Positions 1 through 64,000 of a DNA stretch of 64,000 nucleotides are shown here, piece after piece. Source of the stretch: a virus. A program made the translations under genes and the position numbers. The DNA lies in the IMG/VR virus record IMGVR_UViG_3300019927_000058, positions 1 through 64,000 of that record; one strand, given 5' to 3'. The notes below the pieces were generated by a model that was not told where the DNA came from, searched no databases, and saw only the letters and a list, made by a program, of their open reading frames with translations. Every line of letters begins with the position of its first letter. Position 1 is the stretch's first letter.

Positions 1-1593
1 TGCTTCAATATACAATTGGTTAATATCCTTAATACTTACTTTGTCGGGATCAATTGAAAGATTGAGGCTTTGAGACTGGTCAATATATTGTTGTCTCTGT
101 GCAGCCTGTTTGATAATAGCCATCTGTGGAATTTCAGAAAACTTTTTAAATACTTCTTTTTCCTTATTGGTAAGGAAATCTAAGTGTTGAACACTTCCAT
201 CATACTGCATAATGCTATTCCAAACTTCTCTATTATCTTTATCTTTCTGCTGAAGCAATTCTTCCAAGAATCGATTCTTCTGTGTAGACTTCAATTTTGC
301 ACCATCTCTTACAAAGTAATTTGACTTGAGTGGTTCAATACTTGGACTCACTTGACCAAGAATGATACTACTTGATTGCGTAGGTGCAACTGCCATTGTA
401 GTAGTATTCCGTCGCCCATAACCTTCAAGAACTTCGGGTTCTCCAAATTTATTAGCAAGTTCTTCACTTGCCTCATACGAACGTTCTTTGATCGTCTTGA
501 ACAATTCGTTATTTTCTTGCATGGCCTCTGGACTATTAAACGGAATCATCTTGCTTTGAAGATAAGAATGCCAACCGAGAACGCCAATGCCAATAGCACG
601 ATGACGTTTAGCAAACTGAACCGCTCTCTCCATGAATTCTGTACCTTCTGTTTCTTCAATGAATTCTTCCATCACTGCATCGAGAAAGTACGTGAGAGTT
701 TCAACAGCATCGGTATCTTTCCAATCATCGTAATGAAGAGCGTTCATTGACGAAAGACAACAGACGAAGCTTTCATCGGCATTTGCGGGAAGAGCAATCT
801 CAGAGCAAAGGTTGGATGCATTAATCTCATAATCTTTGTCTTTATAAACTTGCGGTTTACCTTCATTCATGTTCCCACGGAAAATAATGTATGGAACACC
901 AATATTAATCCGGCTCTCAATGATTTCCGCCCATGTCTCTCGCTTTTCTTCATCGCCATCAATCATTGATTGGAACCAATCATCCCCAACAATAACGCCC
1001 CAATAAATATTTTGAATTGGATCGCCTTCTGTCTTGATATTGAGCCATTCATCTAAGTCATCGTGTTCAATATCAATATATCCGGCAAATTGCCCACGAC
1101 GTGTAGCTCCTTGACTAATGACAGTAATTTCTGTATCAAATAATTCAGTGAAACTATAACTGCCATTGCTCTTTCCGTTGTTAGTAATGGGCGCACCACG
1201 AGGGCGAAGTTCTCCAAAATAGCCACTTGTTCCCCCGCCGAGTTTTGTCATCTGGCCAACTTCAGATTGAGTATAAAGAATACTTTCAATATTATCTTCA
1301 ATATGGCTTCCAAAGCAACTGATGGGAAGTCCCCTATCAAGTCCAAAATTAGACCATACAGGACTTGCGAGGCTATAGTACCCCTTGCTCATATAGTCAT
1401 AGAACTTATCAGCAAAGCCATCTTCATCAAGGATTTCTTCTGCTCGTTCAGCGATTTCTCTTACTCTTTCTTCAGCAGTTACGCCATCGAGCAAATACCC
1501 ATTTCTAAGGAAATCTCGACTATCTTCATTGAGCCAATAAAACGGTTCACTATGCTTCTCTTCGTTTTGTGGGAATAGAGTTTCTTCTGTCAT
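1..1593 (-). CDS. nrdA: Ribonucleotide reductase class I large (alpha) subunit; C-terminus lies beyond the left window edge
   Basis: The ORF is absent from the track because it runs off the edge. My reverse-strand translation from the ATG at 1593 stays open to nt 1 (531 codons, MTEETLFPQNEE...). It contains RNR-alpha hallmarks LPISCFGSH, KLGGGTSGYFGELRPRG, NLCSEIALP (active-site Cys/Glu) and AVAPTQSSS. There is no ATP-cone before the catalytic core. Confidence 0.9.
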   Translation of the reverse strand, partial: MTEETLFPQNEEKHSEPFYWLNEDSRDFLRNGYLLDGVTAEERVREIAERAEEILDEDGFADKFYDYMSKGYYSLASPVWSNFGLDRGLPISCFGSHIEDNIESILYTQSEVGQMTKLGGGTSGYFGELRPRGAPITNNGKSNGSYSFTELFDTEITVISQGATRRGQFAGYIDIEHDDLDEWLNIKTEGDPIQNIYWGVIVGDDWFQSMIDGDEEKRETWAEIIESRINIGVPYIIFRGNMNEGKPQVYKDKDYEINASNLCSEIALPANADESFVCCLSSMNALHYDDWKDTDAVETLTYFLDAVMEEFIEETEGTEFMERAVQFAKRHRAIGIGVLGWHSYLQSKMIPFNSPEAMQENNELFKTIKERSYEASEELANKFGEPEVLEGYGRRNTTTMAVAPTQSSSIILGQVSPSIEPLKSNYFVRDGAKLKSTQKNRFLEELLQQKDKDNREVWNSIMQYDGSVQHLDFLTNKEKEVFKKFSEIPQMAIIKQAAQRQQYIDQSQSLNLSIDPDKVSIKDINQLYIEA

Positions 1594-1597
1594 TGTT

Positions 1598-2626
1598 TTA
1601 AAACATATCGTCTGTTGTTACGCTTTTCGTGTGCTTGTTGTAAGTGGTAGACCGCTTTGCGAAAAAGTCGTTGTGTTTGGTCATCATAATGTCTTCATCA
1701 AACCATCGGGTTTCTTCAAGTAAATCATTGTCGGTATCAAAAACAGTCTCCACACCAACATTATCAAGGCTTTGATTGAATCTATCCTTGAGGAATTCAT
1801 TAATATTTTTACGGGGAAGGAAATCTAATTCTCCTTCGCTAAAAATCCAATCAAGAATTTTCATTTCTGCATCATATGCTTTCTCACAAGCTTCTTGCAC
1901 ACGCTCATCAAAATCATCAGCGAAAAGTCCGGGGTTTTCCTCTTGAATTGTATTGATAAGGTCTACCCCAAAAAGACCGTGAATTTGTTCTTCTTTTGAG
2001 GTAGCTTCAACAGCATTTGAGATTCCTTTAAACTTCTTTTCGTATTTATCAAAGCTTGTCATAATAAGAAATTGACTAAATAGAGAAACGTGTTCAATGA
2101 AAATACTAAACAGAAGCAGACTCATAACATATTCTTCTTCATCATCGCTATTGGCTCCTTCCAAATATTTATCAAGATAATCAATTCTGTCTCTAATTGC
2201 AGGTACTTCGGTTATCTCTTTAAATTCATCTTCGATGCCCAAAATCTCAAGAAGATGACTATAAGCATCCATATGACGCACCTCGCTTTCTGCAAAGGAC
2301 ATCCCCACGCTCCCAAATTCAGATTTTGGCATTTGCTTGTAAAGATCCGCCCAAAAAGTTTTAACTTGCACTTCAATTTGTGCGATTGCAAGCATTGTTT
2401 TCTTGATGACACTTTTTTCTACTGGCGTGGTGTTAACTTCAAAATCTTGAACATCTCCTTGGAAATTAAATTCAGTATGAACCCAATAACTATTCCGAAT
2501 TGCATCCGTGTATTCTAAAAATTCTTTATATTCATAAGGTTTGATATTTTCCCTCTCTTCAAAAATATTTGTTTTATCTCCAGTTACATTCTCGCCGTTG
2601 GGAATGTGATTATCATTACGCGACAT
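1598..2626 (-). CDS. nrdB: Ribonucleotide reductase class I small (beta) subunit
   Basis: 342 aa with di-iron/radical-site motifs EVRHMDAYSHLLEILG, FIEHVSLFSQF and EEQIHGLFG. The stop codon lies 5 nt upstream of the nrdA ATG, so the two form an operon. Confidence 0.9.
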   Translation of the reverse strand: MSRNDNHIPNGENVTGDKTNIFEERENIKPYEYKEFLEYTDAIRNSYWVHTEFNFQGDVQDFEVNTTPVEKSVIKKTMLAIAQIEVQVKTFWADLYKQMPKSEFGSVGMSFAESEVRHMDAYSHLLEILGIEDEFKEITEVPAIRDRIDYLDKYLEGANSDDEEEYVMSLLLFSIFIEHVSLFSQFLIMTSFDKYEKKFKGISNAVEATSKEEQIHGLFGVDLINTIQEENPGLFADDFDERVQEACEKAYDAEMKILDWIFSEGELDFLPRKNINEFLKDRFNQSLDNVGVETVFDTDNDLLEETRWFDEDIMMTKHNDFFAKRSTTYNKHTKSVTTDDMF

Positions 2627-2686
2627 AGGATTTTACAATAACATATCTTGCCTTATAAGAGTTTTGTTTCAACTTCTTTATGATAA

Positions 2687-2730
2687 GCGACAACAAGGCA
2701 AAAAGAAAAAGAGTTGGAACCTTGTTGCGC
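2687..2730 (-). terminator. Inverted repeat with two T5 tracts in its loop (minus strand); possible terminator between the tail module and the RNR operon
   Basis: GCGACAACAAGG (2687-2698) pairs with CCTTGTTGCGC (2720-2730) with one bulge. The loop carries A5 runs at 2700-2704 and 2706-2710 on the plus strand, which are T5 on the coding strand. A TTATAAG box lies about 30 nt upstream of the nrdB ATG. Confidence 0.3.
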
Positions 2731-2762
2731 TACTTATTCGTTATATACTCAAGTTTATAAAA

Positions 2763-3158
2763 CTAACGTTTTATTTCTTCAATATCTTCATAATCTACAT
2801 CAACATTCTCTTCATCTACTAAAATAGCAGCTAAATCTTGAAACATCGCTTGCAATTCGTTATGTGCATGTTCATTTTCATTGGCAACAATATCAATTTT
2901 ATCTTCCAAAGAATCAAAGCGATTTTCCATTCTCTCAAATTGCCTATTGGTTTCTACTAGATGCCCCATATCAGTTTGATCCTCTTCAATTCCAAATATA
3001 CGCTTGAAAAGCTTCATTAACATATTATCGTTACTATCAACTTTTTCTTCAACTCTCCTAATCTTGTACCATAAAAAAGAGTACGCTCCAACATTAAACG
3101 TTAAAATAATCCCCAACAATACTTCTATCAAATCTGCTTCTATTGAATTAAAAATCAT
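2763..3158 (-). CDS. Membrane-anchored coiled-coil protein, function unknown
   Basis: 131 aa with one N-terminal hydrophobic helix (LIEVLLGIILTFNVGAYSFLWY) followed by an acidic heptad-like region. A TAATG overlap joins it to the upstream gene. It is the last gene of the tail block. Confidence 0.55.
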   Translation of the reverse strand: MIFNSIEADLIEVLLGIILTFNVGAYSFLWYKIRRVEEKVDSNDNMLMKLFKRIFGIEEDQTDMGHLVETNRQFERMENRFDSLEDKIDIVANENEHAHNELQAMFQDLAAILVDEENVDVDYEDIEEIKR

Positions 3159-4669
3159 TATGTTTGACTAAAGTGAATTTCTTGTCCATAAATTTCTACC
3201 CAAGCTTCCTTATCTACAAATACGCCTTCTAAAGTATTCTCCGGTTCCTCGTGAACGATAATACCTGCCTTTGGAGATTCAGCTGATCCGTCACCGTCGT
3301 CATCTCCACCACTGTCTCCGCCGCCTCCAGATATATTAGAAACAGAAATAGCAATTGTATCTTCTGTATCTTCGGTAAAAAGAGAAATTGTCTTTACACC
3401 AATCCAATCTGAAGGAATTCTATAAGTAAAAGTCTCTCTTGTTACAGAATCACTTCCAACCGAATCTAAAGTTATTTCTCTAAAATCGAGTATTTTAGGT
3501 TTTAGAAATCCTATGTCCTTCATCAAAACAGTCTGTGTTCCTTCAGTATTGCCAAGATTGTAAATATCAGCCTCTACTTCAACTGTTTCGCCTTTTGCAA
3601 CAGGTGCATTGGTTTGTTTAATCAAAACCTTAAAATAAACCCCCGTCGTTTTTACAGCTATCTTTTCAAAATTTTCATCACTATCATCGGTAGAAGAAAC
3701 TGTTAAATCATATAAGCCAACATTCACATCACTCCAAATAAATGTTAATTCTTGACTTTCTCCATCATTAAGAGATATTGTCTGACTGTCTTTAACAGAG
3801 TCTTCAGAAGATAATTCAATAGTTTGAGTATCAGGCTCATTTCCTATGTTTTCTATAGTTGCATAAACTTCAATATCAGTTGGTTCAGTATCAGGAACAA
3901 GGATTTTATCTATAGTAACTGCAAAAAAAGCAGAACCATCCGACGCATTAACAACAACATCAACAGTATCGCTATCAGTTTCGGAAAAATATTTAGCAGT
4001 ATATTTTCCCGGTTGTGCATCGCTCCAAGAAAGTATTCTTCTTTTTTCTTGAAAAGCTTCCAAACTCATATTGAAGAAATCACGGTTTTCACCGCCAACA
4101 TCCAATTGAATAATTTGCGAATCATCTACAGCATCTTGGTTAGTAATATCTGCTGTTACATCTAATGTTTCACCGGGGTTAATTGGCGAATTAGTAGAAA
4201 TAATATCAACATCAAATGTATTTGGAACCTCTAAAGAACCTTCACTGCAAACTCCAGAAGTTTCTGTACCTATTCTAAATGAAGGTGTTTCAGAAGAAAC
4301 CTCCGAGAATGATTCAATAAATGTACTAAAAGTAAACTGCCGCTCTTCGCCAGCATCAAAAGCGACATTTTCTCTTATATCATCCATATCTCCATCAAAA
4401 ATGTAGATAATATCTTTATATTCCCTACTATCATTTTCATTTGTTACAGAAACAACGACTTCAAATGCCCCCGGTAATCTCGGAGTGTTTGTACTATCTA
4501 TTGAAAAAGAAAACCCATCGCTAGAAGTTTGAGAAGAACTTGAAGTTTCGGTATCTTCTGTTCCACTTTCATCAACGCCATCAAAATCCAAAGATTTCTT
4601 TTCGCCTCTTTCATCTGTATAAGCAAGTTTCTCATCTTCGACCCAAAGGGAGCCTTCTCTTGCTGACAT
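3158..4669 (-). CDS. Tail-tip adhesin/fibre protein with tandem CARDB-like beta-sandwich repeats
   Basis: 503 aa with repeated ~100-aa units carrying CARDB-like signatures: VTADITNQDAVDDSQIIQLDVGGE, YATIENIGNEPDTQTIELSSED...GESQELTFIW and VEADIYNLGNTEGTQTVLM. A GGGGDSGGDDDGDG linker is present. It is translationally coupled (TAATG) to the upstream baseplate-like gene. Confidence 0.6.
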   Translation of the reverse strand: MSAREGSLWVEDEKLAYTDERGEKKSLDFDGVDESGTEDTETSSSSQTSSDGFSFSIDSTNTPRLPGAFEVVVSVTNENDSREYKDIIYIFDGDMDDIRENVAFDAGEERQFTFSTFIESFSEVSSETPSFRIGTETSGVCSEGSLEVPNTFDVDIISTNSPINPGETLDVTADITNQDAVDDSQIIQLDVGGENRDFFNMSLEAFQEKRRILSWSDAQPGKYTAKYFSETDSDTVDVVVNASDGSAFFAVTIDKILVPDTEPTDIEVYATIENIGNEPDTQTIELSSEDSVKDSQTISLNDGESQELTFIWSDVNVGLYDLTVSSTDDSDENFEKIAVKTTGVYFKVLIKQTNAPVAKGETVEVEADIYNLGNTEGTQTVLMKDIGFLKPKILDFREITLDSVGSDSVTRETFTYRIPSDWIGVKTISLFTEDTEDTIAISVSNISGGGGDSGGDDDGDGSAESPKAGIIVHEEPENTLEGVFVDKEAWVEIYGQEIHFSQT

Positions 4670-7110
4670 TAGTTACCACCTCTCTCTGAAAATTGATCAG
4701 TACCTACAGGCAAAGTATTGCCTTTAGACGTTCCTTCTTTTTGCACGCCATGAACTTCTCTTGTCGTTTCTATAAGTTGCGAAGCAATATCCTCTGTGAA
4801 ACCAAATGAAATACTTGTTCTTCTCTTACCGTATCGAACATTTTCAATAATCATATCTTTTCCATGTGAAAATTTAGAACCGTCAACGACTTCTCCAATC
4901 GGAGCAAGAGTAGGAAGAGAACTTATTGAACCAGAGTATTCAACATCAGAATGATCTTTTAAGAAAGACCTTGCCTTAGCATTGGCCGCTTCAACGCTTT
5001 CAACTTCTCTATCTACAATAAATTTGTCTTTCGTAACATAGTCTGGAGCATTATCGGCAACAATTCTGTTGCCATAAATTTGATTTTTACCCTTAACCAA
5101 ACACGAACGATATGTTTCGCTTATATCTCTACTAGAGGTGACTGTCTCTTTGTAAAGGGGAACATCATTTTTAATATCTCCCTTCTGAAATACCTTTGCT
5201 GTATTCCCATCAAATCGGAATAATGCAGTGCTATCACTTGCAAGAGAATTGATAGTAGAAAGTCTATTGTCAGTAAGACTCTCATCGCTAACAATATCTA
5301 AGTTATTAAATGAAGCATCAACAGATACAGATTTAATTCTGTGCTTTTCATCGCCTTCATTTGGTGTTCCAACGCCACTACTCATCGAAGATAATGAAAC
5401 ACGGAAGCGATGAGAAGCCCCCGGATAAGCAAAGCTTTCGGATACACTATTTGTATTATCGATGGTCTTAATGTATGTTTCACCGGGATTAATATTCAAA
5501 CTTTGTTCAACTCCCCAATTTCCTACAGGATTTGTTATATTGGAGAAATTAACCGTTGTAGTTGCACTAGCTATATTTCTATCAGCACTTTGGGGCGAGA
5601 ATTCCACGTACTGAGTTTCATCGTAAAGACCATTGTACGCATAATTTACTGGTCTACTTAACTCTAAATCATCATTAAGTGTATTATCAAAGGTGTAATT
5701 CAGATTTTCTTGATCATGGCAAATAACAAAACAATCTAACGCAACAGAAAATCCGGTATCAAATTTATTCCAAATTTTAAATTCATCTATTTCGCCAATA
5801 GTTGAAAAATTATTGTTTATTGGATACTGAAGCCATTGATATTTTCCATCGTCATCAAAGTCAATTGAATCATAATTTAAGTCTACTTCTTCACCATTAA
5901 TTATAAGTTTTCCAGCCCAAAAATTCCAAGATTCGGGGACAGAATCAGTTATATTATCAATGTTTCTAACACGGATATTTAAAGTCGGATTTTCAAAATC
6001 TCTTTCGTCTGGTAGTAAACTAAATCGGGGACTCAAATCGGGAGTCCTAGTACCCGGTTTTAATTTAAATTCATAAGAATTACTTGCTATATTAATAGCA
6101 TTTAGTTCGGCCTTGTAACAATCATCAATATCATCAGAATAAAGAGATTCGTCACCAGATTCAATATTTCCCCAATTGGAAACTCTCCGGGTACGGATTT
6201 CTTCATTTCCATCTTCATTAACTACAGTAATTCCATCACTTTTTCTGCTAATTTGATTTGCCAAGGCCGACTCATCTTTTGAGTAAAAATCTTTTTCTGA
6301 ACCCGAAGAATTAATATCTGGAGTTACTGTTTCCCGTTTCATTTGATGATCTGCAAACGCAACCCAATTTATGAGTCTTGATTCTCCTTCCAAATCAAAC
6401 TGCAAGGTATAATCTCCAGATTCTAACCTGTCCGACTGAATTGTATACCAACTTCCATACCGATTCCCATCAGCATTATCAATTGTTTTTGAAATTCGAC
6501 CAAAAGAAACATCTACAGTAGAACTTCCCGGCGTATAAACTTTATAATATATTGTCTCTGGTTTAGAAATGCCACTATACTCAACAGTTCCAGAACCTTC
6601 TAAAACATCCAATCCAAGATGTTTTACACCAGAAAGTGTTTCGCTGGAACTATTTCTTAACTCTGTATGTTCTGCCTCAAGATCATTGTAACCGTCAATA
6701 ACGTCCGAAATAGCATCAAAAACAGAGCTATTAGACTTTGTTTTGTCAATATCATCTCCTTTTAACTGCTTACCGGGAGGCTCTGCCTCAATGCTATAGT
6801 CTTCTCCATTCGTTCTGGAGGTTTCTATAACCATAATATCTCCTTCAAAAAGCAACTTAGTATCAACATACACACGGAGTGTCTCTCCTAAATATTTATT
6901 TGATTCCAAAACCGAATTCGGAGGAACATCAATACTAATATTTTTTGCTTTATTTGCAGAAGGAGAATAACTAATATTGCTTATCTTTGTAGAATAAACA
7001 TCAGTTCCATCATCTACTTCAGCATAATACTCATTTGCTTCTAAGACAACATCTCCATTGTCTATTGCAAGATTATGCCATTCGCCTTCAATAGTATCAA
7101 TATCTACCAT
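4669..7110 (-). CDS. Large distal-tail/baseplate protein (Dit/Tal-position)
   Basis: 813 aa. It starts 2 nt after the tape-measure stop, the position usually held by distal tail or tail-associated proteins. No catalytic motif was recognised. Confidence 0.5.
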   Translation of the reverse strand: MVDIDTIEGEWHNLAIDNGDVVLEANEYYAEVDDGTDVYSTKISNISYSPSANKAKNISIDVPPNSVLESNKYLGETLRVYVDTKLLFEGDIMVIETSRTNGEDYSIEAEPPGKQLKGDDIDKTKSNSSVFDAISDVIDGYNDLEAEHTELRNSSSETLSGVKHLGLDVLEGSGTVEYSGISKPETIYYKVYTPGSSTVDVSFGRISKTIDNADGNRYGSWYTIQSDRLESGDYTLQFDLEGESRLINWVAFADHQMKRETVTPDINSSGSEKDFYSKDESALANQISRKSDGITVVNEDGNEEIRTRRVSNWGNIESGDESLYSDDIDDCYKAELNAINIASNSYEFKLKPGTRTPDLSPRFSLLPDERDFENPTLNIRVRNIDNITDSVPESWNFWAGKLIINGEEVDLNYDSIDFDDDGKYQWLQYPINNNFSTIGEIDEFKIWNKFDTGFSVALDCFVICHDQENLNYTFDNTLNDDLELSRPVNYAYNGLYDETQYVEFSPQSADRNIASATTTVNFSNITNPVGNWGVEQSLNINPGETYIKTIDNTNSVSESFAYPGASHRFRVSLSSMSSGVGTPNEGDEKHRIKSVSVDASFNNLDIVSDESLTDNRLSTINSLASDSTALFRFDGNTAKVFQKGDIKNDVPLYKETVTSSRDISETYRSCLVKGKNQIYGNRIVADNAPDYVTKDKFIVDREVESVEAANAKARSFLKDHSDVEYSGSISSLPTLAPIGEVVDGSKFSHGKDMIIENVRYGKRRTSISFGFTEDIASQLIETTREVHGVQKEGTSKGNTLPVGTDQFSERGGN

Positions 7111-7112
7111 TC

Positions 7113-10100
7113 TTAGTTAGTCCTTTGTTTTCCTGCTCCATCAATTTCTTGAACAATATCTCTCATACTTTCATCAAATACCTCACGAACTTTCATTGGC
7201 AATTCTTCATCCGAAATGCCTTGGAAAGCACCTTCTTCAAAGTATATAGCTTTTTCAGAAACTTCAATCTTTTTATCTTTGTCTTCAGAACTACTTTGCG
7301 ATAACTTCTGATTGGCGTTAGTGTTCATTCCTTTGCCAATATTCTGTTCTTGAATCTTACTTTTCATTGAAGCAAGATCGAAGCCAACATCTCCCGAAAT
7401 GTTTTCAAGTTCAGTATCAGTGAGAGAACGAACAGCATCCTCAAACTTAGATTCACTCCCTTCGATTCCTTTAGCAACATCAGTAGCAAGGGCTTTACCA
7501 CGAGCTTCGGGGTGATTTGGCTTACTCAGTGGTCCTTCATCCGCTGGTGATTTGGGAAGAAATTTACCAAGTTTACCTGCTGCATTTCTAATTGCATCTT
7601 TGATTATTTTCCCTGCCTTCCCAATTCCTTCGGCAATTTTTTCAATAAGAGTCCTTCCCCAATCTAATGCATCAGAAGGTGAAATATCAAGCAAACCAGA
7701 AAGACCATCAAAAATATTTGAAACGCCATTAGAAATAGCCTCAGCAAAATTAGAACCCAATTCAGCCAGCTTAGAAGCAACATCAGTAGTGCTATCAATT
7801 GTATCTTCAATTAGATACTGAAGAGCATCTATCAATTTAGGTCCGAGTTTCTTGGCAAGGTTAAATCCAGCTATAATCGCATCTCCCATAGCAGAACCGA
7901 GTTTCGCTAGTGAATCTCCAAGGTTTTCTAAGTCTTCAAGACTCGTTGGTATTGCATCAACTATTACAGAACCCAAATTAACAAGTGCCTTTGCTGCCCT
8001 CTGAGGCAAGTTAGCAAAAGCAGAAACAATATCATCAAGAAGATCAGAAATATTACTATTCACCTTTTTGGCTAAAGTAATAAACGCATTAATTATACCA
8101 TTTATCAAGTCAAGAACTAAACCAACAATAGTTGCTATAATACCTCCAAATAAACCAACTAAAGCTTGCCCAAGCCCGATGACGATATTAATTATGCCTT
8201 GGACCATAAGCTGTATGGCTTTTTTTCCAAGACGAGCAGATTTTTGAAAGTCGCCACTCAAAAATGCAACTAAAGACCGCAATCCCAGAATAACAGCATT
8301 TGCAGCCTGAACAATTCCGAGAATAGCATCACCAAGTCCTTCAATAATTATCCGAAGCGCACCCATTGCAACTTCCAAAGCAACTATTCCATCTCCCGCT
8401 CCAAGAAATGTCGTAACGAGAGCAGTAATTTCTTCTCCTAATTTTACAATATTTGTAACTAAACTTACAATTGCAGGAGCAACTTCATCCGCCATCTGAT
8501 TTCCAAAGTGGGTAATGCCATCAACAAGAGGCGCTAATGCGCTTCTCATTCCACCCACATCAGCAATCCAAAGAGCAGCTAAAGTTGCAAATAAATTGAT
8601 AATAACTGCAATTGGTCCACCGAGAGCAGAAAGACCGAGACGAGCAGCGAAGCTCGCTCTTTGCATTCCCAATAAGGCAGTATTTGCCGAACGAACGAAT
8701 CTCGTCAATCCAACAACTTTCCTCCCCGCAGCTACAACTCTACTCCCAAATGCAATGATTTTAGCAACTATTGGTCCAACAAAAGAAACAACTGCTCCAA
8801 GAGCCTTAGACAGACCTATCAAAACAGCGGCAAATGTTCCACCTTTAACAATAGCATCAGAATTACCCTGAATAAATGCGCTAATACTCGGAATAACTTG
8901 ATTGAACAAAGTATTCGATAAAGAAACAACTGCCGGGATAATCTGATTGGTTAAAGTGTTAACTATAAACGGAAGAATGGCGGTTTCAAATGAATCCCAA
9001 AGAGCAGTAACAGCAGGGATAACATCACTTCTAAACGTTGCCACAAGCTGAGGAAATACATCATTAACTGCTATAGAAGCAAATCGCTGTATTGCAGGAA
9101 TAATAACATTTACAAATGTAGATGCAACAACTCCTGCGAAATCTCCAATAGCCTGAGCATTGTTCTTCAAAATATTTCCGATAGCTCTGAAAATATTGCC
9201 AATGACGCTTCCAAATTGGCGAATTAAATTACCAGAGCCACCAACACTCTGATCGACTTCATTAAATACAGCCGCAAAAACAGCCACAACACCTTCGCCA
9301 GCAACAATCATTCCCGGTAAAACTTCTTCAACAAATACATTACGCAAATGATTCGCAACGTCAACAAGACTAACAAGGAACGAACGCATCTCCTGAAACA
9401 TAGTCTGGGCTTCCTGTCCACCACTAGCAGCATTAGATAACGCACCTCCTAAAATCCCGATAGCAGAACCGGCAAGCAAAGCAAACGGAATAAACATACT
9501 TCCCATCGCCTGTGCGATCAGTGCGATTTGACCACCCAAGAGAAGAAGAGGACCAAGCACCAAACCAAGAGTGACAGCAAGAATAGTAAATTCACTAATA
9601 TTTTCTCTGACACTCTCTTCCATATTAGCAAATCGTTCCGTAAGATTATTTACATTTTCAGCAAATGTAGAAATAGTATCAACCAAATCCTCAGTAAATA
9701 CACGGCCAAGGGAAGCCAAGGATTCTTGAAGTTCTGAAATAGAATTACGTAGCTGTTGCTGTGGACCTTGCGCCTGTTTAAACCACGAATTCAAATCGCC
9801 AGAAGTTACTTCTTCAGTTACATTCTGGAATTCTTCAAACGAATCAAAGTTCTCCTTTGCGCTTTCATCTAATTTAGACCAAGATTCTGCTGCATCAAAC
9901 GTCCCCTCCTCCATCTGTTCAAAGATATTCGTAAGAGCTTCACCATCATCTCCGACAAGAGCAAGTGCGCCCTGAAGCGCACGGGTACGGGGGAATAGTT
10001 CATTGAATGCAATATTCTGCTCTTGAGTCCGTTCACGAAGTTGAACTAACGTATCAACAAAGTCCTGATTTTGAAGAACAAGATTACCAATACCGCCTTC

Positions 10101-11210
10101 CAAGTCTCCTTGAACATCAACAGTATTCTTAAATTCATCACGGATACTCTGCAACTGACTCTTCTTTTCTTCACGTTCCATTCGAGCATTTTCTTCTGCA
10201 ACTCTCGCCTTATTAACTTGGAACTGGTAGTCATTAATAATAGACTCAAGTTCCTTTACAGAATCAGCATTTGCAACGGTTTCGGTAGTTAACTGAGGAA
10301 GTTGATTAAGTCTCTCTTCTTCAATGGCTTCTATTTTGAGCCGAGCTTCCTGAATAGCTAACGAAGCTTCTTCTTGTGTACTTCTTGCCGCTTCCTGCTT
10401 TTCGGTTAATTCTTGAACAGCACTAGAAGCATTACGATACTCATCAGCTAACTGTCGAACCTGTTGCTCTGACTCACCCATCGATTCGGCAAATAGATCC
10501 TGCTCTAAAGCAATGCCACGCAGTTGCTCTTGCATAGTCTCCGAAGGACGCATCATCGCACGGAAAATATTACGAAGACCAGTAGCGGCTACTCTGGCCC
10601 CGAATCCAGTCCGTGTAAGAACACCCATCGCAGCACCGATTTCATCAATCTGAATGCTTAAGTTTGAACCAAGAGCAGCAACACGCCCAAGAACCGGAGC
10701 AAGATCTTCCATCCGGGTTTTACCAAACTGAACAGTCTGGAAAAGCGACTCAGACACATCCTGTGCCTGATCAGCCTCTAACCCATACGTGTTCATCACA
10801 GTCGAAAGCACATCGACAGACGTACCCAACTCTACCCGACCAACAACAGCAAGCTTTGAAGCAGTAGTCAGAAACTCTCTCTGAGCCTCTGTACTCTTTC
10901 CAATACCAGCCGAAACAGACTGATACAGACCCTCAATAACCTCAAGCCTATCAGCCTGAAGGCCCATTTCCGTGTTCAAATCGGAAGTTAATTCACCATA
11001 TCTCTCCTGAGCATTAGACGCTCCCTGAACCAACGTATCAACTTCACGAAAAGCAGCATTGACACGTTCTGCCCTTTGAGATAACGTGAATAAAGCAGCA
11101 CCAGTAAGTGCTGAAGCACCAGTCATCGCAACACCAAGATTTCGGACAGTTGAACTTAATCCTCTAACTACTTCAGTAAGGCCACTGGTAATATCGCCCG
11201 CGCTGGCCAT
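7113..11210 (-). CDS. Tail tape measure protein
   Basis: 1365 aa. The N-terminal ~230 aa resemble the TP901-family tape-measure core as I remember it (LYQSVSAGIG, VMNTYG, LFQTVQFGKTRMEDLAPVLGRVA). A long coiled coil follows, then Gly/Ala/Ile/Val-rich hydrophobic repeats. Confidence 0.85.
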   Translation of the reverse strand: MASAGDITSGLTEVVRGLSSTVRNLGVAMTGASALTGAALFTLSQRAERVNAAFREVDTLVQGASNAQERYGELTSDLNTEMGLQADRLEVIEGLYQSVSAGIGKSTEAQREFLTTASKLAVVGRVELGTSVDVLSTVMNTYGLEADQAQDVSESLFQTVQFGKTRMEDLAPVLGRVAALGSNLSIQIDEIGAAMGVLTRTGFGARVAATGLRNIFRAMMRPSETMQEQLRGIALEQDLFAESMGESEQQVRQLADEYRNASSAVQELTEKQEAARSTQEEASLAIQEARLKIEAIEEERLNQLPQLTTETVANADSVKELESIINDYQFQVNKARVAEENARMEREEKKSQLQSIRDEFKNTVDVQGDLEGGIGNLVLQNQDFVDTLVQLRERTQEQNIAFNELFPRTRALQGALALVGDDGEALTNIFEQMEEGTFDAAESWSKLDESAKENFDSFEEFQNVTEEVTSGDLNSWFKQAQGPQQQLRNSISELQESLASLGRVFTEDLVDTISTFAENVNNLTERFANMEESVRENISEFTILAVTLGLVLGPLLLLGGQIALIAQAMGSMFIPFALLAGSAIGILGGALSNAASGGQEAQTMFQEMRSFLVSLVDVANHLRNVFVEEVLPGMIVAGEGVVAVFAAVFNEVDQSVGGSGNLIRQFGSVIGNIFRAIGNILKNNAQAIGDFAGVVASTFVNVIIPAIQRFASIAVNDVFPQLVATFRSDVIPAVTALWDSFETAILPFIVNTLTNQIIPAVVSLSNTLFNQVIPSISAFIQGNSDAIVKGGTFAAVLIGLSKALGAVVSFVGPIVAKIIAFGSRVVAAGRKVVGLTRFVRSANTALLGMQRASFAARLGLSALGGPIAVIINLFATLAALWIADVGGMRSALAPLVDGITHFGNQMADEVAPAIVSLVTNIVKLGEEITALVTTFLGAGDGIVALEVAMGALRIIIEGLGDAILGIVQAANAVILGLRSLVAFLSGDFQKSARLGKKAIQLMVQGIINIVIGLGQALVGLFGGIIATIVGLVLDLINGIINAFITLAKKVNSNISDLLDDIVSAFANLPQRAAKALVNLGSVIVDAIPTSLEDLENLGDSLAKLGSAMGDAIIAGFNLAKKLGPKLIDALQYLIEDTIDSTTDVASKLAELGSNFAEAISNGVSNIFDGLSGLLDISPSDALDWGRTLIEKIAEGIGKAGKIIKDAIRNAAGKLGKFLPKSPADEGPLSKPNHPEARGKALATDVAKGIEGSESKFEDAVRSLTDTELENISGDVGFDLASMKSKIQEQNIGKGMNTNANQKLSQSSSEDKDKKIEVSEKAIYFEEGAFQGISDEELPMKVREVFDESMRDIVQEIDGAGKQRTN

Positions 11211-11391
11211 TGCTTTGTTATAATCATCAAAACATCGGCCTTTAACGCGATTCCGAGATCACCAACCGGACTAAGAGACAAGGCCATTCACCCCCGTAAA
11301 AAGATTTTCTATGGTTCTTTTACTTGCATGGAATCTGAGCGTCTTTTGATCGACCCCACACAAGAAATCAACAACAGTTCTATCAGGTCTG

Positions 11392-12519
11392 TTATCGTAA
11401 TATTTCTTTAAGTCTATTAATAATTTCATTTCTTTCCTCCCAAGACACATATTCATCGCAAGGAATTTTGCTTCCTAAAACAAGATATGTATAATCCGGG
11501 TATTCATCCATGAAAATTTCCGCTTTATCTACACTACCGTCCGAAACATATCCCTTAACTTCAATCACCACCTCAGATTCAACAATGAAATCGGGCATAT
11601 ACTTCCTATCTCCAATATCAAATCTTTTCGGTTCATAGCAGTAATTCAAATCAGAATTATGAAGTAATAAATCTATTTCCTTTTCCCAACTAGAACGGAC
11701 TGTTCTTTCAGTTTCTTCTACAAACACAGGTTTAGAAATAAGACTTCCATTTATGATGTTATCACTTTCGTATAAATAATCATTATCTCGTTTATTAATA
11801 ACATTTTCCATCATCCATTCTCTATCGCGCTGAGAATGTTGAGTTTCTCCTTTTTCATAATTTTCTTTCATCGTCTGAGATATTTTCTCTCGTCTTTCTT
11901 TGCTTTTATTGGGGTTATCCTCTCCCTCCATATCAGACCCAAAGCAATCGTCATTACAATACTTCGGATACTTTGGATCACCTTTGCTTTTTGGAGTCCA
12001 GTTTTCTTCACCACAATAATCGCAATTATAGTATGTCCCTGCTATTGACTCATCATGCTTATCGTGATGATGCTTACTGACAGATTGTTTTGTGGCAAAA
12101 CTCTTATCACAGGAAGGACATGGATATTTGTTTCCAATTTCATATTCCAATACCCATTTGGAAACAGTTTTCATCCCAACATCCAGTTCATCAGCGATTT
12201 CTGTCACTGTTTTTCCTTGTTCTTCTACTTGCTCTCGCAGGTAGTCTTCATCAAAGTGTTTGAAAGTTCCAGTTTTATTATAAATCTCGCACCACTTAGA
12301 ACAGAATGTGTTTCTTTTCCCATTCCCGAAATCCAACCTCCCACATTCTTCGCATCTATATAGATATGCAAGACTTCCTTCATGATTGTAACCATAATGC
12401 ATTGAAACACCCCGAGATGAATCAAAATCATCATCTCCGCATTCAGGACATTCAATGAAGTTCAATTCATCATCGACACATTCTTCAAGTCGTGCTTGAC
12501 TGAGTGTTTTCTTCCCCAT
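11392..12519 (-). CDS. Free-standing homing-endonuclease-like protein: C2H2 and CxxC..FCSxxC zinc fingers, an HTH, and a C-terminal PD-(D/E)XK nuclease
   Basis: 375 aa. Motifs: CPECG..HYGYNH, CEECG...FCSKWCEIY, an HTH (GKTVTEIADELDVGMKTVSKWV), CPSCDKSF..HHHDKH, and a C-terminal YMPDFIVESEVVIEVKG. The C-terminal ~90 aa align with ORF 49463-50416. Confidence 0.6.
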   Translation of the reverse strand: MGKKTLSQARLEECVDDELNFIECPECGDDDFDSSRGVSMHYGYNHEGSLAYLYRCEECGRLDFGNGKRNTFCSKWCEIYNKTGTFKHFDEDYLREQVEEQGKTVTEIADELDVGMKTVSKWVLEYEIGNKYPCPSCDKSFATKQSVSKHHHDKHDESIAGTYYNCDYCGEENWTPKSKGDPKYPKYCNDDCFGSDMEGEDNPNKSKERREKISQTMKENYEKGETQHSQRDREWMMENVINKRDNDYLYESDNIINGSLISKPVFVEETERTVRSSWEKEIDLLLHNSDLNYCYEPKRFDIGDRKYMPDFIVESEVVIEVKGYVSDGSVDKAEIFMDEYPDYTYLVLGSKIPCDEYVSWEERNEIINRLKEILR

Positions 12520-12653
12520 ACTCTATCTAATAACTACTCACTTATATTTCTTATGCAGTAGTCATAGACTTTAATGATTTTCATTTAATAGTGAGAAGTT
12601 CAGTCAAAATAATTGAATCAAAAACCGCTTCGCATTATCTGAATTTGGTTTAG

Positions 12654-12965
12654 TCATTTATCTTTCTCATCTTCTACTAAATCCACTGCTTCATTCTTCG
12701 CTTCTTTGACCTCTTCAGAATCATAAATATCCATAAATGCGATATAAATCATCCATATAATCAACCCACCAACTCCATAAAAAACTAAATCAATAGGAAT
12801 AGTACCAACAACATTAATATTAGCAGAAATACTTGCACTGGTTTCGATAATTCCCAATGCAAACATCAAACCCACACCAACCAAACTTCCAAAGATAGTA
12901 AGAACGACCGCAAAGATAATTACTTTGCTCGTTGTCCGATTCGTTGTATCCATTCCATTACTCAT
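12654..12965 (-). CDS. Small membrane protein (2 TM) with an acidic tail
   Basis: I chose the ATG at 12965 because the track start at 12974 is GTG. Two hydrophobic helices are present (VIIFAVVLTIFGSLVGVGLMFALGII; LVFYGVGGLIIWMIYIAF). An ATGAGTAA stop/start overlap joins it to the upstream ORF. Confidence 0.55.
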   Translation of the reverse strand: MSNGMDTTNRTTSKVIIFAVVLTIFGSLVGVGLMFALGIIETSASISANINVVGTIPIDLVFYGVGGLIIWMIYIAFMDIYDSEEVKEAKNEAVDLVEDEKDK

Positions 12966-13182
12966 TTTTCTCACCGTATATGTATGCGATTATAAATGCA
13001 ATGAAGGCAAAACCGAGGAGGTATTGCGGTTCTTCTGATACTTCTTTCCGTAAAGTTTTACTCAATCCAATAAAAGCCCCAATAACAGATCCAATTGTAG
13101 CCATATGCATTTCGGAAGAACTTGATAAAGGACCATTATACTCCCATTCGCTTTCAGATGTAGGAAATTTATCTGGTAACAT
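12958..13182 (-). CDS. Small membrane protein (2 TM)
   Basis: I chose the ATG at 13182 because the track start at 13200 is TTG. Helices are ATIGSVIGAFIGL and LLGFAFIAFIIAYIY. Confidence 0.5.
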   Translation of the reverse strand: MLPDKFPTSESEWEYNGPLSSSSEMHMATIGSVIGAFIGLSKTLRKEVSEEPQYLLGFAFIAFIIAYIYGEKNE

Positions 13183-13183
13183 T

Positions 13184-13531
13184 TTAATCAATATCTTCAA
13201 TTACAACTCGTCCGTTCCAAGTAGTTTTGTTTCCACGGGAATCTTCGATTTTTATAATTTCTCTGAACGTTCCTTCTAAATCGCTTGTTACTTCTTTTTC
13301 AACTTTTACTTCAAATTCTCCACCAGCTTCATCTGTTACATCAATATTAACTCCGGTATCAGAATCATCCAACACAATCTCAGATGAAATAGTATCTTTC
13401 AATTGCCAAGTAAAAGTAGCTCCCTGCAAATCAAAATTTTCATCAGAAGAGTCTTCATCCTTAACAACAAATGGGAAGACCCGTGTATCGCCAGAAGGCC
13501 AATCATCTATCGTTTCTATCTGATAAGTCAT
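13184..13531 (-). CDS. Small Ig-like (BppU-N-like) tail accessory protein
   Basis: 115 aa from the ATG at 13531. The pattern GDTRVFPFVV..DLQGATFTWQL...GEFEVKV...GTF is reminiscent of phage Ig-like baseplate and fibre domains. Confidence 0.35.
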   Translation of the reverse strand: MTYQIETIDDWPSGDTRVFPFVVKDEDSSDENFDLQGATFTWQLKDTISSEIVLDDSDTGVNIDVTDEAGGEFEVKVEKEVTSDLEGTFREIIKIEDSRGNKTTWNGRVVIEDID

Positions 13532-14307
13532 CAATTATCACTCACTTGTAAAATTCTTTCTTTATTTTCTATATCCCAATCAATATCTCTTTCATTAACA
13601 ATGCTTCTTGGAAGTTCTCTCACTTCCAATCGAACTACTTTTCCAGAATCTTCAAAGAAAGTAGTTAAAACAACAGTTACAGTTCCTTCAGAACTTCCTT
13701 GATATGCAAAACCTCGGGTTTTCGTATTATTTATATCCAGTTCTGAATCGCTTTGAAGTCCAAAATCAAAAATACGAACTTTCCGAGAAATAATATCTAA
13801 ATCATTAGAAGTAGACTGATAACTCTGTTGAAAGTTTCTTGCCCGTACTATACTTTCATTATAATCCGAAGTAGCATTAGCACTGAAACTTGGAATTCGT
13901 ACCCTATCAACCGAAAGAGACAAAGAAGAATCTCCAATGAAACCTTCCTGAAGGCTTCTGATTTTTGTAATGATTTTTGAAAGGTCAGCAGAAGAAGAAT
14001 AAACACTATCTATCTCCCTCACCCGTGATAGATTTTGAATATAATTTACAGATAAACTCCCTGCAAAAGTAGATAACCTATTCTTTGTGATAATTTGTTC
14101 GTAATTGGCCGAAGAATCAAGATTCAATACTAACTCTAATACTTCAGGTAAGGTTAAAGTTATAACAACTTCACCTGTTGACTCTCCAGAAAACTCTAGT
14201 TCAGAAAGATTAGGGCCGCTTTCTGAATCATTTGTATCGTAGTTATAACTATATGTATAATATAGTCCAACTTCCGCTTCAAGTGTCTCTTCAGATGGTA
14301 CAGGCAT
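13531..14307 (-). CDS. Hypothetical tail-block protein
   Basis: 258-aa ORF, acidic and Ser-rich. No motif was recognised. Confidence 0.5.
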   Translation of the reverse strand: MPVPSEETLEAEVGLYYTYSYNYDTNDSESGPNLSELEFSGESTGEVVITLTLPEVLELVLNLDSSANYEQIITKNRLSTFAGSLSVNYIQNLSRVREIDSVYSSSADLSKIITKIRSLQEGFIGDSSLSLSVDRVRIPSFSANATSDYNESIVRARNFQQSYQSTSNDLDIISRKVRIFDFGLQSDSELDINNTKTRGFAYQGSSEGTVTVVLTTFFEDSGKVVRLEVRELPRSIVNERDIDWDIENKERILQVSDN

Positions 14308-14323
14308 TTTTATATTTTATTAT

Positions 14324-15022
14324 TCAAAATTGAATATCCCATTTTTGACTAAAGTAATCATGAACATTGGACCGAATGGTTTCCTTTGATGTATTATACC
14401 TGATATGCTCGCCAATTTTTGCATTTAAGTAAAAACTAAGTCCATCACGTACTCCTATCCGCAGACTTGTTGATTGACCTGCCCCTTCTGAAACACTTTG
14501 ACTTCCACCGCTATTTACATTATAAATAGTTGTTGATGAAGACTCCCACAAGACTTCCAGTAAGATCGGTGTGTCAACTCCAGACCCCGAAATATTTGCA
14601 TCAGACGAATTTGGTCGAACAGCCCAAGTATCTGCACTATCAACTGATCGGACACTTGGATGACTGTTTCCAATTAGCGAAAAGAGATATTGTGTGTTGG
14701 AAACGTTTCTTGGTTCAAGTACAATAAAATCATGATATGGCGGGTCTACTGTAGAAAGATTGTCTCCTCCAACCCAATCCTCACTGTTTGTTCCTCCTCC
14801 TGCAAAATCACCTGCTTGTAGCCCATTTATTGAAGTGGAAACTCCACTATATCCACCAAGGTCAAGGTTATTTTCATTTCCGCTTTGGTCTGTAACTGGA
14901 AGGCCACCATTTTCTTTGCTCCAATCATACCACATCTGTAAATCTTCTCTATCAGGTATAGGATTGACTATTGAAAAGTTTCTTAATCCCGAAGGTCTAA
15001 GTCCTTCCTTTTTTAATGTCAT
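14324..15022 (-). CDS. Lectin-fold (LamG/ConA-like) fibre protein
   Basis: 232 aa. The N-terminal peptide TLKKEGLRPSGLRNFS resembles that of ORF 16830-17639. The pattern IPD..LQMWYDW...DQSGNENNLDLGG is typical of Laminin_G_3-type proteins. Confidence 0.45.
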   Translation of the reverse strand: MTLKKEGLRPSGLRNFSIVNPIPDREDLQMWYDWSKENGGLPVTDQSGNENNLDLGGYSGVSTSINGLQAGDFAGGGTNSEDWVGGDNLSTVDPPYHDFIVLEPRNVSNTQYLFSLIGNSHPSVRSVDSADTWAVRPNSSDANISGSGVDTPILLEVLWESSSTTIYNVNSGGSQSVSEGAGQSTSLRIGVRDGLSFYLNAKIGEHIRYNTSKETIRSNVHDYFSQKWDIQF

Positions 15023-15168
15023 ACTTTATGTCCTTTAACAAAAATTATATCCCAAACTAACAAATTCCGTTCGGTGGCTCGATGAAGAGCCGAATCATGT
15101 GTACTGTCATTTTATTTTAGTATAGTTTCTAAACCAGTAATGCTCATTGAACCGTTTCCAATGTAGCA

Positions 15169-15189
15169 TCAGAACATGTGTTTTGTCAT
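15169..15189 (-). pseudogene. Seven-codon remnant ORF (ATGACAAAACACATGTTCTGA) behind a duplicated promoter/start junction
   Basis: TATATCAT, then 19 nt, then ACAATGACAA. This mirrors the junction upstream of ORF 15230-16054 (TATATCAT, 23 nt, ACAATGACAA), but the reading frame stops after 6 codons. Confidence 0.3.
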
Positions 15190-15208
15190 TGTTAGTTAGT
15201 AAATTAGA

Positions 15209-15229
15209 ATGATATACCCGAACAGCGAA
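15209..15229 (-). promoter_or_regulatory. Post-stop junction motif TTCGCTGTTCGGGTATATCAT (TATA-like), copy 2
   Basis: It lies immediately after the stop of ORF 15230-16054 and is similar to 16078-16102. Confidence 0.35.
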
Positions 15230-16054
15230 TCACGCGCACCGATTGATTAACTGCTGGACTTCTGATTCTGTGAGGACAGAATCAGCAACAGTTGGGTTAT
15301 CAAGATATCCCTCAAAATCTGTGAAAAATGACCCAGATCCTAATTCGTAATAACCCGTTCCCATTGTTGATAAATCAAGATCGTGCGTTGTCGAGTTTTC
15401 AACTGATCCATCTATCAATATGCGGATTTCGTTACTATCGACGGTTACTGCTTGATGTTGATATGATGTTTCAGAGGGAGTGGTCGTTGCATTAATATTA
15501 ACTTCTGTCCCGCCAACCTGAATAACAGCATTGTAATTGACTGTTGAACCGCTATCTCGTACGATAATTCGCTGTCCAAAGAAATTATCAGAGTCAACTA
15601 CCCAAACTGGACCAGACAGCAGGTTCAATGACGTTGTTGGAATATTTTGAGGTTTGATAAATGTCGCAATTGACGCTTCATTTGCTGTTCCAACCCCCAT
15701 CAAATCAACTGAGTTTTTGGATTCTATACCATCGTCGGTTCCATCAAAATACATTGACAGACTCCCACATCTGGCGTCTGTATCATATGCTGCTCCTGTT
15801 ATGGTACCATCATTAGTTCCGACAGTATCAATTGCGGTTGATGTGTCGCTGTCGTCTTCAAAATCATATTGAGTGATTACGCTGTCGGGTATTTTAGGAT
15901 TAACATCCACTGTAAATGAATAACTATCATTCTCTCCTTGCACAGTAACCGTGTACTCACCCGGCTCCGCATCCGACGTATCCCACGTTAATCTTGAATT
16001 GTACTTCTCTCCTTCGGACAGGGTTACACTGTCTGAATCAACTTTCCTTGTCAT
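15230..16054 (-). CDS. Fibre protein: N-terminal CARDB/Ig-like domain plus a LamG (Laminin_G_3-like) lectin domain
   Basis: 274 aa. Motifs: TWDTSDAEPGEYTVTVQGENDSYSFTVDV, then IPDSVITQYDFEDD...GTNDGTITGA...MYFDGTDDGIE...LTESEVQQL. Confidence 0.6.
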   Translation of the reverse strand: MTRKVDSDSVTLSEGEKYNSRLTWDTSDAEPGEYTVTVQGENDSYSFTVDVNPKIPDSVITQYDFEDDSDTSTAIDTVGTNDGTITGAAYDTDARCGSLSMYFDGTDDGIESKNSVDLMGVGTANEASIATFIKPQNIPTTSLNLLSGPVWVVDSDNFFGQRIIVRDSGSTVNYNAVIQVGGTEVNINATTTPSETSYQHQAVTVDSNEIRILIDGSVENSTTHDLDLSTMGTGYYELGSGSFFTDFEGYLDNPTVADSVLTESEVQQLINRCA

Positions 16055-16077
16055 TGTTGTGTTATTGGTATTTTGTT

Positions 16078-16102
16078 ATGATATACACGGACACCGAAGC
16101 AG
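16078..16102 (-). promoter_or_regulatory. Post-stop junction motif CTGCTTCGGTGTCCGTGTATATCAT; the TATA-like box sits about 27 nt upstream of the ATG at 16054
   Basis: The spacing fits an archaeal TATA box driving a leaderless mRNA. The motif is duplicated at 15209-15229. Confidence 0.4.
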
Positions 16103-16828
16103 TTACTCGGTCCTCCAGAGATCGAGGATTTCCGTCGTGTTTCGAAAAGTCCCTAACTCGATGTTCCCCGAGTCGTAACTTCCGTCCGTGATGAACTGTC
16201 CTGCTGATCCCGTCAGAGTCGTCAGCAGCTCTCCATCACGGTAATTAGAGGCAGAAGACGAACTGGCATCATGTATATCAATAGTGAAATCCCCGTTTGA
16301 CTCGTGGAGAATATCAACCGCCATCCAGTCATCAATAATCACATTTGTCTCAGACGCGACGACTCCTGCGCCGTTAACCTCCAAAAACTCAACTCTATTA
16401 TCGCTATACCCCATCTCAAACTGGTACCCTGTGGGGGTACTGTTCTCCCAACCGAACTTAACCCGTACAACTGGATTGTCCGACCCAGATCCATATTGTG
16501 GATTGATAAAGAAGGAGTGGGTTTTGCCGACCTGTGGATAATTCGGAAGGCCGCTCGAAGAGAGGATATTAGTACTACTGCCTGACGAATCGTATTTGAG
16601 AGAATATGTCCCGTCGAAAACGGGAGCGTTATTGTTGATATCGTATCCCCCAGTATCCCCGCTGAAGTGCGAGAGGTCGTCAGACTCCGGTTGTAAGATC
16701 GGACTGTCGGGTATTGCAAGTGGCGCGTCTGTAATCGCCTCTATCGTCTCTGTCTTCTGGCTGCCACTGTTCTCAGCGATGTAGTGCGCGTCGATTTTCT
16801 CTCCGAGTGTTGCTGTGTAGTCTGTCAT
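16103..16828 (-). CDS. Lectin-fold (ConA-like jelly-roll) fibre protein
   Basis: 241 aa. The pattern FSGDTGGY...FDGTYSLKYDSSG...VRVKFGW...DDWMAVDILHESNGDFTIDI resembles ConA-like proteins. This segment is at the G+C-rich end of the window (spot counts about 52-55%). Confidence 0.45.
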   Translation of the reverse strand: MTDYTATLGEKIDAHYIAENSGSQKTETIEAITDAPLAIPDSPILQPESDDLSHFSGDTGGYDINNNAPVFDGTYSLKYDSSGSSTNILSSSGLPNYPQVGKTHSFFINPQYGSGSDNPVVRVKFGWENSTPTGYQFEMGYSDNRVEFLEVNGAGVVASETNVIIDDWMAVDILHESNGDFTIDIHDASSSSASNYRDGELLTTLTGSAGQFITDGSYDSGNIELGTFRNTTEILDLWRTE

Positions 16829-16829
16829 T

Positions 16830-17639
16830 TTAGTTCACCCGAATGTCGCCGTTGTTGTAGAGATTGGAAACCTCTTGATCTGATAAACGCTTACTATAGA
16901 CTCTCAGATCATCTAATTCGCCAGATAGATAATCAGTTAATGAGCCATTGTTGATACGGGAGCCGAATGCCATATCTTCTCCTTCAAATGAAACATCCTC
17001 CGACGAATTAAGACCGTCATCACTTTTTATATTAGTAGACACTGTTTCTCCGTCAATATAAAATTGAACATCTTGTCCCGGAGAGTCAACTGCAACAGTT
17101 ATATGGTGATAGTTCCCATCTACATATCCCCCGTCTCCTGTAAATTCAACTTCCATAGTATTACTCGAATCGTCCTGAATGAACAGAAACAGTGAACCAG
17201 TTGATTGTGTATCTATTTCTGTTGCATTGATGAAGAACTGGAATCTGGGGTTGTTATCTCCTGTTGGAGTTATCCCAAATGGACATTGTATTGATGTGCC
17301 ACTCGTCTTCACCCAAAATGCATACGTGGTTGGGTTATAATATGTTATGGGTGCGCGTAAGTTATCATCAGTTCCATCGAACGAGTATGCCTCTGCCGTG
17401 GCGTAAGTCTGATTCGCTCCCGTAACTCCAGTTGTCGCTCCGTTGATGGTTCCGTCGTTACTACCCCAAGTGTCAAGAGCAGTGCCAGAATCGGTATCTG
17501 CCGAGTCGAACGTCCACCTACTCACACCGCTATCAGGAATACCAATAGTCGCGCCTTGATTCGTAAGTGCAAATCCCGGTGGGATATTTTCACTTATATT
17601 ACGAATAGAAGAACGGCTTCCACTTGATTTCAGTCCCAT
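16830..17639 (-). CDS. LamG (Laminin_G_3-like) lectin-domain fibre protein
   Basis: 269 aa. Motifs: IPDSGVSRWTFDSADTDSGTALDTWGSNDGTINGA...SFDGTDDNL...FWVK...GELDDLRVYSKRLSDQEVSNLY. Confidence 0.65.
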   Translation of the reverse strand: MGLKSSGSRSSIRNISENIPPGFALTNQGATIGIPDSGVSRWTFDSADTDSGTALDTWGSNDGTINGATTGVTGANQTYATAEAYSFDGTDDNLRAPITYYNPTTYAFWVKTSGTSIQCPFGITPTGDNNPRFQFFINATEIDTQSTGSLFLFIQDDSSNTMEVEFTGDGGYVDGNYHHITVAVDSPGQDVQFYIDGETVSTNIKSDDGLNSSEDVSFEGEDMAFGSRINNGSLTDYLSGELDDLRVYSKRLSDQEVSNLYNNGDIRVN

Positions 17640-17642
17640 GCT

Positions 17643-18281
17643 TTATCGTTCATCTCCATCAACAGCAGTCACTCCTTCAACTGTGTCAACATTGTCAACT
17701 CTAATTCTCCGTGAACCTGAATTAATCATGACACGGTTAAACTGAGAGTGCCAATCAGAACTGAACGTAACATTTCCAGAATCATCAGTTAATTGAGTTG
17801 CAGCAATCCAACTGGTTCCACCATCATCACTGCATTCAATATACAATTCAGCATCAAAATTTGCATATATACCACTAATGATAGCTGCTCCAGTTTCTCC
17901 TGAAGAACCATCGAAGTATGCAATAGTTTCTGCTGAATCTGAAGTTACGTCAACAGTAGAGTCAGTACCAGCACCTCCAGTATCACCATTAACTGTAATA
18001 GTTTCTGAGCTAAAAGTAGAACCGACATTTGCTAGACGGACTCCTTCAACTGTTGTTCCACCAACATTTGTAGTGTCAACGTAGCTCGTACTATTTGCAG
18101 CTACACGGTCTAGTTCAACATTATTAGTATCATAAAGAACAACACTACCAGAGTCAATACTTTGTGTCTGAACAGAAACTTCACTACTGCTTGGAGTAAC
18201 CGAAATTCCTGTTGCAATCGGACTAGTACCAGTTGACCAAGTTTGAATTTGGTTCGGGGTAAAAGGATCATTTCGTGCCAT
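17643..18281 (-). CDS. Fibre-block protein sharing a roughly 90-aa domain with the putative major tail protein
   Basis: 212 aa. Residues ~20-112 (VVLYDTNNVELDRVAANSTSYVDTTNVGGTTVEGVRLANVGSTFSSETITVNGDTGGAGTDSTVDV) align with residues ~172-258 of ORF 23895-25091. Confidence 0.55.
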   Translation of the reverse strand: MARNDPFTPNQIQTWSTGTSPIATGISVTPSSSEVSVQTQSIDSGSVVLYDTNNVELDRVAANSTSYVDTTNVGGTTVEGVRLANVGSTFSSETITVNGDTGGAGTDSTVDVTSDSAETIAYFDGSSGETGAAIISGIYANFDAELYIECSDDGGTSWIAATQLTDDSGNVTFSSDWHSQFNRVMINSGSRRIRVDNVDTVEGVTAVDGDER

Positions 18282-18283
18282 TT

Positions 18284-18679
18284 TTAGTCCATCTCAAATG
18301 TTAAGTCGCCCGCAAGAATTTTCACTTCGATTCCAGAGGGAGCAGAACCGCCATTTCCAAGCACAACAGTAGCAGTGTATGGCTCTTCTCCGGTGGCTCC
18401 TTGAGTATCATTCCAAAGAGCGCCATACGTCACATTACCCCAATCATTTTGAGTCGTTCCCCAATTAATATCTACATCATTAGTTAAAGTAGTAGGAGCA
18501 GAACCGGAAATGCTAATATCTGCTTCTGCTAACTGAACACGACTATAATCAGCAGCACTTACTTCATTAGAACCATCTGGTTCATTTCCTTCATCCGCAG
18601 TATGGAGTGAAACATATACTCCACCATTCGCAATATTATTCAAAACTGTACTTTCACGAGTTGAACTTAAGTCTGACAT
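18284..18679 (-). CDS. Small tail protein of the 'SLHTAD' family (paralogue of 21983-22360)
   Basis: 131 aa. Motifs: VYVSLHTADEGNEPDGSNEVSAADYSRVQL...WGNVTYGALW...LAGDLTFEMD. It is colinear with ORF 21983-22360. Confidence 0.5.
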   Translation of the reverse strand: MSDLSSTRESTVLNNIANGGVYVSLHTADEGNEPDGSNEVSAADYSRVQLAEADISISGSAPTTLTNDVDINWGTTQNDWGNVTYGALWNDTQGATGEEPYTATVVLGNGGSAPSGIEVKILAGDLTFEMD

Positions 18680-18686
18680 GTATTAT

Positions 18687-19421
18687 CTAATTATTATAAG
18701 GCGTTAAACGAACTATATCTGCATAAGCAAATCCACCAGTAGTAGAATTTGTAGAATCCCATCCAATATAATTTCCATCAGCACTGGTATCATCAAAAGA
18801 AATAGTGGCTAATTCTGTACCATCATTGGGATCATATGCTTTAGCTGTAATAGTCGGATCTCCAAAAGAACATTCTACTATAATCCATTCTGATAGAGGC
18901 TTACCTGTATCAACTACATCAATAGCACCCGATTCTTTACTCAACATTAATCCTGTACCATATGAATTTCCTCTCAATCCCACCTGATAGCCGGGGCCTT
19001 GGTGATAAGCACTTGTATGTGCAAAACCAAATTCAAGACCGAATCCAATAGTATCAATCCGGCAAACAAAATGAAAAGTATCCCCACGATCAATCGTTGG
19101 CGTTAGTTGGTCTGTCCATATTCCTGTATTATTGAATTCAGATTCAAAACCACAGCTTCCTTCATAAACGGGAGAATTGACAATTTTCATTCCTTCTCCG
19201 CCAGAAGCAAGATCTTGATCAGCTTGATAAGGATCTAAATTGCACCTTTCAAAGTCTTCAATAACAACTTCACCGCCAAGACCTCTATCAGAAATAAATA
19301 CAAAATTAGATTTATCACTATCACTTATATCATTATTGCTTTCTTTGACATAATCATTCTCTACTGGGTTTCCAACATCTATTGCTTCTCCCGACTCAAA
19401 AATATAATCTGAATCAACCAT
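18687..19421 (-). CDS. Lectin-fold (ConA-like) fibre protein
   Basis: 244 aa. Its architecture resembles ORF 16103-16828 (EDFE...YEGSCGFESEF...FHFVCRIDT...WIIVECSFGDPTITAKAYD). Confidence 0.4.
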   Translation of the reverse strand: MVDSDYIFESGEAIDVGNPVENDYVKESNNDISDSDKSNFVFISDRGLGGEVVIEDFERCNLDPYQADQDLASGGEGMKIVNSPVYEGSCGFESEFNNTGIWTDQLTPTIDRGDTFHFVCRIDTIGFGLEFGFAHTSAYHQGPGYQVGLRGNSYGTGLMLSKESGAIDVVDTGKPLSEWIIVECSFGDPTITAKAYDPNDGTELATISFDDTSADGNYIGWDSTNSTTGGFAYADIVRLTPYNN

Positions 19422-19786
19422 TATAGTAAGTAACCTGATATATTTCCTTGAATAAGATTTCTTGTATCAGAAGTTTTGGGAATATCAACAGACTCAATAA
19501 CAATTTTTCCTGATATATCCTTGTAGTTTATATCATTCTGAGTATAATCATTATCAATTAAGTCCTTTATATCCTGCCTCTGACGTTCAATAGGCTTATT
19601 TTGACTATGAAGACTTTCAATTAAAACAATATCAATAGAAATAGATTTTGCTTGTATTTCTTGTCCAAAAAGAATGGTTTTGTCTTTGTCTACAAGATTA
19701 ATTTCTTTCCATCCGCGACTTTCAGAACGATCAATATTTGTAACTACAGGAATTTCAACACTTCCAATAGTAGTTCCAGCACTCAT
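19421..19786 (-). CDS. Tail/baseplate paralogue family member 4 (single domain)
   Basis: 121 aa. Motifs: IGSVEIPVVTN...ESLHSQNKPIERQRQDIKDLID...GKIVIESVDI. The domain is shared with the three upstream genes. Confidence 0.5.
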   Translation of the reverse strand: MSAGTTIGSVEIPVVTNIDRSESRGWKEINLVDKDKTILFGQEIQAKSISIDIVLIESLHSQNKPIERQRQDIKDLIDNDYTQNDINYKDISGKIVIESVDIPKTSDTRNLIQGNISGYLL

Positions 19787-20169
19787 GGTTCGTTTTCAGG
19801 ATAGAATTGAGGCCACGGATGATATTTAGCCTCTATCTCAACTTCATTAATTATACGACTGTCAGAATTATCATCAAAATCAACATTCTCTATAAGCAGA
19901 TGTCCCTTCCAATCACGATAGTTGAACGAATTTTCAATGGTTTCTTTCTTTGATAAATTCTTTATATGGCTTTTTTGTTCTTGAATTGAAAGCGAAGAAG
20001 AATGCAATTCTTGGTTAAGAAATCCAGTAATAATAATCGTAGGCCGTTCTGCTTCATGTTTAACTGCAACAGTTTGTGTGTTAGATGGTTGTATCTCAGA
20101 AACCTCTGATTCTTCAATAGGATTAACTCCTGCAACGATAGGTAACTCAATATTTCCTATTTCAACCAT
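19783..20169 (-). CDS. Tail/baseplate paralogue family member 3 (single domain)
   Basis: I chose the internal ATG at 20169 (MVEIGNIELPIVAG...). The track's longer N-terminus overlaps the upstream gene and is hydrophobic junk. The same domain is present: ...LHSSSLSIQEQKSHIKNL...GHLLIENVDF. Confidence 0.5.
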   Translation of the reverse strand: MVEIGNIELPIVAGVNPIEESEVSEIQPSNTQTVAVKHEAERPTIIITGFLNQELHSSSLSIQEQKSHIKNLSKKETIENSFNYRDWKGHLLIENVDFDDNSDSRIINEVEIEAKYHPWPQFYPENEP

Positions 20170-21313
20170 TTTTAACAAAACTCCGTCTGACATTTCCGTA
20201 TGTATATATAGCCTGTGCAATATCGGAACTTGAAAAATTACTTGGAATAAAACCACAATAAACTTGTATTTCTTCACCAGACAAATTATCGAGAGAAAGA
20301 CCCGAAGAAGACGAATTAAATGAACCTATATCTCTATCTCTTACAAGAATCAATTCTCGGCCAGAAGTATCAGTAGCCGAAATATAATGATTTTCTTGAG
20401 ATTGGACTGCATCTAAGGCGAAATCAAAAGAAAAAGAAGAACGATCAAATACTTTGTATCCGATAAGTGGAAGTCCACGTTTAATCGAAGTCTGCTCACC
20501 CGAAATACTTTCACAAGAAATCTGTTGATTAGTATTTTCCACTGGAAAACCAGCAGTATGAGGATATGAAACAGAACCAATCTCGGACCATCCAGAATTG
20601 TAAATATAAATTGTAGATGTATCAGAAGAATATTCTGATTTTATTACCGAATTATTTAACTCAAATGTTGACTCTACTTCACTATTTGTTGAGTATCTGC
20701 GTTTACCTGAAGAAAAGAGACGACAAGGTGATCTTCTTTCAAACGAAAAATCAGAAAATTTCAACTTTATATTAGAATTTGAATATTCATAGTAGTCTAC
20801 ATCTCCATCTTCGGAAGTATACGTATAAGTAGGCGATAACGATGTACCAGACTCAGAAACATTTACAGATGAATCAATGGCTATTAATGAAGATTCTGGT
20901 ACATTGAAATCATCATTATTAGGATAAGCAGACAAATCAAAGCCAACTGTATAATCTGAATAAGGTATAAATCTAAGAGATATTTCAGCCTCATCAAACA
21001 TTTCAGAAGCAGTTTCAAAATAATCTACACTATCAACAAGAAGGAAACCTTCATTGGAAGCATCATCAATTGGAAATTCTGTACCATGTCTTTGAACCAT
21101 GCCAAGAAGGCTGTCTTTTTGCTCAGAAAGTGTCTCTTTCCTACCGTGAATATTAGAATTAAGAAATACACTATATAATCCAGAATCTAATGCAGAATAT
21201 AGCTTGTAAGATTGCGGATCTTCATCAACGAAGTTGGTATTTATAGTTGAAATATCTATTCCTGTGTCTTTATCAGAAATAACAGGAATGTCAATATCTC
21301 CTATCCAAACCAT
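20162..21313 (-). CDS. Tail/baseplate paralogue family member 2 (family domain at the N-terminus plus a ~270-aa extension)
   Basis: 383 aa. Motifs: MVWIGDIDIPVISDKD...GLYSVFLNSNIHGRKETLSEQKDSLLGMV...GFLLVDSVDY. Confidence 0.5.
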   Translation of the reverse strand: MVWIGDIDIPVISDKDTGIDISTINTNFVDEDPQSYKLYSALDSGLYSVFLNSNIHGRKETLSEQKDSLLGMVQRHGTEFPIDDASNEGFLLVDSVDYFETASEMFDEAEISLRFIPYSDYTVGFDLSAYPNNDDFNVPESSLIAIDSSVNVSESGTSLSPTYTYTSEDGDVDYYEYSNSNIKLKFSDFSFERRSPCRLFSSGKRRYSTNSEVESTFELNNSVIKSEYSSDTSTIYIYNSGWSEIGSVSYPHTAGFPVENTNQQISCESISGEQTSIKRGLPLIGYKVFDRSSFSFDFALDAVQSQENHYISATDTSGRELILVRDRDIGSFNSSSSGLSLDNLSGEEIQVYCGFIPSNFSSSDIAQAIYTYGNVRRSFVKNG

Positions 21314-21981
21314 TATACTTCCTCTAAGAAAATTATATTGATTTCAACTTCTCTCACATCTCCTTGAATGTCTATTGTATCCGAAACAGACTCAACAGCA
21401 ACGTGTCCTTTCCCATCAATGAAATCGACCGTATTCTGTTGAGGACTTTTGTTGAGAAGTTGATAAACATCGTTTACCTGCTCTTCAATAGTCTTACCTT
21501 GACTATGTTCGTCTTGCTTCAAAAAAGCTGAATATGAACCACTTTCAAAATCAGAACTTCTTTGATAAAATTCTGAAGTATCACGAAAGAAATTTTTGAC
21601 TGCTGTATCTCTGTTAACTGAAGTATCCTTAGATACTAACAAAGGAATTTCGGCGTCTCCGATATGAAAGCTTTCTCTATATTTTTCGCCATCAATTCCA
21701 GTTACCTTATCTACAGAAACAGTGCCAAAACCAAAACCTTGCCCTTCGTTTCCGAAATTAAGCATACAGATAAGTTCTGGCGAAGAAGAATCTCCTTTGC
21801 CTTGGGATGCAGCAGATAAATTAAGCGTGCCTACTAAACTACTTGTTCCATCAGCAACTCCTTTTCCTTCTGCGAAAAATTCCTTTACAATTTGTTGTAT
21901 TGCTTCTGAATAGTTATAGTCATAACCACTATCCAGTTCAATACCAGATTCTTCTTCAATGACACGCTCTTCAATAGGCAT
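21313..21981 (-). CDS. Tail/baseplate paralogue family member 1 (family domain at the C-terminus)
   Basis: 222 aa. Motifs: HIGDAEIPLLVSKD...GSYSAFLKQDEHSQGKTIEEQVNDVYQLL...GHVAVESVSD. Confidence 0.5.
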   Translation of the reverse strand: MPIEERVIEEESGIELDSGYDYNYSEAIQQIVKEFFAEGKGVADGTSSLVGTLNLSAASQGKGDSSSPELICMLNFGNEGQGFGFGTVSVDKVTGIDGEKYRESFHIGDAEIPLLVSKDTSVNRDTAVKNFFRDTSEFYQRSSDFESGSYSAFLKQDEHSQGKTIEEQVNDVYQLLNKSPQQNTVDFIDGKGHVAVESVSDTIDIQGDVREVEINIIFLEEV

Positions 21982-21982
21982 T

Positions 21983-22360
21983 CTAATCTATGACAAATTT
22001 CAGTTCTCCAGCTAAGAATCTTGCTTGCTCATCAGTATCAATAGATTTGGAATTAGAAACTTGATAAGAAGCAAGAGCATTTCCCCCAGTAAGACTATCC
22101 CACAAAGCAACATGGCTAATAGTCCCCCACGAAGAAGAAGCAGGATCAAATTCAACATCCACTCCATTTTCAAAACCATGACCATTACTGCTAACATCAG
22201 CAGGTGCAAGTGTAGTCCAATTACCAGAACCAAGTGCTTGCCGGTCGTAATTCGTAGCACTTAGCTCTGTACTTCCATCGGGACTTTCACCGGGATCAGC
22301 AGTATGCAAAGAAATATACAGTGGGTCTGGAGGAGTATCTGTAGTCACTCCTTGACTCAT
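21983..22360 (-). CDS. Small tail protein of the 'SLHTAD' family (paralogue of 18284-18679)
   Basis: 125 aa. Motifs: LYISLHTADPGESPDGSTELSATNYDRQAL...WGTISHVALW...LAGELKFVID. Confidence 0.5.
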   Translation of the reverse strand: MSQGVTTDTPPDPLYISLHTADPGESPDGSTELSATNYDRQALGSGNWTTLAPADVSSNGHGFENGVDVEFDPASSSWGTISHVALWDSLTGGNALASYQVSNSKSIDTDEQARFLAGELKFVID

Positions 22361-22420
22361 CCAGTCACGAAACTGAATTTCAGCATAATCAGTAAAGTCC
22401 GAAATAGTTAATCACCTTCA

Positions 22421-23124
22421 TTATTTTGCTTTTTTCTCTTGTCGTTCCTGTCGTCTTTTTTCTTCTTTCTTTTCAAGATTCAATATCTTACTATGTTCTA
22501 AGTATCTCTCGTAAGGAAACTCCATTAATTCGTTGTATCCAATAGAAAATTCTTCCATTAATTTATGTTCAACATACTTATCGTATGACTCATCTCCACG
22601 GATAGCCTGTTTAATTTTCTTTATACGTTTTTCAGCAGGCAATGGAAGAATTTCATCAAGTATTCCGTTAGAGTCCCCTACTTCAACTTCTATCGTTTTG
22701 CCTTCTTCATCTCTTCCGCGCTCAACGACGTACCGACTCCTAACTCGTTGAAAAAACCGGAAGCATCAACACCACCAAGTGCTTCTTCGGCTTCTTGGCG
22801 AACTTCGCGGAAAGTGTCAGCAGGCATTTTCTCAAAGTCATCGGAATCAAATGCATAGTCAGCAGCAAGGGAAATAGTCTGACGAGTTTCAAGTAGACTC
22901 CGACGCCATTGAACCTCTTCAAATGCCTCAACACCTCCTTCATCAATAATTGCCTGAACAATTTCAGACTCGTTTTCAAGAGACTCAATGGAACGAAGTT
23001 TATCTTCATCCAGATAATCAAGAAGTAAGTCAGTCTGCATAGACTGAACTTTACGCACTGTTCCGAGAGTCGGATTGCCTGAAAGTTCATGCTTCTCTCC
23101 ACCAAGTTCAAAACTGTATGTCAT
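22421..23124 (-). CDS. Predicted -1 frameshift fusion product of the tail assembly chaperone (gpGT-like)
   Basis: The -1 frame is open from 22765 down to the stop at 22421. Slipping at T TTT TTC (22756-22750) joins ...VDASGFF to QRVRSRYVVERGRDEEGKTIEVEVGDSNGILDEILPLPAEKRIKK... The track's 73-aa ORF 22421-22642 has only a TTG start and no SD. Confidence 0.5.
22690..23124 (-). CDS. Tail assembly chaperone (gpG-like, zero-frame product)
   Basis: 144 aa, helical and acidic. The N-terminus MTYSFELGGEKHELSGNPTLGTV is typical of TAC proteins. The gene lies downstream of the major tail protein, has a strong SD, and contains a slippery heptamer near its 3' end. Confidence 0.6.
   Translation of the reverse strand: MTYSFELGGEKHELSGNPTLGTVRKVQSMQTDLLLDYLDEDKLRSIESLENESEIVQAIIDEGGVEAFEEVQWRRSLLETRQTISLAADYAFDSDDFEKMPADTFREVRQEAEEALGGVDASGFFNELGVGTSLSAEEMKKAKR
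22750..22756 (-). other. Slippery heptamer T TTT TTC for programmed -1 ribosomal frameshifting
   Basis: Zero-frame codons are GGT TTT TTC (G F F). The sequence has the X XXY YYZ pattern, and the downstream -1 frame stays open for ~110 codons. Confidence 0.5.
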
Positions 23125-23133
23125 GTGTATTAA

Positions 23134-23140
23134 ATCACCT
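23134..23140 (-). promoter_or_regulatory. Shine-Dalgarno AGGTGAT upstream of the chaperone gene
   Basis: It is perfectly complementary to the archaeal 16S 3' end (..GAUCACCUCC..) and lies 9 nt from the ATG at 23124. Confidence 0.5.
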
Positions 23141-23146
23141 AATTAT

Positions 23147-23869
23147 TTACGCGGGCCACTTATATTCAAATCCGGGTAGTGGTGAACCCATGTATTCAAA
23201 TAATTCTTCTGTCGTATCAGCATGGAAAACAGCAGATAAATCAATTCTGCCTTCTCTTGTTTTGTATTCTCTCCAATAATCAACACTACACTCAACTGAA
23301 TCTTCAAAATACGAATTTATTTTGTCTTCATTTCCGGCTTCATTATTAAGAGATAATACAATATTACCTCTGATGCTTTCTTTCTTCATTGAATACGAAC
23401 CATCGCAAACATACCAGTGTTTCAATGTAGTAGGCGTTAATTCAATTTCTTTAGGAAATACTTTATCTCCCGAAGAATACCAATCAGCATACTCAGATAA
23501 TTGTTCTAAATTTCGAGTTGAAACGATATATTGGTCTGAATAATTTTCTTCATCAGCATCAGGCCGGAATCCTCTTTGTCGATTTTCTTCAGCCTTTTCT
23601 TTTGCTGTTGATTCCATACGCACACCAGTTGTCAAAATGCCAAAAATCTCATCAATGTATTTCAGATAATCTTCTTCACAAAGTATGATTCCAAATGAAG
23701 GATTTTTATCTGAATAGTCGATAAAACCATCACCCATCAAACAACCAGTTATAATTTCTTTTTGCTTATCCGTTAATTCTGGTTCACTACAAACATCACC
23801 TTTTGACCAATGTTGTCCAATATGCTTATATTTACCACAACCACGGGGGCAAAGAACTTCATGAGTCAT
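23147..23869 (-). CDS. LAGLIDADG-family homing endonuclease with an N-terminal zinc ribbon, free-standing
   Basis: 240 aa. Two LAGLIDADG-type motifs are present (IITGCLMGDGFID and LKHWYVCDGSYS), plus an N-terminal CPRGCG...C cluster. It is wedged between the major tail protein and chaperone genes. Confidence 0.75.
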   Translation of the reverse strand: MTHEVLCPRGCGKYKHIGQHWSKGDVCSEPELTDKQKEIITGCLMGDGFIDYSDKNPSFGIILCEEDYLKYIDEIFGILTTGVRMESTAKEKAEENRQRGFRPDADEENYSDQYIVSTRNLEQLSEYADWYSSGDKVFPKEIELTPTTLKHWYVCDGSYSMKKESIRGNIVLSLNNEAGNEDKINSYFEDSVECSVDYWREYKTREGRIDLSAVFHADTTEELFEYMGSPLPGFEYKWPA

Positions 23870-23894
23870 ATTGGAACTTAATCTTTAATAAACT

Positions 23895-25091
23895 TTAAGC
23901 TGTCGTCCAAGTAATAGATGAAGCCGGATCAGAACTTAAGGAATCAGCTACTAAATCGTCTGCTGTATATTCATACGGAGCGGTAGGGAAACGCACATCG
24001 CCAACTGTAAACGTTGTATTTCCAATCGTAAATTTGAAATCTTTTGCCGTGTAAGACCGAACATCCTGAAGAACATCGAAACTGTCATACGTGAAGTCCA
24101 CGTCAACAGTAATTTCTCGGTCAACAGGAACTAGAGATGCAAGTTGAGTACCACGGTCAACATTCGGATCACGAACTTCTGCAATCTCGTTAGAGATGCT
24201 TAGTTCGACGCTCTGAACAGAACCATCCATCGGGTCGCCGCCCCAAGTTACATCACTAAGATTATCATACGACCACGGTTCTGTAGTGTCTTCAGTAGCG
24301 TGAGTACCCGAAGAATCAACATCAGCAGTCGATGAATCAGTTCCACTCCCGTCAGTTTCTCCATCGACCGTAATAGTCTCTGCCGTAACTGAAGTATCAG
24401 TATTAACTAACCGAACACCAGCAACATCGGTTCCACCAACATCCGCAGCAATATAACTCGTACTAGCTTCAACGCGAGCTAACTCGTTATCAGAGCCATC
24501 ATAAAGAATAACTTCCCCTGTATCAATAGTGTCAGTAGTAACTCCAACACTGCTATCTGTTTCAGGACTAACAGGACTAGCTAACGCCGTAATTCCTGTA
24601 TCTCCAACATAATCAATGTCCTTCCAATCATTTGCTCCAGCAAACATGAAAGAGCCTTCAACTTCAACAACTCCATCTTCTTCTACTGAAACAGTAACTT
24701 CTTCACCAACACCGCCTTTCAGTCGGCGGAATTCTTCAGGGTTAAGACTTTCATTAATCTCACCAAACTGAATTGAAGGAACATCATCACTAGTTCCACC
24801 AATACTTCCTGTGAAATATTTGAGAAAATCAAAACTACCCTGCGGATGATAAGTCAAATCACCCGAATACATTTCCCGAAGCTTGACATTGACTCGTTTT
24901 TCAAGTTTATTATCAGCATTATATTCGGGAAGATACGTAATACTTTCCGATTCAACTCCTTGGTCAGCCGACCAAGAATCAACAATTCCCGGCCAAATCC
25001 AATTTGTTTCCTCTGGAAGTTCAGTTGCAAAACTCGATTCCTCTGCATATTCAATCGGTTGGCTACCGACGACTACATCTTTTCCTGCCAT
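23895..25091 (-). CDS. Putative major tail (tube) protein with an inserted display domain
   Basis: 398 aa. It follows four connector genes, precedes the chaperone and has a strong SD. Residues ~172-258 form an insertion homologous to ORF 17643-18281. The call rests on position only, and a sheath protein cannot be excluded. Confidence 0.5.
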   Translation of the reverse strand: MAGKDVVVGSQPIEYAEESSFATELPEETNWIWPGIVDSWSADQGVESESITYLPEYNADNKLEKRVNVKLREMYSGDLTYHPQGSFDFLKYFTGSIGGTSDDVPSIQFGEINESLNPEEFRRLKGGVGEEVTVSVEEDGVVEVEGSFMFAGANDWKDIDYVGDTGITALASPVSPETDSSVGVTTDTIDTGEVILYDGSDNELARVEASTSYIAADVGGTDVAGVRLVNTDTSVTAETITVDGETDGSGTDSSTADVDSSGTHATEDTTEPWSYDNLSDVTWGGDPMDGSVQSVELSISNEIAEVRDPNVDRGTQLASLVPVDREITVDVDFTYDSFDVLQDVRSYTAKDFKFTIGNTTFTVGDVRFPTAPYEYTADDLVADSLSSDPASSITWTTA

Positions 25092-25097
25092 TATTAA

Positions 25098-25104
25098 ATC
25101 ACCT
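25098..25104 (-). promoter_or_regulatory. Shine-Dalgarno AGGTGAT upstream of the major tail protein gene
   Basis: 6 nt from the ATG at 25091. Confidence 0.5.
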
Positions 25105-25113
25105 TAGTTATAA

Positions 25114-25596
25114 TTAATCGCGGATTGTCTCAAAAACTATATCGATAGAACGAGAGTATCGCAAATCTCCTTCTTGTTCACCGCTCTCGTTCAATTCAGT
25201 GAACCCATCAGTCTCTCTAAAAGACCAATCACCCAAAAATGGCTCGCCGGTTTCGGGGTCATGTTGGTCCCAACTATCTTCAACTACGTCTTCAATTTCG
25301 TCTATAAGAGTCTCAACAGAGCTATTAGATTCCCCAAAAACAACAAACTTCACAATAACTTCACGGAGACGAATATTCAAGTCAACAGATAACTCAAAAT
25401 CATTTCCATTAATAATATCAATTGCCGCCCGTGGAAATTCATCTTCTGCTGAAGCAGGGACATTTTTACTCCAGATATTCGCAACAGAATATTCCGAATT
25501 AGTAGAAAATCCGTTGGGACCATCGCCAATTTCTGAACGAAGTAATAAAACAAGGCCCTCAAGTAAATCAGTGTTAGAATTATCTAAGTCTGACAT
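25114..25596 (-). CDS. Tail terminator/tail completion-like protein
   Basis: 160 aa, in the last connector position before the tail protein. It shows weak resemblance to DUF3168-type terminators (..EFPRAAIDII..). Confidence 0.4.
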   Translation of the reverse strand: MSDLDNSNTDLLEGLVLLLRSEIGDGPNGFSTNSEYSVANIWSKNVPASAEDEFPRAAIDIINGNDFELSVDLNIRLREVIVKFVVFGESNSSVETLIDEIEDVVEDSWDQHDPETGEPFLGDWSFRETDGFTELNESGEQEGDLRYSRSIDIVFETIRD

Positions 25597-26007
25597 TTAT
25601 TTCACCCGGAACTTTTTAATCAGTCTCTGCAACTGTTCGCTGAGGCTCAAATGCAATGTTTCCTCATGACTTTTAGCAACTCCTTTTACATCATGTAGAA
25701 TACCACTCGCAGGAAGGTCTGCTTTGGGAGAATTAACCATAACTTGATTAGGAAGCATTACAAATTTAGCGTGGTCAGCTTCATTGAGAATCCAAACTTC
25801 ATCTTCATCAACTTGCATCATATACCAAGAAGATTGATATTCTCCGGTATCAACAGGAGAAGTATTCTCTAATTCATCTTTAATTTCTTTTCCGGCTTCT
25901 ACTAAAGCCTCATTGGCTCTCGTCTGGCTTTGAGTCCCTAATGCAGTTAATCTTTCCGCAATTTCATCAGGACTATCGCCAATCATTTCTACTTCTATAT
26001 CAGACAT
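25597..26007 (-). CDS. Head-tail joining protein (HK97 gp10-like)
   Basis: 136 aa. The motif SPVDTGEYQSSW is characteristic of the gp10 family (DTG-x-L/Y-xxS). Confidence 0.55.
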   Translation of the reverse strand: MSDIEVEMIGDSPDEIAERLTALGTQSQTRANEALVEAGKEIKDELENTSPVDTGEYQSSWYMMQVDEDEVWILNEADHAKFVMLPNQVMVNSPKADLPASGILHDVKGVAKSHEETLHLSLSEQLQRLIKKFRVK

Positions 26008-26378
26008 TAAGTTCCCCCCATAGCATAAACATAAATATAAGGGCCTTTTTCATTAATCTGATTAGTTGATTTCTCCTCAATATTCCACTTATAATCACCT
26101 TTAGGATATTCTACAGTATCGCCTTCATCTGCTATGTCTTCTGGGTGATACATAAGAGAGTCTGAAGATTCATCAAAACCATAATCCTGCATAATTTCGT
26201 CAGAATTAGAAGTATAAAGGCGGACTTTATATTCTTCAAAATTACTACTGTTCTCATTCTCGGAAAAGAAAACAGGGTCATCTGGATTATCTGGAGTCTG
26301 ACTATCCTGATGATAAACTTTTACATAAACACCAAAATCAGCAATCATTTGCTCTGCTCCAGATTGAAGTAATGTCAT
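26007..26378 (-). CDS. Head closure/adaptor protein
   Basis: 123 aa. The call rests on position and on TAATG coupling on both sides. Confidence 0.4.
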   Translation of the reverse strand: MTLLQSGAEQMIADFGVYVKVYHQDSQTPDNPDDPVFFSENENSSNFEEYKVRLYTSNSDEIMQDYGFDESSDSLMYHPEDIADEGDTVEYPKGDYKWNIEEKSTNQINEKGPYIYVYAMGGT

Positions 26379-26827
26379 TATCTATCAATTACCCAATTTT
26401 TCCGCAAATTAACTTTCCTATTCACTCCATCATGTTTAATTGTAACAACAGTGTTGGGAGTTTCTGCTGGACGGGTTGTTTCTATTTGCCGCAGTGTAAA
26501 ATTAGTTCTTTCTTTAAGTTGTTCGAGATAACCATCAGGATCAATATAAGTTTCAAGCTCCCTATCTCTAATTCGTCTAAAAGCAAGCCACGCACTGAAT
26601 GACCTTTCCGCTGTCATGGCAACAACAGCATTATCAAATGCTTCCTGATAACCATTCCCTTCCCGGACCTCCTTTGGAGAAATATCATTTAAAAGAGGAA
26701 TTACAAATCTTTTAGCAGCTTGTTCAATAGTCCCGTCTGGTATCTTGGTTTCATCTATTTGAGCCAAAGCTTTCCGAACTTCAGCTATTAATTCCTCATC
26801 TGTAAGACTGGTATCCAAATCAGTCAT
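26378..26827 (-). CDS. Head-tail connector protein
   Basis: 149 aa. It is the first gene after the capsid gene, helical, with a gp6-like position. Confidence 0.4.
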   Translation of the reverse strand: MTDLDTSLTDEELIAEVRKALAQIDETKIPDGTIEQAAKRFVIPLLNDISPKEVREGNGYQEAFDNAVVAMTAERSFSAWLAFRRIRDRELETYIDPDGYLEQLKERTNFTLRQIETTRPAETPNTVVTIKHDGVNRKVNLRKNWVIDR

Positions 26828-26884
26828 TTATTGTATCCATTAAAAAATATTTGAAATCTATACCATCAAACCTTCAACTGCTAT

Positions 26885-27727
26885 TTACTGAGTGATTTTA
26901 ATAGCAGCTTCAGGCTCTTCAACATGCCAATTACGCATGGTCCACCACTGAATGATGTTAGCCTGTCGTTCAGGATCTTCATATTCCTCCGTGGAAATGT
27001 CTTCTTTGATAACTTCAACACCATATTCAGTCGTATCAAAGAAGTATCCTTCTGCGCTATCATCCGGCATAAGGCCGGAATTCTCAACCATAACATCAAG
27101 ACCAGCAAAACGACCAATAGCTCCCTCTCGCGTAATTTCGTCTCCAAGTTCGGTTGCTCGCTGGAAGTTGTCGCTGTTCATAAGGACGCGCTCGCCCTCA
27201 GTATTAACAACCAGCATATCAGGACTAAGCTGCTCGTCTTTCATCAGCTTCTTGGCATAGCTCGCAAGAGCGAAGTCAAAACCGCTGGAGTCGCCAACAT
27301 CTCCGGGGGCAACAGGACTCGAAGGATGCTGATTTCCAGTATCTGAAAGCGTATCGTAAGCGAGCTTGTTAATATACTCGTTAAATCGCTTGGCCGCTTT
27401 CTCGGTCTGCCGTGCAACAACATCAAAGATGCTGAACTGCGTGGCTTCCCAAGTGACTTTCACTTCAAAACCGTGTTTCTCAACAGTCACTTTCTGAGTC
27501 GTCTCACTCTCTTCAGTCCGGGGGAATTCACCTCCTTCCGAAACCCGTTCAGGCATCGACATGACCGACTCATCCTGCGGTAGTTCCATCGTTCGCGTGG
27601 GATGATCATCTGGCATTTGAATCGTCTCAAATACCTCATTCCACACAAGCGGGTAATCCCGCTCTTCATTAATCACGCGACGAATTCTCTGCTCAGTCAA
27701 AACATCCGTAGTAGTAACGTTCACCAT
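26885..27727 (-). CDS. Major capsid protein (HK97 fold, no delta domain)
   Basis: 280 aa. It follows the scaffold and decoration genes and has a strong SD 5 nt from the ATG. The size and sequence pattern fit small HK97-fold capsid proteins (..KVTVEKHGFEVKVTWEATQFSIFDVV.., ..AIGRFAGLDVMVEN..). Confidence 0.7.
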   Translation of the reverse strand: MVNVTTTDVLTEQRIRRVINEERDYPLVWNEVFETIQMPDDHPTRTMELPQDESVMSMPERVSEGGEFPRTEESETTQKVTVEKHGFEVKVTWEATQFSIFDVVARQTEKAAKRFNEYINKLAYDTLSDTGNQHPSSPVAPGDVGDSSGFDFALASYAKKLMKDEQLSPDMLVVNTEGERVLMNSDNFQRATELGDEITREGAIGRFAGLDVMVENSGLMPDDSAEGYFFDTTEYGVEVIKEDISTEEYEDPERQANIIQWWTMRNWHVEEPEAAIKITQ

Positions 27728-27732
27728 ATTTT

Positions 27733-27739
27733 ATCACCT
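27733..27739 (-). promoter_or_regulatory. Shine-Dalgarno AGGTGAT upstream of the capsid gene
   Basis: 5 nt from the ATG at 27727. Confidence 0.5.
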
Positions 27740-27768
27740 ATAATTAATATCAAAATAACTTCAACTAT

Positions 27769-28188
27769 TTACGTGCGGGTTGCAGCGATATAAAGATTAT
27801 CAGCCGCAACAGCTTCCTCAATAACAACCGGCATACCCGGAGTCTCATCAGTATCGGCAACAACCTGATGTGCGCCAGAACCATCAGGTTCTAGACGGTC
27901 CCCCACAGACGCTCCACCGGGAACCTCATGGACAATCGGTAGCCGGTCCATATGAACTGCGTATTCATCATCAGACTGCTCCAACTCTTTCATAGCAATT
28001 CCAAGATAACTGGAATTACCGGCGGCGGCCTCTTGAATATCTCCACTAGCATCGAATTCAACAGCCATACCGGATTCAATAGTATTGCTACCAGCGGAGA
28101 GAGTGATGGTCTGACCATCTTCATACGCAATATCTCCCGCATCGAGATTCTGTTCTGCAAGTTCGCTCGGACTAACAGCACTAGGCAT
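27769..28188 (-). CDS. Head decoration/cement protein (DUF2190-like)
   Basis: 139 aa. The pattern ..GMAVEFDASGDIQEAAAGNSSYLGIAM...VHMDRLPIVHEV..GDRLEPDGSG resembles DUF2190 decoration proteins. It sits between the scaffold and the capsid gene. Confidence 0.5.
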   Translation of the reverse strand: MPSAVSPSELAEQNLDAGDIAYEDGQTITLSAGSNTIESGMAVEFDASGDIQEAAAGNSSYLGIAMKELEQSDDEYAVHMDRLPIVHEVPGGASVGDRLEPDGSGAHQVVADTDETPGMPVVIEEAVAADNLYIAATRT

Positions 28189-28194
28189 AATTAT

Positions 28195-28201
28195 ATCACC
28201 T
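28195..28201 (-). promoter_or_regulatory. Shine-Dalgarno AGGTGAT upstream of the decoration gene
   Basis: 6 nt from the ATG at 28188. Confidence 0.5.
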
Positions 28202-28212
28202 TAAAATTATAT

Positions 28213-28806
28213 TTATTCAAAAGCAGCTCCATCGGCTTCATCGGCTCTACGAACCTCGCCAAGACCGTTCTCTTCAATATCCTCTGCCAATTCCGACCAA
28301 ACGCCCCCTCGTTTTTGGAAGGAATCAGCAGCAACCTGAGCCTTTTTAGAAAGCTCTTCAGACTCTCCACCATCACTTCCGCCTTCATTTCCTCCGGGAG
28401 ACTGGAAACCAGCACCGGGATCTCCACTGTTGGGAGATGGTGAAGACTCTTCAGGCTCTAGAGAATCGACCTTCTCCTGAAGCTCTTCAAACTCAAACTT
28501 GTCACGGAAATCTTCAGCATCCATGACTTCGCTGTGTTGAGCAAGTTCTTCTGCATACGACTCAGCCATAGTATCAATCTTTTCAGACATTTCTTCAATC
28601 TTTTCTTCTTTTTCTTCAACCTCAGCCTGAAGTTCTTCAGTTTCGGACTCTTTCTCTTCAATCTCAGCCTGAAGTTCTTCAACGCGCTCTTCAGTTTCTT
28701 CAATGTTCGATTCAACTGCGAGAGTCAGTTCTTCGGGTTCAGCATCAGCAACGGTTGCTTCTGCTTCAAGTCGATTAAGAACCTCATCATCAATTTTGTC
28801 ACTCAT
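28213..28806 (-). CDS. Scaffolding protein
   Basis: I chose the ATG at 28806 because the track start at 28818 is GTG. The protein is extremely acidic and coiled-coil (EELQAEIEEKESETEELQAEVEEKEEKIEE) and sits between the protease and capsid genes. Confidence 0.6.
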   Translation of the reverse strand: MSDKIDDEVLNRLEAEATVADAEPEELTLAVESNIEETEERVEELQAEIEEKESETEELQAEVEEKEEKIEEMSEKIDTMAESYAEELAQHSEVMDAEDFRDKFEFEELQEKVDSLEPEESSPSPNSGDPGAGFQSPGGNEGGSDGGESEELSKKAQVAADSFQKRGGVWSELAEDIEENGLGEVRRADEADGAAFE

Positions 28807-28813
28807 ATTTAAA

Positions 28814-28820
28814 ATCACCT
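28814..28820 (-). promoter_or_regulatory. Shine-Dalgarno AGGTGAT upstream of the scaffold gene
   Basis: 7 nt from the ATG at 28806. Confidence 0.5.
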
Positions 28821-28887
28821 AATTTTAACAAACAAAAACCGTCAATCATCCCCACTAACTCACTCAGGAGGAATCATCTATCAAGTT

Positions 28888-31074
28888 TTACTGCATAACC
28901 TTATTTAGCGGGCTATCCTGATCAGAAAGATAACTTTCTACAACTTCTTTAGTATCTCCCCGGCTCATACTATCTTTCTCATGTTGAGCCATTTTTTCCA
29001 TCAACTTCTGCATTTCTTCTTCGTGCGCTCCAAGAGAATATCCAATCATTTTTGACATAGATTGAATATCGTTCATCTTATTCGGATTTATTGAACGGAT
29101 GATTCCCATCGATTCATCCTTAGTCAAAGCAGAATAAGAAGACAACATCGAAGCCATTCTTCGTTCTTCTTGGCTCATTTCTTCATTATTAGACATTTCT
29201 TCTCCCGAAAGTTCTTCCACACTTTCTAAATCATCATTATCTGGTTCTTCAGGAAGAGAATCAAACGGGTTATATGCCCAATTCAAAAGACTAATAGCCC
29301 AATTAGAAGGACAACCAAAAGAACCGTCTCGTGGTTCTTCGGGTTCATTCTCTTCCACGTTCATCCTGTTTATAAAGCTGATAGTTTTATTTGCGTCTTG
29401 AATTTCGTCCGTTTCCCACTCGGGCTTTGGAGTTTCAAGAAGATTAAGATTCCTTTCAATAACTTCTTCCGGCTCCATTGATGCTTCACGCGAACATGAA
29501 TTCCCACTCCATCTACGGAGTTCCGAAGCAGTCATGTTAACAGCATCAGACCAATCAGAATAAACCTCATCTAATTCTTCTTGATCTACCTCCAATTCTA
29601 CAACTTCAACTGCATTATGCACCGATGAAGCAACCATCTCTTCTTCAACATCAGCATCAAATTCTTCATTTAGAAGCTCTCCTGCCATTCGGAAGGAAGA
29701 AGACATAGCAGATTGTGAAATATCCGCTGATTGGCCCCTTCCTCCACGAACTGCTTCAAGTGCCCCTCGATTCAGATTATTATTATCGGGATTAACAACA
29801 GGGAAGAACAGAATTTCATCAAAAGTTTCGCCTTCTGGATCGCCAAGGAGTGAATGAGATGCTAACTCATTCTTTTGCTCTTGAGTTAAATCATTGACTG
29901 TTTCAACGTCAGAAACGTCACCAGAGACACCCGAAAGGAAATTATCGAGTGTTTTTGAAACATCAGCCCAAGAAGAAGTTTCAGTTCCCGAATAATCAGG
30001 CATACTTGCCTGTGATAATTGCAATTCCTCCGAAGCAGAATTTTCTTCAGAAACGTTTTCGGGATTCCACTCATTTAACGTGGAAAATTTATGACCAACC
30101 ATCGTATCAGTGGGACTCCAAGTTCCACCAGAATCATCATAGATTTGGATTAAGGCGGCTGGATCATCTTCATCAGCGGAGACACTAACATCTCCATCAA
30201 TAGAAGCATCATAAGTCCCATCATCAGTCCAATCAACTATTTTACCATAAGCGGGACCATTGCTCGTATCCCAAGTAACAAAGTCATCTTCAGAAAATTT
30301 AGCCATCTCATCTCCTTTCATGTTCTTCAAAGCCTTCAAGAAGTCATCATGTGAGCCACATGGCATATACCATTCTTCGCCTTGAACAGTATGCTTATGT
30401 ATCCCACCACAGGGGAAAGCTTGGGCCGCTCCTTGCGCTCCTTGCTTATCTTCAAACATCCACCGAGAAAAGTCATAATCTTCCGGTGTCTCTTGTAATT
30501 CCTCTTCTTCAGAACGATAATGATACTCTTGAACGCCCTCATCTTCCTCAAACGAAGCCTGAAGCTCTTCAGCAGAAAGTTCCGGGTGTTGCCCCGCTTC
30601 TAACTCATTACTCGGAGAAGCCCCCTTACGAACGATTGAGAGGTTCGGGAAATCGTGAATAGATTGAGGTGCTTTAATGCCTTCTATTTCATCAAATTCA
30701 TTAGAATGAAGCAGTTTTGGACTTACATCAAGCCATCCTAACTCAATCTTCTCTTCTAACTCATCATCTTTGACGACGCCCTGATAAATAACACCTCTCC
30801 CGCTATCATATTGAGCATCGGTAACTTCACCGACTTTTTCATATGCATCTTGGTTTTCGTGATTGACAACAATATCTTTTCCGTCCAAAAGATGAGCAGA
30901 TTCTTCAAGAACTTCAGGACGCCAAAGTTTCCGCTCACCGGACTTGGCCCCAAGGGTCACGTCATTGTCTCCCAATGCAACACCATGAACAATCAATAGA
31001 CCTTCATCAGTCCGGTTATCATCGGAAAGATAACCAGTTCCAGAAATTCCTCTATTTTTAGCTGTAACAGACAT
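28888..31074 (-). CDS. Multidomain head protein: N-terminal prohead protease (HK97/U35-like) fused to further domains, including a DUF2945/Tudor-like module
   Basis: 728 aa. The N-terminus (HGVALGDNDVTLG...DIVVNHENQDAYEKVGEVTDAQYD) resembles prohead serine proteases. The mid region FSEDDFVTWDTSNGPAYGKIVDW...DDPAALIQIYDD...VGHKFSTL resembles DUF2945. A Cys/His patch (FPCGGIHKHT..YMPCGSH) and an acidic C-terminal tail are also present. Confidence 0.5.
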   Translation of the reverse strand: MSVTAKNRGISGTGYLSDDNRTDEGLLIVHGVALGDNDVTLGAKSGERKLWRPEVLEESAHLLDGKDIVVNHENQDAYEKVGEVTDAQYDSGRGVIYQGVVKDDELEEKIELGWLDVSPKLLHSNEFDEIEGIKAPQSIHDFPNLSIVRKGASPSNELEAGQHPELSAEELQASFEEDEGVQEYHYRSEEEELQETPEDYDFSRWMFEDKQGAQGAAQAFPCGGIHKHTVQGEEWYMPCGSHDDFLKALKNMKGDEMAKFSEDDFVTWDTSNGPAYGKIVDWTDDGTYDASIDGDVSVSADEDDPAALIQIYDDSGGTWSPTDTMVGHKFSTLNEWNPENVSEENSASEELQLSQASMPDYSGTETSSWADVSKTLDNFLSGVSGDVSDVETVNDLTQEQKNELASHSLLGDPEGETFDEILFFPVVNPDNNNLNRGALEAVRGGRGQSADISQSAMSSSFRMAGELLNEEFDADVEEEMVASSVHNAVEVVELEVDQEELDEVYSDWSDAVNMTASELRRWSGNSCSREASMEPEEVIERNLNLLETPKPEWETDEIQDANKTISFINRMNVEENEPEEPRDGSFGCPSNWAISLLNWAYNPFDSLPEEPDNDDLESVEELSGEEMSNNEEMSQEERRMASMLSSYSALTKDESMGIIRSINPNKMNDIQSMSKMIGYSLGAHEEEMQKLMEKMAQHEKDSMSRGDTKEVVESYLSDQDSPLNKVMQ

Positions 31075-31076
31075 AA

Positions 31077-32489
31077 TTAACTTTCTCTCTCATCTTTTTG
31101 TTTCCTATCTTCTTCCGAAGACGCTGGAGGACGGGTAAAGTCAGTTCCCGAAGCACCAACATTATCTTCATTGCTATTGTTTCCATCGGGGACATTATCT
31201 TCTCCATTTCCAGCTTTCTTCTTTGCTTCCTCAACAAGATTTAGATGTTCGGGGTCTTCTCCAATATGGAATCCATCAAATTCATCAACATCATATCCCA
31301 ATTCTTCAACCTTTTGTTCAATAACAGGTTGCCATTCATTCTCAATTTCATTTCGCGCTTCCGAAATTTGATTCTCAAGTCGCTGTTCTTGAGAACGACT
31401 GACAAACTGATTTACATCTGATTCCCAAGCACCAATACTATACTTTGGCATGGGCATTTCCGAAATAATCCAGTTAATATCAAAATCAAGGAATTCTTCA
31501 ATCGGAGCAACTTCACCCGAAACAGTGTCAATTGACATATCTCCTTGGACACCCTGCTTCATTCCGGGTTCAAATTCATCTTGAGAATGTTGATTCATAA
31601 ACTGCTGAATCTCACTTGGTTCCCAAGGCTCTTCTTCAGAACCAAATTGGAATAACTGGAACGGATGAGCAAGCGATTCAATAGCCTTATCGTTATCATC
31701 AAGCTTTTTCAAAAGAGCTTGCAGTCGATCTTCAACAGCGGTAATACGAGATTCGCCAAATATTTGTCCAACATCAGAATCCCTCGTTAACTTAATAACA
31801 CTATCGCGTGTGAATGGGATATAATACCCCTCATTCTCTCCAGTAATAACTTCATCTAACTGAACATATGCAGCGACTTCGTTATCATCATTTGTATAAA
31901 AACTTCTTTGCGAATTCAAACGAGAAATGAAACTGTTTTCTGTTCGTTCATATTCCTCATAATCGTAATCAGGAGGGAGTAAAACAGTCTGTCCGGGTTT
32001 AGTAAAAGCACGAACAGTTTCAGGACGCATTAACTTGAAACCATAGAGATTATCATCTTCCGTTTCAACCTTTTCAGCTAATGCAGTCCCCTTAACTTCT
32101 CGTTGAATAGTGGCTTTTTTCAAAAGCATTGAGAAGTCTTTGTCGATTTCGCCATCGACAATAGCACAGTTGGAAAGCCAACTCTCAATATCCTCTTTCA
32201 ACTCTTCATTATCGGAATCAATGTAATATCCCGGTGCAATGACTTCTGAAGCAAAAGAGCGAATTGGCTGTCGAATAAGTGGAATTTCCTGATATAATTG
32301 CCAATAATCCTGCAATTTTTGTCTATCGGGATAATGCTTATCTCTTCCATTCTCGCTGACAATCTGACTATGCCGGGTTGAAAGACTCGGGAATCTATCA
32401 ATAGAACGGGAATCAGGACTGCCTGTTGCTCGCTGTAATTCCTCTACTACTATATTCCCCGCCCGTGATAATGATTCCCTAATTCCCAT
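31077..32489 (-). CDS. Portal protein
   Basis: 470 aa, immediately downstream of the large terminase and upstream of the protease. Size and position fit a portal, but no specific motif was verified. Confidence 0.6.
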   Translation of the reverse strand: MGIRESLSRAGNIVVEELQRATGSPDSRSIDRFPSLSTRHSQIVSENGRDKHYPDRQKLQDYWQLYQEIPLIRQPIRSFASEVIAPGYYIDSDNEELKEDIESWLSNCAIVDGEIDKDFSMLLKKATIQREVKGTALAEKVETEDDNLYGFKLMRPETVRAFTKPGQTVLLPPDYDYEEYERTENSFISRLNSQRSFYTNDDNEVAAYVQLDEVITGENEGYYIPFTRDSVIKLTRDSDVGQIFGESRITAVEDRLQALLKKLDDNDKAIESLAHPFQLFQFGSEEEPWEPSEIQQFMNQHSQDEFEPGMKQGVQGDMSIDTVSGEVAPIEEFLDFDINWIISEMPMPKYSIGAWESDVNQFVSRSQEQRLENQISEARNEIENEWQPVIEQKVEELGYDVDEFDGFHIGEDPEHLNLVEEAKKKAGNGEDNVPDGNNSNEDNVGASGTDFTRPPASSEEDRKQKDERES

Positions 32490-32492
32490 AAT

Positions 32493-33881
32493 TTAGAAAG
32501 TGAAAGCTCTTTTATTTTTATTATTGTTGCTGTCGTTTGTACTCCGGCCAAACGTATACATCTGCGTTTGACGTTCAACAAAGGACTCTCCACTCATAGC
32601 TGCAACTGCTAAGACATACGAATCTGCAAAGTCATCATGCTCTCCACTTGGAGCATGAATCTTCTTATTTCCTCGTTCAGTCATTTCATACTCAATCGAG
32701 CGGAGTTGACTTTTGAGAGATTCATGGTCTGGAATACTGATTTTATCTTTCTGCATTTTATTCTTAGCAGTTTGATAAATAGATTCCTTACTGCGAAGAG
32801 TAGTTCGGAATCCTTCAACCGGGGAAAATTCTTGTTCAAATCTATCAACTGTGCCTTCCCCGATTCCATTTTCTTCCATGTATCCAAAGAGATAATTCCT
32901 ATCATCTCTTTTAACAAGATTCCTGATTTCGCCTTCTAATTCAGGAACAGTGTTCTCTTCCAAAGACTTTATATCGAAAACATTGCCTTCTGTGTCAATT
33001 GTAGTGATGACAGCACTATCATCTCCCCCAGTAGCAGGATCTACTCCCATATAACAATCTCTCCCCTGCCTGTCGGGATACAAGACATTTTCATCATCAG
33101 GCAACTCAGCCGCCCATTCAAGGCAACGATTAATGTCTTTATTGCTGAAGAATGCGTTCTTTTTCTCGCTAAAGAGTCCAAGAACTTCGCGTTCAAACTC
33201 AATACTTGTCATGTCACGACGCCATTCTTCAACCTGCCGTGAAGAAATTTCAGGATTCTCCATTGAGGCAACGCGCTGAGAATACCAATAATCATCTTCT
33301 TCAAACTTCTTATAAAGATAACCCTCTTTTCCCCAAGGAGTTGACCCCAAAACAAACTGGCCATTCGTAGTCGCAAGCATCGGACTAATAACACTCGTGA
33401 ATACTCCGCGTTCAATGAATGCCGCTTCATCTACAAATGCGGAGTCAATAGTCAAACCACGAATAGTTTCTTCTAACGCGGGAACCGCTTGTATCCAACT
33501 TCCATTGGTTCCCTCCATACGCATTTTTTGGACAGTCTTCAAACCATATTCATCTTCATTGCGAAGCCAATGTTTAATTTCTCCCTTGACTTTACGCATG
33601 AAGTTTTTCGCCTGTCGCTTTGTTGGTGCAACAAGGAGAATACGGCGGTTGGGATACATTGTAAATTCATGTAGAGCCAACCAAGCCATCATAGTCGTCT
33701 TGCCACACTGACGACCTGCTACGATGACTTTTCTATCATCTTCCGAATCCAAGAACTTTTTCTGATATTCATATGGGGAAACATCGGCTTTTGATGAAGG
33801 ATCATCGAGGACTTTATCAACGAATAGCGAAGGCTTCTCTCGAAGCTTCTGCACCATCTTCTTCGATAATCCTTGTTTCAT
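32493..33881 (-). CDS. terL: Terminase large subunit
   Basis: 462 aa. Walker A is VIVAGRQCGKTTMMA, Walker B is LTIDSAFVDEAAF, and the C-terminal nuclease region is YMGVDPATGGDDSAVI. Confidence 0.85.
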   Translation of the reverse strand: MKQGLSKKMVQKLREKPSLFVDKVLDDPSSKADVSPYEYQKKFLDSEDDRKVIVAGRQCGKTTMMAWLALHEFTMYPNRRILLVAPTKRQAKNFMRKVKGEIKHWLRNEDEYGLKTVQKMRMEGTNGSWIQAVPALEETIRGLTIDSAFVDEAAFIERGVFTSVISPMLATTNGQFVLGSTPWGKEGYLYKKFEEDDYWYSQRVASMENPEISSRQVEEWRRDMTSIEFEREVLGLFSEKKNAFFSNKDINRCLEWAAELPDDENVLYPDRQGRDCYMGVDPATGGDDSAVITTIDTEGNVFDIKSLEENTVPELEGEIRNLVKRDDRNYLFGYMEENGIGEGTVDRFEQEFSPVEGFRTTLRSKESIYQTAKNKMQKDKISIPDHESLKSQLRSIEYEMTERGNKKIHAPSGEHDDFADSYVLAVAAMSGESFVERQTQMYTFGRSTNDSNNNKNKRAFTF

Positions 33882-33883
33882 AA

Positions 33884-34435
33884 TTAACTTTCCATATCGC
33901 TTGAGAGCGATTCAATGAGAGATTCAGCAGCTTCCTCGGTCTTACTATTATCTTCATCAAAAATACCCAAATCCTTAGCAGAAAGACGTGCTTCTCGGCT
34001 AAGGCGATCTTTAGTCACAAAAAGGGTATTTTCTTGGGTTTCTGTAATTTCCCCATATTCCTCATGAACACCAACAGTATTTTCTTGAGTCATTCCCTTC
34101 TTTGCAATATATCCATCAGCCCTGTCTTTCTGATGAATATCAACTGCAATTTGCCTGCACTTTTTAACCATAGAATGATCGTCTTCAGTATATCTAGACT
34201 TTTCAAGCAAATCGTCAGCAACTACATCAATGAAGTTTTTATCGTGTTTTGCAAGAGATTGATAGTATTCTGATTTATGAAGGCCATGTTTCTCATTCGT
34301 ATTTGGCTCATAATCGCTTTTATCATCATCGGTATGATAACCACATTTGCCATCAGAATAAACGCCATCATTATCGCAGACGCCATCTTTACTTTTGAAT
34401 GGCTCTCCGCACTCTTCAATCTCTTCCTCAGACAT
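33884..34435 (-). CDS. Possible terminase small subunit (by position)
   Basis: 183 aa directly upstream of terL. It has an N-terminal Cys cluster (CGEPF..C..C) and is otherwise helical. The assignment rests on position only. Confidence 0.3.
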   Translation of the reverse strand: MSEEEIEECGEPFKSKDGVCDNDGVYSDGKCGYHTDDDKSDYEPNTNEKHGLHKSEYYQSLAKHDKNFIDVVADDLLEKSRYTEDDHSMVKKCRQIAVDIHQKDRADGYIAKKGMTQENTVGVHEEYGEITETQENTLFVTKDRLSREARLSAKDLGIFDEDNSKTEEAAESLIESLSSDMES

Positions 34436-34448
34436 AATAAGCTAAGAA

Positions 34449-34694
34449 TTAATCGGGAAATTCGTTCGCTGCTTCAAAATAAACAATCCGATCATATCCA
34501 ATGTGATGACACTTTCGGCCATCATCAATATGAATTACTTGTTTGCCATCATCAAATTCAACGCCCGGATTGTCACGAAGGCCAATATACTCTTCATCTT
34601 CGTCTCCCACGATAGATTCGTGTTCTTCAACGACAAGATGAAGTTCTCCATGTTTCTCCAGTTGCTCTTTAACAAATTCAATATCCATTGTCAT
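34449..34694 (-). CDS. Hypothetical protein
   Basis: 81-aa acidic ORF with an ATGA overlap to the upstream gene. Confidence 0.45.
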   Translation of the reverse strand: MTMDIEFVKEQLEKHGELHLVVEEHESIVGDEDEEYIGLRDNPGVEFDDGKQVIHIDDGRKCHHIGYDRIVYFEAANEFPD

Positions 34695-35185
34695 TCTACA
34701 ATATCTTCATCAGCACTTTCTGTTTTCACTTCATCCAAAGCGTGCGAAACTGCTTCCTCAAAAACAAGTTCTTCACGGTCTTGATAACGGGGAAGTCTTT
34801 TATTATCCTTTACGTATTCAAGCAGTTCATCTCTATCATGCTCAATATCTTTTTCATCCAAATGCGAAGAGAGACGATGAGCGATTTTAACCATTTTTTT
34901 ATCGTCAATAGGACGGATTCGTGCGTCCTGCCAATCTACTGCGCCACACTGACAATATGGCTTGTGTGCATTTGGACGACCAGACTCTTTGAAATCATCG
35001 AAGTATTCAAACTCAACATCTTCTTGATACTCTGTAACGGAAGATGCTAAATCATTTACTGTAGCGAAGTGTTCGCGGATCTTCCGGTAACAAGAATTAC
35101 AAATATTGCTATCTCGTTCGATATGCGTAACAAAAGTTGAATCTTTATTTTCTTCGTCGTACAAGAAATCTGGTTTTTGGTACAT
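34691..35185 (-). CDS. Hypothetical zinc-binding protein
   Basis: 164 aa with CNSCYRKI and CQCG pairs. It is the first gene after a 194-nt untranslated region. Confidence 0.45.
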   Translation of the reverse strand: MYQKPDFLYDEENKDSTFVTHIERDSNICNSCYRKIREHFATVNDLASSVTEYQEDVEFEYFDDFKESGRPNAHKPYCQCGAVDWQDARIRPIDDKKMVKIAHRLSSHLDEKDIEHDRDELLEYVKDNKRLPRYQDREELVFEEAVSHALDEVKTESADEDIVE

Positions 35186-35379
35186 AAATTATAATTATAG
35201 ACTCTACCCCGTTTTCCGCCGTCATGCCACCAATCTCAAGCAGTGCAAAATGCAGTAGCCTTTACGGTGACGCGAACAACGTTTTGAGGTTTTGACCTGT
35301 CTTCTTGTTTACCCATTATACGCCGGGGTATATAAACCTTTTGCTTTAGTCTTTAATTGATAAGCTTTCACAATGTAAA

Positions 35380-36624
35380 TTAGTAATTACTACAACTTCC
35401 AAGTCGGATTTGTTCAAAAGATTCAATTGGATTATCTTCTGTTGCATACCAAAAAGCAGCAGTTTCTCCGCCATCAGAACCAGATTGTTCAGCGAAAGTA
35501 GAAGGCGGAGCAGTGCTTCCTGTCATAATAATTGGGACTTCATCTGCAATCGTCTCCCACTTGATAGAATGATAATGCGAACGAAGTCCCACATCAAAAC
35601 CATTCTCTCTCGTATACCAATCCAAAGCACGCCGAATTCCGCTAGAAGTTCCAATATGCTTGAGATAATTTTCACCATGCCGAGTGAAATATTCCCAACC
35701 ACGAATGTCAAAACTCAAATAACCACCAGAATGAGCTTTTTCAAATCTAATATTATCTGCATCGGAATAACTTAATGCTGTTTCAACGAAATCATATAGC
35801 ATCATATCAGCATTCGTTGTGCTTTCTCGATCAATATTACCGTGATTGCCGGGGACAGCATAAACTTCAACGGATTCAAACTCACAGGAAAGCATTAAAA
35901 TCTGTTCAATGTAAGTATTTCCTGCTTTCCGAAGTTGATCACGAAGATTATCTTCTTGTTCATGCCGCTGTCCCGGAAACACCCCTTCGCCGTCTAGGTG
36001 GTCGCCGTTAAGGATTAACACAACATCTTCAACATCTTCACGTTGATTAGCATCATTTACTGCTCGTTCAAAATATTCTGTTATAGCTTCTCTTGCCTCT
36101 TCAGCAGAATAATATTCAACAGTCGGACGTTCTTTAATCACAGCACCAACATGAGAGTCACTGTGTGGTAAAACTAAAGTAGATTTGCCTTCAGTACGTT
36201 CAGTGACATTCAAAACAGGTTGGCTATTTGAAAGTGCTTCTTTAACTTCCTTTTCGAGTTTAGTTAATGCATTATGAACATCTTTTGTATTCTGAGCCTT
36301 ATCGTAAATATCCTCTCGGAATGGTTCAAGCTCTTCCTCCGCTCTTCCATTAGAAGGTTGATCAGTTTTAGTATATGCATCCTGTGAGTTTTCTTTGTGT
36401 CCCGAGGGTAATTCCTCATCCTCTTCCAAAGAACCATCAGAAACACACCATACGCCATCAGAATCTCGCTCAAACTCAACAGGAGTGTCTTCTTCAATTG
36501 CATCCATCCTATATCGCACAGAACGTCGTGAAATATCAAGATGGTCAGCAATATTTTTTCGGGTTTCTGGAAGACAATCATAAACCGCCTGTTGTTTTGA
36601 CGTAATATTAGGAGAATCGGTCAT
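35380..36624 (-). CDS. HTH domain fused to a calcineurin-like metallophosphoesterase
   Basis: 414 aa. The N-terminal wHTH-like region is QQAVYDCLPETRKNIADHLDISRRSVRYRMDAIEE. The C-terminal phosphoesterase motifs are LVLPHSDSHVG (DxH), LILNGDHLDGEG (GDxxDG), VPGNHGN (GNH) and LRSHYH. Confidence 0.6.
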   Translation of the reverse strand: MTDSPNITSKQQAVYDCLPETRKNIADHLDISRRSVRYRMDAIEEDTPVEFERDSDGVWCVSDGSLEEDEELPSGHKENSQDAYTKTDQPSNGRAEEELEPFREDIYDKAQNTKDVHNALTKLEKEVKEALSNSQPVLNVTERTEGKSTLVLPHSDSHVGAVIKERPTVEYYSAEEAREAITEYFERAVNDANQREDVEDVVLILNGDHLDGEGVFPGQRHEQEDNLRDQLRKAGNTYIEQILMLSCEFESVEVYAVPGNHGNIDRESTTNADMMLYDFVETALSYSDADNIRFEKAHSGGYLSFDIRGWEYFTRHGENYLKHIGTSSGIRRALDWYTRENGFDVGLRSHYHSIKWETIADEVPIIMTGSTAPPSTFAEQSGSDGGETAAFWYATEDNPIESFEQIRLGSCSNY

Positions 36625-36800
36625 ATGTTACCTCAGTTGCCTTAGCATTAGGCAATATCACTTAAGTATCTTTCGTTTCCCGTTAATAAGCAAATAAAAC
36701 TTTCCTACATAGTTTTTGTTACTAAATATGATTTATATTTCCTTTCTAATTAGTAAAGTTTATATCCGTAGCTGTCGTAGGCGGTGCTGTGCGGTATTAG

Positions 36801-36901
36801 TTGTAGTTGAGTATATTATAGTATACTAGTATAGTTGAGTATATTCAACCATACTCCTGTACTTGATTATACTCTCTTATTAGTATAGTTGATTATAAGA
36901 G
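36801..36901. repeat. Direct and inverted repeats in the divergent intergenic control region
   Basis: TAGTTGAGTATATT occurs at 36804-36817 and 36832-36845. TAGTATAGTTGA occurs at 36827-36838 and 36881-36892. The palindrome AGTATACT lies near 36820. The inverted repeat CTCTTAT (36874-36880) / ATAAGAG (36895-36901) flanks the last direct repeat. ATACT recurs five times between ~36820 and 36935. Confidence 0.7.
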
Positions 36902-36904
36902 ATT

Positions 36905-36919
36905 CATAACTCTTTTATA
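36905..36919 (+). promoter_or_regulatory. Promoter motif variant CATAACTCTTTTATA upstream of radA
   Basis: It shares the TAACTCTTTTAT core with the motifs at 37901 and 43631. The ATG lies 38 nt downstream and has a GAGGAA SD-like element. Confidence 0.35.
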
Positions 36920-36956
36920 CTGGAATAACTATACTATTTAATAGATTAGAGGAAAT

Positions 36957-37895
36957 ATGGAACTAAACGATATTTCTGGTATTGGACCTAGTGTTGAAGA
37001 GTCTTTAAACGATAATGGTTTTGAAAGTATAGATGATGTTATTGATTCATCTATAGAGGAACTTAGTGAAGTTAAAGGTATTAGTTCTTCTAGAGCAGAG
37101 AAGATTAAACGAAGAGCAGAACAAAGTACAGTTATATTCCAAACTAGTGAAGACGTAGAAGAAGAATATAATTCATACAATAAAGTAAGTACAGGAATTG
37201 ATTCACTAGATAATGTTATTGAAGGAGGATGGGAACAGGAATCAGTAGTATCTATTTATGGAGATAGTTCTACTGGTAAAACTCAAATGTGTATGCAAGC
37301 ATTAGCTGAAGCAGTAAGACAAACAGATAATAAAGCAGTATACATTGAGACTGAGAAGAATAGATATAGACCAGATAGGATTAAGAATATCTGTAATGGT
37401 TTCGATGATACTAGTTACGAGGAAATCAATAATAAGATTATCAGAGTTAAAGCACATGATCTAGAACTACAGCTTAGTTCGTATACAAAAGTAGTAGAAG
37501 AGCTAGAAGATGTTTCTCTTGTTGTTGTAGACTCTCTAGTTAAGAACTTCAGACTATCAGAACAGTTTGAAGATAGGAGTGATTATGGTAAGAGAGGAAG
37601 GATTATGAGTAAACATCTAAAAGCTATGGAGAATATGGCTGAACAACTAGAATGTCCTGTTTTATTTACGAATCAGGTATACGAAAACCCTGATAGTGGT
37701 GGTCCATATAGCAAGATTGAGAAGATTCAATATGGTGGAAAGAAGATCCAGTATGTTTCTCAGTACTCTATATTCATGGAAGAAGGAGCAGGTGATACGT
37801 TTGTTTGTAATGTAGAATCACATCCGTCTACTGGAGATAATCAGATTAATATTATTATTGATGAAGATGGAATCGAAGAAGTGAACGCAAGTTAA
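36957..37895 (+). CDS. radA: RadA/RecA-family recombinase
   Basis: 312 aa. The N-terminal helix-hairpin-helix is DISGIGPSVEESLNDNGFESIDDV..LSEVKGISSSRAEKI. Walker A is SIYGDSSTGKTQMCMQ and Walker B is LVVVDSL. Confidence 0.8.
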   Translation: MELNDISGIGPSVEESLNDNGFESIDDVIDSSIEELSEVKGISSSRAEKIKRRAEQSTVIFQTSEDVEEEYNSYNKVSTGIDSLDNVIEGGWEQESVVSIYGDSSTGKTQMCMQALAEAVRQTDNKAVYIETEKNRYRPDRIKNICNGFDDTSYEEINNKIIRVKAHDLELQLSSYTKVVEELEDVSLVVVDSLVKNFRLSEQFEDRSDYGKRGRIMSKHLKAMENMAEQLECPVLFTNQVYENPDSGGPYSKIEKIQYGGKKIQYVSQYSIFMEEGAGDTFVCNVESHPSTGDNQINIIIDEDGIEEVNAS

Positions 37896-37900
37896 TCAAG

Positions 37901-37917
37901 AACGTAACCCTTTTATT
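37901..37917 (+). promoter_or_regulatory. Conserved promoter motif AACGTAACCCTTTTATT
   Basis: It differs by 1 nt from 43631-43647. The TATA-like TTTTATT ends 29 nt before the ATG at 37946, a spacing that fits a leaderless transcript. Confidence 0.5.
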
Positions 37918-37945
37918 CTACCCCGACGAACGGTAGGATGTAATC

Positions 37946-38956
37946 ATGGTCGAAGTGACTGAAGATACGGTAGAGCAGCTACAGAATATCGCTGAAGACA
38001 AAGAACTGCCTTTCGATGAAGTGAAAGAGAGCTTCAAGGAGAAGTTTGAGGAGGTTAACGAGCGGTCGAGTGGCGTTGATGATGAAATGGTTGAGAAGCT
38101 GGCTCTTCGTCAGTTCCGAACAGAGAGTCTTGCAGACAATCGCGTTCCAACAGATCAGGTTGAAATGCTGACCATTGGTGGAGATGTGCGTGAAACTTCC
38201 AATGGCGACATGTTCTTCGGATCGGCAATTGTCGATGAGAATCCTGAAGATGATAGCAGTCCTGCTTCGCTTGGATCTGTGCGTGTTTTTGATGAAGAAC
38301 TTGCACATAAAATCTATGAAGCATTCGATCACGTTGGCAATGTCGTTTCCGGAGACTTTGCAATTTCGGATGGAGAACTTCGCGGTCACGTTGAAGTAAG
38401 CGATGGAGATGATACTGAGTTTGAAGTTCACCGACCTGATGATCGAACTGAACTAATTAACGAGATTCGTGATCTTGTTCCTGAAGTTACCATTGAAAAT
38501 ATCGCGGATAATATCACTTCGCAAACACGCGGAGATGACGGTAACATGTATCAGGTTTCTTCAGATATTTATCGAATTCAGGCTGACATTTTCGATGGGT
38601 ATAAGAATCCTGACACTGGAACCGGAATCTACACACTCCGCGATGATAGTGTCTTCGATGAAGAAGATGTTGTTGAGTCGCCTGTGTTTGACGAGGAAAA
38701 TGCAAACGAGAATGCAACTCCGGGACTCACTTGCTTCTTTGATCCAGAAAAGATGGAATGGGGTTCGGGGTCTGTTGTTGAATTCTTCGGAACGGTTCAG
38801 AAGAATGATGATGGTATTATCAACTTCAGTGCTGATGGTGCTGTCCCAATTCTTCCGAATGAAGATGGATTCGATGGATATACTGATAGCGAGGAAGAAG
38901 AAGGCCCTGATCGAACACAGTCCAGTTCGAGCAATGTAGACCGCACTCAAATTTAA
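37946..38956 (+). CDS. Hypothetical acidic protein (possible ssDNA-binding protein, by position only)
   Basis: 336-aa ORF between radA and an annealing-type ATPase. No motif was verified. Confidence 0.4.
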   Translation: MVEVTEDTVEQLQNIAEDKELPFDEVKESFKEKFEEVNERSSGVDDEMVEKLALRQFRTESLADNRVPTDQVEMLTIGGDVRETSNGDMFFGSAIVDENPEDDSSPASLGSVRVFDEELAHKIYEAFDHVGNVVSGDFAISDGELRGHVEVSDGDDTEFEVHRPDDRTELINEIRDLVPEVTIENIADNITSQTRGDDGNMYQVSSDIYRIQADIFDGYKNPDTGTGIYTLRDDSVFDEEDVVESPVFDEENANENATPGLTCFFDPEKMEWGSGSVVEFFGTVQKNDDGIINFSADGAVPILPNEDGFDGYTDSEEEEGPDRTQSSSSNVDRTQI

Positions 38957-38964
38957 GGAAAATT

Positions 38965-39279
38965 ATGAATTTTGAAAGTGTCGAAACTGAAAAACTAACT
39001 CATTTTCAGCCCGAAGAAGCGCATTATTATGGTTCGTCTCCAGTAGAGACGGTCAGAGAAGATTTAGAAAAGTTGAATGAACAGCAAAGATTCATGGCAG
39101 AAAGTGTTTCGATAGGATTTGCTCAAGGTGAAGAAATCGATATTGATGCTGAAGTACCATGTATCAACATGGAAGAAGTAACGATTGATGCTGATGATTT
39201 AGTTCAGGAATTAGAAGAAACAGACGAGGAAGATGAAGTTAATTTCGTGGAAGAGAACAGCTTAATGGTGGGATATTGA
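38965..39279 (+). CDS. Hypothetical acidic protein
   Basis: 104-aa ORF. Confidence 0.5.
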   Translation: MNFESVETEKLTHFQPEEAHYYGSSPVETVREDLEKLNEQQRFMAESVSIGFAQGEEIDIDAEVPCINMEEVTIDADDLVQELEETDEEDEVNFVEENSLMVGY

Positions 39280-39280
39280 T

Positions 39281-39589
39281 ATGAATCTATTTACAAAGAC
39301 AAAGTATGTTTATTTCGGTGCTATTGTACTTGCACTCTTGAGCGCACTAGTTTCATCGATGGTTGTTTGGAATATTGCACCTCAGATTGGTGGAGCATTG
39401 TGGCCTTATATCCGGTTTTCCCTTTCATTGCTTACTGCAATTATAGTTGGTAAAGTAGTGGCTGTTGTTTCGCTTTACGCGGCTTCATTTTACTTCATCG
39501 ATCAATTATTCACGTTTGGGAATGCAGATGATCCGTGGGGTGATGCAGAGGTGGAAAGTATCATGGACAAATTTGAAGAAGACGAGTAG
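39281..39589 (+). CDS. Small membrane protein (2-3 TM)
   Basis: 102 aa with hydrophobic segments YFGAIVLALLSALVSSMVVW, LSLLTAIIVGKVVAVVSLYAASFYFI. Confidence 0.5.
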   Translation: MNLFTKTKYVYFGAIVLALLSALVSSMVVWNIAPQIGGALWPYIRFSLSLLTAIIVGKVVAVVSLYAASFYFIDQLFTFGNADDPWGDAEVESIMDKFEEDE

Positions 39590-39630
39590 AACAGAACACT
39601 TATTAACGCGAACGAACTACTCATTTTTGC

Positions 39631-40572
39631 ATGGGATGGACTGATGATGATGATATTGAACAAGAAGAACAGCAGTCAGAAGAAGTTGAAGAAACAAGTC
39701 AAGAAAACGAAACTATGACAGAAGAGAATGATGAAGTAGACCTTTCTAATCTCGCACCGGGCGCTGTTGACGTTCAGGAAGCAGCAGAACAAGAACATCA
39801 GTGGAAAGTCATGTGGTGGGGCGATGAAGGCGTTGGAAAAAGTCACGCTTGCTACACTTTCCCTGAACCAATCTGCTATATCGATACTGAGCATAAAGCA
39901 GATGATATTGCCCATAAATTCTCTGATAAAACGGTTCAGATTTGGCAGCCAAATGACTTCGATGAAGCAGTAGATGCTCGGGATGAAGCTCTCGCTTATC
40001 TTTCAGAGTATGAATCGCAAACGGGCGACCGTGGGACTATTGTAGTCGATTCTATGTCAGATATGTGGCAGTGGGCGCAGCATAAATATATTGACAAGTA
40101 TAAGAAAAACGTTGATCCTGAAGATGTTCAGCTTTCACTCGATGATTGGGGTCCAATTAAGAAAATCCACAATGACGGATTCCGACAGCCGTTTGAGCGG
40201 AGTGATTATCACGTTGCATGGACTGCTACTCGGAAAGATGACCTTGGCCGGAAGCTAGAAGAGAGCATGGATGCTACACCGGACAAACCGGGTGGCGAAG
40301 GTGATAATGTTTACAAGGTCAACTCTATTGTTCGTCTCCGGACTGATGATAGAGGAATTCCGTTTGGCGACTTGCAGAAAAGTGGCATTCTCCGATTTAA
40401 GTATCTTGGTCTAACTCGTCCGACTTTCCAGAAGCATAAAGAAGTTGTCAATCATATTAGCGAGATTGAACAGAATGGTGCGGAAACTGTGGAAGAAGTT
40501 GAAGAAGCTTATAGTCTCGATTACGATCTTGATGGATTTACTGAAGCTAACACCATGGGGTTCGTACAATGA
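39631..40572 (+). CDS. P-loop ATPase, AAA_24/Sak4-like recombination-associated NTPase
   Basis: 313 aa. After an acidic N-terminus come Walker A (VMWWGDEGVGKSHACYTF) and Walker B (TIVVDSMSDMW). Confidence 0.5.
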   Translation: MGWTDDDDIEQEEQQSEEVEETSQENETMTEENDEVDLSNLAPGAVDVQEAAEQEHQWKVMWWGDEGVGKSHACYTFPEPICYIDTEHKADDIAHKFSDKTVQIWQPNDFDEAVDARDEALAYLSEYESQTGDRGTIVVDSMSDMWQWAQHKYIDKYKKNVDPEDVQLSLDDWGPIKKIHNDGFRQPFERSDYHVAWTATRKDDLGRKLEESMDATPDKPGGEGDNVYKVNSIVRLRTDDRGIPFGDLQKSGILRFKYLGLTRPTFQKHKEVVNHISEIEQNGAETVEEVEEAYSLDYDLDGFTEANTMGFVQ

Positions 40573-40724
40573 CAACGGAAATCACGGAAGCCTTCCAAGA
40601 TAAAATTCTTGATGCTCTTAATGAGTCTTTGGGAAAATTATCTGAACAATTAGATGAAATGGAAGAAACTTCAGACGTAGAGTTTATACAACAAGATACC
40701 CTAAACGTGAATGACTATGAGTGA
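40569..40724 (+). CDS. Small hypothetical protein (51 aa)
   Basis: The ORF is below the track cutoff. It has an ATGA overlap with the upstream gene and an ATGAGTGA junction with the downstream gene. Confidence 0.35.
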   Translation: MTTEITEAFQDKILDALNESLGKLSEQLDEMEETSDVEFIQQDTLNVNDYE

Positions 40725-40878
40725 AACTGATTCACGTCATCCAAAATGTTTCATGCCGGAGTGTATTGGAACAATGGAAGATGAACTACGTACAGTACGC
40801 GACGATGGAAAAACAATTTACATGTGCGAATCTTGCCTAGATGATGGATGGCGGATGCATGTGGAGGTCTTAGATTAA
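40717..40878 (+). CDS. Small zinc-ribbon protein (53 aa)
   Basis: The ORF is below the track cutoff. It carries CFMPEC...CESC and has a TAATG overlap with the downstream gene. Confidence 0.4.
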   Translation: MSETDSRHPKCFMPECIGTMEDELRTVRDDGKTIYMCESCLDDGWRMHVEVLD

Positions 40879-41714
40879 TGAGTGAAACTGAACTACTTGG
40901 ACGATTTGAAACAACGATGGATAATATGCAGAAGCTTCTTCGATGGGCTTCTGCTCCTTTTGATGAACGGTATGATCAAGCATATCTGAATCTCGCTGAA
41001 AACGAAATCCGAACAGTTGCAAATGCAGGTCAAGCAGTTGTTGCATATTGTGATTTCACTAAACCATTCATTCAAGAAATTGAACTTCATGATGAAGTTG
41101 ATGGCGAAGCAGGAATGCAGTCTCTTCTGAAAGTTCCACAAACTCAGAGTTATCTACAGTTTGTTGGTGGCGAGAAGCTGGAAGTTGAGTTTCATGGCAT
41201 TCCGGGAGAAGATAATAAAGCAGACAAGATGGTCCTCGATGGAGATTTGAGAGCCGAAATCTATCTTCCTTCCTCTGATTCTGACTACGAATCAAAGCAG
41301 CTACAGGTCGTTCAGGTTTACGATGAAGATAATCAGTGGATTAAAAACGATGGAGAGCCACTGGAGACTTCTTTCACAACCCGAGTTAACGAGTTTGAGC
41401 GAATTATTGATGTAGTTTCATTCGATTCGTTCGCACTTGCAAATTATCCTGTTGTTGTTCGGGAAGGAGAATTCCTTCTCGATGCAGCAGATGAAAATGA
41501 ACGTGATAGTGTTCGTGGAGAACTATATGCAGATGATGTTGAAGGTCCGGATGTAGATAATTCGTATTCGCGTGGCTTTGAAGAATTGTTCGGAAATATT
41601 GCAGGTGAAATTGAAATCGGAGTTGAAGATGATGGACCTATTTCGATTGTCCGAGAGAGTAACGATGATGCTGTAACGCTTCGCTATTCGGTTCTGCCAG
41701 CAGTTGATTCATAA
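40878..41714 (+). CDS. PCNA-like sliding clamp
   Basis: I chose the ATG at 40878. The 278-aa, two-lobed, beta-rich pattern is colinear with haloarchaeal PCNA as I recall it (..IRTVANAGQAVV.., C-terminal ..VTLRYSVLPAV versus VTYMLAPRI). RFC genes are nearby. Confidence 0.5.
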   Translation: MSETELLGRFETTMDNMQKLLRWASAPFDERYDQAYLNLAENEIRTVANAGQAVVAYCDFTKPFIQEIELHDEVDGEAGMQSLLKVPQTQSYLQFVGGEKLEVEFHGIPGEDNKADKMVLDGDLRAEIYLPSSDSDYESKQLQVVQVYDEDNQWIKNDGEPLETSFTTRVNEFERIIDVVSFDSFALANYPVVVREGEFLLDAADENERDSVRGELYADDVEGPDVDNSYSRGFEELFGNIAGEIEIGVEDDGPISIVRESNDDAVTLRYSVLPAVDS

Positions 41715-42869
41715 ATGGACACAGCTTCCGAGTTGCTTTACAACGGCTTCCCGCGATCTGTTGCAGCGGCAGAGGGCGGTGAGTTAATTCAGCATTATGT
41801 TCATAGTTGGAGTGAATGGGAGGTTTTTGTAGAGCATAATAAACCTGATAAGAATCTCTATTGCAACATCGCTCGGATGAGGCAAGACATGCGCCCTGTT
41901 GTTTCTACTTTCCCATTTGACTTCGATTCCCCTTTGAAAGACAGTGCGTTTGAAGAAGGGACAACAGATGGAGATAAGATCAGGCGTATGCGTGAAGATG
42001 CTGATTTAGCTTACGAAATACTTGGCGATGTTTGGGAAGATACTCAGTCGCTTGTTCGTGGTTGCCAAGAAGAAAATGTTCCTGTTATAACAGTATTCTC
42101 TGGTCTTGGCGTTCACGCACACCTTCTTTATCAAGAACAAGTTAATCCAACTGAACAGAAAGTTACTACTTCTAAACATTTTGTAGAGAAGTGTGACTTG
42201 ACTACTTGGGATAGGAAAATACTTCCAGATACGAAACGTATCCTCCGTATTCCCAACAGTCAGAGAATCGATCAGAAAGGTCCAGCAGGCGCGTGGTGCA
42301 TTCCTATGACAGAAGCGGAAGTGTTGAACAATTCTCTGATTGATATGCTTGAACGTTGTTCTGAGCCTAAAACTATTCCATTCCATAATAGATATAAGCC
42401 GGAAAATAGACCAAGAATGCAGGTTTATGATGATGTTGAAATGGAAGAAGACTCGGTTGGGACAGTCGATCTTGAGCAGAGAGATATTAGCTCAGAAGTT
42501 TCGGATAATGTTGAATATATTGTGAGAACATATATTCCATTGCCCTGCGTTTCTGAAAGATTCCTACGTAGTAATCCAGATCATCAGATTCGATTTAGTG
42601 GAGTAGTAATGCTATACCAGAGTGGTTTTACACCTTCAGAAGTGCGTGATATTGTTCGGGAAATAGGTTGGATTGATTATGATCCAAAGATCACGAAGAA
42701 AATGACAGAACAAATATGGAGTCGTCGCTATTCTGAGTTGAGTTGCAGTAAGCTTCAGTCTCTTGGCCTTTGTGTGATGGGTCCAGATTTTGAAGAGTTT
42801 GGAGATGAACCAAGCGATTGCGAAACGTACCGATATACATCAGGAGAGGCACTATACCCTTATGAGTAA
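41715..42869 (+). CDS. Archaeo-eukaryotic primase (AEP, PriS-like)
   Basis: 384 aa. Motif I is FPFDFDSP (DxD), motif II is VFSGLGVHAHLLY (sGxGxH), and a later motif is ILRIPNSQR. Confidence 0.7.
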   Translation: MDTASELLYNGFPRSVAAAEGGELIQHYVHSWSEWEVFVEHNKPDKNLYCNIARMRQDMRPVVSTFPFDFDSPLKDSAFEEGTTDGDKIRRMREDADLAYEILGDVWEDTQSLVRGCQEENVPVITVFSGLGVHAHLLYQEQVNPTEQKVTTSKHFVEKCDLTTWDRKILPDTKRILRIPNSQRIDQKGPAGAWCIPMTEAEVLNNSLIDMLERCSEPKTIPFHNRYKPENRPRMQVYDDVEMEEDSVGTVDLEQRDISSEVSDNVEYIVRTYIPLPCVSERFLRSNPDHQIRFSGVVMLYQSGFTPSEVRDIVREIGWIDYDPKITKKMTEQIWSRRYSELSCSKLQSLGLCVMGPDFEEFGDEPSDCETYRYTSGEALYPYE

Positions 42870-43218
42870 TAGAAAATTCAGAGCAGTAATCCTCAAAGAA
42901 GAAGCACCGTACCACTTAGACCAAACGTTAGCAGATGATTTCTCTACGATGGATATTACACTTGATCTGTCGTTAAGAGAAGAAGATTTACCTGAAACTA
43001 TTGGAATTGTGAGAGACAGTTGGTATAATAATCACATCGTTGTTGAAGCAGAAATATTTGAAGAGAGTATTGCAGAGAGGTTGTCCGAAGGAGAACTTTC
43101 TATTTGTCCGACAATTATTAAGGAAATCGGTGAAGAAAATGATATGATAGAAGGTTTTGATTTATTCATTGCACCGGAAGCGCATGATAAAGTTGTTGGC
43201 GGAATAGAAGAAATCTAA
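42862..43218 (+). CDS. Hypothetical protein
   Basis: I chose the ATG at 42862 (MSNRKFRAV...), which forms an ATGAGTAA junction with the primase stop. 118 aa. Confidence 0.45.
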   Translation: MSNRKFRAVILKEEAPYHLDQTLADDFSTMDITLDLSLREEDLPETIGIVRDSWYNNHIVVEAEIFEESIAERLSEGELSICPTIIKEIGEENDMIEGFDLFIAPEAHDKVVGGIEEI

Positions 43219-43235
43219 ACGAAACTCTTTTTATT
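43218..43235 (+). promoter_or_regulatory. Conserved promoter motif variant AACGAAACTCTTTTTATT upstream of the leader and tRNA cluster
   Basis: It belongs to the same family as 37901 and 43631. The predicted transcription start is near 43258-43262. Confidence 0.45.
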
Positions 43236-43388
43236 AACCACCGATTACGGTTGGTTGCCGTGTCAGAAAAAGCTTGCAAGGCTATGAAACCATTTGGAAC
43301 CATAGCTACAGGCGCGGTGGAACTTAGTGTTGCGGAAGGGAATGATCCCTCCCTGAAGGGGTATGACGCTTCCGTTAATACATTTTTT

Positions 43389-43472
43389 GCGGGGGTAGCC
43401 AAGCTAGGAAACAGCGATGCACTTAAGATGCATTCCCTTAGGGGTCCATGCGTTCAAATCGCATCCCCCGCA
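43389..43472 (+). tRNA. tRNA-Leu (anticodon UAA)
   Basis: Manual cloverleaf. Acceptor GCGGGGG/CCCCCGC. Anticodon arm ATGCA-CTTAAGA-TGCAT. Long variable arm CCC-TTA-GGG (class II). T arm ATGCG-TTCAAAT-CGCAT. Discriminator A. The D stem is weak (one C.A mismatch). Confidence 0.85.
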
Positions 43473-43476
43473 CTTT

Positions 43477-43551
43477 GGACACGTAGTTTAGTCTGGATAA
43501 AACCTCTGGCTTCTAACCAGAAGATCAAGTGTTCAAATCACTTCGTGTCCG
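43477..43551 (+). tRNA. tRNA-Arg (anticodon UCU)
   Basis: Manual cloverleaf. Acceptor GGACACG/CGTGTCC. D stem GTTT/AAAC. Anticodon arm TCTGG-CTTCTAA-CCAGA. 5-nt variable loop. T arm AAGTG-TTCAAAT-CACTT. Confidence 0.9.
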
Positions 43552-43554
43552 TTC

Positions 43555-43629
43555 GGGTCCGTAGCTAAGTCTGGTAAAGCGACCTGCTCATAACGGGTTG
43601 ATTCCGGCGTTCAAATCGCCGTGGACCCA
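43555..43629 (+). tRNA. tRNA-Met (or Ile2) with anticodon CAU
   Basis: Manual cloverleaf. Acceptor GGGTCCG/TGGACCC (one G.U pair). Anticodon arm ACCTG-CTCATAA-CGGGT. T arm CGGCG-TTCAAAT-CGCCG. The variable loop is 6 nt, slightly atypical. Confidence 0.8.
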
Positions 43630-43630
43630 T

Positions 43631-43647
43631 AACGTAACTCTTTTATT
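43631..43647 (+). promoter_or_regulatory. Conserved promoter motif AACGTAACTCTTTTATT
   Basis: It ends 24 nt before the ATG at 43671 (RFC small subunit). Confidence 0.5.
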
Positions 43648-43670
43648 TCCGCTTGAAGTAAATAGACTGT

Positions 43671-44651
43671 ATGAAAGCGACTGATATTCCTTGGACAGAA
43701 AAGTACCGCCCAGATACTCTTGATGGTGTTGTCGGAAATCAAGATTCAGTTGACCGGATGAAGAAGTATGTCAATGATGGTGGAATGACAAATCTTCTTC
43801 TTTATGGTCCGGCAGGTACGGGGAAGACGACTGCTGCGATTGCACTTGCTAAGGAAATCTATGGCGATGATTGGGAAGCTAACTTCATCGAAAAGAATGC
43901 TTCTGATGATCGAGGAATCGATGTAGTGCGTGACGAAATTAAGTCAGTTGCACAACAATCTACTGCTGGTGAATATCCATTCAAAATCATCTTCCTTGAT
44001 GAGAGTGACAACCTTACGAAAGATGCTCAGTCAGCACTACGTCGAACGATGGAGACTTATTCTGACCAGACACGGTTCATTCTCAATGCGAATTATCACA
44101 ATAAACTGATTGATCCGATTCAATCTCGTTGCTCACTATTCCCATTCAAACGCCTTGAAGATAGTGAAATTCGACAGATTCTTACGAAGATTGCACGGGG
44201 CGAAGGCTTTGAGTGGGAAGTTGAAGCGTTTGATGAGATTATCGATTACGTGAAGGGAGACGCACGGAGAGCAGTTCACACGCTTCAGATGAGCGTTCAG
44301 GATGGAGAAGTGACTGCTGGTAATCTTGAGTTTGTTAACCTGCAAGCTTCACAAGAAGATATTCAGGAGATGCTTGAGTTGGCTTTGAATGGAGAAATTG
44401 AAGAAGCTATGGATATGAATATCCGAGATGTTCAGCCACAGGTCACGGATCATTCCCAGTTCTGTAAAGATGTAATGACTGCTCTGAAGAAAACTGATGA
44501 GATTAATAAAGATGTTCGTTGGTATATGATGGGGCAAGTCGGTGATATGGAACGGAATATTCTGGAAGGAGCAAGTCCTACTGTTCAGACTAATTCTTTC
44601 ATTGCAAAGCTTCCTGTCGCCCAGTACTCTTCAATTCCAAATTATGAGTGA
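43671..44651 (+). CDS. rfcS: Replication factor C small subunit (clamp loader)
   Basis: 326 aa. Motifs: PWTEKYRPDTLDGVVGNQD, LLLYGPAGTGKTTAAIALAKE, IIFLDESDNLT, DAQSALRRTME, SRC. Confidence 0.9.
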   Translation: MKATDIPWTEKYRPDTLDGVVGNQDSVDRMKKYVNDGGMTNLLLYGPAGTGKTTAAIALAKEIYGDDWEANFIEKNASDDRGIDVVRDEIKSVAQQSTAGEYPFKIIFLDESDNLTKDAQSALRRTMETYSDQTRFILNANYHNKLIDPIQSRCSLFPFKRLEDSEIRQILTKIARGEGFEWEVEAFDEIIDYVKGDARRAVHTLQMSVQDGEVTAGNLEFVNLQASQEDIQEMLELALNGEIEEAMDMNIRDVQPQVTDHSQFCKDVMTALKKTDEINKDVRWYMMGQVGDMERNILEGASPTVQTNSFIAKLPVAQYSSIPNYE

Positions 44652-44802
44652 ACTGAATAATCCAATGCGTTTCAGTATGCGGAATAGGACTATTGACATA
44701 GATAATTATCTCCATCATTCAGATTTTCCTGAAAAGAAAGTTACTGATATAAGTATAGTACCGTCTGAAGGAAATATCTATGTTCATTGGGAGGAAGAAT
44801 GA
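44644..44802 (+). CDS. Small hypothetical protein (52 aa)
   Basis: I chose the internal ATG at 44644, which forms an ATGAGTGA junction with the rfcS stop. An ATGA overlap joins it to the HNH gene. Confidence 0.35.
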   Translation: MSELNNPMRFSMRNRTIDIDNYLHHSDFPEKKVTDISIVPSEGNIYVHWEEE

Positions 44803-45677
44803 CAAGTAAGAGAATTACAGAAGAAGAACTTATTCAAGAGCTTCACCGACTGCATGAGAAAATTAATGGCCGTAGTCCGAGGATGAAAGATATGACTGAT
44901 AACGGAAAGTATTCGTTTTATACTTATCGTGATAGATTCGGAAATTGGAATGATGCATTGGAAGAAGCTGGTATAAAAACTAACCGGCAACTGCACGTTC
45001 CAAAAAGCGATGCAATAAAAGATATAAAGAAAGTATCTGAAGAATATTGCAATGGCGAGAGTCCGACTACTGTTGATATGGAAGAGCATGGTAAATATTC
45101 TGAGGCGGTATATTGTCGTAAATTCGATTGGAGAAAGATTTTAAATGAAGCTGGTTTTAGATCGGGATATGAAATAAGCCGAGAAAAATTGAAGTTAGAA
45201 TTGAAAAAACTAGCAAAGCAACTCGACAAAACTCCCTCTTCTAGAGATATGAAGTATGAAGGCAAGTATACTCCTTCGCCTTACCGTAGAGAGTTTGGAA
45301 GTTGGAATAATGCTTTAAAAGATTGTGGTTATGAACCTATCGGTTATGTTTCTGGAAAAGAACATCCAAATTGGAAAGAAGATAGCTTGTCCGATGAAGA
45401 AAGTAGAAAGCTTGATAGATGGTCAAAAAGAGTAAAAAGGAGAGATGAATATGAATGCCAAGATTGTGAATCTCCACGTTCGGATGTGAGAGTTGCCCAT
45501 CACATAAAAAGAAGAAAAAATCGCCCCGATTTAATGTTTGATGAAGATAATGGGATAACATTGTGTCCAGATTGCCATGCTGAAAGGCATGAAGGAGATA
45601 CTGTTTATAATTCTCTCAAAACAATAGCTGAAAAACTATCAAAATCAAGCTATGAGGAGGTTTATCATGGAAATTGA
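44799..45677 (+). CDS. HNH homing endonuclease with three N-terminal homing-endonuclease-associated repeats
   Basis: ATG at 44799. There are three ~55-aa repeats (GRSPRMKDMTDNGKYSFYTYRDRFGNWNDALEEAG; GESPTTVDMEEHGKYSEAVYCRKFDWRKILNEAG; DKTPSSRDMKYEGKYTPSPYRREFGSWNNALKDCG). The HNH core is CQDC...VAHHIKRR...DNGITLCPDCHAERH. Confidence 0.8.
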   Translation: MTSKRITEEELIQELHRLHEKINGRSPRMKDMTDNGKYSFYTYRDRFGNWNDALEEAGIKTNRQLHVPKSDAIKDIKKVSEEYCNGESPTTVDMEEHGKYSEAVYCRKFDWRKILNEAGFRSGYEISREKLKLELKKLAKQLDKTPSSRDMKYEGKYTPSPYRREFGSWNNALKDCGYEPIGYVSGKEHPNWKEDSLSDEESRKLDRWSKRVKRRDEYECQDCESPRSDVRVAHHIKRRKNRPDLMFDEDNGITLCPDCHAERHEGDTVYNSLKTIAEKLSKSSYEEVYHGN

Positions 45678-46473
45678 AGAACTAAGTGCATCTGGCGTTA
45701 AAAAATATATTTCATGCGAAAAGCAATATTATCTACATTATTTATCTAATGTTCCAGAACCAGTTGAGTTTGAAGAACCCCGTCATTTTGCCACTGGGAA
45801 TTGTGTTCACGATACTTTAGAAGAAGTTCTACAGAATTATGATATATCTCCCGTAGAAAAAGACTTTTATAATATTTTGGTCAATGAGAGCAGTAATTTT
45901 GAAAAAGATAATCAAGATAATGATAAAGTAGATAATTGTCTCCAGACTGCTTCTCGATGGATAACTTCCTTCGTTAAAGAAATAAAACACGTTGAAGAAA
46001 AGTGGTCTATGAATCGTGATGGTATCAAGTACAAGGGCCTTGCTGATCTGATTGCTGATGTTGAGCAAGATGGAGAACTATATGAAAATACTGTTGTAGA
46101 CTGGAAGACAGGTTCGGTGAATGAAGAGTGGAAAGAGCGAATTCAGGGTGGAATGTATGCGGAAATGCATAAAGAAATTTATGGTGAATATCCTGAAGCT
46201 ATTGTATTCGTTTATTTAGATGAAGAAACACAGTCTTTTCATCCACGCATTACAGATGGGGAAGTATTCTGGAATGCGAAAGAAAATAAGTATTGGACTG
46301 AAATCGAAGAATGGAAAGGCAAAATTCTCCAGTCAGAAGCTTTAGGTGAATGGGAAGCGAAACCTGAGCAGTCACAATGTTTCTTCTGTGATTATAAGCA
46401 TTATTGTCGTGATAGTCCAATAGGTGCAGAAAATGTTGGGACCAATGAAATTCAGATGGGTGATTTTCTATGA
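45667..46473 (+). CDS. Cas4/RecB-like PD-(D/E)XK exonuclease with Fe-S cysteines
   Basis: ATG at 45667, preceded by GGAGGT. Motifs: N-terminal Cys (YISCEKQYY), GLADLIADVE...VVDWKTG (D..D/ExK), QGGMYAEM (QxxxY), and C-terminal CFFCDYKHYC. Confidence 0.7.
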   Translation: MEIEELSASGVKKYISCEKQYYLHYLSNVPEPVEFEEPRHFATGNCVHDTLEEVLQNYDISPVEKDFYNILVNESSNFEKDNQDNDKVDNCLQTASRWITSFVKEIKHVEEKWSMNRDGIKYKGLADLIADVEQDGELYENTVVDWKTGSVNEEWKERIQGGMYAEMHKEIYGEYPEAIVFVYLDEETQSFHPRITDGEVFWNAKENKYWTEIEEWKGKILQSEALGEWEAKPEQSQCFFCDYKHYCRDSPIGAENVGTNEIQMGDFL

Positions 46474-46670
46474 TAGAAAAGGAAATACCAGATGAAGAAG
46501 AAAGGTTTTGTATAGGTTGTTCAACAGAAGATGAAAGTTTAAAAGAAAGAGAAACTTTACAGAAACCTGTTGCGATTAAAATCCGTTGGGGTAGTAGAGG
46601 TTGCTTTGGTTCTCATAGAGATGCAAAGTGGAAATGGAAATGCTTAGAGTGCGGGGAGGTGCAATACTAA
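46470..46670 (+). CDS. Small zinc-ribbon protein
   Basis: 66 aa with CIGCS...CLECG and an ATGA overlap upstream. Confidence 0.5.
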   Translation: MIEKEIPDEEERFCIGCSTEDESLKERETLQKPVAIKIRWGSRGCFGSHRDAKWKWKCLECGEVQY

Positions 46671-46897
46671 TGGGAAAAACGCTTGAACCCGACGTATTAG
46701 AAATCAACGGTGAGTTGTATAGAATTACAGAAGATCCGTGGACTGGTGATTTTTGTGTTGATTCTCCAGAAGAATTAACTCAAGGGCAATATTTCCTGAC
46801 CAAACAAGGAGCTATCAATTATTGCTTGTATAAATCGGGAATGGTTAATAAAGATGAAGTTGAGTATGAATTTGCTCCTGATAGAACTTCAGCATAA
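46670..46897 (+). CDS. Hypothetical protein
   Basis: ATG at 46670 (TAATG overlap). 75 aa. Confidence 0.45.
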   Translation: MGKTLEPDVLEINGELYRITEDPWTGDFCVDSPEELTQGQYFLTKQGAINYCLYKSGMVNKDEVEYEFAPDRTSA

Positions 46898-46911
46898 ACG
46901 TAAGTCTTAAA
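46897..46911 (+). promoter_or_regulatory. Promoter motif variant AACGTAAGTCTTAAA
   Basis: It ends 25 nt before the ATG at 46936. Confidence 0.4.
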
Positions 46912-46935
46912 CGTCTTGTTTTCTTTTATACATGC

Positions 46936-47139
46936 ATGGAAGGTCAACCTCAAGAACCACGCCCCCCCGAAACGAAGGAAGTTAATGTGAATGTTGCCGG
47001 TACTTTTGTCGGACTTATTTTATTCATTGCACTTGTTTGGTCAATGTATACTGGTGAGATGAGTTTTGCATATCTCAATGCAGGACTCCTTGCCACGCTT
47101 GCTATTGCCAATCATGTTGTTAACATGATGTATAAATAG
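46936..47139 (+). CDS. Small membrane protein (2 TM)
   Basis: 67 aa with helices GTFVGLILFIALVWSMY and LNAGLLATLAIANHVV. Confidence 0.5.
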   Translation: MEGQPQEPRPPETKEVNVNVAGTFVGLILFIALVWSMYTGEMSFAYLNAGLLATLAIANHVVNMMYK

Positions 47140-47142
47140 AAT

Positions 47143-47397
47143 ATGAGTGATGCACCAAAGGACAATTGGCGTCCAGCAGAGAAGAAACCTATCCAAGTTG
47201 AATTCCGTGGACCTTATTACACACCCGATGAAGTTGAAACTATCGAAGGTGATTTTGAAGTAGATAGAGAATATCTTAATGAACACGGCGGTTATGTCAT
47301 AATCAAGGGAATCGAAGGTGAAAAGTATCCGTGTGCTTTGGATATATTCAGAGAGTCATATGGAATGCCGGAGGAATCAAAATGCTTGGAAGAGTGA
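47143..47397 (+). CDS. Small conserved phage-type beta protein (PGDYG-like?)
   Basis: 84 aa. The pattern KKPIQVEFRGPY..VETIEGDFEV..GGYVIIKGIEGEKYPCALDIFRESY matches my memory of the PGDYG family. Confidence 0.35.
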   Translation: MSDAPKDNWRPAEKKPIQVEFRGPYYTPDEVETIEGDFEVDREYLNEHGGYVIIKGIEGEKYPCALDIFRESYGMPEESKCLEE

Positions 47398-49466
47398 CAT
47401 GGTGTGACTACTGTATCGATGATTATTTCGGTGTACTTGTTCGGTTATCAGCAAGGTTAGAAGATGGCAGTCGTTGGAATGGTTATGTTGCAGGGACAGA
47501 ACCCTACATCTTTGCACCTGAAGATGAACCAGTTCCAGATAAATACTACATCGAGAGAACAGAGTCCGGTTATGAATCTCTCTTCGATCATAAGCTTCAG
47601 AAGATAGTCACACGCACGCCTAAACAGGCTGGTGGACTCACCGACGAGTTTTCTTGGTCCGGTGAAGGTGATGTTCCATATTATCGAAGAGTAGCTATTC
47701 ACGATGGTCTGAGTGGCTATGTAGATATTCCTGAAGAGTATAATGAAAAACGCAAGGATCTACCAGTAGTTCATATTGATGATATTGATGTAGAACCAGA
47801 TTATAACGATACTATTGAGCCACGAATCTCCATTGCTGACATTGAGGTTCATGTTCCTGAAAATGGCACATTTGAGGAAATGCAGAAGAAAGCAAATGAA
47901 CCAATCAATGTTATCTGTTCATATGATACATATGAAGAGAAGTACACTGTCTTCTATTATGATAAGTACGGTGGATTGGATTCGGGGAGTATTCGTGATA
48001 AAATAGAGGAACAGCTTGCGGGTGCAGGAAAACAATGGCAGAATATGAGGAAACATATTGAGAAGGATATTGAATTAGTGATTTCTGATTCCGAGGCTGC
48101 TATGTTGAATGAGTATGAGCAGTATATTAGTGAAAGAGACTTTGATCTTGTTTCAGGTTGGAATTATGTAGATTTCGACCGAGAATATATTCGTAAACGG
48201 ATGAAAGTTCTTTATGAAGATGATGAAAATATCCATCCGTCATGGCTATCTCCTTTCGATGTGATTTCAGATTCTCGGAATGAAAATAGAAGAATTCCGG
48301 GTAGAGCGCCATTTGATATGCTGGAAGGGTTTTGCGATAAATTGACTTTCAGCAATTGGCGTTCTCGATCATTAGAATATGTAGCCAATGAAGAGCTTGG
48401 CATCGGGAAGATAGAGGATGTTCAAATTAATGATGATTGGGAGAATAATGCTTCCCGATTGATTGCGTATAATATCGTTGACGTTATTCTCACTGTGGCG
48501 CTTGATGATGAAAACGATATTCATAACTTTTTCTATGAAATGGCTGACGTTGCCTCTATTCCGATTTATGATGTTTTCTATGAGAAGAGAATCGTTGATG
48601 GAATTGTTCTCAGTTGGCGGAATGAAGATGAAATTCTTCCAACAGCAGATGAAAGTGAACTGGTAGATAATGCAGGCGGTTATGTAGCTAATGCAATTCA
48701 GGGGAGGAAACAAGATGTGGGTGTTTCTGATCTTAAAAGTCTCTATCCTTCTGTAATAATTACGTGGAATCTTTCCACTGAAACAGTTGCGGAAACTCCA
48801 GAAGACTTCGATGAGTATGTAAAAATTCCTAAAGTTCCTGAGCCAAAGAATGTGGATGGAAAAATTCATGAACATTTTATGGATTGGGACTGGTTGTATG
48901 CTTCCCTTGATCAAGAAGGTCTTATCCCAAGAGTCAGTAAGAAACTGTTCAAAAAACGGAATTATGAGAAAGAGCAGATGTATGCTGCTCCAGATGGCTC
49001 TCAAGAACAGAAAAAGTGGGATAGGAAGCAAGGAGCTACAAAGGTTATCATGAATTCGATCTACGGCAACCTCTCTTCCAAATATTTTCGTCTTTCTAAT
49101 GAGTACCTTGGCGATGCTGTTACTTCAACTGCAAGATATACACTTTGGAAAGGAGAGCAAACTATCGACCGTCTTGGATATGAACACATCTACTCAGACA
49201 CAGACAGTCACTTTATTCAATTAACAAGAGACACTTTGGAAGGGCAGGTTGAAGAGTTGAAAGAAATCTCTGCCAAAATGGATTCGGATGCTTCGGAAAT
49301 CGCTCAAGAAATTGGAATTGAGGGTAAGCATCCCTATCTTGTTGATGAAGATTTGCATGGTGATGAATATACTTGCTTATTATGGGAACCAGAAGCCATT
49401 TTCAATTCTTTTCTTCAATTGGGTAAAAAGAAAAGATACGCTGGAAACTTGGGGTGGGAATTATGA
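47382..49466 (+). CDS. polB: Family B DNA polymerase, N-terminal fragment (exonuclease, palm and fingers through the KKRY motif)
   Basis: ATG at 47382 with GGAGGA upstream. Motifs: Exo I ISIADIEV, Exo II SGWNYVDFDREY, Exo III YNIVDVILT, motif A VSDLKSLYPSVI, motif B KVIMNSIYGNLS, motif C IYSDTDSHF, then LGKKKRYAGNLGWEL followed by a stop. Confidence 0.9.
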   Translation: MLGRVTWCDYCIDDYFGVLVRLSARLEDGSRWNGYVAGTEPYIFAPEDEPVPDKYYIERTESGYESLFDHKLQKIVTRTPKQAGGLTDEFSWSGEGDVPYYRRVAIHDGLSGYVDIPEEYNEKRKDLPVVHIDDIDVEPDYNDTIEPRISIADIEVHVPENGTFEEMQKKANEPINVICSYDTYEEKYTVFYYDKYGGLDSGSIRDKIEEQLAGAGKQWQNMRKHIEKDIELVISDSEAAMLNEYEQYISERDFDLVSGWNYVDFDREYIRKRMKVLYEDDENIHPSWLSPFDVISDSRNENRRIPGRAPFDMLEGFCDKLTFSNWRSRSLEYVANEELGIGKIEDVQINDDWENNASRLIAYNIVDVILTVALDDENDIHNFFYEMADVASIPIYDVFYEKRIVDGIVLSWRNEDEILPTADESELVDNAGGYVANAIQGRKQDVGVSDLKSLYPSVIITWNLSTETVAETPEDFDEYVKIPKVPEPKNVDGKIHEHFMDWDWLYASLDQEGLIPRVSKKLFKKRNYEKEQMYAAPDGSQEQKKWDRKQGATKVIMNSIYGNLSSKYFRLSNEYLGDAVTSTARYTLWKGEQTIDRLGYEHIYSDTDSHFIQLTRDTLEGQVEELKEISAKMDSDASEIAQEIGIEGKHPYLVDEDLHGDEYTCLLWEPEAIFNSFLQLGKKKRYAGNLGWEL

Positions 49467-50416
49467 AATACTATTGTGAAAATTGTGATTATTCAACAGA
49501 TACAGAAAGAGGTTTAAATATTCATGTTGGCAGAAAACATGGCAAACCAGTAGAAAAATGCGAAGAATGCAAAGAACAATTTGAAACATCCCCATCAAAC
49601 AATAGAAAGTTTTGCTCCGATGAATGCTACCGTACTTATCAAGAAAGAACAAAAGAAAATAAAGAAGCAAAATGCGAAGTTTGCGGTAAATATTTTGAAT
49701 ATCATCCATCTGCATATGTTGGACGTTTTTGCTCAAAAAAGTGTCAATATAAAGGCAATTCTGCTCCATCTGGACAAGAACACTGGAATTATAAAAAAGA
49801 GATAACAAAACAGTGTAAGAATTGCGATGGGGAGTTTAATGTCAAGCCTCATAAGTCTCATCAAGAATTCTGTAGCTCAGAGTGTGTCGGTAGGTATGGT
49901 GAGTGGGAGAAACCGGGGAGAAGTAAGGTTGACAGAATCAAGAAAGACTGCCATGTATGCGGAGAAGAAGTTATTCGTTTACCTTCAAATATTACTTCTG
50001 ATGAGGAACGTGTGTTTTGTTCTGAACGGTGTCGTGGTAAGTGGGTTTCAAAAAGTGATATATTCAACGCATCATCTGTTTATGTAAAGGAAACAAATAG
50101 AACTGTAGCATCTGGTTGGGAGGCGAAAGTAGACCGAATTCTACATGAAAGTATTTTTGAATACGAATATGAATCAAAAACATTCACCATTGGCGATGAA
50201 AGAAATTATACACCGGATTTCATAGTTGAAGATGATATTGTCATAGAAGTCAAAGGACAAGCATCTGATTATTCATATGAACGTTCTTCTCTATTTTTAC
50301 AAGAGTATGGTGAAGATTGGTTATATATCGTTGTTGGTACTGAAATGGATAGTCACATTCATATATCTTGGAGTAATCATTCAAAGTTACCGGAGGTGTT
50401 GAAGAATGCCATATAA
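49463..50416 (+). mobile_element. Homing-endonuclease-like gene inserted in polB: one C2H2 finger, four CxxC..FCSxxC (FCS/TRASH-like) zinc fingers and a PD-(D/E)XK nuclease
   Basis: ATG at 49463 overlaps the polB-N stop (ATGA). The 3' end overlaps the polB-C start by 11 nt. Motifs: YYCENCDYSTDTERGLNIHVGRKH; CEECKE..FCSDECYRTY; CEVCGK..FCSKKCQYKG; CKNCDG..FCSSECVGRYG; CHVCGE..FCSERCRGKW; C-terminal YTPDFIVEDDIVIEVKG. It is a paralogue of 11392-12519. Confidence 0.7.
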
Positions 50417-50990
50417 AAAAGAAGGGTTTGTGGGAAAGTTTTACGATGAACCTAAAATAAAAATTAAGGGTTTTGAAAACCAACGCTCGGATAGTCCACC
50501 TGTCACTGCCGAACTTCAAGAAAAGATTATTGAGATGATTCTTACGAATGAAGATTTTGTAACTGTTTCTAAATATATAGAGTCTGTCATCGAAGAAATT
50601 GATATTGAAAGTGATAATGTCGAAAGGTTTGCACTACCGGGGTCGTTAAATAGAGATTTGGAAGATTATACAAATACACAAATAACAAGAGGAGCAAGAT
50701 ATTCTAATGAACATCTCGATAAAGAGTTTGGCGAAGGCGATGATCCATTCGTTTACATGGTCGATGATACTCCAGCAGGATTACCACAGACTGATGTAGT
50801 GGCTCTTGAATGGGATGATGATATTCCTGAAGGGTTTGAGTTGAATAAAGAAGCAATCATTGAGAGAGGCATTAAGAAACCAATTGATTCCATTATCAAT
50901 GAAATGGATTGGGAATTTAATGAAATTCGCTCTGGGAAGAGACAAAAGAAAAAAGACCTAAGTACAGGCGGCTCCAATCCTTTTGCATGA
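50406..50990 (+). CDS. polB: Family B DNA polymerase, C-terminal fragment (thumb)
   Basis: 194 aa. GKFYDEPKIKIKGFENQRSDSPP aligns with the segment that follows KKRYA in T4/RB69-type PolB (recalled as ..EPKLKIMGLETQKSSTP). Confidence 0.75.
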   Translation: MPYKKEGFVGKFYDEPKIKIKGFENQRSDSPPVTAELQEKIIEMILTNEDFVTVSKYIESVIEEIDIESDNVERFALPGSLNRDLEDYTNTQITRGARYSNEHLDKEFGEGDDPFVYMVDDTPAGLPQTDVVALEWDDDIPEGFELNKEAIIERGIKKPIDSIINEMDWEFNEIRSGKRQKKKDLSTGGSNPFA

Positions 50991-51325
50991 GATTCCTTGG
51001 TAAAATTCTCGATTTGATTTGGTTAGGTTCAGATAATAGTCAGATTTCTGAAACTTCATCAGAAGATCCAAGAAAAAAGAAGAAAGATGATAATGATGTT
51101 TCTATCGCTCATTTTGAAGATAAGGGTGGAATTTATTTAGTAGCTTTTGATTGGGATATTACAAGGGTTGAAGAATTTGTGAATAATGGCTTCTTCGATA
51201 CATGGGAAAGAGAAATGGAAAATACAGGCGTGTTTTTAATGTCTGGAAACATGGGTAAAGACGGAGATGTTGAAGTAGTCAAAACATCTGTTTCAGAAGT
51301 ATTCAAAACTGAAGAAGATGAGTGA
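50987..51325 (+). CDS. Hypothetical protein
   Basis: 112 aa with an ATGA overlap upstream and an ATGAGTGA junction downstream. Confidence 0.5.
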   Translation: MRFLGKILDLIWLGSDNSQISETSSEDPRKKKKDDNDVSIAHFEDKGGIYLVAFDWDITRVEEFVNNGFFDTWEREMENTGVFLMSGNMGKDGDVEVVKTSVSEVFKTEEDE

Positions 51326-51554
51326 AGAAATCATCGGTCATGTCATTGATAAGAAAGATGAAAATACTTTGACTCTCAAGAATCTTCAAAATGAAGTTTT
51401 TGAAATAGAAATTCCAGATATATTTCACTATTCGGTTGGAGATGCTGTTCCTGAAGGTCACGATTATAGTAGAAAATGCAAACAGTGTAGAAATGAGCAG
51501 ATGTATGATTCTAAGAATGATGAATGGTATTGTCCTTTAGGCCATGACAATTGA
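51318..51554 (+). CDS. Small zinc-ribbon protein (family with 51544-51834 and 54717-54944)
   Basis: 78 aa with the C-terminal motif CKQCRNEQMYDSKNDEWYCPLGH. Confidence 0.55.
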   Translation: MSEEIIGHVIDKKDENTLTLKNLQNEVFEIEIPDIFHYSVGDAVPEGHDYSRKCKQCRNEQMYDSKNDEWYCPLGHDN

Positions 51555-51834
51555 ATGGGATAATAAGTGGGTTGATGTGGGTTATGTTAAAAGCAGAGAT
51601 AGTATAAGACAGACTACCAAAGTATGTTTAGAAGGCGAAGATGAAGATAAGTATGTTACATGGACAGATGAATTCTTAGAGTCAAGCGAAGACTTTAAAA
51701 TTTTAGGAGATATGGTGCAAGATGCGAGAGTATACAAGAAGACAACAGTAGGACCGTTTTGCTTAGAATGTGAAACAGATGCGTTTTATGATAATAAATC
51801 AGAAGAATATTATTGTCCTCACTGTGAAGAATAA
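51544..51834 (+). CDS. Small zinc-ribbon protein (same family)
   Basis: 96 aa with the C-terminal motif CLECETDAFYDNKSEEYYCPHCE. Confidence 0.55.
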   Translation: MTIEWDNKWVDVGYVKSRDSIRQTTKVCLEGEDEDKYVTWTDEFLESSEDFKILGDMVQDARVYKKTTVGPFCLECETDAFYDNKSEEYYCPHCEE

Positions 51835-51866
51835 TGTTTATAAGTATAGACGTTTTCATATAGAAC

Positions 51867-53126
51867 ATGGGTAACGAATCGCTGGTGGATAAGTATAAAC
51901 CTCAAAATTTTGATAATATTTCTGGTCATCCTTCAGCTATCAAGTCGATCAGAAAATGGGGAGAAGACTGGTCACAAGGAGACAGACCATTGCTTCTCCA
52001 TGGCCCTGCGGGAACTGGTAAAACAAGTACAGCAGAAGTAACCGCGAATGAAATGGATTGGGAGTATATCGAAGTCAATGCTTCTTCTAATAGACGCACG
52101 GAAGACATTGAACGCCTTGCTCAACAGATGCGTTCTAAGGGTGAAAGGCTGACACTCTATACACTTGATGAAGTTGATTCGATTGACGGACGTTCCCTTC
52201 AGGTTCTTTACTCAGTCTTAGAGGATTCACCTAATCCAGTTATTTGCACTGCAAACGAACTGTGGAAGGTTCCCGATGGTCTTGAGAATAGATGTAAGAA
52301 ACATAAGTTCAATCTTCGCAACGATTCAATCAAGAGTCATTTGCGAGACATAGTTGAGCAAGAAGATATTAGTATTTCAAGTCGTCAACTTGGACAGCTT
52401 GCAACCAGAAATGGTATTCGGGATGCACTAAATGATTTGCAGGAATACGTGGAATCTGATGGTCAAACCGATTGGGATGAACGAGATACAGATGATTCGC
52501 CATTTGCTGTAACTCGGAGGCTTCTTCTCAATAAAGACTATCTCGGTGATATGACTCCAGATGATATGGTTGCTTTCCTGAATGAAAATACTAAGAATGA
52601 ATTTGATGGAGTTGAAGCAATGCGTGCCTATCAAGCACTTGGAGAAGCAGATAAGTGGTTAGGTCATGTTAATCGAAATCAGGATTATTCGTGGTGGAGG
52701 TATGCTGGTTCTATTTCAGAAGAAGTGTCTAATCTCCGTTTGACAGAGCCATACAATGATTGGGTTAATGTGAATTACCCAAGCGAGAGACGAAATTATA
52801 CTCCGAAAGCTACTTCAGATAATAAGGAAGCACAGTTTTACCGAGAACTTAAAAATGAACAAGGATATTCGGGGAGTTTTGATTTCGGTGAATTTAGAGA
52901 AGTTATTCTCCCATTGCTGAAATCTCTCAATAGTGAACAAAAGAAACGACTTGCATTATCTCATTCTCTATCTGAAAATTCAATGGAAGTCATTGATTTA
53001 GATCCTTCCGATTTTGAAGATTGGGAAATGCAAGAAAGTGTAGATGATTCTTCTAATAGCAATCTTTCTGATTTCATAGATGATGATGAAACAGAAGAAG
53101 ACGAGAAAGGACTTTTTGATTATTAA
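51867..53126 (+). CDS. rfcL: Replication factor C large-subunit-like AAA+ clamp loader
   Basis: 419 aa. Motifs: LVDKYKPQNFDNISGHPSAIKSIRKW, PLLLHGPAGTGKTSTAEV, LYTLDEVDSI. An acidic C-terminal tail is present. A TTTATAAG box lies 23 nt upstream. Confidence 0.7.
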   Translation: MGNESLVDKYKPQNFDNISGHPSAIKSIRKWGEDWSQGDRPLLLHGPAGTGKTSTAEVTANEMDWEYIEVNASSNRRTEDIERLAQQMRSKGERLTLYTLDEVDSIDGRSLQVLYSVLEDSPNPVICTANELWKVPDGLENRCKKHKFNLRNDSIKSHLRDIVEQEDISISSRQLGQLATRNGIRDALNDLQEYVESDGQTDWDERDTDDSPFAVTRRLLLNKDYLGDMTPDDMVAFLNENTKNEFDGVEAMRAYQALGEADKWLGHVNRNQDYSWWRYAGSISEEVSNLRLTEPYNDWVNVNYPSERRNYTPKATSDNKEAQFYRELKNEQGYSGSFDFGEFREVILPLLKSLNSEQKKRLALSHSLSENSMEVIDLDPSDFEDWEMQESVDDSSNSNLSDFIDDDETEEDEKGLFDY

Positions 53127-53200
53127 ATAAATCCGAAAGGTATTTAAGTAAGGGTAGATAAAAGAAAGTAAGCAGTACAAAAACTGCACTCCCAATAAAA

Positions 53201-53890
53201 ATGACAATCACAGATGTTACCCTTGGAATGAATCAGCAGTCAACTAGCTTTGGGCCATTTGCTTATGGTTCTCATGCAGGTACTCCGGTTGTCGATTTCT
53301 CTGTTTCCGAAAGTGATTCAAATCAACTAGAAATCCGTTCTATTGATAGTCTTCTTGAAAGTTATAATTGGAAACGGAAGCTAAGTTCGGGCTTTGCACG
53401 TATTCAGTTTAATGCTGAAAACGTATTCAAAGAGCAGCACGCAGAAGGCATTTCAGAACTTTCCCGTCTTATTAATGCCAGATTTGTTGATTTTGAAGTC
53501 AATCGTGGAGAGTTAGGAACTATGCCACCTCGGGAAGTTAAGAATGTTGCAGACTTTTATAGTGTGTTTGTTCCCGGTGACTATGACTTTGATGAAGATG
53601 TGATGGAATTTTTCTCAAATCAGGCAAATTCATTCGGGAGTGCTGAGTTTATCTTCAAGATCGATAGCTCCACTGATGACCAATATGTGAATCAGATTGT
53701 TAATGAATACAATCTCTACGATTCAGATGTATGGCTGTTCCCGAAAGGATGGAAAGCCGAAACTGTCTCTGAGAGGTTTGATTATGCTGAAGGCTTCGCA
53801 AAGTCAAATGCTTGGAATGTATCTCCACGTATGGGCATTATGTCTCAAGCTTCTGAAGAAATTAAAGAAGTTCGAGAAGAGGATGAGTAA
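53201..53890 (+). CDS. Hypothetical protein (cysteine-free)
   Basis: 229-aa ORF. See the rejected list for the QueE-like impression. Confidence 0.5.
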   Translation: MTITDVTLGMNQQSTSFGPFAYGSHAGTPVVDFSVSESDSNQLEIRSIDSLLESYNWKRKLSSGFARIQFNAENVFKEQHAEGISELSRLINARFVDFEVNRGELGTMPPREVKNVADFYSVFVPGDYDFDEDVMEFFSNQANSFGSAEFIFKIDSSTDDQYVNQIVNEYNLYDSDVWLFPKGWKAETVSERFDYAEGFAKSNAWNVSPRMGIMSQASEEIKEVREEDE

Positions 53891-54107
53891 AAACGTAACA
53901 CAGATTCTTGAGTGGGAAGCCAGCGATGGAGTGATGCGTTCTCTATTGATTGTTGAGGATTTAGATTTGCCGAAGTCTGATGTGAAGCGGAAGACTATTG
54001 AAATTTCTGAGTACAATTCGTCAACTGATGAATGGGAAACTGGAGATACGATAGACAGTGTTGAAGAACTTGAATCCTTTGGAATTCCTGAAAGTCTCGT
54101 TGATTAA
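53883..54107 (+). CDS. Hypothetical protein (74 aa)
   Basis: I chose the ATG at 53883, which forms an ATGAGTAA junction. The track's longer version overlaps the upstream gene. Confidence 0.4.
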   Translation: MSKNVTQILEWEASDGVMRSLLIVEDLDLPKSDVKRKTIEISEYNSSTDEWETGDTIDSVEELESFGIPESLVD

Positions 54108-54166
54108 GCTACTTATTTTCGGAACGCTTTTAATTGTCAAGGCTCTACATCAGATAAGTATCGCAT

Positions 54167-54727
54167 ATGGGACTATTACCAGATCATAAGATTGCAAGAG
54201 AATTGGCATACGGAGAACTTGAAGTTGAACCAGTAAACTTGGAAGAACAACTTCAACCTGCTAGCTTGGATGTTCGTTTAGGAAAACATTTCAAACAATT
54301 CAATCCTGAAAATGGAAGAATTATTGACGTAGACGAGGGGGTTGAATCAATGATTGAAGAGAAACTCAATGAAAATGATGAAATAGTCATTTATCCGGGT
54401 GATTTTTTCCTTGCTGATACAAAGGAATCTTTCAGCATCCCCGATGATATTCTTGGAGAATTAACTGGGCGATCTTCTGTTGCTCGCTTGGGCATAACCG
54501 TACATCAGACCGCCGGAATATTCGATCCGGGCTTCTCTGCCCCTTCTGGTGTTTTAGAAATTACTAATGTTGGAAATAGACCAGTAAAACTTAAACCGGG
54601 AATGCGTATTGCTCAGATGACTTTTAACAAACTTGATGGTTCAGCAAACAATCCATATAATTCAGAAGACAACAAGTACCAAGGTCAAGAAGGTGCTACG
54701 GAAAGCAGAATAGACAATGACTTCTGA
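54167..54727 (+). CDS. dcd: dCTP deaminase (dUTPase superfamily)
   Basis: 186 aa. Motifs: LQPASLDVRLG, PGDFFLADTKE, LTGRSSVARLGITVHQTAGIFDPGF, PGMRIAQMTF. Confidence 0.85.
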   Translation: MGLLPDHKIARELAYGELEVEPVNLEEQLQPASLDVRLGKHFKQFNPENGRIIDVDEGVESMIEEKLNENDEIVIYPGDFFLADTKESFSIPDDILGELTGRSSVARLGITVHQTAGIFDPGFSAPSGVLEITNVGNRPVKLKPGMRIAQMTFNKLDGSANNPYNSEDNKYQGQEGATESRIDNDF

Positions 54728-54944
54728 AACAAGAGAAATCATTGCTGAGGCACTTTCTGAAGATATGCCTCTTGAGATGTTGATGAAACAGAAAGAAAAG
54801 ACTCAGGACAGCAATATGGTTGAAGTAATTAATGAAGAATTGTCAGAGCGTCACAAATGTCCTGAATGCTCTAATGATATGATGTTCGATGAAGATAAGA
54901 AAGAAATCTATTGTCCACTTGGGCACCATTCACATTCTGTATGA
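54717..54944 (+). CDS. Small zinc-ribbon protein (same family as 51318 and 51544)
   Basis: 75 aa with the C-terminal motif CPECSNDMMFDEDKKEIYCPLGH. Confidence 0.55.
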   Translation: MTSETREIIAEALSEDMPLEMLMKQKEKTQDSNMVEVINEELSERHKCPECSNDMMFDEDKKEIYCPLGHHSHSV

Positions 54945-55327
54945 GCAATTATACTAAGGGAGCAAAAGGTGAAAGAGAATTATTATCTCTTTTTTATGAG
55001 GAAGGATTTGTGGGGTTTCGCGCCCCTTCTTCTGGAAGTACAACCGAGAGAGAACTACCTGATGTTCTTGTAGGAAATGGAGAATTAGTTTTTGCAATTG
55101 AAGTAAAAAGGAGCGGCGGAGACTATGAATATCTCGATGAATATGAAATAGAAGATTTGCATTATTTTGCTGAAGCATTTGGAGCAGAGCCATTTATTGC
55201 AGTGAGATTTGATTATGGTGATTGGTTCTTGTTTGAAGACCATGAACTACATCAAACAGATGGTGGACGGTATCGAATCAAGAAAGAAAACGTTGATAAA
55301 GGTAAAACGATAAGTGATATTGTATGA
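54941..55327 (+). CDS. hjc: Holliday junction resolvase Hjc
   Basis: ATG at 54941 (ATGA overlap). KGAKGERELLSLFYEEGFVGFRAPSSG...LPDVLVGNGELVFAIEVKRS matches the Hjc E..PD..E.K pattern. Confidence 0.85.
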   Translation: MSNYTKGAKGERELLSLFYEEGFVGFRAPSSGSTTERELPDVLVGNGELVFAIEVKRSGGDYEYLDEYEIEDLHYFAEAFGAEPFIAVRFDYGDWFLFEDHELHQTDGGRYRIKKENVDKGKTISDIV

Positions 55328-55812
55328 ACGCAATGCCGGAAGAAATGATCAAAGAAATTGAACAGGCTGATGGACAAGACACTATTTATCTTTCCGGTCC
55401 TATTCGGAAAGCAACAGATAATGGAAAGAAGTGGAGAGAATCAATAATTGAGGATTATTCCGATGAATTTGATTTCATTAATCCGCTTGATGAATATAGC
55501 CCCGAAACACATGAAATCTTGAGTGACCCAATTGATTTTAACCCCGAAAGTGAGAAAGAGCAGGTTCTCCCCCAAGAATATATCTTTACTGATAAGATGA
55601 ATATTCAGGAATCAGATTACGTGTTTGTTGGACTCTCTGAAGTTATTTCTCGGGGTACTGACATGGAAATTTTATATTCCTATACAAACGATATTCCTGT
55701 TTTCGTTTGGACAATGAATGGACAGAAAGATTCTGGATGGGTGCGTTATCATGCAGAGTTTACAAATAGTGACCGAGATGCAGTTATGGAGGAAATTAGA
55801 AATTATGAATGA
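55324..55812 (+). CDS. Nucleoside 2-deoxyribosyltransferase-like protein
   Basis: 162 aa. Motifs: TIYLSGPIRKA....WRESII...FDFINPLD ... DKMNIQESDYVFVGL..ISRGTDMEILYSY..IPVFVW. This is the NDT/Rcl-like fold pattern as I remember it. Confidence 0.5.
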   Translation: MNAMPEEMIKEIEQADGQDTIYLSGPIRKATDNGKKWRESIIEDYSDEFDFINPLDEYSPETHEILSDPIDFNPESEKEQVLPQEYIFTDKMNIQESDYVFVGLSEVISRGTDMEILYSYTNDIPVFVWTMNGQKDSGWVRYHAEFTNSDRDAVMEEIRNYE

Positions 55813-56413
55813 TTATGATGGAAAGTTAGTCGCAATTGAAGGGCTAGATGGTGCTGGCGGTACGACTTTAATTGATAAACTTAAAGAAGAGTATTCAGAT
55901 AACGATGACTTCGTTTTCACTAAAGAACCATCAGACCTCTATTACGGTAAACGTGTTAGAGAGCGTCTTAGCATGGAAAATGATGCATCCCCCGCTGATT
56001 TCTTCGCTTTCCTTGCTGATCGTTATCAGCATTGCGATGAAGTGATTGAACCAGCACTTGAAGATGGTAAGACAGTCATTACAGATAGGTACGCTCTCTC
56101 AACATACGCATACCAGTCTAAAGTTCTCGATGAAGAATTAGGAATCATTGATCCGACTAAGTATATTGATGAAATGACGTATCATTTCACAATTGAACCT
56201 GATGTATATCTTTATCTTTCCGTTGATGTAGCTACTTCTATTGAAAGAAGTCAAGGCGATGAAAAATATGAGATGCCGGAAAAACTTAAAGAAGCAAAAC
56301 GCATTTACGATTATAAATATGAAGAGAAAGAAAATGTCATAAGAATTCCCGGAACTTGGGATGAAGAGGCCGTCTTTGAAGAAGCAAAGATTTGGATTGA
56401 AGGGCAGCTATGA
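55805..56413 (+). CDS. tmk: Thymidylate kinase-like dNMP kinase with an atypical P-loop
   Basis: ATG at 55805. KLVAIEGLDGAGGTTLIDKL is the Tmk P-loop, but the invariant Lys is Gly (codon GGT at the GK position). LADRYQH and TDRYALSTYAYQ are also present. Confidence 0.6.
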   Translation: MNDYDGKLVAIEGLDGAGGTTLIDKLKEEYSDNDDFVFTKEPSDLYYGKRVRERLSMENDASPADFFAFLADRYQHCDEVIEPALEDGKTVITDRYALSTYAYQSKVLDEELGIIDPTKYIDEMTYHFTIEPDVYLYLSVDVATSIERSQGDEKYEMPEKLKEAKRIYDYKYEEKENVIRIPGTWDEEAVFEEAKIWIEGQL

Positions 56414-56643
56414 CTGAAATGGAGTTGACTGTTACAATAGAGGAAGATGATGTGGTCAAATTTAACGATACCTTTTGGAGAATCGATTCTCTGACCGAGC
56501 CAATGGGGGATAAAGTAGATATGATTCCGATGAATGTTGGTGAACTTCGTTGTCTTCATAAAGATGATATTGAAGAAAGAATTAAACTCTCTGGACAATT
56601 CCATCTGATTAAAAAAGATTATCAGAACGTGATTGATTACTGA
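56410..56643 (+). CDS. Hypothetical protein
   Basis: 77 aa with an ATGA overlap upstream. Confidence 0.5.
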   Translation: MTEMELTVTIEEDDVVKFNDTFWRIDSLTEPMGDKVDMIPMNVGELRCLHKDDIEERIKLSGQFHLIKKDYQNVIDY

Positions 56644-56644
56644 A

Positions 56645-56659
56645 TCGTAACTGTTTTAA
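56645..56659 (+). promoter_or_regulatory. Promoter motif variant TCGTAACTGTTTTAA
   Basis: It ends 25 nt before the ATG at 56684 (helicase). Confidence 0.45.
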
Positions 56660-56683
56660 GTCGGTCTAACGAATTACATCCAT

Positions 56684-58324
56684 ATGGAATCAAGAGAAAA
56701 AGAGTTGTTCCCACACCCCTCGTTTCGGGAGAAACAATTTGAAACACTGCAAGCGTGTCTGGATGCGTTTGATAATGGAGCAAAGAATGTCGTTCTCGAT
56801 GCTCCTGTAGGAACAGGCAAATCGGGACTCTGTACTGCACTTCTTCGCTATGCTGATAATGGTTACTACACGACACCACAGAAGTCACTCCGCCAACAAA
56901 TTCAGGATGATGATGCATTGGAACCACACGTTGAAGATTTGAAGGCGAGGAAAGATTATTTCTGCAATGCAGGAAACGATAACTGCAAAGACTGTTCCGT
57001 ATATCAGTCGCAAGACCGTTCCTGTGCAGAGCAAAATGCTCCCCCATGCAATTACTGGAGACGTAAACAAACTGTAATGAATTCTGATATTTCAGTTATT
57101 ACGTTTGCTATGATGATTATTGATGGGATGATTCCGACTGAAGTGAATGGAATGCAGGTATCCTTCGATGATCGAGATATGGTTGTCGTTGATGAAGCTC
57201 ATGGTTTGGTTGAGCAAACCCGTGAAATGCACGCGGGGTTTGACGTTACTCCTTACGGTATTCCCGGTCACGTTTTCCAGAACGTTACGAAATCTGTTTC
57301 TTGGGAAGCGAACCGATATAAAGATGTTGAGAGCGAACTAAATACACTTCTACGCCGACTTAATGATTTCGTTCGTGATGTTCCGCAAATGGAAATGAGC
57401 GATGCTGAAGAGCGTTGTAGCCGTCTTAAAAATAAAATCAAGCAGGCGAAAGAAGACGTAGAAAATGACCGACCTTGGGTTGTTGATGTTGAAGGTAAGA
57501 ATTACGGTGGAGAGTATGTCAAGACACTTGAAATGAGGCCAATATACGTCGGCAACTTCCTCAAAAATTTCGTTTGGGAAAGAGCCAATAAGAGAGTCAT
57601 TTCAACTGCTACTCTCCGACACCGGAATAATCCTGATATTTGGCTAAAGCAGGTTGGTCTTGATCCCGATGAAACGAAAGTAATCAGTGTTGGGATGACC
57701 TTTCCTCCAGAGAATAGACCAGTTATTAAAGACCGCATGGTTGATTCATTTAGTGATGGTGGCTGTGCAGATAATTGGAATGAGGTAATGCACACACTGA
57801 ATGATATTTCTAAGAAGCATGTTGGAAAGAAAGGAATTTGTCATACAGCAAGTTATAATAGAGCCAAAAAAGTAGAAGAGACTGCTGATGATGAAAAACA
57901 TCCTTATCTTAAAGAGAATGTGTATGTCCATACACGCGATGAAGATGCTGAAGTAGCAGTCGAAAATTGGCAAGATAGTGATCTGGACATGATGCTAAGT
58001 CCGAGTATGATGGAAGGTATTTCTTTGGATGGTGATATGGGAGAATATAATATCTTGATGAAAGTTCCGTATCCGCAAATAGATAGTGCAACAGAATTTC
58101 TTTTGGAAAATCGAAGTTTCGGTTGGAATGAATACTTTGATAGAGCAGCTATTCGTGTTGCTCAAGCGTATGGCCGAACCAATCGAAGTAAGGAAGACAA
58201 GTCTAACTTCTATATTCTCGATGAAGATTATGAGAAGTTGAAGAAAAAAGCAACCTTGCCAGAGTGGATTCTACAGGGGGAAGAATATCCAGAAGTAGCG
58301 ACAAGGAGCGTTTTTGATTACTAA
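56684..58324 (+). CDS. XPD/Rad3/DinG-family Fe-S DNA helicase
   Basis: 546 aa. Motifs: FREKQFETL...VLDAPVGTGKSG (motif I), a Cys cluster (FCNAGNDNCKDCSV...SCAEQNAPPCNYW) between motifs Ia and II, VVVDEAHGL (DEAH), and C-terminal AAIRVAQAYGRTNR (motif VI). Confidence 0.8.
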   Translation: MESREKELFPHPSFREKQFETLQACLDAFDNGAKNVVLDAPVGTGKSGLCTALLRYADNGYYTTPQKSLRQQIQDDDALEPHVEDLKARKDYFCNAGNDNCKDCSVYQSQDRSCAEQNAPPCNYWRRKQTVMNSDISVITFAMMIIDGMIPTEVNGMQVSFDDRDMVVVDEAHGLVEQTREMHAGFDVTPYGIPGHVFQNVTKSVSWEANRYKDVESELNTLLRRLNDFVRDVPQMEMSDAEERCSRLKNKIKQAKEDVENDRPWVVDVEGKNYGGEYVKTLEMRPIYVGNFLKNFVWERANKRVISTATLRHRNNPDIWLKQVGLDPDETKVISVGMTFPPENRPVIKDRMVDSFSDGGCADNWNEVMHTLNDISKKHVGKKGICHTASYNRAKKVEETADDEKHPYLKENVYVHTRDEDAEVAVENWQDSDLDMMLSPSMMEGISLDGDMGEYNILMKVPYPQIDSATEFLLENRSFGWNEYFDRAAIRVAQAYGRTNRSKEDKSNFYILDEDYEKLKKKATLPEWILQGEEYPEVATRSVFDY

Positions 58325-58325
58325 A

Positions 58326-58520
58326 ATGATTGAAACACTAACAGCGATTGGCGTTGCATTGTTATTTGGAATAGGGCTGTCGATGACAGTTTTAGGACTG
58401 ACTTTGTTTTACAAAGTTTATATTAGTTCTCAAAATTATGATTCGCCGCTGGTAATTCTACTGATTGCGTTCTTTTCTCTCTGGTTTGGAACAAGTTGTT
58501 TGTTCTTTGTCATTGCCTAA
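58326..58520 (+). CDS. Small membrane protein (2 TM)
   Basis: ATG at 58326. Helices are LTAIGVALLFGIGLSMTVLGLTLF and LVILLIAFFSLWFGTSCLFFVIA. Confidence 0.5.
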   Translation: MIETLTAIGVALLFGIGLSMTVLGLTLFYKVYISSQNYDSPLVILLIAFFSLWFGTSCLFFVIA

Positions 58521-58523
58521 CAA

Positions 58524-58540
58524 ATACGTAAGTCTTTTAA
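58524..58540 (+). promoter_or_regulatory. Conserved promoter motif ATACGTAAGTCTTTTAA upstream of prkA
   Basis: It ends 29 nt before the ATG at 58569. Confidence 0.5.
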
Positions 58541-58568
58541 CCGTGTGTCTCTAACACACGGATGCATT

Positions 58569-60629
58569 ATGGCAGAGAAAGTCAGCGCACTGACGAATTT
58601 GGATACAATCAACGAGAAGCACCAAGATGAAATTCCAGAAGGTCTTCGTGATTCCCATTCGTTTGAATGGTATCTTGAAGAGCTTTCTGCAAGTCCACGA
58701 ATCGCCCGAAATGCACATCAGCGACTTTCGGATATGTTCCGTCACTACGGAACTGAATACGATGAAGAACGCGGTGTTGTCGAATACAAGCTAGCCAGCG
58801 AAGATCCGCTCAATGATGGAGATAATATCTTCTACGGGCGCGATGTTCACGAATCTATCCACGAATTTGTGAACAAAGTTCATTCTGCTTCCCGTGGTTT
58901 GGGGCCAGAAAAACGAATCAAACTTCTCCTTGGTCCGGTTGGTTCTGGTAAGTCTGATTTCGACCGGCAGGTTCGGACTTACTTTGAAGATTATACACGG
59001 CAAGAAGCAGGTCGAATGTATACCTTCCAGTGGACCAATCTCTGCGAAGTTATTGAAGACCAAGATCCTTCGGATGATACGGTGCGTTCGGCTATGAATC
59101 AAGACCCTGTAGTTCTTCTTCCAGAGAGTCAGAGAGAAGAAATCTTTGAAGCTCTCAATGAAGAAATTGATGCAGATTACTACATCGAAAACAAGCAGTC
59201 CCTTGACCCACGGAGTGAATTTTTCATGGATAAACTGCTTGACTACTACGATGATGATCTTCAGGCAGTCCTGAATAATCACATTGAAGTCGTCCGTTTC
59301 GTTGCAAGTGAGAACCGGCGGGAAGGAGTTGAAACCTTTGAGCCAAAGGACAAGAAGAATCAGGATGAAACCGAACTTACTGGAGATGTTAACTATTCCA
59401 AAATTGCAGTTTACGGTGAATCTGATCCGCGTGCGTTTGACTATTCTGGTGCTTTCTGTAATGCCAACCGTGGAATTTTCAGTGGAGAAGAGCTTCTAAA
59501 ACTCCAGAAAGAATTCCTCTATGACTTCCTCCACGCTACTCAAGAACAGACGATCAAGCCGAAAAATAATCCACGTATTGATATTGACCAAGTAATTGTT
59601 GGTCGAACCAATATGCCGGAGTACCGGGAGAAGACTGGTAACGAAAAGATGGAAGCGTTCAACGACCGAACCAAACGTATCGACTTCCCATACGTTTTGG
59701 AGTATTCAGAAGAGGCTAAGATTTACGAGAAGATGCTGAACAACTCTTCTGTTGGTGAAGTTCATGTTGAACCTCATACGCTTGAGATGGCAGGACTGTT
59801 CGGAGTTATGACCCGACTTGAAGAGCCGGGTGCAGAAAATATCACTCTGCTTCAGAAAGCAAAAGCGTACAACGGTGAAGAGAGTGATGTTGGTGATATT
59901 GACATTGAAAAACTCCGTGAAGAGACTGATGAAGAAGGACTGCACGGTGTCTCTGCTCGATTCATCGGAGATGAAATTGCAGAATCTATTGTCTCTCAAC
60001 TGCATGATGATTCCAATTCGCTTTCGGCGCTAACCGTATTCAACCATCTCGAAAATAACATCGAGAATCACGGTTCGATTGCTGATGAAAACCTGACTGA
60101 ATACAATCGGTATATCGAAGAGACAAAGGAAGAGTTTGAAGAGCGAGCTATTGAAGATGTTCGCCATGCCCTCGCATACAATACTGATGAAATCGAAGAG
60201 CAGGGCGAGAAGTACATGGATCACGTCATGGCTTACATCGATGATGATAAAGTCGAAGACGAAATCACGGGTGATATGGTTGATCCTGATGAACAGTTCA
60301 TGCGTTCTGTTGAAGAACAATTAGAAATCCCCCGTGACCGTAAGAACGACTTCCGGCAAGAAATCTCTAATTGGGTCAGTCGGAAAGCGCGGAAAGGTGA
60401 ATCATTTAGCCCGACCGATAATGACCGACTTCTCCGTGCGCTTGAACGCAAGCTATGGTCGGATAAGAAGCATAATATTAACTTTTCCGCTCTCATTAAA
60501 TCGGATGATGATGACGAAAACCGCGACGATTGGATTTCTGCTCTCAAAGACCGTGGTTATTCGGAAGAAGGAGCAGAAGAAGTTCTTGAATACGCAGGAG
60601 CGAAAGTTGCCAAAGAAGAAATGAATTAA
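58569..60629 (+). CDS. prkA: PrkA-family serine protein kinase / AAA+ protein (copy 1)
   Basis: I chose the ATG at 58569. ~686 aa. The N-terminal region FEWYLEELSASPRIARNAHQRL is PrkA-like. The P-loop is IKLLLGPVGSGKSDF. Length and layout match YeaG/PrkA. Confidence 0.75.
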   Translation: MAEKVSALTNLDTINEKHQDEIPEGLRDSHSFEWYLEELSASPRIARNAHQRLSDMFRHYGTEYDEERGVVEYKLASEDPLNDGDNIFYGRDVHESIHEFVNKVHSASRGLGPEKRIKLLLGPVGSGKSDFDRQVRTYFEDYTRQEAGRMYTFQWTNLCEVIEDQDPSDDTVRSAMNQDPVVLLPESQREEIFEALNEEIDADYYIENKQSLDPRSEFFMDKLLDYYDDDLQAVLNNHIEVVRFVASENRREGVETFEPKDKKNQDETELTGDVNYSKIAVYGESDPRAFDYSGAFCNANRGIFSGEELLKLQKEFLYDFLHATQEQTIKPKNNPRIDIDQVIVGRTNMPEYREKTGNEKMEAFNDRTKRIDFPYVLEYSEEAKIYEKMLNNSSVGEVHVEPHTLEMAGLFGVMTRLEEPGAENITLLQKAKAYNGEESDVGDIDIEKLREETDEEGLHGVSARFIGDEIAESIVSQLHDDSNSLSALTVFNHLENNIENHGSIADENLTEYNRYIEETKEEFEERAIEDVRHALAYNTDEIEEQGEKYMDHVMAYIDDDKVEDEITGDMVDPDEQFMRSVEEQLEIPRDRKNDFRQEISNWVSRKARKGESFSPTDNDRLLRALERKLWSDKKHNINFSALIKSDDDDENRDDWISALKDRGYSEEGAEEVLEYAGAKVAKEEMN

Positions 60630-60637
60630 GATAACCC

Positions 60638-62785
60638 ATGTCAAAAAATTTTATCGAGAAAGCGTCTGAAGAAGCCTCGTTACAGGCAGATGATACCATG
60701 TCATTGAAGTCGTTCCTTGAGTACGCTGAGGAAAATACAACGAGCGTGGTTGATTCAGTCACGTATCTGCTAAGGGCGATTGAACATTTCGGTACTCGTA
60801 CCATCTTTGAAGATGGAGAAGAAAAGGAGAGGTACGTGTTCTTTGATGATCCGTATGAAGATGGGGAACACGCTATTCTTGGAAACACAGAGCAGTTGAA
60901 CGAGCTTGTTGATGAATTACGTCGCCGTGCATCCGAGGAAGGGGAGAATAATAAAATCATTTGGTTCCTTGGACCTACGGCTTCTGGTAAGTCGGAATTG
61001 AAGAGATGTATTATCAACGGACTCCGTGGCTTTGCAGAAAGCGATGAAGGTGCAAAGTATACACTTGAATGGACTTTAGATGAGTCTTCAGCAAGTAGTC
61101 GAATGTCCTATGGTTCTGAAGATAATTCTATCTCTAAAGAATACTATAAAAGCCCTGTTAATATCAATCCACTTCTTCTTCTTCCCGAAGAAACAAGAGA
61201 AGAATACATTGAAGAAATTGGAGAAAATATTGAATTAGACGGTGATATTGATCCCTTTAGTCAAGAAGCTATGGAACTACTTGAAGATAATTACGACTTT
61301 TCAGAAATTGTTTCTGAAGAGTTTGTTCAGGCCAAGCGTCTATATCCCGAAGTTGGCGATGGCATTGGCGTTCTCCATAGCGAAGATTCTGGAAATCCGA
61401 AACAGAAGATTGTTGGTTCTTGGATGAATGGTGCTATGGAGAAGTTCGCTAAACGTGGTCAGAAGAATCCACAGGCGTTTTCATATGATGGAGTGCTATC
61501 ACAGGGCAATAGTCTGGTGAGCATCGTGGAAGACGCTGGACACCATTCAGAAGTTCTTGATAAGATGCTCAATGTGTGTGAAGAAGAGATGGTTAAGCTG
61601 GATAATAAGATTTCGATGGATTTGGATACTGTTATCATGGTATTCTCCAATCCAGACTTGGAAGGTCAACTTGAAGAATATAGTGAAGCTGGTCAACATG
61701 ACCCTCTTCGTGCGTTGCGTCGGAGGTTGGATAAGTATGAATTTAATTATTTAACCACCATTGGAATTGAGGGTATGCTGATTAAACGTATGCTTTCGGA
61801 CGATACTCTCATGTGGGATGATGAAGATAATAGAATGGACTTGGTAGCCGAACCAATGGAACTATATCAGACTGAAATCGCTCCAAGATGTATTGAAGCA
61901 GCATCGATGTATGAGATTATTACTCGTCTTGAAGATAAGAAGACCAGTCTCTCTTCTATCAATGAGGCTCTACTTCTAGAACACGGTGAAGTCGAAAGTG
62001 AAAATGGCAATTTGATTACTACTGACGATAGTGAAATGGATTTAAATTTGGGAGGAAGTGTTGGAATTCCTGTCACATACACTGTTGACAAAATAATTGA
62101 ACTTGTTCAGAATAATGATGTAGTTCTGCCTGAAGATGTTCTCAATCAAATGTCTGATAATCTTGAAGATGAACCTGTCTTCAATAATTCTGAAGTAGAA
62201 CACTTTGCAAAGATGGCATTTGATGTTGAAGATTATATTTACAAAGAACAAAGAGATGATGTTCTTGAGGCAATGATTGGAGATATTGAAGTTACCGAAG
62301 AGAATGTTCGTGAATATATTGATGATATTCTTGCTTGGAATGATGAAGATGAAGATGAATATGACCTTTATGAACTACGGGAGTTTGAAACTCGATATTT
62401 AGGACAGGATATTGATGATTATAATGAGAATGCTGTAGCGAATCCTCCTATTGTGGAATTCCGTCGAAACATCATTAGTCCTATCAACAAGTATATGTGG
62501 GAAAAGAGAGATGAAGATTTCACTGTTGATGAAGTTCCGCTTTCAGAGGCTCCGTCTCTCCGACCATTACTTGAAGAAAATGATTGGGATATGGTAGACC
62601 GAGTATATCCAGATGCCGACTTATCGCTCTGGGAGTCGCCGCCTTCAAACACACAGACAGAAGAGTTAAAAGAAAAGACCGTTAAAAGGATGGTAGAGAT
62701 GCAAGGATACTCTGAAGAATCAGCAGAAGAAGTTAGTAAGAAGGTGATTGAACCTCATGTTAAAGCAGAAGAGGTGATGGGATAA
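60638..62785 (+). CDS. prkA: PrkA-family protein (copy 2, divergent)
   Basis: 715 aa. Motifs are SLKSFLEYAEENTTSVVDSVTYLLRAIEHFG and the P-loop IIWFLGPTASGKSELKR. It lies 8 nt downstream of copy 1. Confidence 0.65.
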   Translation: MSKNFIEKASEEASLQADDTMSLKSFLEYAEENTTSVVDSVTYLLRAIEHFGTRTIFEDGEEKERYVFFDDPYEDGEHAILGNTEQLNELVDELRRRASEEGENNKIIWFLGPTASGKSELKRCIINGLRGFAESDEGAKYTLEWTLDESSASSRMSYGSEDNSISKEYYKSPVNINPLLLLPEETREEYIEEIGENIELDGDIDPFSQEAMELLEDNYDFSEIVSEEFVQAKRLYPEVGDGIGVLHSEDSGNPKQKIVGSWMNGAMEKFAKRGQKNPQAFSYDGVLSQGNSLVSIVEDAGHHSEVLDKMLNVCEEEMVKLDNKISMDLDTVIMVFSNPDLEGQLEEYSEAGQHDPLRALRRRLDKYEFNYLTTIGIEGMLIKRMLSDDTLMWDDEDNRMDLVAEPMELYQTEIAPRCIEAASMYEIITRLEDKKTSLSSINEALLLEHGEVESENGNLITTDDSEMDLNLGGSVGIPVTYTVDKIIELVQNNDVVLPEDVLNQMSDNLEDEPVFNNSEVEHFAKMAFDVEDYIYKEQRDDVLEAMIGDIEVTEENVREYIDDILAWNDEDEDEYDLYELREFETRYLGQDIDDYNENAVANPPIVEFRRNIISPINKYMWEKRDEDFTVDEVPLSEAPSLRPLLEENDWDMVDRVYPDADLSLWESPPSNTQTEELKEKTVKRMVEMQGYSEESAEEVSKKVIEPHVKAEEVMG

Positions 62786-62997
62786 TGTCTCAAAACGGTG
62801 AGTACAATGACGGCACTGGGGGAATCCGTGTTGGCCGTGTTATCATGGATGCGGGACTGCTCGGAGCGGAAGTTGAGGCAGTAGCCCATTCGATAGAGGA
62901 AAATACGCCATTTGAAACCGAACGTCAGACTGGTATGCGGATAGATGTGTTTCGGCCACAAGAATCGGATACTAACCGAAACGGAGGTAAACAATAA
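62785..62997 (+). CDS. Small ORF (70 aa) embedded in the prkA-yeaH module
   Basis: TAATG overlaps on both sides argue for translation. No motif was recognised. Confidence 0.4.
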   Translation: MSQNGEYNDGTGGIRVGRVIMDAGLLGAEVEAVAHSIEENTPFETERQTGMRIDVFRPQESDTNRNGGKQ

Positions 62998-64000
62998 TGG
63001 GACTTAAAGAAGATTTGAAAAGGTTTGAAGAAGTTGGTGAAGAGAGACGCCAAGACCTTTCAGAATATATTCAGCATGGGCAGATTGAAGCGGGAGATGA
63101 TATTAAGGTTCCAATCAAAGTAATCAACCTCCCCGGATTTGAATATGATCCAAGCGATAAAGGTGGTGTTGGAAAGGGACAAGGAGAACAAGGCGACCCT
63201 GTAGATGCTGGTCAGCCAGAACCCGGAGACGATGATGAAGAAGGAGAACCGGGCGAAGAAACTTCAGAACATGGTCATTATGATATGGACCCTGAAGAAT
63301 TCGCTGAAGAATTAGATGAAGAACTTGGTCTGGACCTTGACCCCAAAGGAAAGAAAGTCAAAGAAGAAACGGAAGGCCCATACACTGAACTTGCTCGGTC
63401 TGGTCCTGAGTCTACGCTTGACTTTGAACGGATGTTCAAGAAAGGACTCAAGCGTAGTCTTGCTATGTTCTTTGATGAAGAATACCTCAAAGAAGTGATG
63501 AGAGTTAAAGGCATGGGTCCAGAGAAAGTATTTGAATGGTCCAGAGAGCAGAATATCCCTGTTTCAAAAAGCTGGATTCAAGGCGAATATCCAGACATTG
63601 AAGAGAAAAGTATGTATGACTCTATCGATGATATTCCGGGCGAAATGCGAAGAACGCCTGTAGCAGAAGAAATTGATTCAGTTGCTCTTCGGGAAGAAGA
63701 CAAGCGACACAAGTTCCCTGAAGTTACTACAGAGTATGAGAAGAATGCTGTAGTTGTCTTTATCCGAGATGTTTCTGGTTCCATGAGAAAACAGAAACGC
63801 CGTCTTGTTGAACGTGTATTCACGCCTATTGATTGGTATCTTACCGGGAAGTATGATAATGCTGAGTTTGTTTACATTGCTCACGATTCTGAAGCATGGG
63901 AAACAGAGCAAAGTGAATTCTTCGGAATCAAATCAGGCGGAGGAACGCAAATTTCGAGCGCATACGAACTAGCCCAAGAAATCCTTGAACAAAGGTACAG
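62997..64000 (+). CDS. yeaH: YeaH/YhbH (DUF444, UPF0229) protein with a vWA-like domain; 3' end beyond the window
   Basis: The ORF is absent from the track because it is partial. My translation from the ATG at 62997 (GGAGGT 9 nt upstream) stays open to 64000. Sequence features: MGLKEDLKRFEEVGEERRQDLSEYIQHG..IKVPIKVINLPGFEYD..GGVGKGQGEQGDP.., then VVFIRDVSGSMRKQK...GGGTQISSAYELAQEIL. Confidence 0.7.
   Translation, partial: MGLKEDLKRFEEVGEERRQDLSEYIQHGQIEAGDDIKVPIKVINLPGFEYDPSDKGGVGKGQGEQGDPVDAGQPEPGDDDEEGEPGEETSEHGHYDMDPEEFAEELDEELGLDLDPKGKKVKEETEGPYTELARSGPESTLDFERMFKKGLKRSLAMFFDEEYLKEVMRVKGMGPEKVFEWSREQNIPVSKSWIQGEYPDIEEKSMYDSIDDIPGEMRRTPVAEEIDSVALREEDKRHKFPEVTTEYEKNAVVVFIRDVSGSMRKQKRRLVERVFTPIDWYLTGKYDNAEFVYIAHDSEAWETEQSEFFGIKSGGGTQISSAYELAQEILEQRY

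Follow-up and report, generated by a model that had tools for sequence, protein, structure and literature searches.

Six or seven families of homing endonucleases are usually distinguished. To our knowledge, the characterized homing lineages with a restriction-endonuclease fold comprise only one PD-(D/E)XK member, I-Ssp6803I, and one Vsr-like lineage. I-Ssp6803I is an intron-encoded, small tetramer and is not known to carry separate DNA-binding modules. T7 endonuclease I is a stand-alone, domain-swapped dimer with composite active sites, which acts as a structure-selective junction resolvase and is not sequence-specific. In a published table, I-Ssp6803I is the one characterized PD-(D/E)XK homing endonuclease (PMC3424549). 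The I-Bth0305I, Hef, and EDxHD (Vsr-like) homing endonucleases are phage-borne and are either free-standing or located in introns or inteins (PMC3239194, PMC2677866). The intron-less SegA to SegG and MobA to MobE genes of T4-like phages are located inside conserved genes or in the gaps that separate them, and their spread proceeds through cleavage with co-conversion (PMC2988022). In a 2012 survey of PD-(D/E)XK enzymes, Phage_endo_I was entered only as a junction resolvase. A search of the full-text literature, the coverage of which was incomplete so that a missing hit is absence of evidence only, revealed no description of a T7 endonuclease I-type homing endonuclease, no biochemical study of any member of the large family analyzed here, and no paper describing its members as mobile.

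Analysis of a stretch of 64,000 nucleotides (the window) from IMG/VR record IMGVR_UViG_3300019927_000058, an archaeal halovirus from a salt lake, revealed two nuclease genes of this family. One is located beside the tape-measure gene (tail copy) and the other between two parts of polB (polB copy) (Table 1). BLASTP identified the deduced proteins as paralogues that align over their full length with 30% identity (E = 1e-29), and the last ~120 amino acids of the two copies are 44% identical. The first-pass annotation of this DNA had reported the ORF pair with colinear, related C termini; both ORFs are present, and the C-terminal strings quoted there agree with the translations. The most likely start codon of the polB copy is, as claimed, the ATG at 49463, and the equivalent Met is the first residue of the homologue P0003. 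The first possible start is a GTG at 49454, from which the residue numbers of the polB copy (P0002) were counted. The tail copy matched phrog_29037, annotated as "endonuclease" (E = 3.9e-23).

Table 1. Features of the two nuclease genes and their surroundings in the window
Feature	Coordinates	Strand	Basis or remark
Tape-measure gene (context)	7113..11210	-	5' end and leader (~110 nt) conserved whether or not the nuclease gene is present
Mobile cassette: nuclease gene with ~60 nt upstream and ~185 nt downstream	11206..12579	-	DNA comparison with L017
Tail-copy nuclease gene P0001, 375 aa, free-standing	11392..12519	-	ORF; immediately upstream of tape-measure gene
C2H2-type finger 1, tail copy, aa 24-46	12382..12450	-	C-x2-C...H-x4-H pattern in translation
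FCS-like finger 1, tail copy, C56/C59/C73/C77	12289..12354	-	Regular expression and alignment, 61 finger units
Putative helix-turn-helix module, tail copy, aa ~90-130	12130..12252	-	Pfam HTH_23, E = 4.4e-4
C2H2-type finger 2, tail copy, aa 132-155	12055..12126	-	Weak Pfam zf-C2H2_4 and zf-C2H2 matches
FCS-like finger 2, tail copy, C166/C169/C188/C192, YCNDDC variant	11944..12024	-	Regular expression and alignment
NUMOD3-like/DUF7487-like linker, tail copy, aa 199-257	11749..11925	-	Pfam DUF7487, E = 1.7e-4, below cut-off
T7 endonuclease I-type PD-(D/E)XK domain, tail copy; predicted catalytic E279/D310/E320/K322	11395..11736	-	Alignments, profile
polB N-terminal ORF	47331..49466	+	Pfam DNA_pol_B_exo1 and DNA_pol_B positions 22-256
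polB-copy nuclease gene, 317 aa from ATG 49463	49463..50416	+	ORF; orthologues at identical polB position
C2H2 finger, polB copy, C8/C11/H24/H29	49475..49540	+	Pfam zf-H2C2_5, E = 9.3e-4, below cut-off
Four CxxC...FCSxxC fingers, polB copy (C36-C58, C74-C97, C121-C144, C166-C193)	49559..50032	+	Regular expression, alignment, conservation
T7 endonuclease I-type PD-(D/E)XK domain, polB copy; predicted catalytic E223/D255/E265/K267	50078..50413	+	Model, profile
polB C-terminal ORF	50406..50990	+	Pfam DNA_pol_B positions 285-380

A (P)D...(D/E)xK signature had been proposed for the shared C-terminal region. Comparison with homologues confirmed it as E...PD...ExK, invariant or nearly so in sets of 72 and of 140 sequences. 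The conserved columns of the family alignment are E, Y, PD, and ExKG; E223, D255, and E265 of the polB copy are invariant in the 140 sequences, and K267 is at least 90% conserved. A profile made from the 72 sequences matched T7 endonuclease I (1m0d; E = 1e-11, 47.9 bits), with E20, D55, E65, and K67 of that enzyme aligned to family-invariant residues. Searched alone, the two proteins scored 23.8 and 15.5 bits against Pfam Phage_endo_I, below the curated cut-off of 29.1 bits, so that their membership in the T7 endonuclease I family rests on the profile search. PF05367 was matched at E<1e-3 by 53 of the 140 family members.

An AlphaFold2 model of the polB-copy nuclease domain (pLDDT 97.1) revealed a compact monomer that is not domain-swapped, with a restriction-endonuclease-like alpha/beta core. 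The fold matched the nuclease domain of Bax1 (Z 9.5), AF1548, TnsA, and Vsr, as well as the homing endonuclease I-Bth0305I (Z 9.0; rmsd of 2.8 Å over 89 residues). Sequence-profile matches in the PDB were T7 endonuclease I and, weakly, Bax1, and included neither Vsr nor 3r3p. A Vsr/restriction-endonuclease-like fold had been expected: the restriction-like part of this expectation agrees with model and profile, but the domain is of the T7 endonuclease I type and not Vsr-like. Neither a nonnuclease fold nor a loss of catalytic residues was seen; the nuclease fold is predicted with confidence, and the catalytic tetrad is conserved. Profile and predicted structure together support the assignment of the C-terminal domain as a T7 endonuclease I-type PD-(D/E)XK nuclease, and both proteins would be expected to cleave DNA at specific sites. 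Two other family assignments were rejected. The EDxHD (Vsr-like) family was discarded on the grounds that no conserved His is present and that the profile matches T7 endonuclease I and not Vsr, and the I-Ssp6803I family on the grounds that neither protein matches PF11645 at E<=1.

The N-terminal regions of both proteins carry arrays of small modules. Regular-expression searches and alignment bore out the finger counts given for the polB copy, namely, one C2H2 finger and four CxxC-x14-19-FCSxxC units. The layout given for the tail copy, two FCS-like repeats and a helix-turn-helix (HTH) module, was found as well; the full order is C2H2, FCS-like, HTH, C2H2, and FCS-like, and a NUMOD3-like/DUF7487 stretch follows FCS-like finger 2. 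The Pfam family HTH_23 and several other HTH families match the tail copy, all below the Pfam cut-offs. The equivalent of C2H2 finger 1 in the polB-copy lineage is kept in the close homologues of that lineage, and C2H2 finger 2 of the tail copy aligned to the polB-copy C2H2 finger in a second BLASTP segment. The C2H2 ligands of the polB copy (C-x2-C-x12-H-x3-5-H) are invariant in six homologues. Pfam C2H2 families matched at E values of 9e-4 to 0.06, all below the cut-offs, and the C2H2 finger of the predicted model has a pLDDT below 50.

The FCS-type units consist of a CxxC knuckle, a spacer, and (F/Y)CSxxC at the start of a helix, with the four Cys invariant in 61 aligned units. Each unit was modeled as a beta-hairpin followed by a helix (finger pLDDT 72 to 85), in an N-terminal array model of moderate overall confidence (pLDDT 66). 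The polB copy scored 25.1 bits against Pfam YacG, for which the cut-off is 25.5 bits. A search of the PDB with the finger profile returned L24e (8e-4), YacG (0.08), and the FCS finger of PHC1 (0.57). The C2H2 arrays that topped this search were rejected as homologues; their scores add up from matches that cover nothing but the CxxCG knuckle. Foldseek returned no significant match for the low-confidence finger-array model, and its weak local matches were YacG and the FCS finger of L3MBTL2 (probability, ~0.7). The fingers may be termed FCS/TRASH-like on the strength of weak matches only. FCS/YacG-type fingers are better known for contacts with protein or RNA. In the two nucleases, the fingers may read DNA and supply target recognition.

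The family comprises 1,893 clusters at 50% identity. Within it, the finger architecture, which the first-pass annotation had considered unusual, is not rare: the C2H2 pattern was found in 73 of 150 cluster representatives, the FCS-like pattern in 33, and both in 25. NUMOD3, a typical homing-endonuclease module, is present in 55 of 140 members, and HTH modules are common. NUMOD3, HTH modules, and fingers are interchangeable sets that have been shuffled at the N terminus. The same type of finger array is fused to an HNH domain at positions 102218 to 102862 of the viral genome, beside thyX, and the same array occurs in HNH-annotated proteins of other haloviruses. Many members have the acidic make-up typical of halophiles. 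The family is not confined to haloviruses, to which it had been tied initially; mycobacteriophages carry distant members, which are present or absent after the capsid gene between flanks that are about 98% identical. A profile search of genome contigs revealed only a weak match in Planctomycetia. Public records label family members as "endonuclease," "HNH endonuclease," "Holliday junction resolvase," or "hypothetical."

One copy had been described as lying inside polB. It does stand between the two polB parts, but not as an intron or intein; it is a free-standing gene, and the polymerase is encoded by two translationally coupled ORFs. The TGA stop codon of the polB N-terminal ORF overlaps the ATG of the nuclease gene (ATGA), and the ATG of the polB C-terminal ORF is positioned 11 nt before the nuclease stop codon, in the same frame as the N-terminal ORF. 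An Rfam search of the region found no intron. Compared with unbroken polB, the two polB ends are longer by no more than about 3 and 9 residues, too few for intein halves to be present. It has been considered whether the ORF between the polB parts could belong to an unrecognized self-splicing element, either an intron (such as a group I intron) or a split intein, that restores one polymerase chain. The common reading frame of the two polB ORFs would fit such an element, as would the true intein that L010 and L015 carry elsewhere in polB. However, the space between the two polB ORFs is taken up entirely by the nuclease ORF, which overlaps each of them and leaves no room for a ribozyme, and together with the Rfam result and the short polB ends, this makes a splicing element extremely improbable.

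Comparison of related viral sequences revealed orthologues of the polB copy at the identical polB position in L003, L005, L006, and L007. In L010 to L015, polB is unbroken at this site, and its N- and C-terminal parts are contiguous in L011 to L014. The closest relative, L011 (83.5% amino acid identity), is without the nuclease gene. The polB tree places the window as sister of the gene-less L011 and gene-bearing L003 as the most distant allele, and the presence of the nuclease gene is scattered over it. The polB-copy nuclease of the window is closer to that of L003 (62%) than to that of L005 (~48 to 50%). At informative polB sites, the window agreed with L011 versus L003 at a ratio of 211:21 far from the junction and 17:25 from -50 to +100 amino acids around it, in bins that were chosen after the data had been seen. 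Near the junction, polB of the window shifts to a likeness with a distant nuclease-bearing allele, which is a signature of co-conversion. A blastn search of the polB region against a phage collection gave no match.

The tail copy is part of a cassette that also contains a small conserved ORF (11271 to 11456). Comparison of the window with contig L017 revealed 74% DNA identity over 1385 nt; the cassette (1.37 kb) is the only long similar stretch, and the genes that flank it in L017 are diverged from or unrelated to those of the window. The tail copy has orthologues at the corresponding place in L004, L017, and L009, the L009 member before the tape-measure gene being diverged, and none in L008. 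The flanks of L004 (with the gene) and L008 (without it) are 97.4 to 98.9% identical and enclose 1379 nt in the former and 252 nt in the latter. As a single query against viral contigs, the tape-measure N terminus found no relatives; the tape-measure relatives came from a two-sequence alignment searched on metagenome contigs.

These results make it highly probable that the two genes belong to a single family of free-standing homing-endonuclease genes. The virus-resident homing-endonuclease family proposed in the first-pass annotation is supported by filled and empty sites at both copies, by the polB mosaic, and by the similarity limited to the tail cassette; the homologues are not fixed, syntenic, nonmobile genes. 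In principle, the pattern of filled and empty sites could stem from deletions instead of gains. The mosaic tract and the cassette-limited similarity indicate transfers since these viruses diverged.

The homology of the nuclease domain to T7 endonuclease I and the annotation of several mycobacteriophage homologues as "Holliday junction resolvase" would also fit another function, in which the proteins serve the virus as resolvases of Holliday junctions or branched DNA and are needed for genome maturation, the fingers only tether them, and the gene positions are incidental. We regard this function as very unlikely, because two paralogues with different finger arrays are present, one copy interrupts an essential gene whose corresponding site is intact in the closest relative, and the nuclease gene is dispensable between near-identical genomes. 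The co-conversion mosaic in polB with its incongruent tree and the homing-endonuclease modules of the family, with NUMOD3 in 55 of 140 members, also argue against a resolvase.

A further explanation is that the genes are relics of past invasions that no longer home and have been kept for another role. As such roles, regulation of the neighboring gene by DNA binding or, for an exclusion nuclease, action against competing viruses can be envisaged. All orthologues were found at the same two positions, so that no new insertion sites were seen for the two lineages; the nuclease ORF is tightly coupled to polB translation, and the tail cassette is followed directly, on its downstream side, by a conserved tape-measure leader. 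These observations fit relics. Nevertheless, relics are unlikely in view of the intact catalytic tetrad under purifying selection (pN far below pS; omega about 0.12 to 0.2, a rough value because dS is near saturation) and of the transfers since virus divergence. Moreover, in mechanistic terms, exclusion through cleavage and subsequent conversion does not differ from homing.

Homing of the two genes would proceed as follows. In a mixed infection, the protein would bind a long conserved site in an allele without the gene. The candidate target of the polB copy comprises the polB codons around ...KKRYAGN(I/L)xWKEG... (KKRYAGNIKWKEG) in the unbroken L011-type allele, and that of the tail copy would be the leader or the 5' end of the tape-measure gene. 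A cut would be made near the bound site by a Mg2+-dependent PD-(D/E)XK mechanism. Recombinational repair from the gene-bearing genome would copy the gene and some flanking DNA into the cut genome. The insertion would disrupt the site and is therefore proposed to protect the carrier. Both halves of the split polB would be expressed via the overlapping stop and start signals, without an intron or intein. A more far-reaching reading, which is conceivable but doubtful, is that the family constitutes an unnamed homing lineage in which a T7 endonuclease I-type head stands behind interchangeable modules and the FCS-type fingers read DNA unit by unit. If true, these proteins would be zinc-finger nucleases of natural origin whose modular DNA-recognition units are of a new kind, and arrays of C2H2, FCS/YacG-type, NUMOD3, and HTH modules would be interchangeable before a generic cleavage head.

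The lineage represented by the two genes would be the third with a restriction fold; it is related to T7 endonuclease I and bears clear genetic traces of homing in archaeal viruses. The two genes offer candidate target sites, the unbroken polB allele and the empty tape-measure leader; they indicate that an essential polymerase tolerates a split at a defined position; and they present FCS-type fingers as possible DNA-reading modules. The occurrence of the same finger array on two nuclease classes in one genome illustrates how such selfish genes are put together from parts.

Comparison with known systems revealed likenesses to several of them. I-Ssp6803I (PF11645) uses a restriction-endonuclease-like fold for homing, as is proposed here, but belongs to a different sequence family, and the genes of the window are free-standing and modular. 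The layout of I-Bth0305I, Hef, and the EDxHD enzymes is the same, an N-terminal NUMOD/HTH region followed by a C-terminal restriction-fold nuclease; these enzymes have the Vsr-type EDxHD set with a catalytic His, whereas the set predicted here is E...PD...ExK. SegA to SegG and MobA to MobE use GIY-YIG or HNH nucleases with C-terminal DNA-binding regions, in contrast to the C-terminal T7 endonuclease I-type nuclease of this archaeal virus. Split gene 43 of Aeromonas phages encodes a DNA polymerase in two cistrons, as does polB here. In engineered zinc-finger nucleases (C2H2 arrays with FokI), zinc fingers are likewise joined to a PD-(D/E)XK cleavage domain; the proteins described here are of natural origin, have only one or two C2H2 fingers, and carry mostly Cys4 fingers of the FCS/YacG type, for which we know of no DNA-reading code. 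T7 endonuclease I (gp3; PF05367; PDB 1fzr, 1m0d, and 2pfj) shares a homologous PD-(D/E)XK domain with aligned catalytic Glu, Asp, Glu, and Lys, but the proteins of the window add 200 to 260 amino acids of N-terminal modular DNA-binding motifs, and their genes behave genetically as mobile.

The viral genome, a single contig of 106,233 bp with approximately 39% G+C, carries two related nuclease genes, one ahead of the tape-measure gene (encoding P0001) and one within polB (encoding P0002). The two proteins are 30% identical end to end (BLASTP, E = 1e-29) and 44% identical over their final ~120 residues, which bears out the related ORF pair with a shared C terminus described in the first-pass annotation. 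Both are acidic (pI 4.7 and 6.0), as are most of their relatives. Most likely, the genes form part of a homing endonuclease family whose members are free-standing and combine a T7 endonuclease I-type head with interchangeable DNA-binding modules; two lineages of it are present here, and both have moved since the compared viruses diverged.

Coordinates of the nuclease genes and associated features
Feature	Position	Strand	Description
Tail-copy nuclease (P0001)	11392-12519	minus	ORF, 375 aa
polB-copy nuclease (P0002)	49454/49463-50416	plus	ORF, 320 aa from GTG, 317 aa from ATG
Small ORF	11271-11456	minus	61 aa; overlaps nuclease gene end; kept as 56-aa ORF in L017
HNH-fused finger protein	genome 102218-102862, beyond the window (L022:519-1160)	plus	214 aa; C2H2 and two FCS-like fingers; HNH PF01844, E = 3.5e-10
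Family member in Lukilu (L002)	2869-3798		public record; one of the inconsistently annotated cases

In Pfam, the Phage_endo_I matches of the single sequences P0001 and P0002 were under the curated cutoff. An exhaustive HMMER search with a two-sequence profile placed 1,893 clusters in the nuclease-domain family at E ≤ 1e-3, of which 212 also reached E ≤ 1e-10. Among the best 150 of these matches, the domain is nearly always C-terminal, preceded by 0 to 500 variable residues. Alignment of 72 domain sequences revealed an invariant Glu, Asp of Pro-Asp, and Glu of Glu-x-Lys, with the Lys conserved in at least 90%; the same conservation in 140 full-length members upholds the PD-(D/E)XK signature proposed earlier. 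Against the PDB, the 72-sequence profile matched T7 endonuclease I at E = 1e-11, and the alignment brought the four catalytic residues into register. The best structural matches of the AlphaFold2 domain model (mean pLDDT, 97.1) were all restriction-fold nucleases, namely, the Bax1 nuclease domain (Z, 9.5), the I-Bth0305I catalytic domain (Z, 9.0), TnsA, and Vsr. T7 endonuclease I itself superposed poorly on the model, probably because its crystal form is domain swapped (PMC3424549). The profile match, the catalytic residues, and the fold data therefore identify the domain as T7 endonuclease I-type. Of the Vsr/restriction-endonuclease-like fold that had been expected, the restriction fold was recovered, but Vsr/EDxHD-type membership was rejected because the conserved His is absent from the domain alignments and the profile leads to T7 endonuclease I. 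Membership in the I-Ssp6803I family was rejected because PF11645 (Pfam) was matched by neither protein. In the nuclease genes, synonymous differences greatly outnumber nonsynonymous ones (omega, ~0.12 to 0.2, with dS close to saturation), and it is unlikely that the genes are relics retained for another role.

The N-terminal finger counts reported at first pass were right for both proteins. P0002 contains a single C2H2-type finger motif followed by four CxxC-x14-19-FCSxxC units, and P0001 contains, in order, C2H2-type, FCS-like, HTH, C2H2-type, and FCS-like modules followed by a NUMOD3-like stretch with a weak match to Pfam DUF7487. Across 61 aligned finger units, four Cys are invariant and FCS is frequent. 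The finger-unit profile matched L24e (8e-4), YacG (0.08), and the PHC1 FCS finger (0.57), and the Pfam YacG score was 25.1 bits against a cutoff of 25.5. In a moderate-confidence model, each unit is predicted as a hairpin plus a helix; local structural matches of this model to YacG and the L3MBTL2 FCS finger were weak. Curated-family support for FCS/YacG-like fingers is weak, though consistent, and "FCS/YacG-like" is a fair label for the Cys4 fingers rather than proven membership.

Other combinations occur in the family. Of 140 members, 55 contain NUMOD3 and ~19 match HTH families; a pattern search of 150 representatives recovered C2H2 fingers in 73, FCS-like units in 33, and both in 25. In PHROGs, phrog_29037 ("endonuclease") already contains the tail-copy type (E = 3.9e-23), and the P0002 finger array matches "HNH endonuclease" phrogs. 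A third relative in this genome, the HNH protein, has the same kind of array, with C2H2 and two FCS-like fingers (34% identity to P0002, E = 6e-14), which makes the fingers a movable unit common to different nuclease classes. The HNH gene is located directly upstream of thyX (PF02511) and overlaps its start. Just 5' of it lies a 158-aa ORF (genome 101745-102221, plus strand; L022:46-519) with two repeats resembling, by eye, the tail-copy HTH; a Pfam search of this ORF gave no match at E ≤ 0.01.

At the polB junction, the nuclease ORF start overlaps the stop of the N-terminal polB ORF as ATGA (49463-49466), and the C-terminal polB ORF, which shares the reading frame of the N-terminal one, starts 11 nt ahead of the nuclease stop (50406-50416). 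These overlaps suggest translational coupling, which would keep the downstream polB half expressed. Four metagenomic contigs (L003 and L005 to L007) have a P0002 orthologue at exactly this site, where polB is unbroken in six IMG/VR contigs (L010 to L015), reading ...KKRYAGNIxWKEG(T)xY.... In a polB tree built without the last 100 residues ahead of the junction, the window is placed beside its closest relative, the gene-less L011 (83.5% identity; support, 94/93), and the allele of gene-bearing L003 lies farthest away. The window nuclease is 62% identical to that of L003 and about 48 to 50% identical to that of L005, identities that run opposite to the polB tree. At polB positions that distinguish L011 from L003, the ratio of L011-like to L003-like residues in the window is 211:21 across most of polB, 17:25 between -50 and +100 residues from the junction, and 1:8 over the first 50 residues downstream (Fisher's p, 2e-12, with bins picked after inspection). 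This mosaic is the trace expected from co-conversion during homing.

A cryptic splicing element is scarcely credible: no intron was found in the window (Rfam), and the polB ends are extended by only ~3 and ~9 residues, too few for split intein halves; both candidates were rejected. An in-frame intein with a LAGLIDADG-type motif is present in the polB of the relatives L010 (~1730-2970) and L015 (~2580-3820), within the polymerase YSD|TDS motif (...YSD-S...HN-TDSH...), where the window polB is unbroken. Counting the nuclease that splits the gene, polB in this virus group has thus been invaded by mobile elements of two kinds, each at its own site.

For the tail copy, contigs L004 and L008 have flanks 98.9% and 97.4% identical, between which L004 contains 1,379 nt including a nuclease gene (product 57% identical to P0001) and L008 contains 252 unrelated nt. 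Contig L017 encodes a 375-aa P0001 orthologue ahead of its tape-measure gene. Its long DNA similarity to the window is limited to window 12579-11206 (74% over 1,385 nt), with just two short similar patches in the flanking tape-measure gene and none found upstream. A more diverged member (36%) occupies the same position in L009, and two others (L018 and L019/L020) adjoin tail or tape-measure-like genes. Nuclease-bearing genomes and the empty one share a conserved leader of ~110 nt 5' of the tape-measure start (within 11211-11391, minus strand); this leader or the 5' end of the gene probably holds the target. This region, with the small ORF, may represent a small gene, a leader, or a promoter. 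In L004 (1760-1839), the leader has an extra ~66-nt insert relative to all other contigs.

Filled and empty sites of both copies, the polB mosaic, and the cassette-limited similarity support the earlier proposal of a mobile, virus-resident homing endonuclease family, and a housekeeping junction resolvase is very improbable. The T7 endonuclease I-type domain would serve as the catalytic head of free-standing homing endonucleases, behind swappable DNA-binding modules. We infer cleavage by P0001 and P0002, whether as a nick or a break, together with target sites and a role for the fingers.

The published haloviruses HVTV-1, HVTV-2, and HCTV-5 each have a C2H2-plus-nuclease member, which in HVTV-1 adjoins the thymidylate synthase gene. 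Cluster C mycobacteriophages have distant members with finger arrays directly 3' of the capsid gene, and many phages with ~98% identical flanks are without this member (matched span, 1,799 versus 2,704 nt). Family members are annotated inconsistently in public records. For HVTV-1 gene 37 (L001 4998-5723), KC117377.1 gives "replication factor C small subunit" and RefSeq gives "endonuclease," and mycobacteriophage members are labeled "HNH endonuclease," "Holliday junction resolvase," or "hypothetical protein."

A full-text literature search of incomplete coverage revealed no description of a homing endonuclease of the T7 endonuclease I type. Among known systems, four come closest. T7 endonuclease I has the same domain as the window nucleases but a different biology. 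I-Ssp6803I shares their superfamily and role but differs in family and architecture. The Seg and Mob genes of T4-like phages share their lifestyle but encode different nucleases (PMC2988022), and the EDxHD family around I-Bth0305I has the same layout but a different active site (PMC3239194, PMC2677866).

Follow-up and report, generated by a model that had tools for sequence, protein, structure and literature searches.

The stretch of DNA analysed here, referred to as the window, comprises 64,000 nt (positions 1-64,000 of IMG/VR record IMGVR_UViG_3300019927_000058), and all positions given are those of the window. The virus is a Druskaviridae-like haloarchaeal tailed virus from a salt lake. Its family B DNA polymerase gene (polB) is present as two cistrons with a nuclease gene between them, and the features of the locus are as follows.

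47382..49466, + strand: polB N-terminal cistron (PolB-N, 694 aa), from ORF translation, Pfam and alignment to HCTV-1/HVTV-1 PolB
49463..50416, + strand: nuclease gene (317 aa), from Pfam, alignment, profile against PDB 1m0d, AF2 and dN/dS
50406..50990, + strand: polB C-terminal cistron (PolB-C, 194 aa), from Pfam, the HCTV-1 C-terminus, RB69 gp43 alignment and dN/dS
49458..50417, + strand: inserted element of ~960 bp, from comparison with uninterrupted alleles
50392..50398, + strand: Shine-Dalgarno-like GGAGGTG, read as P-E-V in the nuclease ORF, at its 3' end

PolB-N contains the N-terminal, 3'-5' exonuclease, palm and fingers domains, and carries, in order, Exo I (IADIEV), Exo II (SGWNYVDFD), Exo III (YNIVDV), DLKSLYPS, KVIMNSIYG, YSDTDS and KKRYAG. 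Its start at ATG 47382 is backed by the alignment to HCTV-1 PolB, with a GTG further upstream at 47331, and it ends in ..LGKKKRYAGNLGWEL, the stop lying six codons past KKRYAG. PolB-C begins with MPYKKEGFVGKFYDEPKIKIKGFENQRSDSPP and consists of the last palm strand followed by the thumb domain. Pfam assigned DNA_pol_B (PF00136, E 1e-23) and DNA_pol_B_exo1 (PF03104, E 1e-11) to PolB-N, and PolB-C matched positions 285-380 of the DNA_pol_B profile (PF00136, E 5e-5). The window PolB is 41% identical to HCTV-1/HVTV-1 PolB, and the same figure was obtained for PolB-C against the C-terminus of HCTV-1 PolB; the profile match and this alignment agree with the first-pass annotation, which had recognized a thumb segment at the start of PolB-C. 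The polymerase belongs to the B5/halovirus group of family B, and the full set of motifs plus a thumb is found only when both ORFs are taken together. The nuclease ORF starts at ATG 49463 (alternative GTG 49454), overlapping PolB-N by an ATGA (49463-49466) and PolB-C by 11 nt (50406-50416). PolB-N and PolB-C share a reading frame in the window (start positions divisible by 3), from which the nuclease ORF alone departs. The account first given of this locus, a polB split by an inserted nuclease ORF, was confirmed in its coordinates, motif order, stop position and both overlaps.

Alignment of both fragments to intact PolBs gave an end-to-end match with nothing missing at the junction, and a search for uninterrupted alleles found intact junctions in relatives, which allowed the insertion point to be mapped. 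These relatives read KKRY(A/T)GNIRW^KEGTVY..ISISGFENQRSDS (the caret marks the break), as in KKRYTGNIRW^KEGTVYNDTKISISGFENQRSDS of L003 and similarly in P0017, P0018, L014, L015 and L017. The corresponding ends in the window are ..NLGW followed by EL and the stop, and MPYK followed by KEGFVGKFYDEPKIKIKGFENQRSDS, and the comparison indicates that no polymerase residues were lost at the break. PolB-N thus runs through KKKRYAGNLGW and closes with two element-derived codons (EL) and TGA, and PolB-C opens with four element-derived residues (MPYK) before KEG..FYDEPKIKIKGFENQRSDS, the last palm strand. The DNA at the uninterrupted site is ..TGG^AAR GAR GGN.. (alleles L003, L013, L014, L015 and L017), and the boundaries of the element are known to within ~6 nt. 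In every split locus the insertion is located past KKRYA and inside W^K/E-E^G. The first-pass annotation had placed the break at one of the most conserved PolB sequences; it is not inside KKRYA, but 6-8 codons downstream, between the W and the G of W-K/E-E-G. The break aligns with W713/D714 of RB69 gp43, to which PolB-C was aligned over residues 705-759, and an AF2 model of the fused junction region had a pLDDT of 33.

The GGAGGTG ends 7 nt before the ATG of the thumb cistron in the window, and in each of the seven split loci checked the thumb ATG is preceded, at a distance of 4-8 nt, by 5-8 nt matching GGAGGTGA. This Shine-Dalgarno (SD)-like match is encoded with the minor Glu codon GAG (GAA:GAG ~3:1), and members of the nuclease family outside polB are without the SD-encoding L-E-V C-terminus. 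At the other end of the nuclease ORF, the ATGA overlap suggests that its translation is coupled to that of the PolB-N cistron.

The nuclease ORF encodes a single C2H2 finger and four zinc ribbons (CxxC..FCSxxC), together with a T7 endonuclease I-like domain at the C-terminus, with Pfam matches to YacG, zf-H2C2_5 and Phage_endo_I. Around 70 residues align with T7 endonuclease I (PF05367; PDB 1m0d, 1fzr, 2pfj), and the catalytic E, PD and ExK are conserved: RSGwE, YTPDF and iEVKG are matched to RSGLE, YTPDF and VETKG of T7, giving the E..PD..E-x-K constellation. The putative catalytic residues are E220, D252, E262 and K264, the first three being invariant across 109 family members and K264 nearly so, and the AF2 model of the nuclease domain had a pLDDT >90. 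These aligned residues and the zinc modules uphold the earlier description of the middle ORF as a zinc-finger/PD-(D/E)XK protein. The nuclease profile matched PDB 1m0d with an E of 4.6e-8, and the PF05367 score of the window nuclease was 23.8 bits, below the Pfam gathering cut-off of 29.1; among the 109 nuclease homologues, PF05367 was matched in 39 (E up to 0.001). The sub-threshold score, together with the match of the family profile to 1m0d, indicates a homologous but divergent branch of the T7 endonuclease I family. In contrast to T7 endonuclease I, a small structure-specific junction resolvase without DNA-reading modules, the window domain is joined to an array of five zinc-finger modules, in a gene resembling those of homing endonucleases. 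A 2012 survey of PD-(D/E)XK proteins gave homing roles only to the Vsr-like and I-Ssp6803I families, and not to Phage_endo_I. An I-Ssp6803I-type enzyme was considered and rejected, as the Pfam scan of the nuclease gave no match to PF11645 (E up to 0.1) and the I-Ssp6803I chain (2ost) was absent from the PDB profile search (E up to 1).

Within the family, NUMOD3 is found in 47 of the 109 members and helix-turn-helix arrays in ~12, and two members (P0009 and P0032) carry the HNH-associated homing-endonuclease repeat PF18780. Two other relatives, P0007 and P0008, adjoin ribonucleotide reductase genes. The modules that appear swappable in the proposed family of homing endonuclease genes (HEGs) are zinc-finger arrays, NUMOD3, helix-turn-helix and HNH-associated repeats, and its metagenomic members number in the thousands. 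A second, free-standing paralogue of the nuclease is present elsewhere in the window, and the nuclease domain is also present in the isolates HVTV-1 and HCTV-5, where it is annotated as 'endonuclease'.

The same PolB-N/nuclease/PolB-C layout was found in seven further metagenomic loci (L004, L005, L006, L007, L008, L009 and L016); that of L004, on a 16-kb contig, has ORFs of 687, 316 and 194 aa. In the split loci where identity was measured, the nuclease is 47-89% identical to that of the window. The stop and frame change could in principle have been assembly errors; the layout recurs in at least five other samples, on independent contigs, so the split is neither that nor a matter of chance. 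PolB-N and PolB-C share a frame in some split loci and differ in others, a variation that does not point to splicing of RNA or protein. One clade holds eight split and six intact loci, with thumbs 62-73% identical, and the window is 91% identical to the HEG-less L003 over the 90 aa preceding the junction. The polB of L003 is, for its part, interrupted in motif C by a conventional intein of 412 aa. The polB alleles are clearly mosaic; a clean co-conversion tract tied to the nuclease gene was sought among them and not found, and the thumb tree did not separate a single ancient gain with later losses from repeated homing. Against L005, dN/dS was 0.14 for both the nuclease and the thumb, and against L006 it was 0.085 for PolB-N and 0.21 for the nuclease, with pairs beyond these two being saturated at synonymous sites. 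These values place all three ORFs under purifying selection. Two hallmarks of a free-standing homing endonuclease gene that splits a host gene are found at the locus, namely intact catalytic residues combined with sequence-reading DNA-binding modules, and a conserved site in a conserved gene with a presence/absence polymorphism.

The probable explanation is that a free-standing HEG entered polB and turned it into a "genes-in-pieces" polymerase of two subunits. Since related viruses keep both halves intact, the polymerase is very probably put together from two proteins made separately, and the two-polypeptide enzyme proposed from the start is supported by the conserved SD and ATG and by the purifying selection that acts on both fragments in relatives that have diverged. 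The gene would have entered at the turn that joins the KKRYAGNLGW strand to the FYDEPKIKIKGFE strand. The stop codon of PolB-N, two codons past the insertion point, comes from the element, as do the nuclease ORF and the SD and ATG for PolB-C, so that a single predicted transcript would give three proteins, PolB-N of 694 aa, the nuclease of 317 aa and PolB-C of 194 aa. PolB-N and PolB-C would then rejoin non-covalently as an active polymerase, probably rebuilding the hairpin as an inter-subunit beta-sheet, an idea of beta-complementation that is based on the sequence alignment to RB69 gp43 and on structural background. The five zinc modules of the nuclease may read a long target, and its endonuclease-I-like PD-(D/E)XK domain would cut the uninterrupted polB of co-infecting relatives near ..TGG^AAR GAR GGN.., after which recombinational repair would copy the element into the cut allele, as in homing. 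An element-bearing allele would itself be immune to the nuclease, since the target site is disrupted.

Several other readings of the locus have to be weighed against this one, and two of them would restore a continuous polymerase. Intron-encoded homing endonucleases are well known in phage DNA polymerase genes, as in SPO1 and SP82, and an insertion this precise, without loss of polymerase residues, is also what an intron spliced from the mRNA (group I/II, bulge-helix-bulge or of another type) would leave, with the nuclease as its encoded protein. However, no Rfam intron family was matched in 49000-51000 (E up to 10) or in four related loci (E up to 0.1), and a scan for bulge-helix-bulge pairings gave 0-4 matches per locus, where shuffles lead one to expect 1.6-3.3, and the positions were inconsistent and non-homologous. 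The nuclease ORF spans the entire insert and overlaps both exons, so a ribozyme core would have to lie within coding sequence; the earlier argument from missing non-coding sequence against a self-splicing intron is in this way borne out by the overlapping ORFs and the Rfam scans. The conserved SD and in-frame thumb ATG in seven of seven loci would, moreover, be pointless under splicing, and an intron is quite improbable. An intein was rejected as well, because the insert has about nine stops in the PolB frame, and Pfam found no Hint domain. The first-pass annotation had reached that exclusion from the stop and the frame change, of which the former is amply upheld and the latter falls away, as it concerns only the nuclease ORF. 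In a 'fractured gene', a split intein rejoins the fragments and an HEG lies between the intein halves, and genes with exactly this order are on record (PMC2677866); the intein of L003 in the same gene could be counted in favour of such an arrangement. Yet the extra residues are only two (EL) on PolB-N and four (MPYK) on PolB-C, where intein halves do not fit, and Hint or intein domains are absent from the Pfam scan, so that the split intein is scarcely credible and is effectively refuted by the sequence.

The remaining readings concern what the fragments and the nuclease are kept for. An essential conserved gene interrupted by a stop codon might simply be broken, its fragments decaying while the virus uses another polymerase, and since the window is 64 kb of a ~106-kb contig, a second polymerase could lie in the remainder. 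This is very unlikely: every catalytic motif is kept in the PolB fragments, dN/dS is low for PolB-N (0.085) and PolB-C (0.14), the split state persists across lineages at 58-73% fragment identity without further stops or frameshifts, and no other polymerase was found among the 20 large window ORFs scanned. That the middle ORF is instead a domesticated replication or recombination nuclease, such as a junction resolvase or an accessory subunit of the polymerase, kept for the benefit of the virus, would fit with T7 endonuclease I, its closest solved relative, being a Holliday-junction resolvase rather than a site-specific enzyme, with the purifying selection on the ORF and its stable linkage to polB in diverged viruses, and with the annotated domain in HVTV-1 and HCTV-5. 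Around half of the related viruses are nevertheless without the nuclease and have the junction intact, and the protein carries a long sequence-reading zinc-finger array. Its family exchanges DNA-binding modules typical of homing endonucleases (NUMOD3, PF18780), has a free-standing paralogue in the window, and includes relatives beside ribonucleotide reductase genes, a classic homing target, all of which makes domestication unlikely.

Among the closest known systems to the proposed HEG-split polymerase is gp43 of Aeromonas phages 25 and 44RR, which is split into 43A and 43B, with a seg-like HEG, also free-standing, between the cistrons; the 43A and 43B of phage 25 co-purify and are active (Petrov, Ratnayaka & Karam 2010, in PMC2988022). 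As at the window, a tailed-virus family B replicative polymerase is encoded there by two adjacent cistrons with such a gene between them. The Aeromonas phages are T4-like phages of bacteria and their nuclease is a Seg (GIY-YIG) enzyme, whereas the window virus has an archaeal host and an endonuclease I-like nuclease. Untranslated intercistronic sequence splits the Aeromonas gene, which has a group I intron as well (43B of phage 25 being cited as containing an intron), in contrast to the overlapping ORFs of the window, which have no untranslated spacer and no detectable intron. The HEG is only a possible cause of the split in Aeromonas gp43. A second parallel is the "genes-in-pieces" ribonucleotide reductase of phage Aeh1 (Friedrich et al. 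2007; Crona et al. 2011, PMC3045599), whose NrdA, split by mobE, is functional (PMC2988022). There, a free-standing HEG has inserted into a conserved part of an essential gene related to replication, and the two polypeptides reassemble into an active enzyme (PMC3045599), as is proposed for the window. The target is nrdA, the nuclease of the HNH type and the phage bacterial, as opposed to polB, an endonuclease I-like enzyme and an archaeal virus, and the element-derived tails that aid assembly in Aeh1 (PMC3045599) compare with only 2 and 4 element-derived residues in the window.

Among archaeal systems, the DNA polymerase of group B magroviruses (Philosof et al. 2017, PMC5434244) is likewise a halovirus-related PolB of tailed viruses that is split within the catalytic domain; unlike it, the window belongs to the halovirus (Druskaviridae-like) lineage, with an identified candidate for the causal element and both allelic states available. 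The PolB3 of Methanobacteriales and the PolB of Nanoarchaeum equitans (PMC4104785) are also archaeal family B polymerases made from two genes, although cellular ones, for which faulty intein excision is thought to be the origin, or which trans-splicing inteins rejoin (PMC4104785). Adjacency of the two genes is not required in those cases and no HEG separates them, whereas the window has a putative one.

Genes-in-pieces of this kind are already known, and what is new here would be the archaeal virus host, the site of the split and the nuclease family. More tentatively, a previously unrecognised family of HEGs, combining a T7 endonuclease I-like C-domain with swappable DNA-reading modules, may have made a stably inherited two-subunit halovirus PolB in which the thumb is a separate protein.

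The polymerase region of the window comprises three overlapping ORFs, whose positions in the first-pass annotation were reproduced exactly when the window was re-read:

47382-49466, plus strand: ORF N (PolB-N), with the PolB motifs; Pfam DNA_pol_B_exo1 and DNA_pol_B positions 22-256
49463-50416, plus strand: middle (nuclease) ORF, 317 aa, between ORF N and ORF C
50406-50990, plus strand: ORF C (PolB-C, the thumb ORF), 194 aa; Pfam DNA_pol_B positions 285-380

Alignment to the PolB of HCTV-1, a cultured haloarchaeal virus, favours the ATG at 47382 as the start of ORF N over an alternative GTG at 47331. From there ORF N runs through Exo I (IADIEV), Exo II (SGWNYVDFD), Exo III (YNIVDV), DLKSLYPS, KVIMNSIYG, YSDTDS and KKKRYAG to end in ..GNLGWEL and a stop, and ORF C begins with MPYKKEGFVGKFYDEPKIKIKGFENQRSDSPP. 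The middle ORF overlaps ORF N by an ATGA and ORF C by 11 nt. Overall, it is likely that a homing endonuclease gene was inserted here and that PolB is consequently made as two polypeptides.

A closer relative, the IMG/VR contig L003, has a thumb 72% identical to that of the window and an uninterrupted junction that reads ..LGNKKRYTGNIRW followed directly by KEGTVYNDTKISISGFENQRSDS, and five further uninterrupted junctions were found (P0017/L013, P0018, L014, L015 and L017). Compared with the uninterrupted alleles, the N fragment of the window has ..KKRYAGNLGW, two extra codons (EL) and a stop, while the C fragment has four extra residues (MPYK) and then KEGFVGKFYDEPKIKIKGFE... The earlier supposition that the thumb resumes where ORF N leaves off is borne out, with no polymerase residues missing at the break relative to the six uninterrupted junctions. 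The insertion lies within W-K/E-E-G, between the W and the G and 6-8 codons downstream of KKRYAG, a position that divergence of the flanks leaves uncertain by ~6 nt. In a sequence alignment the site corresponds to W713/D714 of RB69 gp43, inside KKRYALNVW-DMEG-TRYAEPKLKIMGLE, presumably, by the RB69 structures, the last palm beta-hairpin, immediately before the thumb. An AF2 model of the fused junction region, from a 7-row alignment, had a pLDDT of 33, too low to be of use. A duplication at the junction, with KKEGFVG as a degenerate copy of KKKRYAG, was rejected, as KEG is the native continuation after W in L003.

The first-pass annotation had argued from the absence of non-coding sequence against a self-splicing intron, and the Rfam searches side with it: no group I or II intron matched when the window was scanned at gathering thresholds, when 49000-51000 was scanned with E allowed up to 10, or when matches with E up to 0.1 were accepted for four related split loci. 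An archaeal bulge-helix-bulge intron was rejected as well, since a custom scan across both junctions in six loci returned 0-4 matches per locus against 1.6-3.3 in shuffles, at or below the shuffle expectation, and the matches were inconsistent in position, with zero at homologous positions among the six. With neither scan giving a signal above chance, it is quite unlikely that the insert is an intron. An intein had been dismissed on the strength of a stop codon and a frame change; the frame change holds for the middle ORF, which is shifted, but not between N and C, which share a reading frame, and the intein is excluded nonetheless because the PolB frame of the insert holds about nine stop codons. 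The in-frame stops and the shortage of extra residues also dispose of a split intein: the 'fractured genes' (PMC2677866) carry split-intein halves, whereas the fragment ends of the window, with just 2 and 4 extra residues, have no room for them, and rejoining by this route has next to no probability. The frame relation of N to C, shared in the window, L004 and L008 and different in L006 and L007, varies among loci and is therefore free of the constraint that read-through would demand.

On independent contigs the middle ORF has homologues of 47-89% identity, every one of them flanked by a PolB-N ORF and a thumb ORF.

Related loci with the split arrangement
L004, ERR11028074: split; 16-kb contig with ORFs of 687, 316 and 194 aa
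L005, ERR11028074: split
L006, ERR11420203: split
L007/L018, JGI 3300007631: split
L008, ERR15142500: split
L009, ERR7916265: split
L016, metagenome contig Ga0209965_1024596: split

At every locus that shows the 5' junction, ORF N terminates no more than 3 codons from the W. All seven of the split loci checked have, 4-8 nt before the thumb ATG, a stretch of 5-8 nt that matches the Shine-Dalgarno consensus GGAGGTGA; it is located within the last codons of the nuclease ORF and uses GAG, although GAA:GAG is ~3:1 in these ORFs, and the corresponding L-E-V C-terminus is absent from members of the nuclease family outside polB. Most pairs of loci are saturated at synonymous sites and only two are usable for dN/dS, which came to 0.14 for both the nuclease and the thumb (window vs L005), and to 0.085 for PolB-N and 0.21 for the nuclease (window vs L006). 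Were polB a dead gene, such values for PolB-N and the thumb would not be anticipated, and that explanation is very unlikely. That the nuclease has been domesticated and is no longer a selfish element is likewise considered unlikely.

One C2H2 finger and four CxxC..FCSxxC zinc ribbons lie in the N-terminal two thirds of the nuclease. Modelling gave a pLDDT above 90 for the C-terminal ~110 residues; Foldseek matches of the full-length model were dominated by the flexible zinc-finger array and were uninformative. The family profile matches T7 endonuclease I (E 4.6e-8), and RSGxE, YTPDF and ExKG correspond to the T7 catalytic residues; the window protein scores 23.8 bits against PF05367, under the Pfam cut-off of 29.1, and therefore represents a divergent branch. 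The nuclease-domain profile recovered 5,133 cluster representatives at an E cut-off of 1e-3 and 664 at 1e-10, and the domain is C-terminal in nearly all of the best-scoring 150 proteins. NUMOD3 is found in 47 of 109 sampled members, helix-turn-helix arrays in about a dozen, and the PF18780 'homing endonuclease associated repeat' in P0009 and P0032; two NUMOD3-bearing members adjoin ribonucleotide reductase genes, and the zinc array is also shared by halovirus proteins that carry an HNH endonuclease annotation. Free-standing homing endonucleases typically show such exchange of modules. A 2012 survey of the PD-(D/E)XK superfamily gave homing roles for the Vsr-like and I-Ssp6803I families only, and endonuclease-I-like homing enzymes were not found described in the limited literature covered.

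Two other nuclease genes occur in the window:

11392-12519, minus strand: second member of the family, 375 aa (nuclease-domain HMM E 3.5e-45), with C2H2-like fingers and helix-turn-helix
44787-45677, plus strand: HNH homing endonuclease with three PF18780 repeats (E 1e-52)

The former is free-standing, just upstream, in the sense of transcription, of a 1365-aa tape-measure-like gene (7113-11210), and the early genes of HVTV-1 and HCTV-5 (gene 37/38) include an 'endonuclease' homologous to its product. The latter sits between the genes for the RFC small subunit (43671-44651) and a RecB-like nuclease (45652-46473); L004 has no gene at the equivalent position, so this is a third mobile nuclease gene, in the replication module.

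Within the clade of the window, 8 loci are split and 6 intact, and the window and L003, which lacks the nuclease, share 91% identity over the 90 residues preceding the junction; gain or loss of the element therefore takes place over short evolutionary times. In the thumb tree, bootstraps of 8-33% at the relevant deeper nodes do not separate one gain from many. The polB alleles are mosaic, with L004 as the outlier up to about alignment column 570 and L006 from there to column 760, which, judged from these alignments, indicates intragenic recombination among co-circulating viruses. Against the polB of the window (47382-50990), L004 has 38-50% identity over the first ~330 columns, rising to 67-78% in the thumb and around the junction, and L006 shows the opposite trend. 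Segment and quartet analysis of the polB alleles found no co-conversion tract following the nuclease gene. L003 (IMG/VR UViG_3300017828_000120) has a 412-aa intein in PolB motif C at about 1700-2940 (YSD/SITDD...LLHN/TDS) and an uninterrupted KKRY junction, so that different selfish elements have entered polB in sister viruses, each at its own conserved site.

The window derives from a tailed archaeal virus whose G+C content is low, at about 38%; its exact thumb protein is on record from a JGI contig of 106 kb. Its thumb fragment has 41% identity to the PolB C-terminus of HCTV-1 and HVTV-1, haloarchaeal siphoviruses of the Druskaviridae, and its replication module (RFC small, RecB-like nuclease, PolB, RFC large) is broadly syntenic with theirs. 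Megablast of 47000-51500 against the phage collection gave no match to near-identical DNA in cultured phages, and no split arrangement was found in the cultured viruses of that collection. G+C is about 33-44% across 44-54 kb, whereas the closest cultured relatives infect high-GC Haloarcula, so a low-GC halophile is a possible host, and to name Haloquadratum or nanohaloarchaea would be a guess. Other genes were also noted:

43477-43551 and 43555-43629, plus strand: adjacent tRNA genes (Rfam 67.5 and 54.2 bits), directly upstream of the RFC small-subunit gene; the equivalent tRNA of L004 is at 1178-1250
58545-60629 and 60638-62785, plus strand: tandem PrkA-like serine protein kinase genes (AAA_PrkA plus PrkA; E 1e-66 and 1e-17), an unusual cargo for a tailed archaeal virus

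Under homing-endonuclease insertion, a free-standing endonuclease gene would have entered the hairpin turn after KKRYA, bringing a stop codon, its own ORF, and a Shine-Dalgarno sequence and ATG for the downstream fragment. A single transcript would yield PolB-N, the nuclease and PolB-C, and the nuclease start on the ATGA overlap suggests translational coupling to N. PolB-N and PolB-C would reassemble non-covalently, with KKRYAGNLGW and FYDEPKIKIKGFE as paired antiparallel strands, while the nuclease would cut the uninterrupted alleles of co-infecting relatives and repair would copy the element in. One candidate homing target is the uninterrupted site of L003, GGAAATATCAGATGG followed by AAGGAGGGAACAGTTTAC.

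The split is of the same 'genes-in-pieces' kind as Aeh1 nrdA/mobE, T4 gene 39/60/mobA and Aeromonas phage 25/44RR gp43 (PMC2988022), the fragments of the last being described as co-purifying and active. Among archaeal viruses, the sole split DNAP reported was that of group B magroviruses, then called unique, with no homing endonuclease gene credited as its cause (PMC5434244), and the cellular split PolBs of Methanobacteriales and N. equitans are tied to inteins (PMC4104785). New here are the halovirus-like lineage, a split point that leaves the thumb and one palm strand as their own subunit, three ORFs that overlap with no spacer and include an embedded Shine-Dalgarno sequence, and the nuclease family.

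Among archaeal viruses, the window adds a second split PolB, this one with a mechanistic explanation. It also provides a split point in a family B polymerase that is natural and has been tested by evolution, with the thumb and one palm strand set apart, useful for studies of palm-thumb assembly and for split-polymerase engineering. As both allelic states are known, the putative homing site can be written out and tested directly. The nuclease belongs to a large modular family, like endonuclease I, that behaves like homing endonucleases and for which no description as such was found; if confirmed, its zinc-finger-guided PD-(D/E)XK members would be candidate scaffolds for genome engineering, and the catalogue of homing endonuclease families would be widened.

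Follow-up and report, generated by a model that had tools for sequence, protein, structure and literature searches.

Why does the end of a viral genome code for what looks like a stress-signalling operon of a cell, and does that operon belong to the virus at all? The question is raised by the right-hand part of the window, the whole 64,000-nucleotide stretch of DNA that we analysed: positions 58569-64000 code for two PrkA proteins, PrkA-1 of 686 aa and PrkA-2 of 715 aa, followed by a 70-aa ORF and then by a DUF444/YeaH gene, whose first 334 codons fall within the window. Our findings place this module inside the virus, so that a haloarchaeal tailed virus carries a well-preserved four-gene host stress operon of still unknown biochemistry.

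Table 1. Positions in the window of the module, its upstream region and viral hallmark genes
Feature	Position	Strand	Remarks
Tape measure	7113-11210		
Portal	31077-32489		
TerL	32493-33881		
68-aa ORF, predicted two-TM	58314-58520	+	between helicase and module
Promoter-like element, BRE/TATA-like, ...ACGTAAGTCTTTTAA	58526-58540	+	ends 28 nt before PrkA-1 ATG
Perfect 8+8 inverted repeat, CCGTGTGT-CTCTA-ACACACGG	58541-58561	+	between TATA-like box and start codon
PrkA-1	58569-60629	+	PrkA/YeaG-family AAA+ ATPase, 686 aa; first haloarchaeal PrkA orthologue
PrkA-2	60638-62785	+	divergent PrkA paralogue, 715 aa; second haloarchaeal PrkA orthologue
70-aa ORFan	62785-62997	+	TAATG overlap with each neighbour
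DUF444/YeaH vWA protein, 5' part (334 codons)	62997-64000	+	Pfam DUF444

The module and the virus that carries it

A preliminary description, made from the sequence alone, had read these ORFs as PrkA, PrkA and YeaH/DUF444. We recovered the ORFs at the coordinates it gave, the last of them open to the window end; the peptides it quoted (LLLGPVGSGKSDF, WFLGPTASGKSELKR, GGVGKGQGEQGDP, VVFIRDVSGSM and GGGTQISSAY) are present in the translations, and all three family calls lie above the Pfam thresholds. PrkA-1 matches AAA_PrkA (PF08298) at 2.8e-65 (221 bits) and PrkA (PF06798) at 1.6e-66 (225 bits), and PrkA-2 matches them at 1.1e-17 (64.6 bits) and 4.3e-16 (59.8 bits), the cut-off being 25 bits for either profile; with both domains in the usual order and above the gathering score, both proteins are members of the PrkA/YeaG family. 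Against the PrkA structure PDB 9xip they score 8e-137 and 3.5e-24, respectively, and PrkA-2 is only 22% identical to its neighbour. The Walker A motif is GPVGSGKS in PrkA-1, without variation among the viral copies, and GPTASGKS in PrkA-2, which retains the remaining ATPase motifs, and the columns of the acidic pair, the sensor-1 Asn and the Arg are kept in 9/9 viral copies of either paralogue, these motifs having been assigned by the general AAA+ pattern and not by structure. A GTG at 58545 is also open as a start for PrkA-1; the ATG form corresponds to the 686-aa JGI gene call P0001.

The last ORF matches Pfam DUF444 (PF04285) at 1.3e-70 (239 bits; cut-off 27) over profile positions 14-328 of 418, and because the match stops there we regard the ORF as cut by the window end. 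The C-terminal quarter of the protein lies beyond the window; full-length copies in relatives have 424-432 aa, and the MIDAS-type DVSGS is conserved in every viral copy. As the preliminary description had expected, SpoVR almost certainly sits just past base 64000, since it lies directly or almost directly 3' of DUF444 in 9/9 related contig stretches, among them that of the closest relative (94% identity in PrkA-1). The SpoVR of relative L009 scores 259 bits against Pfam SpoVR (PF04293).

Hallmark genes in the window (TerL, portal, tape measure, PolB, an RFC-like ATPase and a helicase) identify the virus. The terminase large subunit, portal and tail genes by which Caudoviricetes are recognised are together on one contig; no major capsid protein was identified in the window with the profiles used. 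The nearest isolate is HGTV-1 for TerL (37%) and HCTV-5, HCTV-1 and HVTV-1 for PolB (about 39%). The window is best explained as part of a low-GC haloarchaeal tailed virus of about 106 kb, class Caudoviricetes, a distant relative of HGTV-1 and the HCTV/HVTV viruses. Two of the relatives are catalogued as viral genomes in IMG/VR.

Upstream of PrkA-1, the 28-nt spacing of the promoter-like element fits a leaderless or short-leader archaeal transcript, and an equivalent element stands at the same place 5' of PrkA-1 in L009, L002, L003, L006 and L008. The preliminary description had held that this motif is shared with other genes of the virus. That is not so for the exact 15-mer, since ACGTAAGTCTTTTAA occurs once in the window, with one further copy at two mismatches, but it is so for a degenerate form: CGWAANYCTTTTWA is found 6 times against 1.27 expected (6 was reached in 0/100 shuffles) and stands 24-29 nt 5' of four ORF starts (37946, 43671, 56684 and 58569), a placement from which a promoter function is predicted. 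The inverted repeat that follows, conserved only partly in L009, may serve as an operator or fold into a 5' hairpin.

Two small ORFs accompany the module. The 68-aa ORF has counterparts, detected by tblastn, at the equivalent site in L009 (62%), L002, L007, L003 and L005 and no match in Pfam or PADLOC; it is a conserved viral neighbour outside the host-derived operon. The 70-aa ORF is joined to its neighbours by real TAATG stop/start overlaps (62783-62787 and 62995-62999), as had been described, but its inclusion in the operon does not hold up: it has no match in Pfam, PHROG or PADLOC, no counterpart in any of the relatives, and among 5.8 billion proteins its sole match is itself. It is a lineage-specific insertion, not a conserved operon member. 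Different relatives carry virus-specific small ORFs at different module junctions.

Viral residence and host descent

The order helicase, PrkA, PrkA, DUF444, SpoVR and then small virus-like genes is found in nine related contig stretches drawn from four sources (JGI, ENA, Logan and IMG/VR). The left viral flank, the helicase, is read in the window itself; the right flank is known from the relatives only, where at least 4-5 kb of small virus-like genes lie 3' of the module. The junction of helicase, 68-aa TM ORF and PrkA-1 is conserved across viruses whose helicases are only 50-72% identical. Composition is viral as well: GC3 is 0.36 in the module, about 1 sd above the viral mean, against 0.28-0.31 in the virus and 0.97 in the host operon; relative synonymous codon usage correlates with the virus at r = 0.79 and with the host at r = -0.40; and no break in tetranucleotide composition was found at the module. 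The preliminary description had called the module a long-resident viral copy and not adjacent host DNA, and the viral genes 3' of it in relatives, the continuous k-mer composition and the viral codon usage bear this out.

The origin of the genes is nevertheless cellular. Their order is that of the chromosomal operon of Halomicrobium salinisoli CP084466 (locus L004), and viral and cellular proteins pair position by position. The prkA1-prkA2-yeaH(DUF444)-spoVR operon was present in 10/10 haloarchaeal genomes compared and is a signature cluster of that group (Anderson et al. 2011, PMC3102087), so that the duplicated prkA of haloarchaea, named in the preliminary description, is documented there and in Halomicrobium. 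The virus has the features of that cluster, namely adjacent PrkA paralogues of ancient divergence, DUF444 and positional orthology, with SpoVR known from the relatives only. The host-like gene order and the pairing of each gene with its cellular counterpart indicate capture of the entire host operon by an ancestor of the virus.

For each of the four genes, viral and cellular copies separate at 100/100 bootstraps in unrooted trees. In rooted trees the viral copies are monophyletic with support of 51 for PrkA-2, 74 for DUF444 and 88 for SpoVR; with a phage outgroup as root, monophyly was not recovered for PrkA-1 (3/100), which makes a single capture less certain in its case. All trees were built by neighbour joining, with a cellular sample biased to sequences most like the query. 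Among the genomes of GTDB species representatives no PrkA-1 homologue exceeded 73% identity.

The module is under strong purifying selection. Omega (dN/dS) of its genes is 0.02-0.14 (0.02-0.05 for PrkA-1 and 0.06-0.14 for PrkA-2), and the closest viral pair has pS of about 0.65 against pN of 0.03. Among the relatives, conservation of PrkA-1 (75-88%) and DUF444 (64-82%) exceeds that of PolB, of the helicase and of the RFC-like ATPase.

Could the module nonetheless be host chromosomal DNA beside an integrated provirus, or part of a chimeric virus-host assembly? Its place at the window edge and its clear cellular ancestry would fit, a phage integrase lies 1.4 kb 3' of SpoVR in relative L005, and the 'phage' record Enterobacter LAU1, with YeaG at its very end, shows that the artefact does occur; but synteny with virus-like genes on both sides in nine stretches from different samples and assemblers, composition and codon usage opposite to those of the host operon, an upstream junction and promoter-like element conserved across diverged viruses, the lack of any cellular copy above 73% identity, and the fully supported viral/cellular split of all four genes effectively refute this reading. 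The module is internal to the virus and its residence there is long. With context, composition and phylogenetic position all viral and not those of a cellular chromosome, it derives from the haloarchaeal signature cluster but is viral and stands outside the cellular set: a host-derived module with viral flanks, viral composition and purifying selection.

Possible roles in the infected cell

We think it rather probable that whole-operon capture, long retention and a virus-made machine controlling the host's PrkA-dependent stress programme together account for these data. An ancestor of the virus lineage would have taken up prkA1-prkA2-yeaH(DUF444)-spoVR in one piece, and the lineage would have retained it since as a gene set that ranks with the best conserved it has. 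Transcription probably starts at a virus-type BRE/TATA promoter common to the helicase and other genes of the replication arm and probably gives a single polycistronic message with tightly coupled genes, from which two AAA+ ATPases, a vWA/MIDAS partner and, past the window edge, SpoVR would be made. The infected cell would thereby receive a complete, co-evolved viral version of the machine that does not need host subunits. This machine may take over whichever programme depends on PrkA in the host (starvation, osmotic stress or quiescence), and a nutrient-limited host would thereby stay productive for the virus. Like the preliminary description, which had proposed the hijack of a stress or dormancy pathway, we infer that a starvation or stress programme of the host comes under viral control; that the proteins form a complex and are co-transcribed, when they are expressed, and which pathway they affect and in which direction are likewise what we infer. 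Both what the module does to host physiology and whether it activates or blocks the programme are guesses, the activity of PrkA being itself disputed: the E. coli protein has been reported to be a kinase, that of B. subtilis to be an ATP-dependent protease (PMC9512850) and that of B. anthracis to be neither (PMC13001217).

The viral proteins may instead interfere with the host pathway, their subunits mixing or competing with those of the host and so blocking or retargeting the stress or quiescence response. PrkA-1 is near the host protein (about 73%), while the far diverged PrkA-2 (40%) and SpoVR (54%), 45-60 aa shorter, are fast evolving and would be the main mixing or competing subunits; the variable virus-specific small ORFs could serve as adaptors or inhibitors, although they are not conserved. 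E. coli mutants without yeaG, yeaH or ycgB grow at an advantage on certain nitrogen sources (10.1101/072470), and shutting the pathway off can therefore favour growth. However, the ATPase and MIDAS motifs, none of which a simple poison subunit needs, are intact in every viral copy, and each virus lineage has all the partners and never one subunit, which points to a self-sufficient complex. We regard interference as unlikely.

It is far less probable that PrkA-YeaH-SpoVR forms a dormancy or abortive-infection-type barrier, with the viral copy acting in counter-defence or superinfection exclusion. At least five unrelated lineages of bacterial and archaeal viruses have independently captured the full set, a recurrence typical of genes at the interface of virus-host conflict, and the pathway has been linked to growth arrest and metabolic heterogeneity (PMC4664914). 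Yet none of the defence models of PADLOC-DB matched PrkA-1, PrkA-2, the 70-aa ORF, DUF444, SpoVR or the 68-aa ORF at E <= 0.001, the literature searched holds no experimental link between PrkA and phage resistance, and the haloarchaeal operon is a universal, vertically inherited part of the conserved core (PMC3102087), whereas defence islands are patchy.

There is a similarly slim chance that the module serves the virus itself and has no part in host stress physiology, for example by remodelling complexes of replication or assembly as an AAA+ unfoldase or protease. Its position in the replication arm directly after the helicase, with a promoter-like motif in common, would suit such a role, as would the Lon-like ATP-dependent proteolysis of B. 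subtilis PrkA in vitro (PMC9512850) and the location of the module between head genes and TerL in the Thermus phage Lalka8. Against it, HF1/HF2-like, HCTV, HVTV and HGTV viruses replicate and assemble without the module, its position varies among virus lineages, and the four proteins are still clear orthologues of the host set with no added domains.

Control of the host stress programme by a self-sufficient viral machine thus stays our preferred reading. We add, tentatively and as an improbable extension, that PrkA-YeaH-SpoVR might control entry into quiescence at a universal checkpoint and thereby decide whether a nutrient-limited infected cell still makes virus, with the small ORFs as retargeting adaptors. 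Its components would have to co-evolve, and viruses could therefore not borrow single subunits; if true, this would account for the capture of the full set by at least five unrelated virus lineages. The haloarchaeal virus clade keeps the set more strictly than its replication genes.

Comparison with known systems

The closest counterpart is the haloarchaeal chromosomal cluster, in which genes of these four families follow one another as they do in the virus, with junctions that are tight or overlap. The Walker A variants are shared as well (GPVGSGKS for copy 1, GPTA[ST]GKS for copy 2). The viral proteins differ from it in sequence (identities of 73%, 40%, 58% and 54% for PrkA-1, PrkA-2, DUF444 and SpoVR, the PrkA-2 value over the full length and those of PrkA-2 and DUF444 measured against Halomicrobium) and in the length of PrkA-2 and SpoVR, each shorter by about 45-60 aa, and the viral module stands under a virus-type promoter-like element with small ORFs between its genes.

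The E. coli yeaG-yeaH and ycgB genes and the B. subtilis prkA-yhbH and spoVR genes encode the same three families in cells, with one PrkA. Cofitness of yeaG, yeaH and ycgB at r > 0.7 in six bacteria (10.1101/072470) marks a single pathway, and the bacterial proteins have been connected with starvation for nitrogen, with osmotic stress and with sporulation (PMC4664914, PMC9512850, PMC13001217): E. coli YeaG is tied to the first of these when starvation is sustained (PMC4664914) and B. anthracis PrkA to the other two (PMC13001217). K108, the Walker A lysine shown to be indispensable in B. subtilis, is matched by an equivalent residue in each viral PrkA, whereas the regulation of the bacterial operons (RpoS/NtrC, sigma-E) is without counterpart in the viral module.

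The preliminary description knew of no characterised viral example. This is literally true but overstates the novelty, since complete PrkA, DUF444 and SpoVR sets occur in four phage lineages. Pfam-verified sets, all uncharacterised, are those of the Thermus phages phiYS40, TMA and Lalka8, the Ralstonia jumbo phage RsoM2USA and the huge phage LR756511 (595 kb). PHROGs families for the phage-borne proteins already exist (phrog_22605 and phrog_19072). These sets are of the bacterial type, with a single PrkA 27-38% identical to PrkA-1 of the window, in the order DUF444-SpoVR-PrkA in the Thermus phages and PrkA-DUF444-SpoVR in RsoM2USA and LR756511; they were captured independently, from bacterial hosts. 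An extra 616-aa gene of phiYS40 is not a PrkA. No isolated archaeal virus in the phage collection searched has the module. The window has the archaeal two-PrkA form. Because several unrelated bacteriophages carry the bacterial three-gene form, the PrkA-YeaH-SpoVR pathway looks like a recurrent viral target.

Viruses are known to steer the infected cell with genes of host physiology, among them phoH and mazG of cyanophages and phage-encoded sporulation regulators. Such cases are mostly single genes, whereas here a four-gene operon has been kept whole and is more conserved than the replication genes of the virus.

Gene content and order of the module

In a diverse clade of haloarchaeal tailed viruses with low GC, the genome includes a derivative of the host prkA1-prkA2-yeaH-spoVR operon that is complete, adapted to the virus and under strong constraint. 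The preliminary description, made by a model from the sequence alone, had placed two PrkA genes, a 70-aa ORF and an open DUF444-like ORF at the end of the window; all four lie where it put them, the TAATG overlaps that it read at both ends of the 70-aa ORF are there, and Pfam profiles agree with its PrkA, PrkA and DUF444 assignments (see table). An upstream GTG at 58545 is also open for PrkA-1, and the ATG form is the 686-aa JGI gene call P0001, which is carried on a 106,233-bp JGI contig. The two PrkA genes are only 8 nt apart. The DUF444 match ends at profile position 328 of 418, so the ORF is truncated by the window.

Coordinates of the module and of associated features in the window
Feature	Position	Strand	Remarks
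PrkA-1	58569-60629	+	Pfam AAA_PrkA 2.8e-65, PrkA 1.6e-66
PrkA-2	60638-62785	+	Pfam AAA_PrkA 1.1e-17, PrkA 4.3e-16; weaker than PrkA-1, above threshold
70-aa ORF	62785-62997	+	TAATG overlap at each end, with PrkA-2 and the DUF444 ORF
DUF444 ORF	62997 to window end	+	Pfam DUF444 1.3e-70, profile positions 14-328 of 418
68-aa predicted two-TM protein	58314-58520		directly upstream of the module's promoter-like element; same position in five relatives
tRNA cluster, three genes	43389-43629		Leu(TAA), Arg(TCT), Met(CAT)
CGWAANYCTTTTWA copies	37903-37916, 43220-43233, 43633-43646, 56646-56659, 58527-58540

Both PrkA paralogues match PDB entry 9xip, the only solved PrkA structure (PrkA-1 at 8e-137). 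Entries 9xip, 9xiq and 9xir contain a solved 692-aa 'Serine protein kinase' (30 chains across the three), whose oligomeric state may be relevant to a possible mixed ring of PrkA-1 and PrkA-2. For PrkA-1 the alignment was too shallow to give a good AlphaFold2 model (mean pLDDT 43.7, pTM 0.32), and this model was set aside.

The region beyond base 64000 was read from close PrkA-1 relatives and their context, in place of the window's own contig: IMG/VR gave no exact match to the DNA, and the DUF444 fragment had no match there or in the JGI metagenome collection. These viral stretches, with their PrkA-1 identities, are L009 (JGI, 94%), L002 (Logan, 96-kb contig, 88%), L003, which is the same as L010 (JGI and an IMG/VR viral genome, 88%), L007 (JGI, 95 kb, 80%), L005 (ENA, 107 kb, 77%), L011 (IMG/VR viral genome, 77%), L008 (soda-lake brine, 76%) and L006 (Logan, 75%). 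The order is the same in every one: helicase, PrkA, PrkA, DUF444, SpoVR (609-619 aa by gene calls) and then small virus-like genes. Window and relatives also have in common the upstream order PolB, RFC-like ATPase, dCD/dUTPase, Hjc, dTMP kinase, helicase. Judged from this constant order, SpoVR almost certainly follows DUF444 in the window's own contig, and the module is internal to the viral genome. The more distant HF1/HF2-like viruses (helicase about 37%) are without the module. A phage integrase is encoded 1.4 kb downstream of SpoVR in L005 (19078-20004), so that virus may be temperate; L006 has an RtcB RNA ligase directly after SpoVR (17564-18958) and a dual-specificity phosphatase further on (21769-22058).

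The 70-aa ORF had been counted as a member of the operon, a claim that we do not retain. It has no Pfam match and no counterpart in any relative, and its sole match among 5.8 billion proteins is itself. Small ORFs of 44-99 aa do occur at varying module junctions in six relatives (L002, L003, L005, L006, L008, L009), either between the PrkA genes or between DUF444 and SpoVR; they are mutually unrelated, the only shared insert being a 99-aa ORF in L009, L003 and L002, and the cellular operon has none. The 70-aa ORF is thus an ORFan and not a conserved part of the operon. Homology between it and the 99-aa ORF, which lies between the PrkA genes, was considered and rejected as the two have no similarity. 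The small inserts may be functional adaptors or merely tolerated insertions.

Viral character, expression signals and constraint

Genes for a large terminase, a portal and a tape measure protein lie in the minus-strand arm of the window (1.6-36.6 kb), and the plus-strand arm (37-64 kb) has those for a family B DNA polymerase (PolB), an RFC-like AAA ATPase and a helicase. Among isolates the closest are tailed viruses of haloarchaea, namely HGTV-1 by TerL (37%) and HCTV-5, HCTV-1 and HVTV-1 by PolB (about 39%); no deposited phage matches the window at the nucleotide level. At about 36600-36950, the boundary between the structural and replication arms, coding strand and GC skew both flip sign, and this region could contain divergent promoters or a replication origin. 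PolB varies in length, with 711 aa in the window (47331-49466), 870-876 aa in L003, L006 and L007, and 1281-1304 aa with intein/LAGLIDADG signatures in L002 (1-1953) and L005 (1-572); the five relatives compared lack a counterpart of the next ORF in the window (49454-50416). The codons read by the viral Leu and Arg tRNAs are AT-rich and much commoner in the virus than in a high-GC haloarchaeal operon: AGA makes up 30% of the plus-arm Arg codons and 1% of those in the operon of Halomicrobium salinisoli (CP084466). Low GC suggests Haloquadratum-like hosts (PMC12418951); Haloquadratum is absent from the 80 closest cellular copies of PrkA-1.

A segment at the end of a viral record might be host DNA flanking a provirus, or a misassembly. 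Enterobacter phage LAU1 (MN688132.1, 30.8 kb) has a 'YeaG' gene at 232-1908, the extreme end of its record, which looks like host flank inside a prophage-derived record, the very artefact feared for the window. Here both explanations are effectively excluded, as composition, codon usage, a conserved upstream junction and the lack of a close cellular copy all speak against a virus/host junction at 58.3-58.6 kb. The GC3 of the module is 0.36, compared with 0.28-0.31 in the rest of the virus (per-gene sd 0.07) and 0.97 in the Halomicrobium operon; its RSCU is correlated positively with that of the virus (r = 0.79) and negatively with that of the host operon (r = -0.40), and tetranucleotide distance shows no break at the module. 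The 68-aa ORF between helicase and PrkA-1 is kept in relatives together with the promoter-like element, and has no family match. PrkA-1 is present in at least 551 haloarchaeal genomes (of 185,579 species-representative genomes), none with a copy above 73% identity to the viral protein, so there is neither a provirus nor a recent donor among them. The module is thus the long-resident viral copy that the preliminary description proposed, with viral composition, an internal position in relatives and strong constraint.

That constraint is seen in the comparison with the closest relative, where synonymous sites are near saturation (pS about 0.65) and the pN of PrkA-1 is 0.03. Omega is 0.02-0.05 for PrkA-1, 0.06-0.14 for PrkA-2 and about 0.06-0.07 for DUF444. 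Across five relatives PrkA-1 (75-88% identity) and DUF444 (64-82%) are the best conserved proteins of the whole replication arm; PrkA-2 (41-66%) is similar to PolB (53-71%), helicase (48-72%) and the RFC-like ATPase (49-70%). The Walker A motif, acidic pair, sensor-1 Asn and Arg columns are retained in all viral copies of both PrkA paralogues, as is the DUF444 MIDAS motif DVSGS in viral copies.

The claim that the module has the same promoter motif as other genes of the virus holds for a degenerate form and fails for the exact 15-mer first put forward, which occurs once in the window. The consensus CGWAANYCTTTTWA, derived from relatives and used in its place, has six copies in the window against 1.27 expected, and lies 24-29 nt upstream of four plus-strand ORF starts, helicase and PrkA-1 among them. 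The copy at 43220-43233 is 155 nt upstream of the tRNA cluster. From what is generally known of haloarchaeal promoters, this geometry fits an archaeal BRE/TATA promoter with leaderless or short-leader transcripts. Short inverted repeats follow the copies at 58527, 37903 and 43220 (58541-58561 is a perfect 8+8 palindrome), and they could serve a common viral regulon as operators or as 5' hairpins. There is no further copy of CGWAANYCTTTTWA inside the module; together with the 8-nt or overlapping junctions, this suggests that the module is one transcription unit.

Origin of the viral operon

In haloarchaeal cells the genes of the operon follow one another in this order too (PrkA of 690 aa, PrkA of 760 aa, DUF444 of 438 aa, SpoVR of 678 aa), in keeping with the preliminary description, which gave haloarchaea a duplicated prkA; Anderson et al. 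called the operon a signature cluster, found in all the haloarchaea compared and in no other archaea (PMC3102087). Each viral gene is orthologous to the cellular gene of the same position (PrkA-1 about 73%, PrkA-2 40%, DUF444 58% identity), and the two viral PrkA proteins are only 22% identical to one another, so the duplication is ancient and cellular and the operon was taken as a block. Unrooted neighbour-joining trees separate viral from cellular sequences with 100/100 bootstrap for all four genes. With an outgroup, viral monophyly received 51 for PrkA-2, 74 for DUF444 and 88 for SpoVR; the PrkA-1 tree with Thermus phage phiYS40 as outgroup had no viral clade (3/100), this distant phage rooting inside the viral group. 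In view of the 100/100 support for the unrooted split we attribute this result to the rooting, and it is still a caveat. For every gene, viral copies differ more among themselves than cellular copies do, which points to an old capture or to faster viral rates.

A proposed viral stress-response machine and its phage precedents

Few conserved gene sets are as widespread across bacteria and haloarchaea as PrkA/YeaG, YeaH and SpoVR/YcgB, and published accounts of PrkA biochemistry disagree. The PrkA protein of B. subtilis binds and hydrolyses ATP via Walker A residue K108 and has slow ATP-dependent proteolytic activity and no kinase activity (PMC9512850). The B. anthracis PrkA, a clade III AAA+ ATPase whose kinase and protease activities in vitro are negligible, is required for sporulation and osmotic-stress tolerance (PMC13001217). 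E. coli needs YeaG to adapt to sustained nitrogen starvation (PMC4664914), and in a saltern population sampled in winter prkA2 of Haloquadratum ranked within the 25 genes of highest expression (PMC9684190). We suggest that the virus would express a self-sufficient AAA+/vWA/SpoVR machine together with its replication genes, the strongest argument for self-sufficiency being that every virus lineage has all the partner families and never PrkA alone. Such a machine would set the starvation, osmotic-stress or quiescence programme of the host to the advantage of the virus, and may substitute for the host machine or antagonise it. The module proteins match no known defence system (PADLOC).

As far as the collections searched show, this is the first archaeal virus known to have the module: the 17 phage records that contain a PrkA include no archaeal virus, and in the literature searched neither archaeal viruses in general nor haloviruses are reported to have PrkA. 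It is a striking example of a multi-gene regulatory operon retained as viral cargo. The preliminary description knew of no characterised viral example, and the phage copies are indeed uncharacterised, but precedents do exist: the archaeal two-PrkA variant is new, while the virus-borne module as such was known from phage records, where it has gone unstudied. PHROGs contains matching families, to which it assigns no function. The strict conservation of the module in the archaeal virus clade and the occurrence of three-gene sets in unrelated phages lead us to argue that this pathway has a strong effect on viral fitness. A new route to its study is offered by those Thermus phages in culture that carry the module, and the viral proteins, being compact and diverged, lend themselves to work on complementation and interaction in Haloferax. 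Of these Thermus phages, phiYS40 has DUF444, SpoVR, an unrelated gene and then PrkA, and Lalka8 has DUF444, SpoVR and PrkA; the gene in the SpoVR/PrkA interval of phiYS40 (gp58, 616 aa) was considered as a second, diverged PrkA and rejected, having no similarity to PrkA-2 or to the PrkA of phiYS40. The order PrkA, DUF444, SpoVR is found in the Ralstonia jumbo phage RsoM2USA (PMC8504454) and in the 595-kb huge phage LR756511. All of these phage sets are of the bacterial three-gene type, whereas the module in the window is of the archaeal type with two PrkA genes.
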